From Antedon mediterranea (Eukaryota > Animalia > Echinodermata): 64,000 bases of DNA. Of this stretch, positions 1 through 64,000 are shown piece by piece. The position numbers and the translations under genes are program-made. The notes beneath the pieces are model-generated. The model saw nothing but the letters and a program-made list of their open reading frames with translations, searched no databases and was not told where the DNA came from. Each line of letters begins with the position of its first letter. Within the stretch, counting starts at the first letter, position 1. The stretch lies in assembly GCF_964355755.1 (NCBI RefSeq), contig NC_092672.1, positions 32,928,437-32,992,436 on the forward strand. The letters are read 5' to 3'.

Positions 1-105
1 CGCGGAATTGATATTTGGAACATTAGGTTCCCCACTATATTAGCAGTCCCTGACCAATTCTCCTCTTATCTGTTTATTTTTATATGTAACTTTTTTTTTT
101 TAAAG

Positions 106-3100
106 GTTATTTGTGAAATCCAGGAAACAGTTAAAACAGGACTTTGGATTGGCGATTGTTTCATTTACACAAACTCTCTAAATAGATTGAATTATTACGT
201 TGGCGGTGAGATTGTCACAATATCTCATCTTGACAGGTATTTTCATTAGAATATTTTTGTTAAAGATGTATTGTCCCCACAAAAACATGAAAAATAAAGA
301 ATAATAAAATCAGACTTTGAATAGATTATTTTGTAGTTTTAATAAAGTTAATCACTTCTGTAAAAATAAAACTGAAAAAATAATATTTTCTTTTGTAAAA
401 TGAAAAAATAAATGGTTAAATTCAACCATTTTGCCATTTTTTTTATTGTGTATACAAATTATTTTTATAACTTTTAAATATTTTCTGTACATTTCTATTG
501 TTTTGAACATTGTTTAAGATATGTATTTGTTTATTTTTTTTTTAATATGTATTTTAAAATGCAGTGTATTAACAAAGACTTTCTGATTTTTGTTTTTTTT
601 TAATATAAATTATATCAATAAAAAAATGGATTTAGTTGATTATTAAAAGCATGTATGTAAGCATGTTGTTCAATTAAAAAATACAAATCTAAAATAATAT
701 ATTTTCAAATAACTATCAATTTAAATACCAGCTTATTAATATTGTTTCCAAATTTTATAGAGTGATGTACCTCCTAGGCTACATTCCAAAAGACAACAGA
801 CTATATCTAGGAGACAAAGAGTTGAATGTGGTTAGTTTCTCTCTGTTGCTGTCTGTCTTGGAGTACCAAACTGCTGTCATGAGACGTGACTTTCAAACCG
901 CGGACAAGGTCCTGCCGACGGTGCCAAGAGAGCAGAGAACGCGGGTTGCCCATTTTCTTGAGAAGCAGGTACATTATTTTGTAATTTTTTTGTGTTTTTT
1001 GTATATTTAGGCAAGTCTTTGGAGGAGTTGTAATTAAATGTAAAAATCCTGACATGACAGTACATGAACCCAGGATACTTGGATTGGTAGCCAAGCATCA
1101 TTTCCACCAAGCCACAACTCCACTCCAATCATTATTTTATTTGGTTTAAAAACTGTAAAAAAATGTTGTAAAACTGAAAACGGATACAGTTTTTAAAAAA
1201 ATTCCCATATATTGTAAAAACTAAATCTGGTTTTATAAAAAGTTTAAAATTTGGCCGTTTTCCTATTTGTTTTTGTCTATGATCATAGTATTAATATTAA
1301 TTATTTCATTTTTCTATTGTAGGGTTTCAAACCACAAGCTATGGCAGTTACCTGTGACCCAGAGCATAAGTTTGACCTTGCTCTTGGGTTAGGTGAATTA
1401 AAATTGGCCCATGACCTTGCTACAGAAGCACAGGTACGTCACATGTATATCTATATCTTTCAACTATCATCGGGTGCTTTTTTTTTGTGTAAAAATAGAT
1501 AAATGTTTCATATCTTTTTTCCATATAGTCTGAACATAAGTGGAAACAATTAGCAGAATTAGCAACTAAAAAGTGTGAATTTAAACTTGCGCAAGAATGC
1601 CTACACAACGCACAAGACTTCGGCGGACTTCTCATGCTTGCGAGTTGTTCGGGTGACACCGGTATGATGGAGAAACTCGCAGACACGGCAGCCGACAACG
1701 AAAAGAATAATGTCGCGTTCCTTGGATTCTTCCTCCAGGGAAAGTAAGTTGAGAATTCTTTGGTTTTGTTAAAAATTTTATTTTGTTTTTATTTTTTCTA
1801 TGCTTATCTTCATATTTTAACTCCCTGCAAATACAATAAACTCACTGCAGCCATGCAATTGTCATCACTAATTGCCATAATTTCGAAAAGTAACAGACGC
1901 ACTGCAGCGATGCAGTTGATTTTCATAATCATTAATTTAAGATCTTAGTTAGGATTGTCATACATACAAATACAATAGACTCATTTCAGCCATGCAATTG
2001 TCCTTGAATCATAATTAATTATGTATAAAATTTTTTATCGTTTTTAGGAAGGAAAAGTGTCTAGATCTGTTGTGTAACACAGGCCGATATCCTGAGGCAG
2101 CTTTCTTTGCAAGAACTTATCTACCAAACAGAATATCTGAGTGAGTTATCTAGACACTAAGCTACAGTGGTCTCTTATCACCAAATACTAGTATTTCACA
2201 GATAGGCTGCTCTAGTTGATTGGAAACAATATCTTTGATGTGTAATAATTTAGTAAGATCTGTCTACACTATCAAACTTTATGTGATAAAAAATGTCATG
2301 TGCCCATCTATGAACATGATGATGTCATATCACTACCATATTTGGGCATATCATACTTTTTTGGTCAAATTAGTTTGATAGTGTAGACAGAGCTTTATGA
2401 AAATGCTTTTTAACATGCGATTTGTTTTGTATTTAGAATTGTACAGACATGGAAGGAGAATCTTGCGAAGGTAAACAAAAAGGCTGCAGACGCCCTGGCC
2501 GATCCCACCGACTACGAGAACCTGTTCACGGGCTTGAAAGAAGCAAGGCAGGTTGAAGAATTCCTGAAAACGACCGTAACAACGCTACCGGCAAAGGCAT
2601 ACCCTACTGTCACGGTAAGTGTTGTCTTTCATTGTCATTGGTTGTTTGGATTTTCTAAAAAAATTGAATTCATCATGAATTAAATATTGTCATTGAAACA
2701 TTTCAAACTAAAGAAGCTGTAAGCTTACAATCATTGTGGTAGTAGACAATTGTTTTTTTAATTTAAGGATATTGTATGTTCAGTACACCCAACCTAGACG
2801 TTTTGAAATTTTCTAATTGTTCACAACTTCTTAACCAAGAAAGGCCCACATTTTTGCTCCAAACCTCTCTCTTCACAACAATGTGATTCCAATTATATCT
2901 TTGTTCAGTCGTTACAAACGAAACATGGCTAGTTCTGCATGCGCGATGCACGATCCCGTATTCCATGTTTGCCTAGAGAGAAGAGTCGAATTCTGTAATG
3001 TATATTATTTGTATTGCGTCTATAGCTTAACGCTGATCGAGATGTCGAGCAAGAAATGCAAGACGCACTAACCAGTGGTACATATGCTGGAGCAGAGGTA

Positions 3101-3615
3101 AGACTAAATCTCTGTTCACACTATCAAACTAGTTTGACAAAAAATGTGCCCAAATATGGTAGTGATATGCCTAAATATGGTAGTGATATGCCCAAATATG
3201 GTAGTGATATAACATTGTCCATATATGGGCATATCGCATTTATTTGTCCAATAAAGTTTGATAGTGTAGACTTTACGTAACTTAATAGACAAATAGTAAT
3301 TAAGTACAGTAGTAATAGAGATTTGTATTAACCAATTGCAGCCAGTTCTAACTAAATAATTACTAAATACTACATATAGCTCTACAGTGTTAACAAATGT
3401 TATATAATGTATCATATTATTGACAGGGATCCGCGCAACCAGAACAAGAAACGGAATCGGCCAAACCATCTGAAGCCGCAGTGCCACCAACGACGAAGAA
3501 AACGGATGAAGAGGATTTAGATCTTGAACTAGATGATTTTGATATTGATGATGATGGTACCGGTGAAGGAGGAGATGATGTAGACCTAGATGACGAGGAC
3601 TTCTTAGAGGATTGA
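106..3615 (+). CDS. COPB2: Coatomer subunit beta' (COPI), 3' eight exons; 5' part lies upstream of the window
   Basis: GT-AG exons 106-236, 761-968, 1323-1433, 1529-1743, 2048-2140, 2437-2614, 3026-3097, 3427-3615 join in frame. They give VICEIQETVKTGLWIGDCFIYTNSLNRLNYYVGGEIVTISHLDR...LLGYIPKDNRLYLGDKELNVVS...VLEYQTAVMRRDF...EQRTRVAHFLEKQGFK...KWKQLAELA...PEAAFFARTYLP...LADPTDYENLF and an acidic tail ending DEDFLED-TGA, matching beta'-COP as I recall it. Confidence 0.97.
260..520 (+). mobile_element. Degenerate copy of TTAA-target MITE family C (Kolobok-like)
   Basis: Starts TTAAAGATGTATTGTCCCC..AAAACATGAAAAATAAAG..AAAATCAGACTTTGAATAG, shared with copies near 4124, 5819, 11461, 21633, 42697, 46398 and 53685. 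Confidence 0.6.
1050..1126 (-). mobile_element. tRNA-derived SINE head fragment in a COPB2 intron
   Basis: Minus strand reads GGAGTTGTGGCTTGGTGG (A-box-like)...ATCCTGGGTTCATGTAC (B-box-like); a related copy lies at about 27985-28050. Confidence 0.45.
2256..2394 (+). mobile_element. MITE family B
   Basis: TIR (AG)CTCTGTCTACACTATCAAAC ... GTTTGATAGTGTAGACAGAGCT with internal CATATCACTACCATATTTGGG units. Confidence 0.8.
3108..3272 (-). mobile_element. MITE family B with three internal 21-bp repeats
   Basis: TGCCCAAATATGGTAGTGATA x3 between family-B TIRs; explains the PKYGSDM repeats of ORF 3056-3280. Confidence 0.8.
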
Positions 3616-3831
3616 TACATTTGAGGAAATATTACGGACAGAGATTCCATCAATTTTTACGTATTTTTATGGATTTAATCGTTGGCAACAGCAGTGTGTT
3701 GATATTCTGTAAATATATATTATTAATACGATGTTTGCCAGCTCTTGATTGGTTACTAAAGAGGAGGGTGGTAACGTTATACAACATGATAACTTATAAA
3801 TTAGTTACTGATTTAATAAATCATTGCTAAC

Positions 3832-4070
3832 ATGGAGGTGGTAACTTAGGAGAGGTGGTCACTTGGGAGAGTTGGTTACTTGGGAATGCTGGTCACTTGG
3901 GAATGTGGTCACTTGCGAGAGGTGGTCACTTGGAAGGAGTGGTCATTTAAACTGGTGATTACTTGAATGAGGTGGTCACTGGATGTATCCATTGCAACAT
4001 GTGGTCACTTGCGATATGTGGTCACTTTATAGAGGTGGTCATTTACTGGAAACTTTGAGGTAGTCACTTA
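3832..4070. repeat. Degenerate 16-18 bp minisatellite (GAGAGGTGGTCACTTGG) just 3' of COPB2
   Basis: About a dozen GGTGGTCACTT-like units in tandem. Confidence 0.75.
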
Positions 4071-5818
4071 CTAGAACACTAGAGCTGCTAATATGTTGGT
4101 GTATGCACCAATCACACTGAAGCAAGATGTATTGTCCTCCAAAACATGAAAAAAATGGAATAATGTCAAACTTTGAATAGGCCATTTGTTGTTCACTTTT
4201 GGCAATAAAATAAAACTGAAAAATATCATATTTCTCTTATAAACCGACAAAATAGATAGTCCTTGAAACTCATTGACTTCTAGAAAATGAGATTTGTTGG
4301 ATCCAAAAATAACTATTGTGACACTAAAATGACCTATTCAACAAAATATAACTAGAACTATATCTTTAAATAAAAAGTAAACAATTTAATTCAATAAATA
4401 TATTAAGCATCTCATTGATACAATTTTTCCATTTCTCGAAATATTTTTAATTTTGTATAGTACTGTTATTTCTTCTGTTATGGTTTGACCTTTTGATTCA
4501 TTCCTATTGTTCGTGGTGGGATGTTAAGTGTTAATTTATCTTATTGTTTATTCATAATTTATGACAATAGCTTGTAGATATTCTATTGTAATTTGTATGC
4601 AACCTATACTGCTAGATCGAGGTACAAGAAAACCAATACAAACGGCTATACTAAATCAGTGTATTACTGCTAAATATTAATAATAAAATATAGAACCATT
4701 AAATGTCCATAGGCTTTGACCTATAGGCCCAGATGGTCAAGATTTAAATTGTGTGTAATTGTTTTGTGTGCGTTATAAAATAGTTGCCCAATTTGAGTGG
4801 AAAACATGTTTTCGACTAATACGTTCATAATCTTAAACTTTAAAATGCGGGTTTTTTTATTTATCATATTATATCATACATTTATATATTAGGCCTACTT
4901 GCAAAGATACCAGCAAAGATACCAGTCTCAGAGTAGGCCTAATTTCCCCCCAAATTCCATCGCTCTACTCCTGGACGATTTTCAAATGTAGTTTAAAATT
5001 TTCCCAGTGCGCGACATTGTCTTTTTCTGTAATTTTGCTTCCAGTAAAATTCCCCGGCTATAAAAATAACCAGTATATTTATTGCGTGTAAAAGCAAGCT
5101 AAACCACAATGTAGGTTTAAGCTACATCTATAGAGAAAAGAGCGTGCAAACGTAGCTTAAATCTCGCTTAAAAAACAAAGATATACCGAATACATTTTAA
5201 TATAATATATCCAGAGCGGGTATTAGTCCTAACAATAACATGGCCTATTTGGAGCAAGATAAAACATTTGTCAACGATTTCTTTCTAGAACGATTTGGTT
5301 TCACATCGTCCAAAAGTTGACAGACACCATACATTTCAGTTCTGGAATATAAAAACTGGGTCTGTTTCCAAATTTTGGCATAGAACAATGCTTCTCCTAT
5401 AAAATAATAATTTGTTATCTGGATTTAGATAACGCCAAGGTGTTCACAAGTTGTGATGTTGCTGAAGTTATCGTTTACCGTCCCATGGGGCAAAGAACAG
5501 GTAGCAAAGGTCGCGTAGAGGTGAAGGAACATCCGAAATAAATTACTAAACGTTTACACGACCCGATAATTGTGTTTATCTATCTAAGCATGTTGCAGAT
5601 GATGGTTATTACAGTGAGACATATGCGTATACCAGGTTGCCTTTTTAAAAACAAAGTGTATTCACTTAGGGGTTGCCCGTATCACCTGAGTGGCCGTTAT
5701 GGTTTAGAGTTCGTATTCGAGTTGTTTTGTTTTATTAGAAGGTTTATGCGAGATGTATATTTAAATAATAATAATAATATCGCCATTCGTTGAAAAAAGA
5801 TTTTTGTAATGGGGTCAG

Positions 5819-6060
5819 TTAAAGATGTATTGTCCCCCAAAAACATGAAAAATAAAGATTAATAAAATCAGATGTTGCATTTTGCAGTTAATAAATTATT
5901 CACTTCTGTAGAAAAGACAAAAGAAACGGTTAATTTTAAACAAAAACCATTGTCTGACAGACTATTAGGTATTTTTTCCATTAAATTACAATTTTCATTT
6001 TTTTCTAGTGTTTGGTCAAAATTAAAATGACATATTCAACAACAAAAAAACTATTTTTAA
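5819..6060 (+). mobile_element. MITE family C copy
   Basis: TTAAAGATGTATTGTCCCCCAAAAACATGAAAAATAAAG start and family-C internal sequence. Confidence 0.65.
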
Positions 6061-6360
6061 TTGGTAGTACGGTAAATAGGTTACTTAAGTGTTTAATAAA
6101 TCACTTCACTTGCAATACCAATTTTCAAAACATACAGAATCTATTTTAGGTTTTTTTCTTCTGCCGGTTGACGTTCACAACAATTACGCTACGGGCGCTA
6201 TAAACACTTACACGTGTTATGAAAACTTTACAAACGGAACCAGCAGGTATTGTCAAAACATACACTCATAAAATCTGAACTAACTAATGGTTTTATTTTG
6301 GTAGAGAAGTGTCGAAAATAAAAACGATCGAATCGATTGATGTCTATTTCCCTGTCTTTT

Positions 6361-6601
6361 AGATCAAAAACGTTCAAACAATTTAGGCCTACTGTTAGAT
6401 CAGAAACGTTCAAACAATTTAGGCCTACTGTTAGATCAGAAACGTTCAAACAATTTAGGCCTACTGTTAGATCAGAAACTTTCAAACAATTTATTTAGGC
6501 CTACTGTGAGATCAGAAACGTTCAAACAATGTAGGCCTACTGTTAGATCAGAAACGTTCAAACAATTTAGGCCTACTGTTAGATCATACTTTCAAACAAT
6601 T
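6361..6601. repeat. 36-bp minisatellite AGATCAGAAACGTTCAAACAATTTAGGCCTACTGTT, about 6.5 copies
   Basis: Directly visible tandem units; produces the SDLTVGLNCLNV repeats of ORF 6228-6485. Confidence 0.95.
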
Positions 6602-7057
6602 TATAAGATATGATTTGTTACATTGGTCGTAGGTCTAATTAAACTAACTTCAAATCAAACTTCCAATATGGTTATAAACAGACACAATAAACGGTTAAAT
6701 TAAAAAAAAAATGCCTTATCTTCTTATAGACGTATAAGAACAATTCGAAAAATGGACAAAATATGCACGTTTCAAAATTCTATTTTTATGCAATAGTATT
6801 GCTATATATGTCAATATATTGCGGTACCATCATCTTATAGACGTATAGTAACCATATATGCCAAAAAAATACCAGTCTTTATTATTCTATAGTATAATAA
6901 TAATAATAACAACTTTATTTAAAAACGGATGCAACACTTGAATCACCATATTGGTGTTACCGTTACTTACTACAAAACTATTTATACTATTACACAAGTT
7001 ATCATTTACAGTACAAAAACAACAAAAAAAAAAAATAAAAAAGATTTCATGAAAAAA

Positions 7058-8980
7058 TATAGTAACCGTTTATGTCAAAACTGGTTGCTATAGCACAATT
7101 GACATGCGCAGAAATTTTCCTGTACTAGATTTTTTCGAAAAACTTGCCAATTTTCGACCTTTTTATTTTTCGATAAAACTGGTTACTGTAGCACAATTAA
7201 CATGCGCAGAACCCATTAGACGCTTCTGCGCATGTTTATTATTCTATAGTAACCGTTTATGTCAAAACTGGTTGCTATAGCACAATTGACATGCGCAGAA
7301 CCCATTATTCGTCTCTGCGCATGTTTATTATGCTATAGTAACCATTTATGTCAAAAAATAAAAAGGTCGAAAATTGGCAAGTTTTTTGAAAAACTCCCTG
7401 TACTATAGTACAGGAAAATTTTCGAAAAATGGCCGATTTTCGACCCTTTTATTTTTTGACATGGTTACTATAGCATAATAAACGTGCGCAGAGACGAATA
7501 ATAGGTTCTGCGCATGTTAATTGTGCTATAGTAACCAGTTTTGACATAAATGGTTACTATAGCATAATAAACGTGCGCAGAGACGAATAATAGGTTCTGC
7601 GCATGTTAATTGTGCTATAGTAACCAGTTTTATCGAAAAATAAAAAGTCGAAAAATGTCCGATTTTCGACCCTTTTATTTTTTGACATAAATGGTTACTA
7701 TTACATAATAAACGTGCGCCGAGACGAATAATGGGTTCTGCGCATGTCAATTGTGCTATAGTAACCAGTTTTGACATAAATGGTTACTATAGCATAATAA
7801 ACGTGCGCAGAGACGAATAATGGGTTCTGCGCATGTCAATTGTGCTATAGTAACCAGTTTTGACATAAATGGTTACTAGAGCATAATAAACAAGCGCAGA
7901 GTCGACTAATGGGTTCTGCGCATGTTAATTGTGCTATAGTAACCAGTTTTATCGAAAAATAAAAAGGTCGAAAATTGGCAATTTTTTGTTAATAAACATG
8001 CGCAAAGACAAATAATGGGTTCTGCGCATGTCAATTGTGCTATAGTAACCAGTTTTGACATAAATGGTTACTAGAGCATAATAAACATGCGCAGAGTCGA
8101 CTAATGGGTTCTGCGCATGTTAATTGTGCTACAGTAACCAGTTTTATCGAAAAATAAAAAGGTTTTGAAAAAATTCCTGTACTATAGTACAGGAAAATTT
8201 TGGAAAAATGGCCGATTTTCGACCCTTTTATTTTTTGACATAAATGGTTACTATAGCATAATAAACATGCGCAGAGACGAATAATGGGTTCTGCGCATGT
8301 CAATTGTGCTATAGTAACCAGTTTTTGACATAAATGGTTACTATAGCATAATAAACATGCGCAGAGATGAATAATGGGTTCTGTGCATGTTAATTGTGCT
8401 ATAGTAACCAGTTTTATCGAAAAATAAAAAGGTCGAAAATATGGCAATTTTTTGAAAAAATCCCTGTACAGGGAAATTTTTGAAAAATGACCGATTTTCA
8501 ACCCTTTTATTTTTTGACATAAATGGTTACTATTGCATAATAAACATGCGCAGAGACGAATAATGAGTTCTGCGCATGTCAATTGTGCTATAGTAACCAG
8601 CTTTTGACATAAATGGTTACTATAGCATAATAAACATGCGTAGAGACGAATAATAGGTTCTGCGCATGTTAATTGTGCCATAGTAACCAGTTTTTTACAT
8701 AAATGGTTACTATAGCATAATAAACATACGCAGAGTCGACTAATGGGTTCTGCGCATGTTAATTGTGCTACAGTTTTATTGAAAAATAAAAAGGTTTTGA
8801 CAAAATCCCTGTACCATAGTAGGCCTACAGGAAAACTTTCGAAAAATGGCCGATTTTCGACCCTTTTTTTTGTTGACATAAATGGTTACTACTCCATAAT
8901 AAACATGCGCACAGACGAATAATAGGTTCTGCGCATGTCAATTGTGCTATAGTTTTATCGAAAAATAAATAAGTCGAAAA
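7058..8980. repeat. 78-bp satellite with interspersed palindromic linker modules and a strand inversion; degenerate flanks to about 6740 and 9620
   Basis: Unit GACATAAATGGTTACTATAGCATAATAAACATGCGCAGAGACGAATAATGGGTTCTGCGCATGTCAATTGTGCTATAGTAACCAGTTTT. It runs in the opposite orientation before about 7400; the switch is at the palindrome CCTGTACTATAGTACAGG (7397-7414). Confidence 0.92.
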
Positions 8981-10519
8981 TCCTATTATTATGCAATAAT
9001 TTTGCTATATATGCCCATATATTGCCTTAACAAATAAAAGGGTCAAAATTTGGCCATATTTCGTAAAATATCCCTGTACTAAGGTACAGGGATTTTTTTC
9101 GAAAAATGACCACAATATGCACTTTTCTCAAAAATATGCAAATTCTCATATTATGAAATAATATTACTATATATGTCTTATCATCCACCTTATTGACGTA
9201 TATTAACAATTTGTCAAGAAATAAAAGGATCGAAATTTGACCATAATTCGAAAAAAACCTGTACTGAATGTCGACCCTTTTATTTTTTTTAAATAACTGG
9301 TAACTATACGTCTATAGATGATGATAACGCAATATATAGCAATAATAGTGCATAATAATAGTATTTTTAAAAGGGCATATTTTAGCCATTCTTCGAAAAT
9401 ATCCCTGTAGGCTAGGAAATAAAAACAAAATGACATGCGCAGAATCATATAGGCTAATCTGTGCATGTTACCTCAAAACATACTATTTTGGCCATTAAAA
9501 AAAAAAATCCCTGTACTAAATACAGTACAGACAATTTTTCGAAATGCGCAGAATCACATAATCTGTTCTGCATATGTTACCTCAATATATTTCAAGTCGA
9601 TATTTTGGTCATTTTTGATAAAATTTATGATGATCACATTGTGGTATCATCCTCTCACAATCATATCATTTTAAACAAAATGAGTGTCGAAAATATAACT
9701 TCAGGCCTATACGATGACAAGAAATCTTGTTTTTTCTTTCAAAATGTGCTGGTCATTTTTATTTTACACAAAGTTTTAAACGCAAATGTGACGATAAGTT
9801 TCTATGTACTACACGAATGTTTACGCAAAAACATTTTACTATGCCGTCGTCGGAAGTGGGCTGACTGCTGGCAATGCGTGGCATGTTTTTTTGTGGGAAT
9901 ATGATTTCAGACTGAAACAACATTATTGACTGTTTTTTTTACTCGTGGGAATAATGTGTTAAAAGGTATGTATCTTGAGGCGTTTATTACGCTAATAATA
10001 AATAATTGTTTACATTTTAAATAATGCACCGCACCGCCGCAAAATACGTTTATTGTGCGTACGACGTTATTGCGTTGCGTTCCAGAGTGCGTGGAATCAA
10101 GCTTTAGGCCTACATCATAAACAAAAACGTTAATTTATCGCATTTAATTACTAAACTTAGAAAATTATAAAAAAAACCTCTTAACTCTAATGTACCATCT
10201 TACTAGAAATAAAATCGACTGAAAAAAAAAATGAAACTTATCTACACTATTTTAGTACAGTAAATGCTTGCTACGATTTAGCTATATTATATTGACCCTA
10301 TTATTAACACATTGCATTATGTTTGTTTAAATAGGGATTGAGTAAACTTTCTGGAACAGCGAATTTTAGAGACTACACTTAACTACGGCTTATGAATTTA
10401 TATATTAATATTAATTATGAAACAAAGTTAAATATAGTATATGATCTTTTAAAATGTAAACATTAAATGCAGCGACGTATTTATATACAGTACAATGTTA
10501 TTTTAAACTTCTATGAACT

Positions 10520-10917
10520 AAAAGTAATAAGTGCACCCTAACGCAACAGTGCTGCAAACATCGCAGGCGGGGGAAAACAGAATTATTGGAGGGCATTTTC
10601 TTACGTTGCGTAAGTTGCGTAATGCTTAGTTCCCACTTCAGGCACAACACAATAACGTAACGCAACGTAAGTGAGTTTACCAATCACATGTTAACACGCT
10701 TGCGTCGCGCCTGGTGGGAACAAAGCTTAACAAGGCACCCTTTGGGAACCAACTCAGGCGTACGTGGTTCTCGCTAGAGAGACACAACGCAAGGACGAAC
10801 GCGCAACGCAAGCGAGATGACCAATGAAAAGCCATTGTTCGAATAATCTATCGCTTGTGATTGGCCAATTCGCTTGCGTTGCGTCCTCGAGTTGCATCGG
10901 TAGTGGGAACCAAGCTT
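10520..10917. mobile_element. Cluster of degenerate family A MITEs 3' of FoxL2
   Basis: GTTCCCACT/GTGGGAACCAAGCT ends, ACGCAACGCAAG and GACCAATCAC motifs. Confidence 0.7.
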
Positions 10918-11037
10918 TAATAGGGTCGCCCTATGTAACATATTTGAGATAAGGAAGCTTAACACTGAAAAGAAAACCCAATCATAATTAATATTAAATA
11001 TTTATCTAGATGTAAGAAAGTGTTTGGCGTTGGCTTA

Positions 11038-15204
<4,167 letters not shown>

Positions 15205-15254
15205 TTACACAACTTTTCTACACCAAGTCTTTCTAAACAATGAGCTCCTCAACA

Positions 15255-15261
15255 TTTTATA
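15255..15261 (-). promoter_or_regulatory. Candidate TATA box of the FoxL2 gene
   Basis: TATAAAA on the - strand about 105 bp upstream of the ATG at 15150; a CCAAT lies near 15337. Position only, no transcript evidence. Confidence 0.3.
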
Positions 15262-15555
15262 TCGACTTTTTCGTATACTCAGACCTGATTTAACGGTGAA
15301 ACTCAACACCTTTGCTAACTCTTTGAGAATTTTCCACCAATGAAAAACATTGTAACATTAGAATCTTATCTATAGATATGCACAGCGCAGTTTCATTGTC
15401 AATCAATTTTCTTTTTTTAGACATACAGTTTTGATATCGAATCGAATACGACTCTCATTTTATAATCATTGAGAAAAAAAAACGACCCAGGCCCCTTCCA
15501 AATTGAACTGCAATACTAGCGTTTTGCCGGGGTGGTCCTAGGTATTCGTTTCGCC

Positions 15556-16330
15556 AGAGCGTTTCACTGGGTCCCAAGTGTCTCTAGAGTTGTAGAGCTC
15601 CGGAGACCTTTTGGAGTTTCTCCGGGGCGTTTCACGTGTCCAAAAGTGTATCTAGAGTATTATAATTCCGGAGACACGTGCGTTTCACGTGTCCCAAGTG
15701 TCTCTAGAGTAGTAGAGCTCCGGAGACACTTGTACGTTTCTCTTATCTAGAGCGTTTCACGTGTCACAAGTGTCTCTAGGGTACGAGCTACAGATACCAC
15801 TGTGCGTTCTCCGGAGCGTTTCACGTGTCCCTGGTGTTTCTATTATTAAAGCTACTACTACAAGTGTATCTGGAGTATTATAATTTCGGAGACACGTGCG
15901 TTTCTCCAGAGCGTTTCACGTGTCCCAAGTGTCTCTAGAGTAGTAGAGCTCCGGAGACACTTGTACGTTTCTCTATAGAGCGTTTCACGTGTCACAAGTG
16001 TCTCTAGGGTATGAGCTACAGATACCACTGTGCGTTCTCCGGAGCGTTTCACGTGTCCCTGGTGTTTCTATTATTAAAGCTACTACTAAAAGTGTATCTG
16101 GAGTATTATAATTCCGGAGACACGTGCGTTTCTCCAGAGCGTTTCCCGTGTCCCAAGTGTCTCTAGAGTAGTAGAGCTCCGGAGACACTTGTACGTTTCT
16201 CTAGAGCGTTTCACGTGTCACAAGTGTCTCTAGGGTATGAGCTACAGATACCACTGTGCGTTCTCCAGAGCGTTTCACGTGTCCCTGGTGTTTCTATTAT
16301 TAAAGCTACTACTACAATTTTCTCCGGAGT
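15556..16330. repeat. About 227-bp higher-order satellite built from about 55-65 bp subunits, upstream of FoxL2
   Basis: AGCGTTTCACGTGTCACAAG recurs at 15751, 15979 and 16205; subunits share GCGTTTCACGTGTCC and TCCGGAGACAC. Confidence 0.92.
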
Positions 16331-16624
16331 TTATTCCCGATGTATAATGTGAAAATAGTATAAATTATTTTATCTTATTTTAGGTGTTTCTTTTCTTTTA
16401 CATGACCTTTCAACCGTTTTATGTAACTAAGGAATAGTATAAGAAAATACAAAAATAAAAAATACTTCTTATATTTCATTTTATACCTTTTAATAAAAAA
16501 CCACGTTTCTCATGCCTGACTTTTCTGGGTGTTTTGAAAACAGAGACTCGAGACTCACGGCATTAGTGAAACTGAATATGATTAACTGTATTGCTTACTT
16601 TGTTTACTTCAAGAAGTAAACCTA

Positions 16625-16790
16625 TTTATTTATTAAACATTTGGCAACCTGACCAAGAGGGCCACACCATGCCCATTCAGGCACCTCCTCTGCCCACAAG
16701 AGTAGAGTACACACAACCTGCTGGATCTATACAGTTTACAGTGCTTATCTGAGAAGAACAACAAAGTGAGTGAGCCTCGAATTCTTGCCG
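16625..16790 (-). mobile_element. SINE-like fragment
   Basis: Minus strand contains TCTTCTCAGATAAGCACTGTAAA, similar to TCTTCTCGGATAAGGACTGTAAA of the SINE at 20879, and ends in an AATAAATAAA tail. Confidence 0.4.
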
Positions 16791-16809
16791 ATAAAATAGA
16801 TATGAATTA

Positions 16810-17012
16810 AGACCAACTCAGACAGCGTCGTACAACGAGGCCCGAAGAAACGTCTCGACTCATCAGTGTTGTCCGAGTTGAATACTGAAGAGACAAGTCG
16901 TCTTGAAATAGCGTCGGGCATAGTTTTAAGGTCGTCGCGAGAACTTTAAACATTTACTCCCGACGAGACAATTTGTCGGGCCTCGTCGTACTATGCTGTC
17001 TGAGTTGGCCTT
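16810..17012. mobile_element. About 200-bp MITE (PIF/Harbinger-like)
   Basis: Imperfect TIR AGACCAACTCAGACAGCGTCGTACAACGAGGCCCGA / TCGGGCCTCGTCGTACTATGCTGTCTGAGTTGGCCT in TTA context. Confidence 0.8.
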
Positions 17013-17509
17013 TACGGTACAAAAACCGCTTGGCCCTCACTCATTTAACTGGCGAATCTTAACAAAATTTCATGAATGCAAGTTTAAATCCTACAGTTCA
17101 TTTGTAAATTTGTCTTGCTAACATTTCCTCAACACGTTTCATCAAACTTTCATCTACAAAATTGTTATCTGAATCAAGATGTTTTATGAAGCGTGTTCCA
17201 AAAGATGACCACAACAATAATTGTGATGTTGATTCCAAGACTAAATCCTAACAGCATATACATCACAGGTGAAGACGCTGCCTGTTGATTCTTTTCGCCC
17301 GACAAGTCTTAAACATTAATAATAAATAAATAAATATTAATATAAATGATTACTCGAAAATATAAAATAAGTAGTTTATAAATTTAAATTTATTTGATTT
17401 TTTCACCTTTATTTATTCATTCAATGTTTTATAAATAAAATTTACAAATGTTTTTACATTTTCTAGCTTTTTTTCGTTATTTTCTTATTTTTGTTTTCAT
17501 CCTCTTTAT

Positions 17510-17666
17510 AGCTCTGTCTACACTATCAAACTTTATGTGACAAAAACGATGTGATTTACCCATATATGGACATGACCTCATATCACTATCATATTTGTGT
17601 ATCACTACCATATTTGGCCACATCATACCTTTTTTGTCAAACTAGTTTGATAGTGTAGACAGAGCT
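17510..17666 (+). mobile_element. MITE family B, complete
   Basis: Full TIRs AGCTCTGTCTACACTATCAAAC. Further copies near 18439, 20170, 24259, 27631, 27845, 28834, 29541, 33440, 37475, 38475, 46920, 57637 and 59550. Confidence 0.85.
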
Positions 17667-18805
17667 TAATATCTATATTTTTAACCTTTATAATACTATT
17701 ATTATACTCGGATTAATATCTATCTACCCATTAGTATAATTATATGTAGTGTCATATTCATATATTTATTTTGTCTATTACTTAACATTGTTTAAAAAAA
17801 AATCTGTTTGCTGTGTTTTCTGTATATTTTCTGAACACAATACAAGTATTTGTTCCTGAAACATTATTTTCTTTATTTACAGTATTTATTTATCTGGATT
17901 TGTTTGTGATTTTTATTTATTTAATATCTATTTTATTTATATTTTAATATTAGAAATATGCCCTTAGTGGGAAACCGCTAACTTCTCTAAAAGCTCTATT
18001 GAAATTGTAACATAAAAATGCGGACAGCTTAAAATAATAAATCGACGTCATCAAAGAAAAGGTCAACTATCCAAACTGAATTGTGGGTAATGATGACATG
18101 CATTAAAAAGCGATTACAACAAGTTACTAATAACATTATCTTTTTCATTTTTTGTGATTGTTTGTGGCACTTGAGAAAAAAATTCTTTTTATTTTTCTGT
18201 GGTTATTATTTTAAAAGCAGAATTAGGCCATACAACATTTTGTTGTACGGTAATAGTGAAACATCATCCATGGTATTACCATGTTAAGTTCCCAGGAGAA
18301 TTTGCATAAGTTTTAAATGACCAGATAAGATGAAAAAAGTTATTAAACATTCAGTGCATGAGATATGATAGAGGGTAAAAAAGAAAAAAAAGGTAATGCT
18401 TACAATTCAAAACAATTACTGATAAAAATAATGACTAAGGCTCTGTCTACACTATCAAAATATGTGCCCAAATATGGTAGTGATATGCTTAAATATGGTA
18501 GAAGTGATATGACATCATTATAGACAGAGCTTTAAAGAGGATGAAAACAAAAAACAAACAAAAACGAAAAAAAGTTAGAAAATGTATAAACATAACGCTG
18601 TGATTAAATGAAACATATTTTTAATAACTGTTTTAAATGACAACATGAAAATAATGGTTAAATACACTAAAAGATTTAATGACATCGAGTTATAAGAGAG
18701 AGAGAGAGAGAGTATAACTAATCAATGTGAAAGTTTAGGGAATAACCCAAATCATTATCCAATTCTTTAACAAAAATTTGTTTTTATGTTTTCTTAGAGA
18801 CAATA

Positions 18806-19410
18806 TTGGAAGAATTTCATCTGGTTGTGGAATAGGTATTACATAAAATTTGATTTGATGTTGATCGACTCTTTTATTTGCCTTTTTTGAGTGTTGCATT
18901 CTTTCTCAAGAATAGCAGCGTTCCAATCAATGAGGTGATTGTATTGTAGTGCATGATCTGTTATTGCAGATTTTTTTATGATTGATGATGTAGACGATCT
19001 TTGAGCCCTGGTTAAAATCCCTCCCGTGTTGTTTTCTGTGTCTGTGCGATGTTCTTTTATGCGTGTTTTTAAAGCCCTCCCTGTTTCCCCTATGTAAGCT
19101 TGTGGACAGTTCAAACATTGTGGACACTCAAAAAAGGCAAATAAAAGAGTCGATCAACATCAGAAAACATGGAAAAATCATGAACAGAGATGAAGGAGCC
19201 CACGAATTGTCACACATTTATGATCAACTATTGGAGAAGGGGGCACGTCCTTTTGGACCTATTGGTGGCGCTATATCAACTCATCGTCGTCATGGGATTA
19301 ACAACGCTAGACGATGAAACGCCAGTTGAGAATGAAAACTGATAGGTTTCGAAACATACTGTAAGTTCGCTTATACTATTTTTGGTTGTTCAAAAAGAAA
19401 TTTTATGTAA
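18806..19410. mobile_element. Rearranged Penelope-like element fragment (GIY-YIG endonuclease C-terminus plus 3' end)
   Basis: Minus ORF 18839-19114 CPQAYIGETGRALKTRIKEH...SAITDHA...HLIDW...RQIKESINI and plus segment RQIKESINIRKHGKIMNRDEG.HELSHIYDQLL are typical Penelope GIY-YIG motifs. Flanked by the 12-bp direct repeat TTAGAGACAATA (18794 and 19411). Confidence 0.88.
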
Positions 19411-19423
19411 TTAGAGACAATAA

Positions 19424-22400
19424 TTATGAACAATAATATAATAGCCCAGAGTTCAATTCTACCAGGATTATTAATGGGCACAGCCAAACGCTAGCAGTAT
19501 CTTGTGACACTGTTTCATGCTACAGTAACTGGGGAAAAAAGATATATGAAATCAACTTTGATTACAACATTTTTGTAGTTTTTATTTAAGTATATTAATA
19601 AAAAAAAGTACACAAAATACAAAAAAGATGTCATTTAATGAAAAAAAAAACAAATAGAGATAAAGATGAAATAATAATACAAAAACAAGACAACTTGAGG
19701 AGATAACAACAATTGTTTTCTACCTTTTGTTTTCGTTTGGTAAAATCGTTCAGTCATGTTTGAATGCACACTGCCACGTACACTACTTGTATGACTACTT
19801 GCAAGGCTAACCGATATCGGCGTGTCCATATCTATAAAACAAACACTAGATATTTTAGCTAGTGTTTAAAGAGAAATTAAAACGTGAACAAATAATGAAA
19901 TAATAAAACTTTTTGGAATAGGCCATTTCATAGTTATAGTTTGAAAAAGTTATTCATTTTCATCACAACAAAAAATAATAATTCAGGTTTTAAAAAAGAT
20001 AATAAGCAATTACATTCAACTTCCAGACAATGGGCAAAGTTAAGTTTCTGGTTCTACCCAATTTTAGAAATACGAAGAATAATGTAATGTAATCTAGTAT
20101 TAGCCCCCAAAAAGCTTGCTAAATTATTGCATAAACAGGTTAAAGAATAAATAAAATAGATTTACTGCAGTAACTATCAAATTTTATGTGACAAAAAATG
20201 TGTTGTGCCCATATATGGACATGATGTTGTCAACTCACTACCATATTTAAGCATATCACTACCATATTTGGGTATATCACACTTGTTTAATTAAACTAGT
20301 TTAATAGTGTAGATCTTAAGAAATTACATTTAACTTCCCGACAATTTTTGTAAAGAAGGATTTTTTTCTTTGCCCCAATTTTTGGCAAAGCAAAATTTAG
20401 AAGCTTATGAGGCAGTCATTGTAATAAAAAAAATGTATGATTATTTTAGAAAAAGCTTTCCCAAATAATTGCATAATCTGGTTAAAGAATAAATCAAATC
20501 AGATTTATGATGCAGATGCAGCAGAATCACATTCACATGATCCCTTTAAATTTAAATAATCACCTGGAATCTTTCGTTTTCTAACTGAATCGCCAATCGT
20601 GAACTTTGCTGGGCTGATTAACGGGCGTCTCTCCTTTCCAGTGAGGCTTACGGTTTCACTTCCTATGAACAAGAACAAAAAATGTTTGTATTTAAAACAT
20701 TTTGGTGGCATTAAAGAAACCGCAACTTGCTATAATTATCTTGGTAACAAATTCCGTAGTAAATAGACCAACATTTTTTGCTTTATTTAATTGTGTGCGT
20801 AAATGTTTCTAAGCATGTGTCAACTGGCACGTAATATAAAAAATAGAAATTTGGAAGAAGTGCTTTTTGCAATGTGTTGGTCGTTGGTTGGCCCTTCATG
20901 GTTCTGGTAGTAGAACGAGTCTTCTCGGATAAGGACTGTAAAAAATATGTCCAGTGTACACATCTAGCTCATGTGCACTTTAAAGAACCTAGAGTACATC
21001 TTTCGAGAAGAGTAGGGGCTTACCCCGGTGTATTAGTACATCACAGCCACTGATCATAACTGGGCCCTCTGGAGACCAGTCTTTGATTGAAGAGGTCGCC
21101 CAGTATAAATAAAATATTTCAATTTATCTAAATAAATAACAAACAATTCATAAATCATATTTTTGCCTAGTTTGTATGCAAGTATTTCCATAATATTTAT
21201 CTCTATTTTCGTACACTGTGATTGGATCAAATTTGCGTAGTAATTTAACGGACATTCTGTAGAACTTCTGTAGACTGTGATGTGTACCACAATGCAACAC
21301 AGTCGAATGCAAACTATATCTGTACCTGGTTTTGCGGGATCATCTCCAGCAAGTGACAGCGATCCCAGCGAGCAATTGAGTGGATCGTCTGTCATCACAG
21401 TTACCTCACTAACTTTCTTTTGAACCAAACCATCAACTTCACAACTTGGTATTGAAGAAAAACTACTCTGTCTTGAAATATCTGTGAACACTGGCTGGTT
21501 TAATAATTTCCTTTAATAAAGAAAAAATAATGTTTTTGTTTTGTTTATTTTGGTAAATAAAAACGAAATTTTTTTTAATTGGTATAACCAACAGACCATA
21601 CTTACTGATTTTTAAGAACAATACTGTATTAAAGATATATTGTCCCTCTGAAAAATAATTTTTTGGTTGAATATGCCATAAGGTGATATAATAGTTATTC
21701 ATTTTGACCAAAAATTGGATCGGCAAAATAAATATTTACCTGAAAAAACTGTAATTTAAAAGCAAAAAAATTGTCTTTCAAACAATGGATTTTGGTTAAA
21801 TTAAAGTTTATTTTGTCTCTTTATAGGTGAAATCATTCTTTCTTTATTTTTTCTATGGAAAGTTTGATTTTATATTCTTAAATGTTCATGATTTTGGGGG
21901 CCAATACATCTTCAAAGTGATTTTTACTGATATGGTTGGCTGAAATATTATATAATTTACCCTCTGCAGTTAATTTTCAGTATTTTGGTTGAAAATTTTT
22001 CTTGAAAAAATTTTTTTTTATAAAGTTTGTTTATTGGCCTAAATATAACCCTGAATTTATTTGTTTATTGAAAATCATTTCTAAAAATATATTATATATA
22101 ACAATTTCACAGAACATAAACATCAAAAAACGTATTAACGCCATAAGTTGTTTATATGACACAACTATAGTTATCTTGACGCATTGATAGTCTAATCTTC
22201 TTTATCTAGATTTATCAAACCCTGTTCTGTTATTGCAAAATGTGTATTGTTATTTGTTTTTCATAAGTTCAGAAAAATATTCTCACCAATTAATAACACT
22301 TTTAATTTGAAATTTAAGAGAGCTGTAATTTTCTATTTTAGGAAGACAATTTTCAAAAATGTCTTTATATTTTGATAATAGAGTATGTTTATGTGTTTTG

Positions 22401-25400
22401 TATATCTAGATTATTTAAACCAATTATTCTATTTTAGTTACTGCAGTATCTAATACAATTTGTTTACTCTTTAACATATTTGTGTAAAAGCAGTTTTCAA
22501 TCAGTTATTTTAAAGAAAATGGAATCATCAAAACTATTTCATTTTCCGTTATTTCTATTGTTGCTAATTTGGAAACGTTGTTGTGTTTGTTTTGTTGTTC
22601 TTTTTTAAATGGTGATGGCAAAACGTGAATTAAACACACCAAGATAAGGACCCAAGTAAATCATATATTGGACATGTTTGTTGGTTAAGTTCAAAGGTAA
22701 GTAAACACAATACCTTAGTTTCTTATTGTCTCTCTCCATATACAATTTCCTCACAAATACCATCCCTAGCACACAGCCAATAACATCAAACGATATTGTA
22801 ACAAAAAACTTTTGCTGAACGTCAGTGGGAAGATCCTTTGAAATGACGTACGTCTCTAACTCACTGCGCCATGGAAACGCGCGGAAACCTCTATCAACGA
22901 TTGTGTCATGGTGTGGAAGAATCATAAGCATCCAATATAATATGCAAATTAGATCAATGATAGTTAACCTGGAAAAAAAAATATATTTTTTCTTTTGAAA
23001 CATGAATATTAAAAATGAGAGTGTATTATTACAATATATATTGAAACACTCAATGCCTTGAAATTAAGAGGAAAACTTCACTTTTTATGAACGTAAAAAA
23101 TGTTTTTTCCAACTTCTGTAGTAAACATAACGGTCAATTACTGGAACTGAAGTCTTAATTAAACCAAAAAGATGTAAGTTCACAAAGACACAAGTTTACA
23201 AAGAAAACAACACTTTTTAAAAAGTAACAAAAGTTTTTCCATGATCAATCAATATAAATAAAAATTATTGTTAAAAATGTTTAACTCAGAAATCCTTAAA
23301 GAAAAAAAAAATATATATTTCACTTTCAATCCCTACACATTTATTCATTCATTTTAAAGATAGTGACAAAATATGCAAATGAGAGCATTGGGGCCCAGAA
23401 CAAAAAACAAAGATTTAAATAATTATATTGTTTATGGCCGACGTCTGTCGTGAATGACAATGTCATTTAGATTTACATTGAAACTATAAGCCAGGACTGT
23501 TTAATGCACCTTGTTGGTCCTAACATTGATCTAAGCTCTAACCAGGCCCAAAGTTGATCTGACGAGAACCGGTGTTTCAACGTGGTAAAGTCGTATAAAA
23601 TAATTATAAACACAAATAATTATAAATTTGAATATAAATATATATAAAATAAATAATAAAGCAATTAAAAAAAATAATATGGGTTTTAATAAACTCAAGG
23701 ATCATGTCAAAGTGTATTCTACTACACACCGAACAAAGTGTCTTTTTAATAAGTGTTGAAAGGACAGTGTGGTATAAAACATGAAAAAATAAATAAAACA
23801 TTAAAATGTTATGTTGAATAGGAGTGACCTCTGAATTGGGGTGTCACAAAGGTCCCTTTCAGTTTGACTGGATAAGGCCTTTTTCTTGCATCAGTTAAAA
23901 AATACATTCCATAGAGGAGATGTTAATTTGAAGCTGAAAGGAGGTAAAATTCCTGAAAATTGATACAGGCATTTCATTGTAAACTGTAAGCTAATATGCT
24001 AATCTGTAATCAACAACCAACTCATAACAAAGCAACCCGAGTACAGTGCATATCTCATACTGAACTCTGGTGTACAAACAATGGGTTTGTTAAAATGTAG
24101 AACACCTATTCAGCATTGATTTGGAGTGACAGCTAAGGTTGTGTTCACAAGTCTAGATTAAGGCTGGCATATCATGTCTTGGAGTGACAGCTAAGGTTGT
24201 GTTCACAAGTCTAGATTAAGGCTGGCATATCATCTGAAGATGTGTTGACACGGTGTAAAGCTCTGTCTACACTATCAAACTTTATGTGACACAAAAATGT
24301 GACGTACCCAGATATGGACATGATGATGTCATATCACTACCATATTTTAAAATATCACCATATTTGGCACATCACACTTTTTTTTGTCAAATTAGTTTAA
24401 TAGTGTAGACATAGCTTAAGGCTGGCATGTCATAGAGTAACAGCTAAAGATGTGTTCACACGATGCAAGTCTAGAGTAAAGCTGGCATATCATGTCTTGG
24501 AGTGACAGCTAAGGGTGTGTTCCCACAGTGTAAGGCTAGAGTAAGGCTGGCATATCATGTCTTGGAGTGACAGCTAAGGGTGTGTTCCGACGGTATAAGG
24601 CTAGAGTAAGGCTGCCATATTATGTTGTTTGTATATTTACTCAAGGCAGTGGCGTTGTAAACACAACACACTAGCCCATATTCTTGGCATTTATGATAGC
24701 TAATGCCAGAAACGAATGCCGTTCAAATGACAATTTTTAATTGCGGTTTACCTCACTTAACTACTTTCACCATGCCTGAATGTACCCTAGTCCACGAAAT
24801 CAACTCCATACTTGTAATCAAACCTTTTATAAAGTAAAGCACTCAACCGTTGGAGATTTTTTTCAAACTTTACCATTATTATTTAAACTGCATTAAACAT
24901 ATTTTCAAATAACAGTAAAAATATCCTAATACTATGGCAAATTCATAAAGTAAAATGTTAGAATGTTTTGGAAGACGAATAATATTTACTACTTGACAAT
25001 ACTTTACCAAAAATAGCCAAAGAACTGTTATTAAACAAAGGGAAGACATGAAATATATACAGTCAATGGACTGATGTTAAAACATCCGCTGGAGCGACCA
25101 ATTTATTTGTAATATCAGATTTGTACACGTTTACGGGAACGATAATACTCGTAAAAAAAATGTCATAGAACATCACAATTTCTCGGAATGGTGCTGAATA
25201 GATGCACCTACACAATAATCTGAATATAACTTCTGTTTCTTTATTTTATTGTAGAAAGTATCAAAATCCTATTAACAGTCACTGTGGTGATTTGATTGAA
25301 AGTATAGGTATGACACGCCATGAATGTCAAAACCATTAAAAAAATGTTAAACCGTAGACCCCTCTAGCACATTATATTTTCTTTGTGTAAAAAAAAATGA

Positions 25401-28400
25401 AAACCGAAACTAGAAAGAGTGACAGAAAAAAATAAATATAGAAAGTGATTATTAATATCAAATTTTTAAAGAATTGATGAATGCATATTTACCAGAATGT
25501 AGTTAGTCTCAGTCTGGGATTATACTGTACTAGAATTGCATGAAAATGGAATTTGTTAAAATGTTGTGTCCAAATTTATCCTAAATTACAATCGAGTATG
25601 GGATAATACTCAGTAAAATAGGTGAATTGATAAATATCTATATACCTTACAGGTTTTCTTGATAGAACGGCTAGAATACTTATTACAACTGTGCATACAT
25701 TGATACTCAAGGATGCATGGTTCTTATCTGAAAGAAAAAACAAAAGGCGAATTTATCATGTTTTCCCCTAGAAATCTGAACTGTGCTTTTGCATACATGC
25801 CAACATCTGAAGTTCTAAAAATGGGAGGTGATATTTGTTTAAAAACAAAAACACTGCCCTTTATTTATTATCAAGACCAGGAGGCGATCCCAGTGTGACA
25901 AACAATATCGCTTGGTGGCTATTTGAGGGGAAACCCCTTCCATTTGAGAAAAAAATAATAACTTATGACCGCTTAAATATTGTAAATTGAAAAGTGTTTT
26001 TTTTAAATTAATTTTTAATATATTATTAATAGTATATTGCAATAACATTAATATACATGAACATTTCGGTTATCTTTTTAATCTGGGGAAAAAATTTTGA
26101 AAACCAGGAGCATGATGTTAGGCCGGGAAACAAGCCCAACGTACGGGAGTCTCCCGGAAAAACGAGAGCATGATGTCAGATCATGAGACGAGTCCAAAAT
26201 ATGGGAGTCTCCAGCCCAAAATGGGGTGTTGGCATATACGCATTCGTGCAGTGAAAAGTGGCCAATATTCTTACCTACAATAGTTTTCAAATATAATTGT
26301 GTTCTAAATGCTGCAACATCTAATATTATTAAAATAACCAGACAAAGTAGTACACACCATCGCAGGACAAACGGTAGTCGACGTGGTATTTGCTTTTTGG
26401 ATGTAAAGTTCTAACAAAATAGAAAATAACAAAACAAACTGAATGGCACATGAAGTGCATTTGTCAACATTTACAAATTGTAGTTACAGTACAACCTTCA
26501 TTTTACGTACCCTGGATTTTACGTACGCCTAAAATAACTGATGATGTCATCATTTTCTTACATTGAGGGTGCAATTTAACAACAACAAAGCATAATAAAA
26601 ATGGCTGTGTGAGGAATTCTGCTGTGTGAGACAAGCTACTCACGTGCATTCCCCTACAGCAGCGACTGTTTTTATTGATAGAAAATACAAGAACATTGAT
26701 ATTTTAATTTACACTTTATTTAAACATCGCACAGCCTGTATATACTGTACTTTTTTAGTTAGGCCTCACATCTTGCTAGGCCTGCTAGTGACCACCTGCA
26801 TGCTGTACAGTAAAGTAGGCAAACACGGTAGCCTTACAGTAGCTACGATCTCTACGTATTTGGGGTCAATTTAAGGTCAACCTTGATTTTACGAATCCTG
26901 TGTTTTACGTACGCCTTTCGGTCCCATGCCGTACGTAAAATGAAGGTTCCACTTTACTATGTTTATAAGATGTTTAAAATTAGTGGAGAACAGACTGTAT
27001 ACAGTAGAACACATGGTTGCGAAACTTCTATTCAGGGGACACTTTCCCGTGAAATAAAAAATTAAATGGGAAATAATATGTTTAAAACCACGACCAATCA
27101 CTATCCAAGGGACACCATTTAATAAGGATACAATTGTTTAATGTTTGGTCCAAAAGGTGTCACTTTAATAAGGGTTCTGCTGTATATTCTGTTACTTAAC
27201 TTTAAATGGATAATTTAAAGAGACACTTTCTTGTAAAACAAACAAGAGAAATAACGTTTAACATTATGACCAACTTCTATCCAAGGGACAGTCCTCAAAA
27301 AGGGTACATTTTTTAAAAATGTTTGGTCCTGAAGGTGTCCCTTTAAAGGGGGGTTTGGGGCGTTACAAATCACACAGAAGATAATTATGAAAAAGAGGCG
27401 TGGCATTATGGATTTACCTTAAACTGCATTAGTCTCTTCCCCAGCAGACTTCTCTGAACCCAGTCATCAACATTTTTTAGTTTTCGTTGAGTCTGGAGTT
27501 CACAGCCTAGGCACAATTGGTAAAGACTGTCCAAATGTGCCGAATATTCTTCAATTTCATAATCAAATGTTTTCTGAAATAAACAACAAATTATAAAATA
27601 CAATGTTCTGAATTACAATTTTGTAATTTAAAGCTCTGTCTATATCATCAAACTTTATGTGACAACAAATGTGATGTGACCATAATGATGTCATCATGTC
27701 ACTACCATATATGGGCACATTACACTTTTTTTGTCAAACTTGTTTGGTATTTACATGTGAAATATTTTTATTTACATGTGAAATATTTTTTAATATTTTG
27801 GCAAATTTTACTGGCCTTTTGTTCAAACATGCACATAAGTCTAAAGCTTTATCTACACTATCAAACTTTATGTGATCAAATATGATAGTGATATGGTATC
27901 ATCATGTCCATATATGGGCAAATCACTTTTATTTGTAACATAATGTTTGACAGTGTAGACAGAACTTAAACAAGTCTTTTGGGACTATTGACATGATTTG
28001 AACCCAGGAATACGAGATCAGCATCTAACCACCAAGCTACACCACTCCATGCAGAAATTGTTATTGTCTAATTATATTGGATTCTCTTTATTGATCAAAT
28101 TGTTACTCTGAAACATGTATTATCATACTTTTTACTGATCGTACAGTATTTCATTTATAATCTCCTTGTTTTTCTATATGTATGTATGGAGTGAGTGCAG
28201 AATCTGTTAGGGCTTTTAGCCTATTCTCATTCCTGGTTATTTTTACATTGATGACCGAATAAATATCATTATTATTTATATATTGTTTAAGGATTTGCTT
28301 AGAAACACGTGATTTCGAGGAGATACAGTAGCTCTTTTCAAAACAAACCACTTAAATAAGTTTATTACTGCACAACTGCTCTAGAGGGCGCTTTACTTGT

Positions 28401-29991
28401 TTACCTCATCATCAGGTACAAACATGGCAAGTTGTTGAACCTTAAGTTGTTGGTTTTGGTTACATTGATCACAGAGTATGTTGTTGAACCTTGGGTCGTC
28501 GCTAGTAGCCTTGGAGTTGCGAGCAAAAACACCTTGGTTGAACTCTGCGTAGTATTGTGATGGGATTGGTTTGTTGTAGTTTCCTTCCTGTAGAAATAGA
28601 ACATTATTATAACACACATGATTTTATTCTTGCAATTTGAGTGGTCAATTATGCATCACATTGGAATTAGTCCTATCTGATGATGACCTATGGTCAAAAG
28701 TACTAGTACAATAAATATTTCATTTTGAGGCAGAAACAAGAACTGTTTTATTTTTATTCATGATCCTGCCTGTGCAGCACCTACTTCTTGATAGTCCTAT
28801 CTTATCTAATTTTTGATAATTAACATACTCTAAAGCTCTGTCTACACTATCCAACTTTATGTGAGATGCTCATATATGGACATGATGATGTCATATATCA
28901 CTACCATATTTGGGCATATCACTACCATATCTGGTCACATCACACTTCTTTTCTCAAACAAGTTTGATAGTGTAGACAGCGCTTAATGCACCTTTAGGAG
29001 AGAACAAAGTGTTCCCTGAATAAGGATTTTCTGTGATGGTTCCACAGAAGTGTCACTTTAGGGGTCTCCCCTGAATAACAAATGTTCTAAAGGAGGGTTA
29101 TTCTCTATTTTTTTTCTTATTCGTTTCATGGGATATAGGAGTAACCCAAAGAACGGGTTTTTTACTTTAGTTTCAAGCTTGGCATTTTCAAATGAGCTAT
29201 CATACTTAGCATAAGACTGGATTGTAATATATGTTCTTTTGTAGATTTATAAAGTCTTTGATGACTTATTATCGATTCACCAGTTTTATGAGCATGTGTA
29301 GTAGTCTGTTATGCTCTACTGATTTTATTGCAAATTAAAAACTAACCCTATCAAAACCATTGTACTGGTTACAGTGTAAACAGTCCCAACAGTTGGCGTT
29401 TCCTGCTGGCACACTGGAGTTAACATTGCAGAACCAACAATTCACGATTACTTCTCTCTTTCTGAAACAAAAATCATCTACTGTAAATGATCAATCAATA
29501 TACAATGTAAAAAGTGCCTCTGCTAACTATGCAATGTTAAGCTCTGTCTACATTTGACAAAAAAGTGTGATATGCCCAAATATGGTAGTGATATGCCCAA
29601 ATATGGTAGGGATATGACATTATCATTTATAATGGGCATTTAACATTTTTTGTCACAAAAAGTTTGATACTTAAGTGTAGATAGAGCTTACAAGCGATAG
29701 AAAAACCTTTTTTTAATTGAATTACAAGTTGGATGTACTGTGTATCTTCAGTTTATTTTTGCATCGCATTTTGAGGTTAAACCACAAAATTTACTCACTA
29801 TTATTAAAACTCTGATAGAAACGAGCTGAGTCACTAATATTGGTACACTCCCCGTTTCCTTACAATTAAAACAATTTAAAAATAAACACTTACCTTTTAA
29901 AACGTCGCCATATGACAAAGCTAATGAAGATTACCAGAAATAATCCTGAGAAGATATGGATTGTATGCTGGCGAAATGACATCCATTCTTT
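19424..29991 (-). CDS. TMEM201: Transmembrane protein 201 (Samp1/Ima1 inner nuclear membrane protein); first and last exons uncertain
   Basis: Phase-consistent exons 29991-29894, 29461-29347, 28587-28405, 27573-27418, 26410-26275, 25727-25646, 22968-22714, 21510-21326, 20662-20564, 19831-19724, and possibly 19509-19424. Ima1_N motifs VNCWFCN...NCWDCLHCNQYNGF..EGNYNKPIPSQY...LCDQCNQNQQLKVQQLAMFVP...YQLCLGC, hydrophobic TM exons and the conserved RRPLISPA motif. A candidate upstream exon ends near 30578-30582. Confidence 0.9.
20879..21115 (+). mobile_element. 5'-truncated SINE with a Deu/Nin-like central domain, in a TMEM201 intron
   Basis: GTCTTCTCGGATAAGGAC...TTAAAGAACC...TTTCGAGAAGAGTAGGGGCTTACCCCGGTGT resembles the DeuSINE core as I recall it, followed by a LINE-like 3' tail and AATAAAA. 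Confidence 0.6.
21633..21912 (-). mobile_element. MITE family C copy
   Basis: TTAA-AGATATATTGTCCC ... GGGCCAATACATCT ends. Confidence 0.7.
24122..24625. repeat. About 56-65 bp minisatellite interrupted by a family B MITE (24259-24416, TAA TSD)
   Basis: Units TGGAGTGACAGCTAAGG(G/T)TGTGTTC...TAGA(G/T)TAAGGCTGGCATATCATGTCT; TAA on both sides of the MITE. Confidence 0.85.
26487..26954. mobile_element. About 470-bp Tc1/mariner/pogo-type MITE (TA target)
   Basis: TA-CAGTACAACCTTCATTTTACGTAC ... GTACGTAAAATGAAGGTTCCACTT-TA, with subterminal TTTTACGTAC repeats. Confidence 0.7.
27000..27185. mobile_element. Short Tc1/mariner-type MITE
   Basis: TA-CAGTAGAAC ... GTTCTGCTG-TA with internal TATTCAGGGGACAC; related pieces at about 27270-27350, 29005-29100 and 53155-53244. 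Confidence 0.55.
28668..28802 (+). mobile_element. Short insertion resembling a Penelope pLTR with a decayed hammerhead ribozyme core
   Basis: CTGATGA-TGACC-TAT-GGTC-AAAA-GTACTA followed by AATAAA, flanked by the direct repeat TAGTCCTATCT (28668 and 28792). Confidence 0.45.
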
Positions 29992-32235
29992 CTATATGAA
30001 TTAATAAGTTTTTAAAAAAAATGTTACTGAGTTAAAAGAAAAAATGAAGTAATAATCTCCACATGTTTACTCCCCATAAATAATTGACACCTCTCCAAAA
30101 TTAACATTTTGTATAATAACTTAATCATTAATGTCCTTTCTTCAGTTTCTCAAAACTGCAGTTTTTTTAAGCCATTTAAAAAAAAATGTTTTAATAATTA
30201 GCAATATTTATCAATATAATAATAATAATAATAAAAAAATAATAAAAAAAACTAAAAAAAAAATAAAATATTTATCAATATATTTAATTAATGCTGTCTA
30301 CAAATACAATTACATTATTCCAGTAAATATCGATATAATACTACGTAACTATCCTACTATTAACTATGCTCAGCAGCAAGTTTTACTCAGGATATTCGGA
30401 TCGGGTGCTTTGGTTGGACAAAGACAAGGGCGACATGCATGGTGCATCACGAACAGACAGTCGCGGTCGTTGTGCAGTTTCCTTGCCTGAAAATTACCAC
30501 TGAATGTTGGCCTAGGGCCTAGCCTTGCTAGAGGCTAGACAAGGCCGTAGCCTAGGCAAACACATAAGTTGTCTTACCTACCATATTGTTTCTAAGTTTA
30601 AATTCGTCAATCCTGAACACGGAATTCAATATTATTTACGCCTTTTGGCCTGTTTAGAATAGAAAGTAAAATATTCATTCAAACGTACATGTTCGATTCC
30701 GAAAAAAAAACCTCCATGCCTCAGTGATTCCGCCCTCTATAGTTTGATTTGCGCGATCGATTTAGGGAATCGATTTTTTTGTATTGGAAATTATCATACA
30801 GATACAAAATAATGATCTGACCGTAAATATTCACCCATCATGCCAATCACTACGGAAATGCCTCTCTTGTGGTGGTGGTGGTGGTCTAAACAAATTGTAC
30901 AAACAACACTTCCGTCCGACCCAACAGAATTTGTTAGTAGGAAATTAATTTCCTATGCCTAGACAAAGAATCGAATTCATTTGTATACTGACGAGGTCAA
31001 CCTGACGATAAAACGCGAATTAGTAGACACAGAAAAATACAATTAGGCCTAACTACCAAATGACAATGGTAATAGCAGGGAGTTGAAAATATAATTATTT
31101 TTTTCACCTCCCTGGTAATAGACTATTCCTTAATCAATTCGATTACGAAGTCATTGAAAAGGCGCAGATCATTCTTGTTCGCAATCATATATAATTGTTT
31201 GCAATATTGAAGAGATGAAAACACTAATAATGAAGAGTCACAACACGAACAATGAATAAATACATAAATAATTATGAAATTACAAACACGATTTTTTAAA
31301 ATTTTAATAAAATTTGAAAAAAAAGTAAGTAATTTTTTATTTTAAATCAGTACTCGTTTTCTACAAGTGGTAAAATGAAGAACTTTAGTAGGCCCACTGA
31401 ACACGTAAACGTAAATTTAAACATTACGGAGAATTTGGGTGTGAGGGACAGCCCGGTGGATACGCATCTGTTTTATATTACTTTCTGTATAAAAACGTTC
31501 AAATTCTAATTACTCAATCAAGCTAATTGTACAAAATAGTTTGATTTTGACGAATTATTATGCGTTTACATTTAAGAACTATTATAGATAACAAAGGCTG
31601 TCCATATTTGTTCTGTAATTATCTCATGAAGTTGTCTTAAACCGTAGAATATGAAGAAATAAATCTCCCATCAATAGATCAATCATCTACTACTGGAAAT
31701 AGAATTAACTGCACAAATCGAACTAAGTAATTGGGTTGTCACGTGATTCAGATCGAGAAGAACAACTTGTGGAGTAGGTAGTTGGAGAAATGCAAATCAT
31801 ATTATATTATAGACCATAGGCCTGTTGTTGGTTTTGTATAACAGTAGGCCTACAATAGGAAGGTTTCGATTTGACATAGGCCATGTATACGCGTTGTAGG
31901 CTATTATTTAATATGTCGAGTAATCGAATGAAGGCGCAACGCAGTGTCCCCACATGCGCACAATAAATTAACATAGCTTAAAAGTAAGTAGTAGTCTATC
32001 CTTCTTAGCTTCATGTACCATGGTATTACATAAATTTGGCATTAGCCTACATATTCGAGAGTTTGTTCCAAAAATTGAGTAGGACGATAAAAATGAAATA
32101 TAGGCAGAATAAATCAACATTCGATATACTATATTATAGTGAACATGGACGTAAGCAACAACCAAGTACAATATATTGCATCCGGATCGTGCTCGTAAAT
32201 TATAATTACCTTTTTTAAAAATGACATCAAAAACA

Positions 32236-32948
32236 TTTATTTTTTTTTTTATTTAATCGGTATAAAAATACTCAAAATACAACTCATAGTTGAAATGAAG
32301 AGCTTACATATGAAAATGATAATTCACATAAACAAAGTTAAACGAAGAAAAAACACATTAAAGCCTATGAAACAGTAATAATTAATGTATAATTCGTTAA
32401 ACTTAAAATTACTATAAAAAATGCACAAATTCTTAAATATATACAATTTTAAAAAATAGAGACTAATATTAATAATCACATTATTTTTATACACCAATAA
32501 AATATATGTAAAATTCATTAAACTAAAAGTACAATAAAAATTGCACAAAATTCAAATTCAAAGGATGATATTAATAATTACAAATTCTTATATTATATTT
32601 ACAAATTTAAAAAATTGAATCTTATAAATCACATTTTTATAGTCCCATAAGTAGTTACAAAACAATACTCTTCGAAATGTCTTTAAAGGTTAATTGTCCA
32701 AATCTATTCATTATTTAAGAGTCCAATAACAGTTGGAATTGTTGATGCAGCAAGTCTTTTAGTCCGACATCGTGGCACATCAAACTTATTAACTTTACGC
32801 AAACACCTTGTCGGCTTTTCTTTTTCAGGGATCCATTCCTTAAAGCGATCCGACTTTAGCAGCCCCTTTCCAAAGTTATAAAGAAGAACCTGACGTCTAT
32901 GCAGCAATGTCTTTAACTTGAGGGTTTCAAGTGATTTTGCGTAACTAA
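32236..32948 (-). mobile_element. 3' end of a CR1/L2-group LINE (ORF2 C-terminus, 3' UTR, A-rich tail)
   Basis: SYAKSLETLKLKTLLHRRQVLL...KFDVPRCRTKRLAASTIPTVIGLLN is the typical post-RT C-terminus; A-rich tail near 32236-32255. Confidence 0.8.
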
Positions 32949-33871
32949 CATAATAAAATAAAAATAAATAATAAATATTTGTGACTAAATGCCATACGTC
33001 CACGGTTGATTGTTCTTGTTCTTTTTCGATCGGTCACGAATAATATAGTAATAATGAAGATGATATTATTATATGAAAGAAATTGTCTGAGGTAATAATA
33101 TGAAATTGCCTGAAACGCATTAGCAATATCTCCATTAAATTCTGAATAATTTCTCCCTTTCAGTTATTTTTTTACATTCATTAAAAACTCAAAATAGCCT
33201 TCATGTATTCAATGTGTACATTAAGGCATGTACGTAACGTAATTAATTAGGCTTTGGCCTCCGCGTTCTTGATTTGCGACGTGTGCCTTAGCTTGATAAT
33301 TTGAAACTCTATTTTTAGACCATTTGTTTTTCTAATTAGGCCTATATGTAAAGTCCGCTTAGACCACCAAATCTATAGGATACTGGACCATTATTTTACT
33401 GACACAAGTTCCACTATAATCGGTTCGAACGTAGATCTAAAGCTCTTATCTATTCACTATCAAAGTTTATGTGACAAAAACATGGTGTGCCCATATATGA
33501 ACATGATGATGCCATATCAATACCATATTTGGGCAAATTGAGTTTAGTTTTTTTTTCAACCGAAGAAACCCATGAACGGAATTTCAGGAAAAAAATCACT
33601 GTTCGAAAATCCATGTGCATTTTTTTAAAGCGAAAGATTATTTAGAGGGTAGGGTCAGTTAATAGGCCTAATGTATTGAGCGATCTCCGTACACAGCGTG
33701 TAAAAACAACTTAGGCCTAAATACGTTTATTTAGTAATATACGATGCTCGCCGCCAGTGGTGTCTAGATTTCTCCAGGAATGTTAGCACATGTATCTACT
33801 ACTAGTAGCATAGACCTAACCTTACATGATACAGGGACCACATGTGATATATATATATATATATACTGTAT

Positions 33872-35100
33872 GTGTGTGCTCTCCTATTGGATTTTAGCAA
33901 AGCGTATGATATGATTGACCACCACATTTTAATTAGAAAGTTAAAGAACATAGGTATCGACGAAGTTCTTGTAGCATGGATTCAAGCTTTTCTTGCAGAT
34001 AGAAAACACAGAGTGAAATTGAAGAATGTCTTCTCACCGTGGCTAAAACCAAACGGAGGAATCCCACAAGGATCATGGCTTGGTCCAATCCTGTTTGTTG
34101 CCTTCATTGATGACCTCCAGGTCGATCTGCCGCTTATGAAATATATGGACGATACCACCTTTTACCAAAGATATAATAAGAACTCCGAGTGCAAAATTCA
34201 AGATAGTATGAACAGCATATTTAAATGGTGCGAAGAAAATGGTATGAAACTGAATGAGAAAAAATCGGTTGAACTGCGCATTACATGTAAGAGAACACCA
34301 ACTGAGTTTGACCCAATCACTGTGAATGGATCTGAAGTCAAGTGTGTTGAGCATGCAAAGTTACTAGGTGTCAATCTTGACCGTAAATTGTCGTGGCAGA
34401 CGCATGTTGACTGTTTAACCAAGCGCGTTGTACCAAGGTTGTTTTTTCTTAAGAAACTCAAGAGGTCTGGCCTAGATAGACTGGAACTGCTCCGATACTA
34501 TCAAGCAGTGATACGACCAGTTCTCGAATATGCCTGTGCTGTTTGGTCTCCGAGTTTATCCAAAGCACAATCTGACCAAATCGAACATGTCCAAAGAAGA
34601 GCGTGTAACATAATATGCCCCGATGGTACCTCGTATGCTGATACCCGCAGATACCTTAACATCATCACTCTATCTGAACGCCGCGAGAAGTTGTCAAGAA
34701 AATTCTTTGATAAAATGAAAAAAGAAGATCATATATTACACTCTCTCTTACCTAAACCTCCCACACACAACCATCAGCTCCGACGCGCGCGTTAGATCGT
34801 TCACCCTCCCCAAAGTCCGGACACAACGAACAAAAAACTTCATTACTTTCCACGGAGTTTTCAATGATTGGTGAATGATCAGTAACTGAGTTATGATAAG
34901 CAAATTGTGAACCTCTATTGGTTTGTGTTACTGGATGTACTATGATGGCCATTGAAAGACTGATTTGTGGACTATGATATATTTTAGTATTACTTGTTTG
35001 GACTGTGTTATACTATGTGTTTACATATTTACTATTATATTTATATCAACTTCATCACTGCTTACTTGATGCAATAAAGGAAATAAATAATAATAATAAT
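33872..35100 (+). mobile_element. 5'-truncated CR1/L2-group LINE (RT domain to 3' UTR)
   Basis: LLDFSKAYD, GIPQGSWLGPILF, KYMDDTT, KLLGV, IRPVLEYACAVWSP motifs. The C-terminus (FTLPKVRTQRTKNF..FNDW*) continues in another frame to 34874; the 3' end is AATAAA plus a (TAA)n tail. Confidence 0.93.
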
Positions 35101-35928
35101 ACCATATATTCCAATTATATTATTGTATTTATGTGGAGATGTACATCACTAAATAGGTAAAAGTGTGGAATAATACTTGTTTAAAGATATAAAACTATTA
35201 TATCCGGGAAACTGTTATATTAAACATTGAAAGAAATATCTTGTCCCCACCAATAAACCCCATCCGAGCCCTCTTCCCCACACGGAAAATAGCAAAAGCT
35301 AGGTAAGATAAACACTTAGAGTTCTTAACGATGAACAATTTCCTATAATTCCGAAGCAGGTACTAAAATAAACATGCAATACGGTACATCACTATTTCCG
35401 GATTGTTGTCTATATTCCACGTAACTGATGGGGACAGGTTAATGAGAGTTTCTGAAAAAAAAAGATATATTGTTTATGGTTGTCATGGGAACAAAATTCG
35501 TTGCGTATGTACAATGCTGAAAGCTGAATAATGAGAAATTAAAATCAGTGAATGCGAAGTGATGAACTACAGAGAGCTATCTACCACGGTTGCGTGAGCA
35601 GTGACCACCATTCGGCAGCAGCAGTAAGTGCAAAAAGTGTCATACAAAAAAGGTAAGAAGATTCCAATTGTTTTATATGCTCCGAAGCTCTATTATTGAT
35701 TCTCAGTGTTTTAAATGATGACATGCTATTACTATAATGTTTTATTTCTATATGATTTTTTTTTTACATTTTGGAGCAAGATCAGTTAATTCTGTTCAGG
35801 CCTGCCTCATGATAACATATGAATAAATAGTATTATAAATAAAAAGATAAAGCTTTCTTTTCTTCATTGTTAAACCTCAACTGTGACTTCCATCCACCCA
35901 CATTTAATATATGTTATGTAAATGTAAA

Positions 35929-35930
<2 letters not shown>

Positions 35931-35983
<53 letters not shown>
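35931..35983. repeat. (AT)n microsatellite
   Basis: About 26 AT units. Confidence 0.95.
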
Positions 35984-35986
<3 letters not shown>

Positions 35987-36389
35987 GAGTGGAAAAAAAT
36001 TAATAAACGAAACGAAATAAAACTACAATGTAGGCCTACTGTTAAGGCCAATTTTAGTACACAGACGAGCGGTAACGGTAATACAAATATAGAAATCTAG
36101 GCCTATATTATATATTTATATATATTCCTTTGAAGGTTTGCATGACGATATCAAATGCATATTGATCGTAACGTCGAGAAACTCAACAGTTCTTTTCAGA
36201 ACTAATATAGGCCTACGTGGTGTACCGCAAACTTTATATATATTATTCCATGACCATTTACACCCAACGCGCTAAAATAGATACAGATTCTACGTCGGAC
36301 AAGCTACGCGGTTTTCCGTTACCTCTTATCTGTGTAAATGTGTCTTTACCTATAATTTCCACCAACATATTATAGGGTATTTCTTCATA

Positions 36390-36600
36390 AAGCTTGGTTC
36401 CCATACTAGAACGCAACGCAACAACGTATTGACACAAAGTGATGTATTACGTAATCACAAGTGGGAACCGACGACCGGCAATATGCTGCAAAAATCGCAG
36501 GTTTTATTTTACACAGGCGGGGGAAAACACAGTGATTAGAAGGGCTATTTCTTACGTTGCGTAGATGGCGTTACGTTGCGTCGCCAGTGGGAACCAAGCT
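36390..36600 (+). mobile_element. Family A MITE, longer subtype, TAA TSD
   Basis: TAA-AGCTTGGTTCCCA...GTGGGAACCAAGCT-TAA with internal CAGGCGGGGGAAAACA; related to copies at 37156, 49455, 58572 and 58872. Confidence 0.85.
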
Positions 36601-36973
36601 TAAAGCTAGTGTAGTGTACATTAGTTAGCGTACATTAAAAGAACGTAAAATATCAAAATCACTACTCTGTGTCTAAAAAACGTCTTTTGTTACATTATAC
36701 ATTAGAAATCTATATGGAACATTATACCAACTATAATTAAACCACAGAAAATCAAGAAAAATCATTGTAAAAATACATGTACAGTACAATTATATGCTTT
36801 TATTACAAAATGCTTTTACTAATAATAGTTGCAATCAGATATCAGATATTGTAGAATTAAATTTACGACTATGCTAATACTAACTTCAATTAATAATGTT
36901 TGTTAACCGCAAAGATCAAAGTCTCCACTACTACACGATCCAACAAGAAGAAATAATGTAAAAATAAGCCTAA

Positions 36974-37357
36974 AGCTTGGTTCCCACTAGAACGTAACGC
37001 AAGTACGTAAACACAACGTAAGCGTGTTGACCAATGACAAGCGAAGTTATAGACAGTTAGCAATCACAAGCGAATAAGCCATCGCTTGTGATTGGTCAAT
37101 TCACTTGCGTTGCGTTACGTCCTTGCGTTGCGTCGCTAGTGGGAACCACGCTTCCAGCTTGGTTCTCACGAAACCTACGCAACGTAAGAAAATTCCCTTC
37201 CGATAAAGGTGTTTGTCCCTGCCTGCGTGAAATCAAATCTGCATGTTTGCAGCACTGGTTGCGTCGTCGGTTCCATTTGTGATTACGCAATTCAGCACTT
37301 TGCGTCCTCAAAACATTGCTGCGTTGCGTTACGTTGCGTCGCTAGTGGGAAAGACGC
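36974..37357. mobile_element. Family A MITE (179 bp, 36974-37152) abutting a longer-subtype copy
   Basis: TIRs AGCTTGGTTCCCACTAG / CTAGTGGGAACCACGCT; near identical to copies at 50473-50651, 51997-52175 and 59141-59319. Confidence 0.9.
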
Positions 37358-37474
37358 TTAAACAATCTGCAATATTGTTTATGTGGTGAGTGTATCTGTG
37401 AGAAGCAAATTACAGTAGAATTTACCTCTTGTGGGAACGAGGGGCAACATATTTCTAACACATACGCAAAGTTA

Positions 37475-37625
37475 AGCTCTGTCTACACTATCACACTTCA
37501 TGTGACAAATGAATGTGATGTGCCCATATGGACACAATGATGTCATATTACTACCATATTTGGACACATCACCACCATATTTGGGCACATCATTGTCAAA
37601 CTAGTTTGATAGTGTAGACAGAGCT
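37475..37625 (+). mobile_element. MITE family B, TTA TSD
   Basis: TTA-AGCTCTGTCTACAC...GTGTAGACAGAGCT-TTA. Confidence 0.88.
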
Positions 37626-40600
37626 TTAGGATGACTGGTGCGTTTGATACTCAAGGATAAAAGGTCTACCATATTACATTATTCTAAATCGAAGTGCACC
37701 AAAAACCACCGAGAATACAAAATAACGATTTGTAGATTTTTGTAGCAAAGTTGAATACTTATATAAACATACGGAAAAGTAAACGATCGTTTTGTAAGGT
37801 CAATTTTGACATTGATGAATGGTTTGACATTTATACTTTTATTTTCAGTAAAGCATTTTATTTGGTCTGTGTAAACCTCATTTATTATCATAAGAAACGA
37901 TTGATTTGATAGAATTGATTAGAAAAAACAATTTTAACGTAAAAAAACAATGTTAACGTAATACATGGATTTTATGTAAATATTGATCCTTCTCTTTCCC
38001 CAAACAAATTAAAATCGTTATCTATGTATTAATTATGTAAATAATTTATCAAACTTATTATCGAAATATCTATTATAAATGTTACAAATTAATATAGAAT
38101 TCGACCATGACGATACAATATGCTCTGCCTGAACTATATCAAACTTTTTCTTTTCTTTTATTACTAAATATATAAATATAAATAATAATATAAATATATT
38201 CATTTCATAATATTCATAACTTAACATATAAAGTCTTCTTTTAAAAATGTTCTTAACACATTCACTTAGCGAATTAATTTCTTAGCGTATTCATTTTCTT
38301 ATAAATTATTAATTTCTTAACATAATCATTTTAGCTTACCTTTCTTAACACAATTGAAATTTTTGCATATTTATTACTTAACATAATCATATTTTAGCAT
38401 ATTCATTTCTTAAGCAAAATCATGTTAGCATATACAATGCTTAACGCAATTCATATTCTAGCATATTCATTTCTACTATCAAACTTTATGTGACAAACAA
38501 TTGGATGTGTCCATATAATGGACATCATGATATTATATCACCATATTTAAGCAATTACTAACTACCATATAAGGGGAAATCGCACCTTTTTTCAAACTAG
38601 GTTGATAGTGTAGATAGAACTTAAAGAAACTAGTGCGTTTCATTTGGTTTGACATTTCAAACTGATAGTTTCAAAGGACATATAGCTTGGGTTTACTTAA
38701 TTAGCCCAACAATGCTAATGTTATTTTTTTATTTATTTTTTAATTTTTTTTATTTTATCATATAATACATTACAAAGGAAAAACATAATCAAATAAAAAA
38801 TTAAAATAAAAAGCAACAAACAAAAACAACAAAGATATCCATCTAACAAATTAAATAAAGGTTCATAAAAATTATTCTACTCTCTAACCATTTCATATTT
38901 GATTTATAAATTCTTCTAATTTTATCCATTTTCTATTAAAAATACTGTCCTCAAAATTTTCTGTTTCTGTTTCATAAAACCTTTTTAACTCGTTCATAAC
39001 CATTTGCTAATGTTATGTTGACTGCAAGTTAATCTTATAGACTGAATATGCTTGTTTTATTTTGTAGTAAAAATTAATGATATGATAACAATAAAAATAT
39101 GCGACAACGCAGGATCTGAAAGATATATAATTATATCTATATTAACTATCAAATCAAACATTTTTTTTCTCATTTAAACGGGAAAAATTTCCCTGGAGGA
39201 TTTCCTTTAATAATGGTATTTACTTAGGAGATTAATTTTATTTTTTATTTTAAGGTTGTTTTTTTTCTTGTAATTGGTGAATATTTTCACATCACACATT
39301 ACGAATTCCGGTTTATTTAACGTTAAACCTGAATAAGTAATAGACTAAAATAATGACAGTCAAGAGATTCCATTATCTTACTAAATTCAGACGAACATTT
39401 AAAATTATTAAGATGATTAACAATTTTCTATTATTGTTTTTGCCTTGTTTTGTCTCACGAATTTCTAATTTTAAATATTTTATTATTTTTCTCTTGATTG
39501 AAATGATTGTTATATGAGTACGGTATCATGTCTAAAGAGAATCTGCAGTTCCTTGTCTCCTGAATACTAACTTTTCCTACATTTCCACCATCTCCTCTTT
39601 TTAAAATACGTGATGTCAATGCTTTTCGACAAGCCAGTTTATTGGCTGAATGGTAAGTAAGGCAATCTAACGACAAGACACTGAGCTCTGCTTGCCAAGA
39701 TAGGAACTCGTAACAGTCCTTTGATCTTATGTCTGGCTGCGACAAATACCCAAAGTACTGTACTATGTACACATTCTCCGCGGTGCCTGTTTAAGGCAAG
39801 TGGAACTGATCGTGTTGCAGCCACAGATAAAATCTTTGATCTCCGGAGCTATCATATTGTTAGATTACCTTGGTTAGTGCAAGCTTACGTAAGAGAGATA
39901 AACATTATTTAGAGGTTCAGTTAGTATTAGGTGATTGACTTGCAATAGTGGCATATGTGTTTTATGGATGGGAATGTTACCTCACTTGACACGAAACACA
40001 GCCCTGCAGTTTATAGTCTCTAGACCTGACACCGTAAGAGACGCTTTAATATGTTACTCTAAATATTTACACTGTATCATTGCTGCCTCAATAAAAAGAA
40101 AATTAGATTCTGATTGTAATTAGTTCTCATAAGTTATTAACTTGCAATAAAAAAAAATCGAACGTAAGAAACAATTTGTTGATAAATTGACATAAAGATA
40201 GTATAATACAGTAGTAGTATTGATTCAATTGATTGGCAGAAAATTCACCAATGTTGATACCAATTTTGATAAACAATAGTGTATTGTTTGTTTAGATTTT
40301 ATTTTTGTTGAATAGTTATGTTGCTGAGTGATTCACATTATTTTTTGGATGTTTTTATGTTTTTCAGGAGAGAGCCTTTATTTTATTTTCGGTGTATTTA
40401 ATGTTTTTTACAATAGAAAATTTTCTTCCCCTACCCCGCCATTCGCATGACAAAGACCAAAAAATGCAAACACAAACGGTCTTCTTACAACCATTTTTTT
40501 TTTTTTGTATATTGTTATTGAAAAAATGATCAAAGGAATGAAAGATTCTGATATGATTTGAAACGAAACCACCATACCACAACTTCCAAGTCGATCTTTT

Positions 40601-40749
40601 GTACACATTTTTATATAGGCCTATTCTGTTCTTTTTTGTTGCATCTATACTGGCTACTGAAATATATACCTACCAAATTAAACATAATTTTTATTTATTT
40701 CCTTTTTTTTTATCATGTCCTAATTTTTTTTAAATTTAATTACTTTTAG

Positions 40750-43700
40750 ATGTTTATCAACATTGTGTTCCTTAGCATTATGATTTCCAGTTTTGAATCG
40801 ACAGCCCAGGAAATTGGTAAGTTAAAAAGTATGTTATAAGTTTAAAATGCCGAATATACTGTAGAATCATTGTTCAGTAATTTCGACCAATGAGCGATGA
40901 AGCAGAACGAATGTTGTGAAAAAAGCAAACGTTTTTAAAACTTAGTGCGTTACATGAGCGATGAAGCAGAACGAATGTTGTGAAAACCAAACGTTTTTAA
41001 AACTTGGTGCGCTACATGAGCGATGAAGCAGAACGAATGTTGTGAAAGAAGCAAACGGTTTTAAAACTAAGTGCGCTACATGAGCGATGAAGCAGAACAA
41101 ATGTTGTGAAAGAAGCAAACGGTTTTAAAACTAAGTGTGCTACATGACTGAACGAATGTTGTGAAAAAGCAAACGTTTTTAAAATTTAGTGCGTTACATG
41201 AGCGATGAAGCAGAACGAATGTTGTGAAAAGCAAACGTTTTTTAAACTTAGTGCGTTACATGAGCGATGAAGCAGAACAAATGTTGTGAAAGAAGCAAAC
41301 GTTTTAAAACTTAGTGCGCTACATGACCGATGACGCAGAACGAATGTTGTGAAAGAAGCAAACGTTTTTAAAAGTTAGTGCGCTACATGAGCGATGAAGC
41401 AGAACGAATGTTGTGAAAAGCAAACGTTTTTTAAACTTAGTGCGTTACATGAGCGATGAAGCAGAACGAATGTTGTGAAAGAAGCAAACGTTTTTAAAAC
41501 TTAGTGCGCTACATGACCGATGAAGCAGAACGAATGTTGTGAAAGAAGCAAACGTTTTTAAAAGTTAGTGCGCTACATGACCGATGAAGCAGAACGAATG
41601 TTGTGAAAGAAGCAAACGTTTTTAAAAGTTAGTGCGCTACATGAGCGATGAAGCAGAACGAATGTTGTGAAAGAAGCAAACGTTTTTAAAACTTAGTGCG
41701 CCACACGAGCGATGAAGCAGAACGAATGTTGTGAAAGAAGCAAACGTTTTTAAAAGTTAGTGCGCTACACGAGCGATGAAGCAGAACGAATGTTGTGAAA
41801 GAAGCAAACGTTTTTAAAAGTAAGTGCGCTACATGACTGAACGAATGTTGTGAAAAAGCAAACGTTTTTAAAAGTTAGTGCGCTACACGAGCGATGAAGC
41901 AGAACGAATGTTGTGAAAGAAGCAAACGTTTTGCCAACTACAACTTCGTTCGTCTATTTTACACGGGTTAATAAAATAGAGCAATTCTCGTTAAATCGAC
42001 GCTTATAAGTAATATCAGCATAATTTGCTGTCTATCCCTTTTGACAACGAAAACGTCATTTTTAATGTTAATTAAACTAGGTTAATTAAAGATACCAATC
42101 ATCGGAGTTGAATATAATGATTGTGTTCATTATATTAGACGGAGTTCACATTTTCGAGCGGCGTATTATAACCTTTGGTTTTGGAACGCCCGATAGATCA
42201 CTAATTGAGTACCCCTAATAATGAGCAATTTATTTCCAAAACAAAAGATCTTAAAAGCTAGTCTTCGAATTCATTAGGCATATTTCTCCTTTGTTTTGTC
42301 TACAATCAAATCTCCTTGTATGTGTAATACTACAACATTTTAAGAGTTTAAGAACAAACAAATAAAGATAAATATTTGAAAACCTTACTTTAAATGTGTT
42401 GTTGCTGCTTGTCAGAAATGTTGTTGGAAATGAAATCATAGCAAAAAATTAAATAACCTTGCACAAATCAACAAATCATGAGGAACAACATCTATGCATA
42501 TTTCAATTTTTTTGTTTAATGTAAAAAAAAATCATAGGCTATCAATGTGCAGGCAAAATTAAACGTTAACAATAAAACACTAAAGTGTACTAAATTAGTA
42601 ATTATGGTTGGTACTGCTGTATTTTGAATTTATAGATATATCAACAACCAATCGTATTCAACTACAGTTACTGCAGTTATATATGTGTTAAGTTAAATAT
42701 GTATTGTCTCCCTGCTGAACAAATAAATCTTAAACATTTTTATTGTTGAATATGCCATTTCAATGTCACATTAATTATCCAGTTTTACCGAAAATTGGAT
42801 CGGAAAACAACTAATTACCTTAAAAATACTGTAATTTAAAGCAAAAAATAGTCAAATTGGCTGCCAGACAATGAGGGTTTGGTTGAATGTTACCATTTAT
42901 TTTGTCACTGTATTAGTGAAAACAATTTTTTTTTTATAGAAGTGATTACCTTTATTAAAAATACAAAATAACCTATTCAAAGTCTGATTTAATTAATCTT
43001 CATTTTTTATGTTTTTGATGGACAATACATCTTTAATATTATTTCATCTTTTTATAGATATCCTTCCATTTGTCCCGCCATCCACGTGTTACACTTGTGA
43101 AGGCGAAACGAATAATACGGCTTGTAACGCAAATAACGTCACAAACTGTGGTGTAGGAGAGGTAGGTAGTGTTGTTTTATGAACTACCGTACTATAAAGG
43201 TTTCGGAGCAGTAATGCTTGATTCCCACTAGAGACGCAAATCAAGGACGTAACGCAAAGCAAATAATTCACAAGCTATAGATTATTCGAACTGTTGGTTA
43301 ACATTAGTTAACACGTTTGCGTTTACGTCCTTGGGTTACGTTCTAGTGGGTACCACGCTTTAAGCTTGGTTGTCACTAGGAACGTAACGCAAGGACGTAA
43401 ACGCAACGCAAGCGTTTTAACCAATGACAAGCGAAGTTATAGACAGCAATCACAAGCGAATAAGCCATCGCTTGTGATTAGTCAATTCACTTGCGTTGTA
43501 TTACGTCCTTGTGTTGCGTCGCTAGTGGGAACCACGCTTTAAGGCGCTACGTAGCAGCAGGTATCGGAATATTGAGATAAAGAGATGTCTCTATTTGCCC
43601 TATCAGACAACACCCTAACTCCCAAGAGTCCTCTTCGAGGGAATTGGTGTACTCTTAATTTAATGCAAATTCACTGGTATAACCCAAGCCAGCCTACTAA

Positions 43701-46700
43701 AAACAGACAACATTGCACAAAAGGCCAACACAGACGAGTGGTAACGGTAAGTGGAAAACCGCGTAGTTTGTCACACATAGAATCTGTATCTGTCCTGAGC
43801 GTAAACCGCCCGTCCGCTCCACGTTGTGTGTAAATGGTCATAAGGAATAACATAGATTCTATATTTGTATTACCGTTACCGCTCGTCTGTGTAAATCGAC
43901 CTTAACACCCGCGAGGCAATTTAATATAACATTGGTGTAGGGCCTACTTTTAATTTAATACGAGTTCACATGGTATCAACAAAACCAAAAACCCACAGAC
44001 CGTAAAGACTGCAATGAGAATGTTAGATAGTGTAAACTTGGGTTATAAAACCATATACTGTATAGCATACATTATCATAAAGATCTACTTCTTCAAAGGA
44101 AAACGTTTGCATTCATTACACTATTGGAAAGCGTGTACGATATAAAGCAAGACAGAGTTAATGATCATTTTAACTGAATAATGGTACAAAAAATCTGGAC
44201 TGATTGAAACATAATACTGTCCTTTTCGTAAGAAACACGTAAAAAAGAAGTCTCTGCGAGTATAGACATGCGTTTAATTTGGTTTTCCACTAATGCTTGG
44301 TACCCACTAGAGACGCATCACAAGGACGTAACGCAAGTGTGTTGACCAATCACAAGCGATGGATTATTATTCGAACTGTAACTTGTCATTGGTCAACACG
44401 CTTGCATGTCGTTGTTGCATTACGTCTACGTCGTCCTTGCGTTACGTCTCAGCGGGAACCAAGCTTAAGCGATTTATAGTTGCGCAAATCAAACATTCCG
44501 TCTGACCTCTTATTCGTCATGGTCTTCATGTGCATTTTTCGCACCATAAAAGTAAATGCGCATCTATAAAATAAATAAATTCGCTTAGAGGAAACCAGGC
44601 TTAAACTTGTGTTAATTATTTCATTTATAGTCATGTCTCAACACAGTGATTTCCAACGAAGAGCAAGATATACACGTGCTTTACAAAGGTTGTGTGGTGT
44701 TCTACGAGTGTGCGCACAAGGCTAAGATTCATTGCGTAACAAACGCTACAACAAACACGACGGCGTGTTTGTATTGTTGCATTGGTGAACTATGCAACAT
44801 CGACGAAGCAATGGCGCTAGGTATGTAGAAGAATGTAGCCTACTGTAGGTTATTTAAAAGGTGATTCCCCCTTGAACGCAACGCCGTACGCGCAACGCCG
44901 TACGCGCAACGCCGTACGCGCAACGCAAGTGAGTTGAAGGTCTTTCACACTTGTTCCGGCAAATAAAATCGAACGTGAATGTTTCGTTTTCACGCGCATA
45001 ACGATTGGCGATTAACGGGTGGAGCGATGTGCAAACGAAACATCGACGTTCGATTTGATTTGCCGACGCCGGACCCGTGCCGGAACAGGTATGAGAAGTC
45101 AAGTGGGAATTAAGCTTAAGCATACGCAATTATTATGTAATAGCGTGACGTACACTGGTACACGTACTCTGTAGTGGAGGCTTGTCAGAGTTGTGGAAGT
45201 GAGAGGTCCATAAAGCCTTGATAATTTCCCTCTTCTGTGAAGTTTTTAAATCATGTCATGATAACCCAACATCCAATCCGACACTTGACTTGATGAAATA
45301 ACTTTTATTATGTAGCTTCATTTTTTTACGATTTTGTTTTATAGAGGTTCCAGATTTTTTGGAAATTATATACCAAACAGTGAGTAACAAGTGGACATTT
45401 CTGCTTTTTTCAAACCATCATCTTTTTATCATTTCCTTTGGCGTTCTTTTTTCCTCTCTCATTTCAATCTGACTCTCCTTTCTAAAAAAATTCCTTCATT
45501 CTCTTATATTTCCATTTTCTTCTTTTCTCAAATTTTCTTCATTTTCTTTCCTCTTCATTCTCTCTTATTTCATTCTTTCTCTCTTTTCTACATCTCTTTA
45601 GTGTCAAAATGTAAAATAATAATATATAATAATAATTATATTGCTCAACTTATTTGACAATTTTCTCAAACCATTAATTCTTCATTTTCCTACCTCTCTT
45701 CATATCCTTTTTTCTCCTCCTTTTTTCGTTTTTTTATTTCTCCTTCCAAATTCTTTCTTACATCATCACTTCGGTTATGTTCTCAACCGTGCGAAATTTA
45801 GAAACTTCACGTTTTAATCTTACACCACGCGCACGTTATACTATAATGCTTGGTTCTAAGCCGATTTTCCACTAGGCGAATTTGTTCGCGCGAATCCAAC
45901 GTTTCGAAGGAAGAGAAATAAATCGCCTACTCTCTTTCCACTACATGAGCGAATATACGACGTTCATGTTCCTCGCGTGGTTGCTGAGCATTTCGATTCG
46001 CATGAGTGCTCATGAAAGCGTCATAGATCATTTCGTGAGCTCTGATTGGTTGCGCAATGTTTCGCTTCGCAAAAAGTAGAACTAGTAAATTTCGCTGAAG
46101 CGAAAAATCAAAGGAACTAGAATTCGTCGAAGAAGGCCGTATGACAGACAGAAACGCGAAGACGCATGCGCATAGCATAACGCTTTCGATTCGCGCGAAC
46201 AAATTCGCCTAGTGGAAAATCGGCTTTAGGGATTAAACCATGGATTTATTCGACTGTTGCTTGTCATTGGTCAACACGCTTGGGTAGCGTCATTAGTGGG
46301 AACCAAACTTAATTACAAATAAGGCCTACTACTAGACTAGAGCTTTGATCTGTATTCTGGAAAAGCTCGTAACTAATTAATAATGTTTACAATACAAATG
46401 TATCGTCCCTCTGAAAAATGTAATAGTTATTTATTTTGACCAAAAATTGGAACAAAACAAAATTTATTTACCTGAAAAAAAAATGGAATTTGAAGCAAAG
46501 CTGCTAGCCAATGAATTTTTGGTTGAATTTAACCATTTATTGTGTTATTTTATAAGTGAAAACATTTTTTTGTTCGTTTTTTTTTCTACGGAAGTGATTA
46601 ACTTTATTATTATATTATATTAACTACAAAATCTGATTTAATTAATCTTTATTTGTCATGGTTTTTTTGTGGGGGGTGGGGGGGGGGGCAATACATCTTT

Positions 46701-49700
46701 AAATAGGATTACTATTTTAGGTATCGCATTGTTTGATTTTTATTTATAATTTTCAGTTGATATATAACCACGTTAAGAAAAGCAATGTTCTAAACACAGT
46801 CCTGGGTATTATAGCTGTAATATGTCTAGGCTGTGCTGTAATGTGCATCGCAGCATCTGGGTATGTTTTGAATTAATTAATTTATTTGTTTACTGTTGTA
46901 TAGATAAAGACATTTTTGCTCTAAACCTATATGTCTACACTATAAAATTAGTTTGGGATGTGCCCAAATATGGTAGTGATATGTTCAAATATGGTAGTGA
47001 TAATTATCATCATGTCTATATATGGGCACATCAGATTTTTTGTCACATACAGTTTGATAGTGAAGACAGAGCTTAAGCTATTTGTTTATATTTTTGCAAT
47101 GTTTCAGTATCATTTCTTGTGAAACTTGGTTATCACTAGGCGGCAACACAAGTTATTTGATCAATCACAAGCGATAATTCGATTGATTCATCGCTTCTGA
47201 TTGGTCTAATTACTTACATTGCGTCTTAATATACACGACTCAATTTTCTCATACCAATGTTTTTGAACTGCGCTCAATCATTACAATTTGTAAGAAATAT
47301 TACTCTTACAAACACAAATTTCATCACAATCATTATTACATTATGCATTTTACCAATATTTAATAAAGATGGAAAAAGAAGACACAACTATTATGCTCAT
47401 ACAATAATATTTGTGAAGAAATTTGATCTTCTTTTTAATATACAGTACTAGTATAATTTATGAACAACATTATTATCTTTAAGACAATAGGCACTCTGTG
47501 ATATAGAGAGAAATAGATCATTTTGATTGACATGACTACTGTAAAGGGAGAGTGGGAGAGGGGCCGTCCGTTGCACCCGGCTTAAGGGTCTTTCAATGGA
47601 CTTTCACACGTACCTGTTCCGGCACGGTTTCGGTCCGGCGAATCGAACGGCAATGTTTCGTTTTCACGACGCTCCACGTGCCGGAACACGTGTGTAGTAC
47701 AGTTTCTGAAATGTTTTCATTATAATATTAAATAAGATGAAACACCGTACCTAATAAATGATAGTTAATTTTGCCAGTTGGTTTACTTTGTGTTTTATAT
47801 CGACAGGCTTGGTTTCAAAACAGCTCCATTCCTTCATATCAATCTATGCTTTTCAATGCTTTTGTCTCAAATCCTTCTTATGGTCCGATCAACGGGTGCA
47901 AACAACGAGGTAGGGATCAATATTACTATTTTTTAAATCTGAAAGAAGTTGGCAACTACGTACAAAAGCCGCACAGTTGTTATCAATGTCTGTACCTGCG
48001 CGTACAAAAGGTGTGCTGTATCCATCAATGTCTGTACACGCGCGTACAAAATATGTACATTTTAATCAGTGTCTGTACACGCGCATACAAAAGCCGTAAC
48101 ATTTATATGAGTCTGTCTACGCGCGCGTATAAAAGCTTACCGTTTCTAACAATGTCTGTACGCACGCGTACTAAAGCTGTATAATTGTCATCAATGTTTG
48201 GACGCGCGTGTCAAATTCAATTTTTCGGGGTGTCACTGACCTGGCAATTAATAGACTGAACATCTCTTATTTCCTTAATGAACGACATTTAATATAATAT
48301 CGATTTTAAAAATGACTGACAGTCAATCAAAATAGCAATTAAAACAAACGAGGTAATTTAGGTTAATTTGAAACGACCAAGTTAATTGGTTTGGTTAATG
48401 ACTTACATTTTTATTGACAATACGATATTCAATGTCGAGAAGATAATATACATTTGCTAAAAACATACTAGTGTACTTGGTAAATTAATAAATACATAAT
48501 GCTTTGTATTTCTTTCTATTTTTAGTCTACAGTCTATTTTTAGTCTACAGTCTATTTTTAGTCTACAGTCTATTTTTAGTCTACAGTCTATTTTTAGTCT
48601 ACAGTCTATTTTTAGTCTACAGTCTATTTTTAGTCTACAGTCTATTTTTAGTCTACAGCTCACTATGTCGGTCGGTTGAGCACGTGACTGCAGCCATGTA
48701 TATGGCCTTGTTTTTTATTGTATGTATATGTTTTATATGGACAGTTTGTCAGAAATAAAGTTGAATTGAATTGATTAGCTTTGAATCCAAATTGTTACTA
48801 CAATTGATTTCAGACCTTCGTTCTAAACTGACAGATTACTATTATGGGCATAGGTTAAAAAAAATTATCTACCATGTTCGCGAAAACCAAAAATGTGTAT
48901 TTGAAAAAATCTCTTTGTATTTCGGCATGCTTTTCGGTTTCTATGGAAAAGTAACATATAATTCTAAACATAATACTATTAATTAATGTTATGAGTTGAA
49001 TGGGTAGCCGTACAAAAGCCGTACCATTTATATGAGTCTTTCTACGCGCGCGTACTAAAGCTGTATAATTGTCATCAATGTTCATCGAGTTCAAACTCAA
49101 AAGTTTGGAACATTCAATCTTTCAACTAATCCACATTGACATTTTTACTTTTTTTTTCTAGAATGGTTGTAAATTACTGACCTTTTTGATCCAGTATTTC
49201 TACCTGGTCGGAGCGTCTCACTACACGTTAGAAGGCGTTTATCTTTTATTTACCGTCGCCTATAATGCTTTTAGTGTTTGGAAGAAGTGGATAATAATTG
49301 TGATTGGTTGGGGTAAATTGTTTACAATTATTTGTTTTGTTAATTAATGACGGCGTACACGTGCTCATGGGCAATTTGTTGTTTCATCAGTTGTTTTAAG
49401 GATTTAATTTAAAGTTTTAAAAAATGCCGCAGATGTCTACTAACTTCGATGACTTGGTTCCAACTTGCGACGCAACATAAGCAAATGCTCTTCCAATAAT
49501 TGGGTTTGCTCCCGCCTGCGTGAAATCAAACCTGCGATTTTTGCAGCACTGTTGCGTCGTCGGTTCCCACTTGTGATTATGCAAACATCACTTTTCGTCA
49601 ATACTTCGCAGCGTTGCGTTATAGTGGGAACCATGCTTTACTTAAGACATGTAAACGTTTTTGTGATACTCTGAGCGAGCAGCCGTTTAGGGCCAGGGCC

Positions 49701-52700
49701 ATAGACATAAACGAGTTGAAGATGTTTCTTCTTATTATTTTACGTCGTCTTTTCTTGCCATAACGGCCGCCCATACTAACCTACTACAAGTTACAGAATT
49801 GTTCTGTTGTTGGTTTTTGCCTTTTTCAATTGTTTATATTCAATCATTGCTAACTTATTTATTTTTTACAATTGAATAAATCATTTGAATTGAAATATTT
49901 CATTTCAAGGTGTGTGGGTCTCCCCCGATGTGGGGGGTTTTCCCTTGGTGTGGGATTTTCCAGTCTGCTATAAAGTGCACATTGATTTTGACAATCTTGT
50001 TTTACTAGGAATACCATTCATTATTGCTGTTATTACTATTGTTGCAGCCACTGATGGCTTTGGTATGCCGTCACCATTGCAGAAATAGTAAGTACTTTTC
50101 ACATGGCATTACTACTACTGGACCGAACTTTTGTTTCGTCAAACACGTTGCTGGCTATCTTTAAGCCTGGTTACCACAGACACGCAATGCTAGTTGACCA
50201 ATGACAAGTGGCAGTTTAAATACATCGCTTGTGATTGGTCAAATCGCTGACATTGCGCTTGCGTAATTGCGTTGCGTCCCTAAAGCTTGGTTCCCACTAA
50301 CGCAAGGACGTAAACGCAACGCAAGCGTGTTACCAAATGACAAGCGACAGTTCGAATAATCCATCGTTTGTGATTGGTCAATTCACTTACATTGCGTTAC
50401 GTCCTTGTGTTGCGTCTCTAGTGGGAACCGAGCATATGGGAACCACTATTTATATATTCTTTTTGTTGCTAAAGCTTGGTTCCCACTAGAACGTAACGCA
50501 AGGACGTAAACGCAACGCAAGCGTTTTAACCAATGACAAGCGAAGTTATAGACAGTTAGCAATCACAAGCGAATAAACCATCGCTTGTGATTGGTCAATT
50601 CACTTGCGTTGCGTTGCGTCCTTGCGTTGCGTCGTTAGTGGGAACCACGCTTAAAGCCGAGTTTCAGGTTTTCGATATTTTGTAACGAATAGGCCGAATA
50701 TATATATTATTAGCCATATTACACTACATGCGCGTAGATATAATGTTTTTTTTTTATTGTTATTGATATAAATAACTAAATAATTTTTTAAGGGCCTTTA
50801 CCTAAGAGCTTTGCTTATTTTGAATTCCTTTTCCATGACTTTTTGATGAAATGTTTGTACATATTCTTATTTTATGGAATAAATTGATTTTGATTGAATG
50901 ATTGATTGATTTGTCGTTTCTGATCATGCGCAGATTACAATCGAAAATTATCTATAAATTAGAATACACAGACATAATTGTAACTATACACTTTCCCTAA
51001 GTCTGTATTTCTTGTCTTTTTTTATGTTAGTTCACCAATCGGCGTTTCGGTTTTTGTCTGAAAATATGAGCTCATGTATTATACGTATGAAACGCCATAT
51101 GTGCCAAAATATTTATCTTTTTACTAATTTTGGTCTAGATTCCTAGACTAAATTTCAACCAATTTCTTTAATTCCACAGCTGTTGGTTGTCCTATAAGAT
51201 TGGAACTTGGTGGGGACTGTTCGTACCAGTGGCTTGTTCGATATTTGTAAGTATTGTGTTTCTTTCCAAAACCCTAATCATAATCATGTGTTATTATATT
51301 AGAAACGTATTATATTATTGTTCACTGTAAACTCTATTTAAACGACTGTTTTTAAAGAACATTCAGAAAAGCAATTATAAATAATAATAAATAAATATTA
51401 GTATTACCAAGCTTGGTTCTTCCCACTAGGACGCAATGCAAGGATGAAGAAAGTGATTTGACCAATCACAAGCGATGGATTATTCGAACAGTGGCTTGTC
51501 ATTGGTCAACTCTCTAGTGGGAACCACGCTTTACTCTGTGCGTTGCGTCCTATAGTGGCAATCACGCTTTGCCTAAATTTAAGATACTGATTCGAGTACA
51601 ATATTATTTGCCTTTCAGTTTAGCATTATCTGTGTGGTAGCCGTTGGTGTTCTTCGAAAGAGAGTAGTGCCCTGCGAAAGTGAAGATGACAAACGTAAAA
51701 AATTTTGGTAAGTTTATTAAAATGATTTACAATAAAAACCATAAAACAACAGCAACACTAAACTCCGGTAAACGTCACACATTACATACAGTATCATTCA
51801 GACTATGAAGCCCACAGAATGGGCTTGGTGACCCGGCGGCCAGATATACAAACCTGTTACGCGTCAGTTTTGTACTAAATCTGGGATGAGTTAAGCTTTG
51901 TTCACACTGTACTTGGTAAATTTAACCATGGTGGCTTTACCAAATGCCATCGCAAGATTTTACCATCGTTTGCACTTGGATATTTTCACGCAGTTAAGCG
52001 TGGTTCCCACTAGCGACGCAACACAAGGACGTAACGCAACGCAAGTGAATTGACCAATCACAAGTGATGGCTTATTCGCTTGCGATTGCTAACTGTCTAT
52101 AACTTCGCTTGTCATTGGTTAAAACGCTTGCGTTGCGTTTACGTCCTTGCGTTACGTTCTAGTGGGAACCAAGCTTAAGTTTTACCGTGAGTCGTTCGGA
52201 TTTTGAACGGTTATTCTGGAACCTAAATTTAATTTTATCACGACTTTTCACCCGACCACCGGATACGTAAGCGCAACGCATGTGGCCAATCACAAGCGAT
52301 GGTTGTCATTGGTCAATTTTCCTGCGTTGCGTTTATATCCTTGCACTATGTCCTTGTGGGAACCAATCTTAATGGTGCCTTACAAAGACATCTATTGTTT
52401 TCAATTTTCCTGCGTTGCGCTTATATCCTTGCACTATGTCCTTGTGGGAACCAATCTTAATGGTGCCTTACAAAGACGTCTATTGTTTTTCATATTTTTA
52501 ATTTTTAGGAGCAATTATATAGCCTTCGCTGTAGTACTTGTGTTCTATACTATAAATTGGCTGATGGCATTCTTGGAGCTAGACCCGTTTCACACTAAAA
52601 TACCGTATGTGTTCTATGTCGTGCACGCCCTATTGGTAAGTATTCGCTTCAATTTTTGAAGATATCATAGCTAAGAATTTTTCTCTTTCGACTTGTGAAA

Positions 52701-55247
52701 ATCCTTTATTTTTTTATTATGTACAACGATTTCTTGTTAATTCTGGATGATGATGATTGATGTTTCTCTTTCTTTGCTGTTTAAAATTGTATATTTGTTA
52801 TCTGAGACGCCTTGAAGCTAGGTGGTTCAACCGTGTGAGGCGCAAAATATTGAATTAAAAAAAACTAATTATTGTTCAATTTTTTATTATTATTTGACTT
52901 TGATATTGATAACTTTAGGATAGCATTGATTTGATATTTGTTTTCTATTAATGTTTTATTTATGAGACAAACACCATTATTTCCACTTGTTTTGTGAACG
53001 AAATAAAGTTATCTAATCTTATTTTTATTGGAATCTTTTTCTGATAAAACTTCAACATATTTAATACTTCATCTCGAATGTGATTTACATTTATTTGTTT
53101 TATTTTAAAATGAATTTAGTAAATTACGGGGTTTTATTATGTAAATAATTAAGAATAGAACTCTTCCTTTTGTGGAACACCTGTATTCAGGGGACACATA
53201 ACCCCCATTAAGGGGACCTATTAAATTTGGAGGTTCTACTGTATTTTCTATTGTGAATATTTATGGAGAATTTTTGTTTTTATGTTTTATTTTTTTGTTT
53301 TATACTTTTACACTTTTTGTCTGTTTAGTCCGTTTAATATTATTATGTATCTTTTAATCGGATTTGCTGACAACCGACATTTCTTTTTACGAAGACAAAC
53401 AAAGTTTCTTGTATTTTGTATATATTTTTTAAATTTTCTAATCGAAGACGAATACAATATAATCTGATTGTATAATTGTCAGAAATTTTAGAAGAAGTTT
53501 ACCGTGATTGGAAACAATCAGTCAAATTAGTCTAATTTGTTTAATTTTCTAGGGCGTTATTGTATCACTGTTATATTCTGCCTTTAATTATGAGGTAAGC
53601 TATTTGTTACAACTTTATTAATATTAATATTTTAATCATATCAGATAATATAATATTATTAATGTATCAAGTAAATAACTAAAGTTAAAGATTAATTGTC
53701 CTCCTGAAAACAATATATATTTTTTAATATGTCATTTTAATGTCATAATAATCGTGAGGTAATCCACTTCAACAACAAAATGTTCTTTCTTACCTGAAAA
53801 ACTGTAATTTAATGCAAAAATAGTCAAAAAGGCTGCCCAAGCTAATGGATTTTTGGTTGAATTTAATCAATTTTATTTTACATCTTTAAAATGGACCTGA
53901 AATGGATTTTCGATTTTTTTCATTTTAGAATGATGTTTTGGGGGCTATTAGGTGTTGCTAGAATGTATATTGTTACAAAATATAAATTGGCCCTTTTGGG
54001 GAAAGCCCCATTTGAAAATAAAAAAAAATCGCGGGTGACGTCACTTTGCGAATATATTCCTATCCCTCCAATGGACAATTTGCAGTTTTTTGGCTATAAC
54101 TCTTGAAATCTATGGAGTATTTTCTAAAAAATGCTTGTGCATTTGCAGAAACGTATTTAGAATTTTTTTAGATAAAATTATTACCGTATAAACGGTTATT
54201 CATCGAGTAAATGACGATTTAAAATCTTAAAATCAACGGTTTTTTTCTGGCAATACCGAAGTTGGCCTGGCAACGTTGTCCGGGATACAGCTCCGTGCGC
54301 AATGATGCGTATCCATATTTTCCGTTCGTGTATTTTGTATCGTTCGTAATTTATACTGCTAAAATGTGTTAGTTTCTTTAGTTTTTAGTTTAGCAGAATT
54401 AAATTAGTAATATGAGATGATAATTTATTTGTCACGAATCAGGCAGTTCGAAAACGAATTTTATTCATATTTTACTTTGGCTTGACAATGAGCGCAGCAA
54501 GTTGTTGATATCGCTTTGGTCCTTGGATGCACATGAAACGGAGCCTCGCCGCATGATGTGGGTGGTGGATCGACTCCGCGCACTGGATTGGGTGGGGCCT
54601 AGGCCTAGTAAAGGTTTGGGAGGTAGGTCTTCTAAATTCGGGTTTTAGAACAAACGAAGTACATTTTAGGAACCTATATTTCAACAACATTAGATATTGA
54701 ATAAATTAGTATTAGTGTCAACGCTTCGCGTATCTTTCCAGGCCGTCGATCATTCACTGACTATCGGGCGGCATACACGCTCTTGATATCATTGTGTGTA
54801 TATGTGACGTCGTGAATATAGAGGCTTCCGACGGCCGTTGAAATAGAATATTGCAATGGCGTGAGTAATTTTCGCTAATTTACCATGGTATCTTAAAATT
54901 TCGTTTTTACTCAAAATACTATACATTTTGTTTTTATTTGTATGGGTTTGTGTTAATTTGATACATTTAAATAACATGTGTGAATTTCTTGAAAATCGAA
55001 ATTCCATTTCAGGTCCATTTTAAGGAGACCCCTTGACTGTAATGGTGATAGGATTAGAGAATACGGGTGTTTTGCGATCATTAAAACATCGAAGTCTTAG
55101 ATCGAGTGTTAAATGAGCATGCCTAGTACAACATAACGTTAATATGCTTATTTCACGAACATTGATACATTTATCAATGATGTATGTTAATTAAATATTT
55201 TCTTACAGATTAGAAATGTTCTCCGAGCAAAGATTTCTCCCGACTAA
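40750..55247 (+). CDS. Class B/adhesion-like 7TM GPCR with an N-terminal Ly6/uPAR (LYPD6-like) domain and no GAIN domain, 13 exons, about 398 aa
   Basis: Exons 40750-40816, 43058-43161, 44631-44820, 45345-45379, 46757-46860, 47807-47909, 49162-49312, 50009-50087, 51180-51246, 51619-51707, 52509-52635, 53553-53594, 55209-55247. All are AG/GT bounded and phase compatible, 1197 nt in total with no internal stop. Signal peptide MFINIVFLSIMISSFESTA; LU domain CYTC...KGC...CLYCCIGELCN; 7TM motifs HINLCFS (TM2), GC..QYFYL....LEG (TM3), IGWGIP (TM4), YCWLS (ECL2), FVPV (TM5), G...LYSAFNYEIR (TM7/H8). Confidence 0.85.
40890..41932. repeat. 64-bp satellite, about 17 copies, in intron 1 of the LU-7TM gene
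   Basis: Unit ATGAGCGATGAAGCAGAACGAATGTTGTGAAAGAAGCAAACGTTTTTAAAA(C/G)TTAGTGCGCTAC, contiguous with no spacers. Confidence 0.95.
42697..43032 (-). mobile_element. MITE family C, complete, TTAA TSD (Kolobok-like)
   Basis: TTAA-ATATGTATTGTC ... GACAATACATCT-TTAA. Confidence 0.8.
43215..43538. mobile_element. Two adjacent family A MITEs
   Basis: 43215-43359 and 43363-43538, each with family A TIRs. Confidence 0.85.
44859..45115. mobile_element. Family A-related MITE with internal GCAACGCCGTACGC repeats and a probable nested element
   Basis: Ends AGGTGATTCCCCCTTGA / TCAAGTGGGAATTAAGCT; the internal TGTTCCGGC...GCCGGAACA segment is shared with 47586-47695. Confidence 0.55.
45859..46225. mobile_element. 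367-bp MITE with perfect 38-bp TIRs, nested in a family A remnant
   Basis: AGCCGATTTTCCACTAGGCGAATTTGTTCGCGCGAATC at both ends in inverted orientation; host remnants GCTTGGTTC (left) and GTGGGAACCAAACT (right). Confidence 0.9.
47955..48215. repeat. About 41-bp degenerate minisatellite (TCAATGTCTGTACACGCGCGTACAAAA); partial duplicate at about 49008-49082
   Basis: Five to six visible units. Confidence 0.75.
48515..48658. repeat. Perfect 18-bp minisatellite TCTATTTTTAGTCTACAG x8
   Basis: 144 bp = 8 x 18. Confidence 0.97.
50164..50651. mobile_element. Cluster of family A MITEs including an intact 179-bp copy (50473-50651, TAA TSD)
   Basis: Repeated AGCTTGGTTCCCACTA starts and GTGGGAACC ends. 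Confidence 0.88.
51997..52175 (-). mobile_element. Family A MITE, 179 bp
   Basis: Reverse complement of the 50473 copy with few substitutions. Confidence 0.9.
53890..55019. mobile_element. 1130-bp non-autonomous TTAA-target DNA transposon (Kolobok-like) in the last intron of the LU-7TM gene
   Basis: TTAA-AATGGACCTGAAATGGATTTTCGATTTT ... AAAATCGAAATTCCATTTCAGGTCCATT-TTAA; purine-purine termini and no long ORF. Confidence 0.85.
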
Positions 55248-55374
55248 AATGAATATTGGTATATGATTCGATCGACTGGAAAACGCCATATGTCACCTTC
55301 ACATTGGATGTTTCTATTTCAACCTTTACCTCAGATTGAAATAATTGTATCATGCAAGTCTAAAAACGTCAATA

Positions 55375-56561
55375 GGGTTGGTGAAATTCAGTCCAAAATA
55401 CGCAGAATTTTTTCCAAAATACGTCAAGTTGAGGGCGCTATACTAATCCAAAATACGCGAGTCTTTCCAAAATACGTCGACTTGGGGGCGCTATTCATTT
55501 TCCAAAATACGCGAATTGTCCAAAATACGTCAAGTTGAAGGCGCTAGTCATTTTCCAAAATACGCAATTTGTCCAAAATACGTCAATTTGGAACCGCTTG
55601 TAATTTTCCAAAATACGTCAACTTAAGAGCGCTATTCATTTTCCAAAATACGCAATTTAAATAACTCCTTTACTTCTTCTAACCAATTAATTATTGCTAT
55701 TATTTTAATCACAATACCATATGCTTTTTATTATTATATATTATATGAAATAATTATTATGTTAGATTTCAGATTAGGTAACTTATTAGACCATAAGTAC
55801 TGTACATTAAATTGAAAGCGATGTTGGTCTGTCGAGCTCGGGAAAAATATCGATTTTGTAGATCACCAATATATAACACATACCTATCACTATACTTAAA
55901 TACTATATACGTACATGCTGGTTTTGTAGCCGGTTTATGCCGCATTTAAACTAGCTACGTCTGGCAATGCAATCGTACATCGTTCAGACATTATTAACGT
56001 ATATTATAGGCACTGTCTATTGACTGATGTTGGCACATATATTTGTATTGAAAAATAATAATTGGCTACTCTATGACATTTTATTTACAAAAAATTCTGC
56101 CTTCTAATACTTTCATTTATAACTAAAATGTACTTGTTTGTTTTATTCCAAGAAACTTTTTTGAATACATTAAACTGTAATTTTACCTTACACTCTCAAT
56201 ATGATACATTTGGAAAGGCTCTCGTATTTTGGAAAAAAAGTTTGCCGCCCTTAAGTTGACGTATTTTGGAAAATTACTAGCGGTCCCAAATTGCAAATTG
56301 ACGTATTTTGGACAAATCGCGTATTTTGGAAATAAATAGCGCCCTCAATTTGACGTATTTTGGACAATTCATGTATTTGGGATAATTTATAGCACCCTCA
56401 ACTTGACGTATTTTGGACAATTCAAGTATTTTGGAAAATGAATAGCGCCCTCAAGTCGACGTATTTTGGAAAGACTCGCGTATTTTGGATTAGTATAGCG
56501 CCCTCAACTTGACGTATTTTGGAAAAAAATCTGCGTATTTTGGACTGATGTTCACCAACCC
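55375..56561. mobile_element. 1.19-kb foldback-type element with long repetitive inverted arms
   Basis: GGGTTGGTGAA..TCAGTCCAAAATACGCAGA / TCTGCGTATTTTGGACTGA..TTCACCAACCC; arms (55375-55655 and 56220-56561) are built from TCCAAAATACG and TTGAGGGCGCTA units. Confidence 0.88.
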
Positions 56562-57055
56562 GACTCAAAAACGTAAATGTTCTATAAATTATAACAATTA
56601 ATATACGCCTACACCTATTATAAAAAGACTTTTGGGACTAAACAATAAATGTAGCTACCGATTCAACCGAAAGACAAACTTTTGGAGGCAAGTTATTGAT
56701 TAGACGTAGAAGTGAATTAAAAATATTATTATAATGAGCAGCCTATATGTAAACAAATTAAAACTAGACCACATGCAATAACACGCAAGCGAACAAACGT
56801 GGATAAATCTTTTGTATTGTTGCTGCTATACCCGGGTATAATATGCAAACGGAATTATGCAGTTTATTGTTGTTGTACAAATAATGTGAAATGAAATATA
56901 TTTAAATGGTCTATTATATTGTGTTTGAACTAAAAGTTTAGTTCCAACTCACGTGTGATGTTCGTTTGTCAATTGTCTATTCATGATGTCTGAGAAATCC
57001 GTGACAAATTGTGTATGTACGTATTACTGTTCAATGTATTTACCACAATCGTATA

Positions 57056-57512
57056 TGGTGTTCCCACTAGGACATAAACACAATGACGTAAGCGCGCCGC
57101 AAGTAAATTGACGACCACGCGATGGGAATCACCAGAATTGTCGCTTGTGATTAGTCAACTCATTTAGGCCTACGTCAATAATGTCTTTGCATTTTATTTA
57201 AGGCCGTGTTTCCAAAGCCGAAATTTAACCGATTAAAACAATACAAATTAATCGATAATTCACCGATAAACTGCCTGTGGAAACGGGGTTTAACCGATTT
57301 CAATCGAGAAAAAATAACCGAAAATTCTCAAATCGGATAATTATCAGATAAATGCAAAAATTGTTAAGTTAACCTTTGACCTAAAGAACAAATTGTTGCA
57401 TTGTGATTGGGCATCATGCCCATTTATTTTTAAATTAATTATCTTATTGGTTAAAAAATGAACCGATAATTTTTTGTTTGGCTGCGGAAACACGGCCCTC
57501 GTGGAAACCACG
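57056..57512. mobile_element. Family A MITE carrying a nested GGCC-ended Harbinger-like MITE (about 57202-57497)
   Basis: Inner TIR GGCCGTGTTTCC / GGAAACACGGCC; outer GTTCCCACTAG ... GTGGAAACCACGC. Confidence 0.7.
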
Positions 57513-57967
57513 CATTTATGGAATTGTTGTTTGTTATGGATACTGTTTTGTATCGTAAACTTTTACGACTCAGTTGGTAATGTTGCATATTGATGGAACA
57601 GAAAGGGAATTTATAAATCCGTCCACATTATTTAATGCTCTGTCTACACTATCAAAAAAGTGCCCAAATATGGTAGTGATATGCTTAAATATGCAGTGAT
57701 ATGACATCATCATGTCCATTATGTTTGATAGTGTAGACAAGGCTTAAGGAAATATATTTCATGTTGCTATGAATTGTCTATAATAAATAATACTATTTGT
57801 AAATAAGCACAGTCTTTTATGAATATACTATATTCTTGTATGAGTAAGAAAATAAACACCAAAAACGCTTGTTACAAAATATTCTTTTATTTATCAGTTA
57901 TCATTTTATCATGTTACAACGGTATTTGTGTGTTGGTGGTATGAATTAGTATGCTATGTTGGGCTAA

Positions 57968-59358
57968 AGAGTGGTTTCCACTAGAACGCAACGTAACGCA
58001 ATCAACGCAGCGTAAAGCGTGGTTCCCACTAGCGACGCAACGCAAGGACGTAACGCAACGCAAGTGAATTGACTAATCACAAGCGATGGCTTATTCGCTT
58101 GTGATTGCTAAAGCGTGGTTCCCACTAGAACGTAACGCAAGGATGTAAACGCAACGCAAGCGTTTTAACCAATGACAAGCGAAGTTATAGACAGCAATCA
58201 CAAGCGAATAAGCCATCGCTTGTGATTGGTCAATTCAGTTGCGTTGCGTTACGTCCTTGTGTTGCGTCGCTAGTGGGAACCACGCTTAACTGTCTATAAC
58301 TTCGCTTGTCATTGGTTAAAACGCTTGCGTTTCGTTTACGTCCTTGCGTTACGTTCTAGTGGGAACCAAGCTTAAAGTGTGGTTCCCACTAGAACGCAAC
58401 GCAACGTAACGCAGCGACGTATCGATTAGTAGTATCAATACCATATTTCCGTTTTTATCGTTGTTGTTTTCTTTTTTTTTCTTACGTTGCGTAGATTGCG
58501 TTACGTTGCGTAGATTGCGTTACGTTGCGTCGCTAGTGAGAACCAAGCTGAAGAAGGAAGGGCATTTGCTAAAGCGTGGTTCCCACTAGCGACGTAACGT
58601 AACGCAAACGACGCAACGTACGAAAATGCCCTTCCAATCATTGTCTTTGCCCCCGCCTGCGTGAAATCAAACCTGTGATTTTTACAGCAATGTTGCGTCG
58701 TCGGTTAAAGATTAATTCGAAACTTCCAATAGAGGGCTGCGGCAAGAGAAATGTTTCTCTCAAAGAGTGTTTGTTTGGTAGACAGCAGCAGTGCTTTAGC
58801 CTAGACTACCGGACTGGATTGTTATGCTTGGTTACCACTAGGACGCAACGCAATGACGTAGAAGCAACGTAAAGCGTGGTTCCCACTAGAATGAAACGTA
58901 ACGCAGCGACGTATCGACGCAAAGTGCTATATTGCGTAATCACAAGTGGGAACCGATGACGCAATGCGCAACAGTGCTGCAAAAATCGCAGGTTTGATTT
59001 CACGCAGGCGGGGGAAAACACAATTATTGTAAGGGAATTTTCTTATGTTGCGTATAGATTGCGTTACGTTGCGCCGCTAGTGAGAACCAAGTTGAGTTGA
59101 CCAATGACAAGCGACTTTTCGATAATCCATCGCTTGTTAAAGCTTGGTTCCCACTAGAACGTAACGCAAGGACGTAAACGCAATGAAAGCTTTTTAACCA
59201 ATGACAAGCGAAGTTATAGACAGTTAGCAATCACAAGCGAATAAGCCATCGCTTGTGATTGGTCAATTCACTTGCGTTGCATTACGTCCTTGTGTTGCGT
59301 CGCTAGTGGGAACCACGCTTTACGTTGCCTTGCGTTGCGTCCTAGTGGGAACCAAGCT
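57968..59358. mobile_element. 1.4-kb pile of tandem and nested family A MITEs
   Basis: At least eight TIR starts, including a copy at 58112-58286 inside a copy at 58016-58372 with TAA duplicated. Confidence 0.92.
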
Positions 59359-62300
59359 TTATGTGATCACCGTTACAATCCTTCTCATTTACAGTATCCA
59401 TGGTCAAATGTAGCGACATATGTTGAAATCAGACGAATACAACTTACGTTTACAGTAATGTATGCAAATTTATTCACATAGTTTAATATTCTTAAGGTGG
59501 TACAGATAATTGTTTGATTTTAAATCTAACTCTTGGAAGGAAAACCTTAAGCTCTGTCCACACTAACAAACTAGTTGGACAAAACAGTTTGATGAGCCTA
59601 AATATGGTAGTGATAATATGATGTCATCGTGTCCATATATGGGCACATCGCAATGTTTTGTCACATAAAGTTTGATAGTGTGTGAACAGAGCTTTAGTAA
59701 TGAAGAAAACCAACCAGACATTATTATTGCAAATAGAAAAGAATGTTTTAAAATTAAATGATCTGTGATAAATTTGATATGATATAACATTGGACAATAC
59801 TATTAAAGAAACACATTTACGATAATCAGAAACTGCGTTCACACTGATCAATATGGACGTAGATTAAGCATTAACTGAAACAATTAGTAGCTAAATAATA
59901 CCTGATTCCCACTATACACAATGTATAGTGAGGCAATACACGCAACGCAAATAATTTGACCACTCACATGCACGGTAACCCCTCCTTCCTACCCTACTAC
60001 AACGGATTATCCGAACTTTCTGCGTTGCGCGTACGTTTTAGCCTTGCGCGTACGTTCGCGCGCCCTCCTAGTGAGTGTACCAAGCTTGTGCTTAGCTCTG
60101 GCATTGATCTTATTGATAACTATTTCCACAGTTTTTATCGAGATGCTTTTGAGATAAATGTCAGGTCCGTAATAAAATAAATATCGAAACTTGAACAGAG
60201 TGAAAAAGTAGTTATTGTTGACAGTGTGTTGTTGTTATACTTTAAAAGTTAACACCATTTGGAAGAATAATTTTGATGGATATGCATTTTTATTTCTCGC
60301 GCAGACAAACCCTAACAAGTAAAAGATGTAACTTTGTTATACCTCTTATTATGTTCAATGGTGACATTTGATGCCAGATAATTTAGATGAAAATAAATTG
60401 TAATTTATGAATCTTTATTCAAACTATTATTTTACATTCATTATTAAGAACCACACAACATGAAATAAACTTATTGTTAGACAATGAAGAGATATAGCAG
60501 CTAGACCAGTTATACTGTAATTTTTGTTTTAAAAAACGAAAGCTTAGACTGGTCACTTTATGCAAATATTGGCCAGTTTTGAATAAGAAATAAGGTGTTC
60601 GTTAATACTTACCTACAATTAACAAAAATTCAATTCTAATCTTACTAGCTACATATAATGGTTTTGTGCAAACTTTGGACGTTTTACGCCCATGCCAATT
60701 GGATCAAATTTCAGCGATTGTCTGGCAACATTTACAGTTCTTCCAATTTTAAATTGTACAATGAAATACACATTATGATACAATAGTTGCCAGAAAATGC
60801 AATTTTTCCTTGATAATAATGAAACTACCCCATCAAATGTCAATTGACAAAAAACTTCGATAAAAAAGAAGTGTAAATATCTAATTACGTCATTACGGTT
60901 AAAATTTAGGAAAAAATTTATGAAAACGCCAATTATGCATAAATTGAATCATTACATTAAAACTTTAGTAAAATCATGTCTTAAAATTTAAATTTGTTAT
61001 TTGGATTATACGGTACGTTTACTTTTACGAACCAAAAATATATTGATATATACATTATATGTATTATTGTATTCGTTGCAGCTGGTGTTTATATTAAATT
61101 GAACTCGAAATTCATTAAAGCTAAAACGAGTAGAATTAAAAAGAACAATTATCGGGTTAATAGTCGATATAAAAGGCGAATCAGAACGATTTCTAAACAG
61201 GGCAAAACAACAATTTTGAGGTTGAATTACCGGCGGTGACGTGACTGGGGCACACTGTATTTTAACGCAAAGATTCTTCTGCCGTTTTTGACATGATGGG
61301 GTAATTTCAAATACCGACAGTACTTATCGAAAATATGTATTTAAAATACTGTACATAATTATATACCAATAGAATAATTTAACAACGTAAAACCTGTTTT
61401 ACAGGAAAAGCGACATATTGATTACACAAAAATTAACATGCTTGCTATACACAATTTCATTGTAAAGCACCAAATAAGGTTTTAAAAACGCCACTAAAAA
61501 TCTGGAATCACTGCATACGGTCAGGACTCACTACTAAACACTCCAATGACACGGTGTGGAGCGTAGATGTCACGTGTGTGTAGGACGTCGCATCTACGCG
61601 CCAAGCGTCGAATACTTGATGACGTAAACAAATTCGTCATGCAACGTTCGAATGACGCGTTTAACACGTGACAAATGAGATTCCTCCTTTGAATTGACCA
61701 TATCCGGCCGCACTGCCGTGTCTTGGAACCAAGTTTAGCAAAGATACAATTTCGTCTGGGCTTAACTACTATTAGGCCTATACAAACAATTAACCAATTT
61801 GGACTACTAGTTTAAACAATATAACAGAGTAATTTTGCATTACTAACATTACTTGATGTGTGTGAACATAGAAAATGACCGTGTACTAGCATTTATATAA
61901 GAACGCACATCCCATTATTCACAAGATATCTAAATATTGCATTTTGTAGATTCAGAAACGACCGAATATACTAAAAAGTTAATAGAAAGCGCTGTGGATA
62001 TTTTCCCGACATAGGCCTACTAACATATTTATCGTCAATCTAGTAAAGCTTTTTGTTGACCAATCACAAGCGATGGATTATCCGAACAGGAGCTTGTGAT
62101 TTCAATGGCGGAACAATATCCAGAGCGTTTTCAGACAGAACATTTTTCCAAATTTTCCTGGAGAGAATCTCATTCTTCATATACAGTAATTAATTCATGT
62201 GATTTATTTGTACACCATGCCCTCAACTGGGTCGGATTGGAATATCATTGGACAGACGATTTTAAAGATTAAAATAGACATGCTTTGTACAACGATGTAG

Positions 62301-63805
62301 GTATAGTTTTAACGAGACAACCCGGTACTGAATAAACTGTTAATACATTCTGCGCACACTTAGACAATTATGAGCGTGCGCAGAATAACTAACGAGGACT
62401 CCTAATAATGTATACTCGGACTAACACAAGAAAGTGGTAACACAATTACATTCAAGTATTCCTTGCGTTGGGATATCTCGAAGGTAGTATGTAGAGGGCA
62501 GTAGACACAAATTTAAACCAACAATAGAGGGCAGTAGATAACAATAACTAGATTGCTTTTAACCAAATGATGAGGGGATGGGGGAAGGAACCCAACTCTG
62601 TGCACTCTCTACTTATTACCACTTTCTTGGCATCTTGAATATGATAACAACTATAATTAGGCCTACGTACACTATTTAAAAAACTTAAAAAATAAATTCT
62701 TGTGCAGTTCCATCCAAAATTTACAATCAAGAAAGTACATATCTTATTATTAGACTACCTTAAAAAAAAGTTGCACATTGGAGTAAATATAACACTGAAA
62801 AATAAGTAATTTTGGTTATCATCTCATTGGCATACTTGCGGAATACAAATTACTTCTTTATAGTGCATTTAAGATGTTGAGAACATTACATTTTTTTACC
62901 AACAAATAGTTTAACGTCATCACTGACTCTGGCCACTGGGTGGCGCCCTCTAGTTTCAAAGGCATATAAACGCCATTATTATACCACTCTCATTTTTATA
63001 CAACTATTTGTTTAAAACTTAAAAAAATCTTAGATCTTATTAACCGGTTATTACACACAACTAGTACAAATCTTAACAATTAATGTATTGAATACGATAA
63101 AAGATTTGTTTAACATTTAACTTAATATAAACAGAGTGTACGCTCAAAGCGATATACTAGTTGCACACAAAGGCTGTCTAAAAAGAGCCATAAAGTTTAA
63201 CTTTGTACAAAACACCTTCCCACTACTTTTAATTGCAGTATTACACGATATTATTCAACTTAACGTCACCCAAATGTACAAGACAGGGCTCTTTTAAAAT
63301 AAAACGCAATTATTACAAACTTATATTATACTCCCCAAACCACCTTTTCCACCCCTTCCTCTGCCCAGCGCCCTCCCCAAAACAAATGAATACAAAAATA
63401 ACACTATTAATAAATAATTAAAAGAAACACCCGGCCAAAAAAAAAGGACGCTTCATTGCTCATCCATTTTACCATGTCATCGTTTTTTTCTTTGGAATCA
63501 TTTTGTGTTTCCATTTACAAAATCGGATATCGCCATCTATTTGACTAAAACTATGACCTTCTGACAAGGCACAGCCGAATAATTAAGTTCGTATTCATTT
63601 TTCGCAAGCACGCCCCATACGAAGCTACATTCTATATTTTACATTAATTACATATTAGCAACTTTTGAAATCTTATTAAAGTTAGCTAAAATACCGTACA
63701 CTAATTAATTTTAAAGTTAATCTGGCAAAAGTTATCAAACACTTATTTTTGATAAACTAATATGTGGCCATGAAGCAAGCTTCCACGCGCGCACGCACGC
63801 GTGTC

Positions 63806-64000
63806 TAACGCTTTTGTCTCAAACGTTAATCAAAGCATTTATTAAATCATTTCTTTACATTGTAAAGCTCGATTCCAACTTATGCGCAACGCAAGGACGT
63901 AACAACCGCATCGCAAATAATTTGACCAATCACGACGCGATGGAGTATCAGAACTGTCGCTTGTTGTGATTGGTCAACTCATTTGCGTTGTGCGTACGTC
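63806..64000 (+). mobile_element. Degenerate family A-related MITE running off the window end
   Basis: AGCTCGATTCCAACT, GCAACGCAAGGACGTAAC, TTGACCAATCAC and GTGATTGGTCAAC motifs. Confidence 0.65.

What the first reader, a model, noticed from the sequence alone, without database searches (positions are those of the whole stretch)
40750..55247. GAIN-less class B/adhesion-type GPCR with a single Ly6/uPAR three-finger ectodomain
Seen: 13 small exons splice in phase to MFINIVFLSIMISSFESTAQEIDILPFVPPSTCYTCEGETNNTACNANNVTNCGVGESCLNTVISNEEQDIHVLYKGCVVFYECAHKAKIHCVTNATTNTTACLYCCIGELCNIDEAMALEVPDFLEIIYQTLIYNHVKKSNVLNTVLGIIAVICLGCAVMCIAASGLGFKTAPFLHINLCFSMLLSQILLMVRSTGANNENGCKLLTFLIQYFYLVGASHYTLEGVYLLFTVAYNAFSVWKKWIIIVIGWGIPFIIAVITIVAATDGFGMPSPLQKYCWLSYKIGTWWGLFVPVACSIFFSIICVVAVGVLRKRVVPCESEDDKRKKFWSNYIAFAVVLVFYTINWLMAFLELDPFHTKIPYVFYVVHALLGVIVSLLYSAFNYEIRNVLRAKISPD*. 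Only about 33 aa separate the LU-terminal CN from TM1, and the introns there are repeat- or pyrimidine-filled, so no GAIN domain fits. Known: adhesion GPCRs almost always carry GAIN/GPS, secretin-type receptors carry a hormone-binding domain, and LU domains are normally secreted, GPI-anchored or on single-pass TGF-beta receptors. Inference: I do not recognise an LU-7TM fusion as a described family. It could couple a three-finger binding module directly to G-protein signalling.
Basis: partly seen in the sequence, partly recalled or inferred. Interest (0 to 1): 0.9.

Follow-up and report, generated by a model that had tools for sequence, protein, structure and literature searches.

The report
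Feather-star GAIN-less three-finger GPCR
Thirteen exons in a feather-star genome join without a stop into a predicted seven-pass receptor whose only outer part is a small three-finger domain, lacking the self-cleaving module that its known starfish counterparts likely keep; the splice that would link the two halves is untested, so it is a likely stripped-down variant of a reported receptor type rather than a new class.

Summary
The 13-exon, 398-codon frame is really there: 12 of 12 introns are GT-AG, with no stop. The DNA is from the crinoid Antedon mediterranea. Its public annotation holds two pieces: residues 1-120 plus two read-through residues, and residues 271-398. These match splices 1-2 and 8-12 but not the join between LU and 7TM, and no transcript across that join was displayed. 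The LU domain is a 12-cysteine LYPD6 type. The 7TM is adhesion-type with a secretin-like exon layout, but four conserved positions are changed. No GAIN fits in the 33-residue linker or the introns. New here: reading through the weak exon-4 donor gives a GPI-signal-like tail, so a 162-residue Ly6 protein is a rival or second product. LU-bearing adhesion GPCRs are already published for starfish, molluscs and arthropods; the two starfish ones are over 1000 residues long. This scan noted GAIN-type LU receptors in octopus, not this form. No ortholog was found. Verdict: likely a new minimal variant of a known kind; I put the fusion at about 65%.

The parts
40750..40816 (+). Exon 1, start codon and likely signal peptide (residues 1-22), phase 1
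   Evidence: in P0001; hydropathy 1.53 only, no signal-peptide predictor run
43058..43161 (+). Exon 2, first part of the LU domain (4 Cys), phase 0
   Evidence: an X1 contig aligns to exactly this exon and leaves the genome at its acceptor
44631..44820 (+). Exon 3, rest of the LU domain (8 Cys), phase 1; read-through gives two more residues and a stop, as in the public 122-residue model
45345..45379 (+). Exon 4 short, 35-nt bridge (residues 121-132), phase 1 in, phase 0 out
   Evidence: best acceptor of 71 and best of 49 in-frame bridging exons between exons 3 and 5; weakest donor of 12
45345..45472 (+). Exon 4 long, candidate terminal exon: 30 more residues ending in a 16-residue hydrophobic, GPI-signal-like tail (162-residue product)
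   Evidence: inferred, no transcript seen
46757..46860 (+). Exon 5, linker and TM1, phase 2
   Evidence: hydropathy 2.84; not in any public model found
47807..47909 (+). Exon 6, TM2 with HxNL motif, phase 0
   Evidence: 7tm_2 E 0.009, below cut-off
49162..49312 (+). Exon 7, TM3 and first part of TM4, phase 1
   Evidence: 7tm_2 E 0.041; Atlas 7tm_2 clusters 0.90; weak alignment to secretin receptor
50009..50087 (+). Exon 8, rest of TM4 and ECL2; the public 128-residue model starts at 50065
51180..51246 (+). Exon 9, ECL2 Cys-Trp and first part of TM5
   Evidence: in P0005
51619..51707 (+). Exon 10, rest of TM5 and ICL3
   Evidence: in P0005
52509..52635 (+). Exon 11, TM6 and first part of TM7
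   Evidence: in P0005
53553..53594 (+). Exon 12, 42-nt phase 0-0 exon, rest of TM7
   Evidence: in P0005
55209..55247 (+). Exon 13, short tail (likely helix 8) and stop
   Evidence: in P0005

Best explanation
The 13 exons are likely one gene for a 398-residue, uncleaved adhesion-type seven-pass receptor whose only outer domain, a LYPD6-like three-finger module 33 residues from TM1, would bind an extracellular protein and likely pass the signal straight to the helix bundle without GAIN cleavage. Shown: the open frame, the splice signals, both domain types and the lack of room for GAIN. Inferred: that exons 3-4-5 are spliced together (about 65%); that the LU domain binds a ligand or a neighbouring membrane protein, as Ly6 proteins generally do; and that the bundle couples to a G protein, probably weakly or atypically (about 60-70% if the fusion is made). 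Likely origin (inferred): a donor site inside the last exon of a LYPD6-like gene captured a downstream 7TM that had lost its own outer part.
For: Intact frame, 12 of 12 GT-AG introns. Exon 5 needs an upstream in-frame start: its frame is open for only 12 codons upstream, without Met, and the first Met after the LU region lies near the end of TM1. Exon 3 cannot join exon 5 in frame; exon 4 has the top acceptor of 71 and is the best of 49 bridging candidates. The public 128-residue piece starts at an internal Met in ECL2 and covers only TM5-7, so it looks like a fragment. TM5-7 passes the 7tm_2 cut-off (28.6 against 20.6); best solved matches are ADGRE1 (E 1.9e-7), ADGRE5, VIPR1 and ADGRD1. Kept: TM2 HxNL, TM3 Glu, TM4 GWGxP, ECL2 Cys-Trp, TM6 Trp, TM7 Phe and Gly (list from PMC8584163 section 2.7). 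LU: 12 of 12 Cys align with a PF16975 protein; the Atlas model matches LYPD6B at TM 0.71. One X1 contig fits an exon 1-2 splice. LU-bearing adhesion GPCRs are reported in starfish.
Against: The public annotation splits the locus and ends the LU model by read-through into intron 3; residues 121-270 are in neither model. An X1 contig runs unspliced from intron 2 through exon 3 into intron 3 (44529-44869). The exon-4 donor is the weakest of 12 (leave-one-out score -0.1 against 6.2-11.8), and reading through it gives a GPI-like tail. Eleven ATG-opened phase-0 candidates for an independent first exon lie in intron 4, most with non-consensus donors. Four conserved 7TM positions are changed: TM3 Trp (99.5% conserved in human class B) is His, the TM5 Asn falls on a gap, the TM6 Gly is Thr and the TM7 Gln is Leu. 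No ortholog with this layout was found.
Confidence: 0.45

Rival explanations
1. Two transcription units: a LYPD6-like gene (secreted 122 residues, or GPI-anchored 162 residues through the long exon 4), and behind it a separate 7TM gene with its own short first exon, or one that has recently lost its 5' end.
For: Two public models. The exon-4 read-through is 30 residues with a last-16 hydropathy of 2.4, reached by 43 of 20000 local shuffles and 42 of 10000 dinucleotide shuffles. 162 residues is the usual size of such proteins (P0004 157; LYPD6 171). Weak exon-4 donor.
Against: Among real pyrimidine-rich open stretches of the window, 2 of 12 reach 2.4, one being this stretch, so base composition may explain the tail. 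The cut-off was set after seeing the value. The public LU model does not use the long exon 4. An independent 7TM gene would need its promoter and first exon in about 1.3 kb, much of it repeats. Its 9 exons show no stop or frameshift.
Confidence: 0.28
2. The fusion protein is made but does not signal through G proteins; the 7TM serves as an anchor for a Ly6-type modulator or decoy that acts on other membrane proteins.
For: Changed TM3 Trp, TM5 Asn, TM6 Gly and TM7 Gln; a tail of only about 15 residues after TM7; Ly6 proteins often regulate other receptors (PMC11595613, passage).
Against: The TM2 His, TM3 Glu, TM6 Trp, TM7 Phe and Gly, the TM3 and ECL2 cysteines and a basic stretch before TM6 are kept; loop lengths align with ADGRE1 and ADGRE5 almost without gaps.
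Confidence: 0.2
3. The true gene has GAIN exons that this assembly or haplotype lacks, making it an ordinary LU-GAIN-7TM receptor like starfish LyAr2.
For: The two starfish LU-GPCRs are 1113 and 1022 residues; GAIN is found in nearly all adhesion GPCRs (PMC13197933).
Against: X2 and X3 contigs follow the window across intron 3 and exon 4 (43951-44906 and 44897-45399), though they may be the assembly's own sample; the window holds no N.
Confidence: 0.07

Closest known systems
Starfish LU-domain adhesion GPCRs LyAr2 (XP_033635706.1), XP_033635539.1 and LyAp2 (PMC9410279, PMC11595613)
   Same: Echinoderm, signal peptide, one LU domain, 7TM of adhesion type; the LyAp2 and LyAr2 LU domains are also reported as LYPD6-like.
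   Different: The two A. rubens proteins are 1113 and 1022 residues with the LU at 224-305 and 186-244, annotated ADGRG2- and G6-like, which leaves room for GAIN (inferred). Here the LU starts at residue 33 and ends 33 residues before TM1. Orthology was not tested.
LU-7TM proteins of molluscs and arthropods (PMC13719153)
   Same: LU domain in the outer part of a GPCR-like 7TM.
   Different: The paper's domain-figure legend lists GPS and LRR domains; which protein bears them I could not see. Its sequence lists could not be read, so a GAIN-less case in them cannot be excluded.
Eutherian ADGRA1 (GPR123)
   Same: An adhesion GPCR that has lost GAIN (PMC13197933, PMC11697300): a precedent for GAIN loss.
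   Different: No LU domain is mentioned for it; no ADGRA chain is among the 16 solved matches of P0005.
ADGRE, ADGRD and secretin-family 7TM domains
   Same: Best solved matches. Eight 7TM exons with TM4, TM5 and TM7 split, as in most deuterostome secretin-family genes (PMC1764030 section 9), and a 14-codon TM7 exon (PMC3659299 passages).
   Different: No hormone-binding domain, no GAIN, four conserved positions changed; no tree could be built.
LYPD6/LYPD6B (PF16975)
   Same: 12-cysteine LU pattern, similar predicted fold, similar size if the long exon 4 is used.
   Different: Pfam score is below cut-off (21.4 against 31.5); here it is predicted to be joined to a 7TM.

Membership tests
Adhesion GPCR (class B2) | 7tm_2-type seven-helix domain | tested here: met
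   TM5-7 above the Pfam cut-off, 14 of 16 solved matches are adhesion or secretin-family receptors in the plain sense plus one fused ADGRE5 chain, 1 unrelated; TM2 and TM3-4 exons match weakly
Adhesion GPCR (class B2) | GAIN domain with GPS directly before TM1 | tested here: not met
   33-residue linker without Cys; intron frames at most 52 and 89 codons; GAIN spans about 320-360 residues (PMC11697300)
Adhesion GPCR (class B2) | Tethered agonist core TxFxxLM | tested here: inconclusive
   Exon 4 has PDFLEII: Phe and two hydrophobic residues in register, but Thr, Leu and Met are not kept (motif from PMC13197933)
Adhesion GPCR (class B2) | Signature motifs LHxxxLxxFxW, GxGxP, FxxxxxxQG | tested here: inconclusive
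   TM4 motif met; TM7 motif lacks Gln; TM3 motif lacks His, Phe and Trp (PMC8584163)
Adhesion GPCR (class B2) | Placement among ADGR subfamilies in a 7TM tree | not testable with these tools
   No full-length relatives could be fetched
Secretin family (class B1) | Hormone-binding domain before TM1 | tested here: not met
   Pfam on P0001 and the 5' exons gave no hormone-receptor domain
Secretin family (class B1) | Eight 7TM exons, TM4, TM5 and TM7 split | tested here: met
   Exons 5-12 against PMC1764030; intron phases were not compared because the figure is not held
Ly6/uPAR, LYPD6 type | Cysteine pattern ending in CC..CN and three-finger fold | tested here: met
   12 of 12 Cys aligned; Atlas structure matches TM 0.60-0.71; four clan families below cut-off; my two AlphaFold models were uninformative
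Ly6/uPAR, LYPD6 type | C-terminal GPI signal | tested here: inconclusive
   Hydrophobic read-through of exon 4; no GPI predictor at hand
Starfish LyAr2-type LU-GPCRs | Over 1000 residues, LU internal and far from TM1 | tested here: not met

The most novel reading that the evidence does not exclude
One locus makes two products with the same three-finger domain by using or reading through a donor inside exon 4: a GPI-anchored LYPD6-like protein and a GAIN-less GPCR. It would be a receptor born when a Ly6 gene captured an orphaned adhesion 7TM, a ligand-gated class-B receptor built like a secretin receptor but from a different outer domain, with its own decoy.
Probability: 0.2. Interest if true: 0.7.

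Novelty: new variant of a known kind. Interest (0 to 1): 0.45.

Why it matters
If the join is real, it is a natural minimal class-B receptor: one small binding domain on an adhesion-type 7TM without GAIN. That is the kind of step proposed for the descent of secretin receptors from adhesion GPCRs (PMC8584163 section 2.6), and at 398 residues it is easy to express and test. It would also correct a split public annotation. If the join is not real, the locus is an ordinary Ly6 gene beside a divergent 7TM.

Tried and rejected
No whole genome is held, so paralogs outside the window were not searched; within the window tblastn found only the 13 exons themselves at E below 0.1. The run search gave 'no RNA holder listed'; 5 runs, one guessed RNA. 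Laying X1-X3 on 42950-45399 displayed no exon 2-3 or 3-4 joint, but repeat-derived joints filled the table (15 shown, 202 not shown) and X1 has no cover on exon 4; neither is evidence. Exons 5-13 were never laid. Homolog searches: exon 3 gave 1 hit among 13 candidates (P0001 itself), exon 7 none among 14, exon 11 1 of 1 (P0005). The full HMMER search with P0001 gave 4 hits: itself, a fish repeat protein with no LU family (dropped as spurious), a sea-cucumber four-LU protein and a tunicate LYPD6-like protein; none has a 7TM. Solved-structure searches with exons 5, 6, 11 and P0001 gave nothing. Two AlphaFold models had pLDDT 39.5, so no fold search was run. The idea that exon 4 is a leftover tethered agonist was kept only as a weak lead, since it could equally be the ordinary spacer after an LU domain. 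Earlier scan notes held nothing like P0005. A GAIN-less LU-GPCR was not seen in the listings of paper searches or in the texts read; most subscription journals are not in the library.

Full report
Observation. The exons are 40750-40816, 43058-43161, 44631-44820, 45345-45379, 46757-46860, 47807-47909, 49162-49312, 50009-50087, 51180-51246, 51619-51707, 52509-52635, 53553-53594 and 55209-55247. They give 1197 nt, 398 residues and a stop, and 12 of 12 introns are GT..AG (two searches were attempts with wrong exon ends). Stop-free frames of these lengths for exons 4-12 would arise in intron DNA with a probability near 2e-7, ignoring the choice of ends. The ATG directly follows an AG that forms an in-frame stop with the base before it, so the start is fixed unless an upstream exon adds codons; the best upstream donor (39652) would add a single Met.

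Source and public annotation. Exon 3 matches P0001, a 122-residue uncharacterized protein of Antedon mediterranea (XP_071943958.1). It equals residues 1-120 and then reads two residues into intron 3. Exon 11 matches P0005 (XP_071944464.1, 128 residues), which equals residues 271-398. The public annotation therefore agrees with splices 1-2 and 8-12, splits the locus in two and leaves residues 121-270 out; the exon 7 search found no public protein. A piece that begins at an internal Met in ECL2 and holds three helices looks like a fragment, as expected for a weakly expressed gene (inference), but two transcription units would give the same picture.

Reads. Five runs were listed and three laid on 42950-45399. 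In X1, guessed to be RNA, a 321-nt contig aligns only over 43057-43161, which is exon 2, and its other 216 letters do not follow intron 1. That fits an exon 1-2 splice plus about 150 nt of leader; it rests on one contig. Another X1 contig runs unspliced over 44529-44869, from intron 2 through exon 3 into intron 3; it may be pre-mRNA or DNA, and it carries two amino-acid changes in exon 3. X2 and X3 follow the window across intron 3 and exon 4.

LU domain. P0001 scores against four families of the three-finger clan, all below cut-off, best UPAR_LY6_2 at E 3e-4. All 12 cysteines align with a tunicate protein that passes PF16975 at E 2.7e-32. The Atlas model (pLDDT 0.66) matches LYPD6B, PSCA and LYPD6 models at TM 0.68-0.71. 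My own folds were uninformative. The module lies between phase-1 introns, which suits exon shuffling (general knowledge).

7TM. TM5-7 passes the 7tm_2 cut-off. Best solved matches are ADGRE1, ADGRE5, VIPR1 and ADGRD1; exon 7 matches 7tm_2 clusters in the Atlas and, without significance, secretin and GLP-1 receptors. Against the conserved positions of PMC8584163 section 2.7, it keeps TM2 HxNL, TM3 Glu, TM4 GWGxP, ECL2 Cys-Trp, the adhesion-type TM6 Trp and TM7 Phe and Gly. It lacks the near-invariant TM3 Trp, the TM5 Asn, the TM6 Gly and the TM7 Gln. Eight exons encode the helices, with TM4, TM5 and TM7 split, as described for most deuterostome secretin-family genes, and exon 12 is a 42-nt TM7 exon like the conserved one whose skipping removes 14 residues. 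That group V (ADGRD) adhesion receptors share this layout is recalled from Nordstrom et al. 2009, not read here. The domain is best called a divergent adhesion-type 7TM close to the ADGRD/E and secretin side; no tree could be built.

GAIN. Only 33 residues separate N113 from TM1. The longest stop-free frames in introns 3 and 4 are 52 and 89 codons and the longest in-frame bridging exon is 209 nt with poor splice scores, against about 320-360 residues for GAIN. Repeats fill much of both introns. GAIN is absent from this sequence. Exon 4 holds PDFLEII, a partial echo of the agonist core TxFxxLM, which I count as a lead only.

The join. For it: exon 3 ends in phase 1 and exon 5 begins in phase 0, so a bridge is needed; exon 4 has the best of 71 acceptors and is the best of 49 bridges; exon 5 has no start of its own. 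Against it: its donor scores lowest of 12 on a matrix built from this gene, although GTGAGT is a consensus donor (recalled). Reading through it gives 30 residues and a stop at 45470-45472, the longest of the 12 read-throughs (the next is 27), with a hydrophobic end that 43 of 20000 and 42 of 10000 shuffles reach, but that 1 of 11 other pyrimidine-rich open stretches also reaches. This would give a 162-residue LYPD6-sized, GPI-type protein. I put the fusion at about 65%, and a real long exon 4 at about 30%; the two can coexist.

Mechanism. Most likely the protein is an uncleaved surface receptor in which the LU domain binds a protein partner and, through the short linker, shifts the helix bundle, as the outer domain does in secretin-type receptors (inferred). 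The changed residues make weak or atypical coupling likely, and a non-signalling anchor role is a live rival.

What is known. LU domains in adhesion GPCRs were noted in starfish in 2022 (PMC9410279, passages) and 2024 (PMC11595613, abstract, passages and part 1 of 3 of the supplement), and in molluscs and arthropods in 2026 (PMC13719153, whole text; supplements not readable, and they could hold a GAIN-less case). The two A. rubens receptors are 1113 and 1022 residues. GAIN loss has a precedent in eutherian ADGRA1 (PMC13197933 and PMC11697300, passages). Also seen: PMC8584163 (passages, sections 2.6 and 2.7), PMC1764030 (passages and section 9), PMC3659299, PMC6900090 and PMC2396169 (passages). 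Searches listed no paper on a GAIN-less LU-only receptor. Earlier scan notes describe LU-bearing adhesion GPCRs with further domains in octopus; I did not test them.

Verdict. A real and intact coding locus. The combination LU plus GPCR is known; the minimal GAIN-less form appears to be a new variant, resting on one species and an untested splice. Interest 0.45.

Noticed in passing
window 693-1010 (+) and 11787-15204 (-): A coatomer beta-prime (COPB2) exon and a FoxL2-like forkhead exon lie about 14 kb apart (best solved matches E 3.5e-33 and 3.7e-33). That COPB2 and FOXL2 are also near neighbours in human is recalled, not checked; the pair is a useful synteny anchor for finding orthologs.
   Followed up: partly
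window 33848-34795 (+): 315-codon reverse-transcriptase frame (RVT_1 E 1.4e-20), likely the 3' part of a LINE.
   Followed up: partly
window 40890-41932: Tandem array of a 64-bp unit, 16.7 copies, 90% matches, filling half of intron 1.
   Followed up: no
window 45858-46226: Element with 42-bp terminal inverted repeats (97.6% alike) in intron 4; it contains an ATG-opened, hydrophobic phase-0 candidate exon ending at 46034, probably chance.
   Followed up: partly
window 43200-43600, 44260-44450 and many other places: A very abundant short inverted-repeat element family; its terminal 10-mer occurs 25 times in the window and contig depth over it reaches 1e5.
   Followed up: no
window 21054-23063 (-): Two open frames with exon-like ends and no Pfam match, possibly parts of an unidentified gene on the minus strand between FoxL2 and this locus.
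   Followed up: no
window 44745 and 44799: Both differences that run X1 shows in exon 3 change an amino acid; too few to judge selection.
   Followed up: partly
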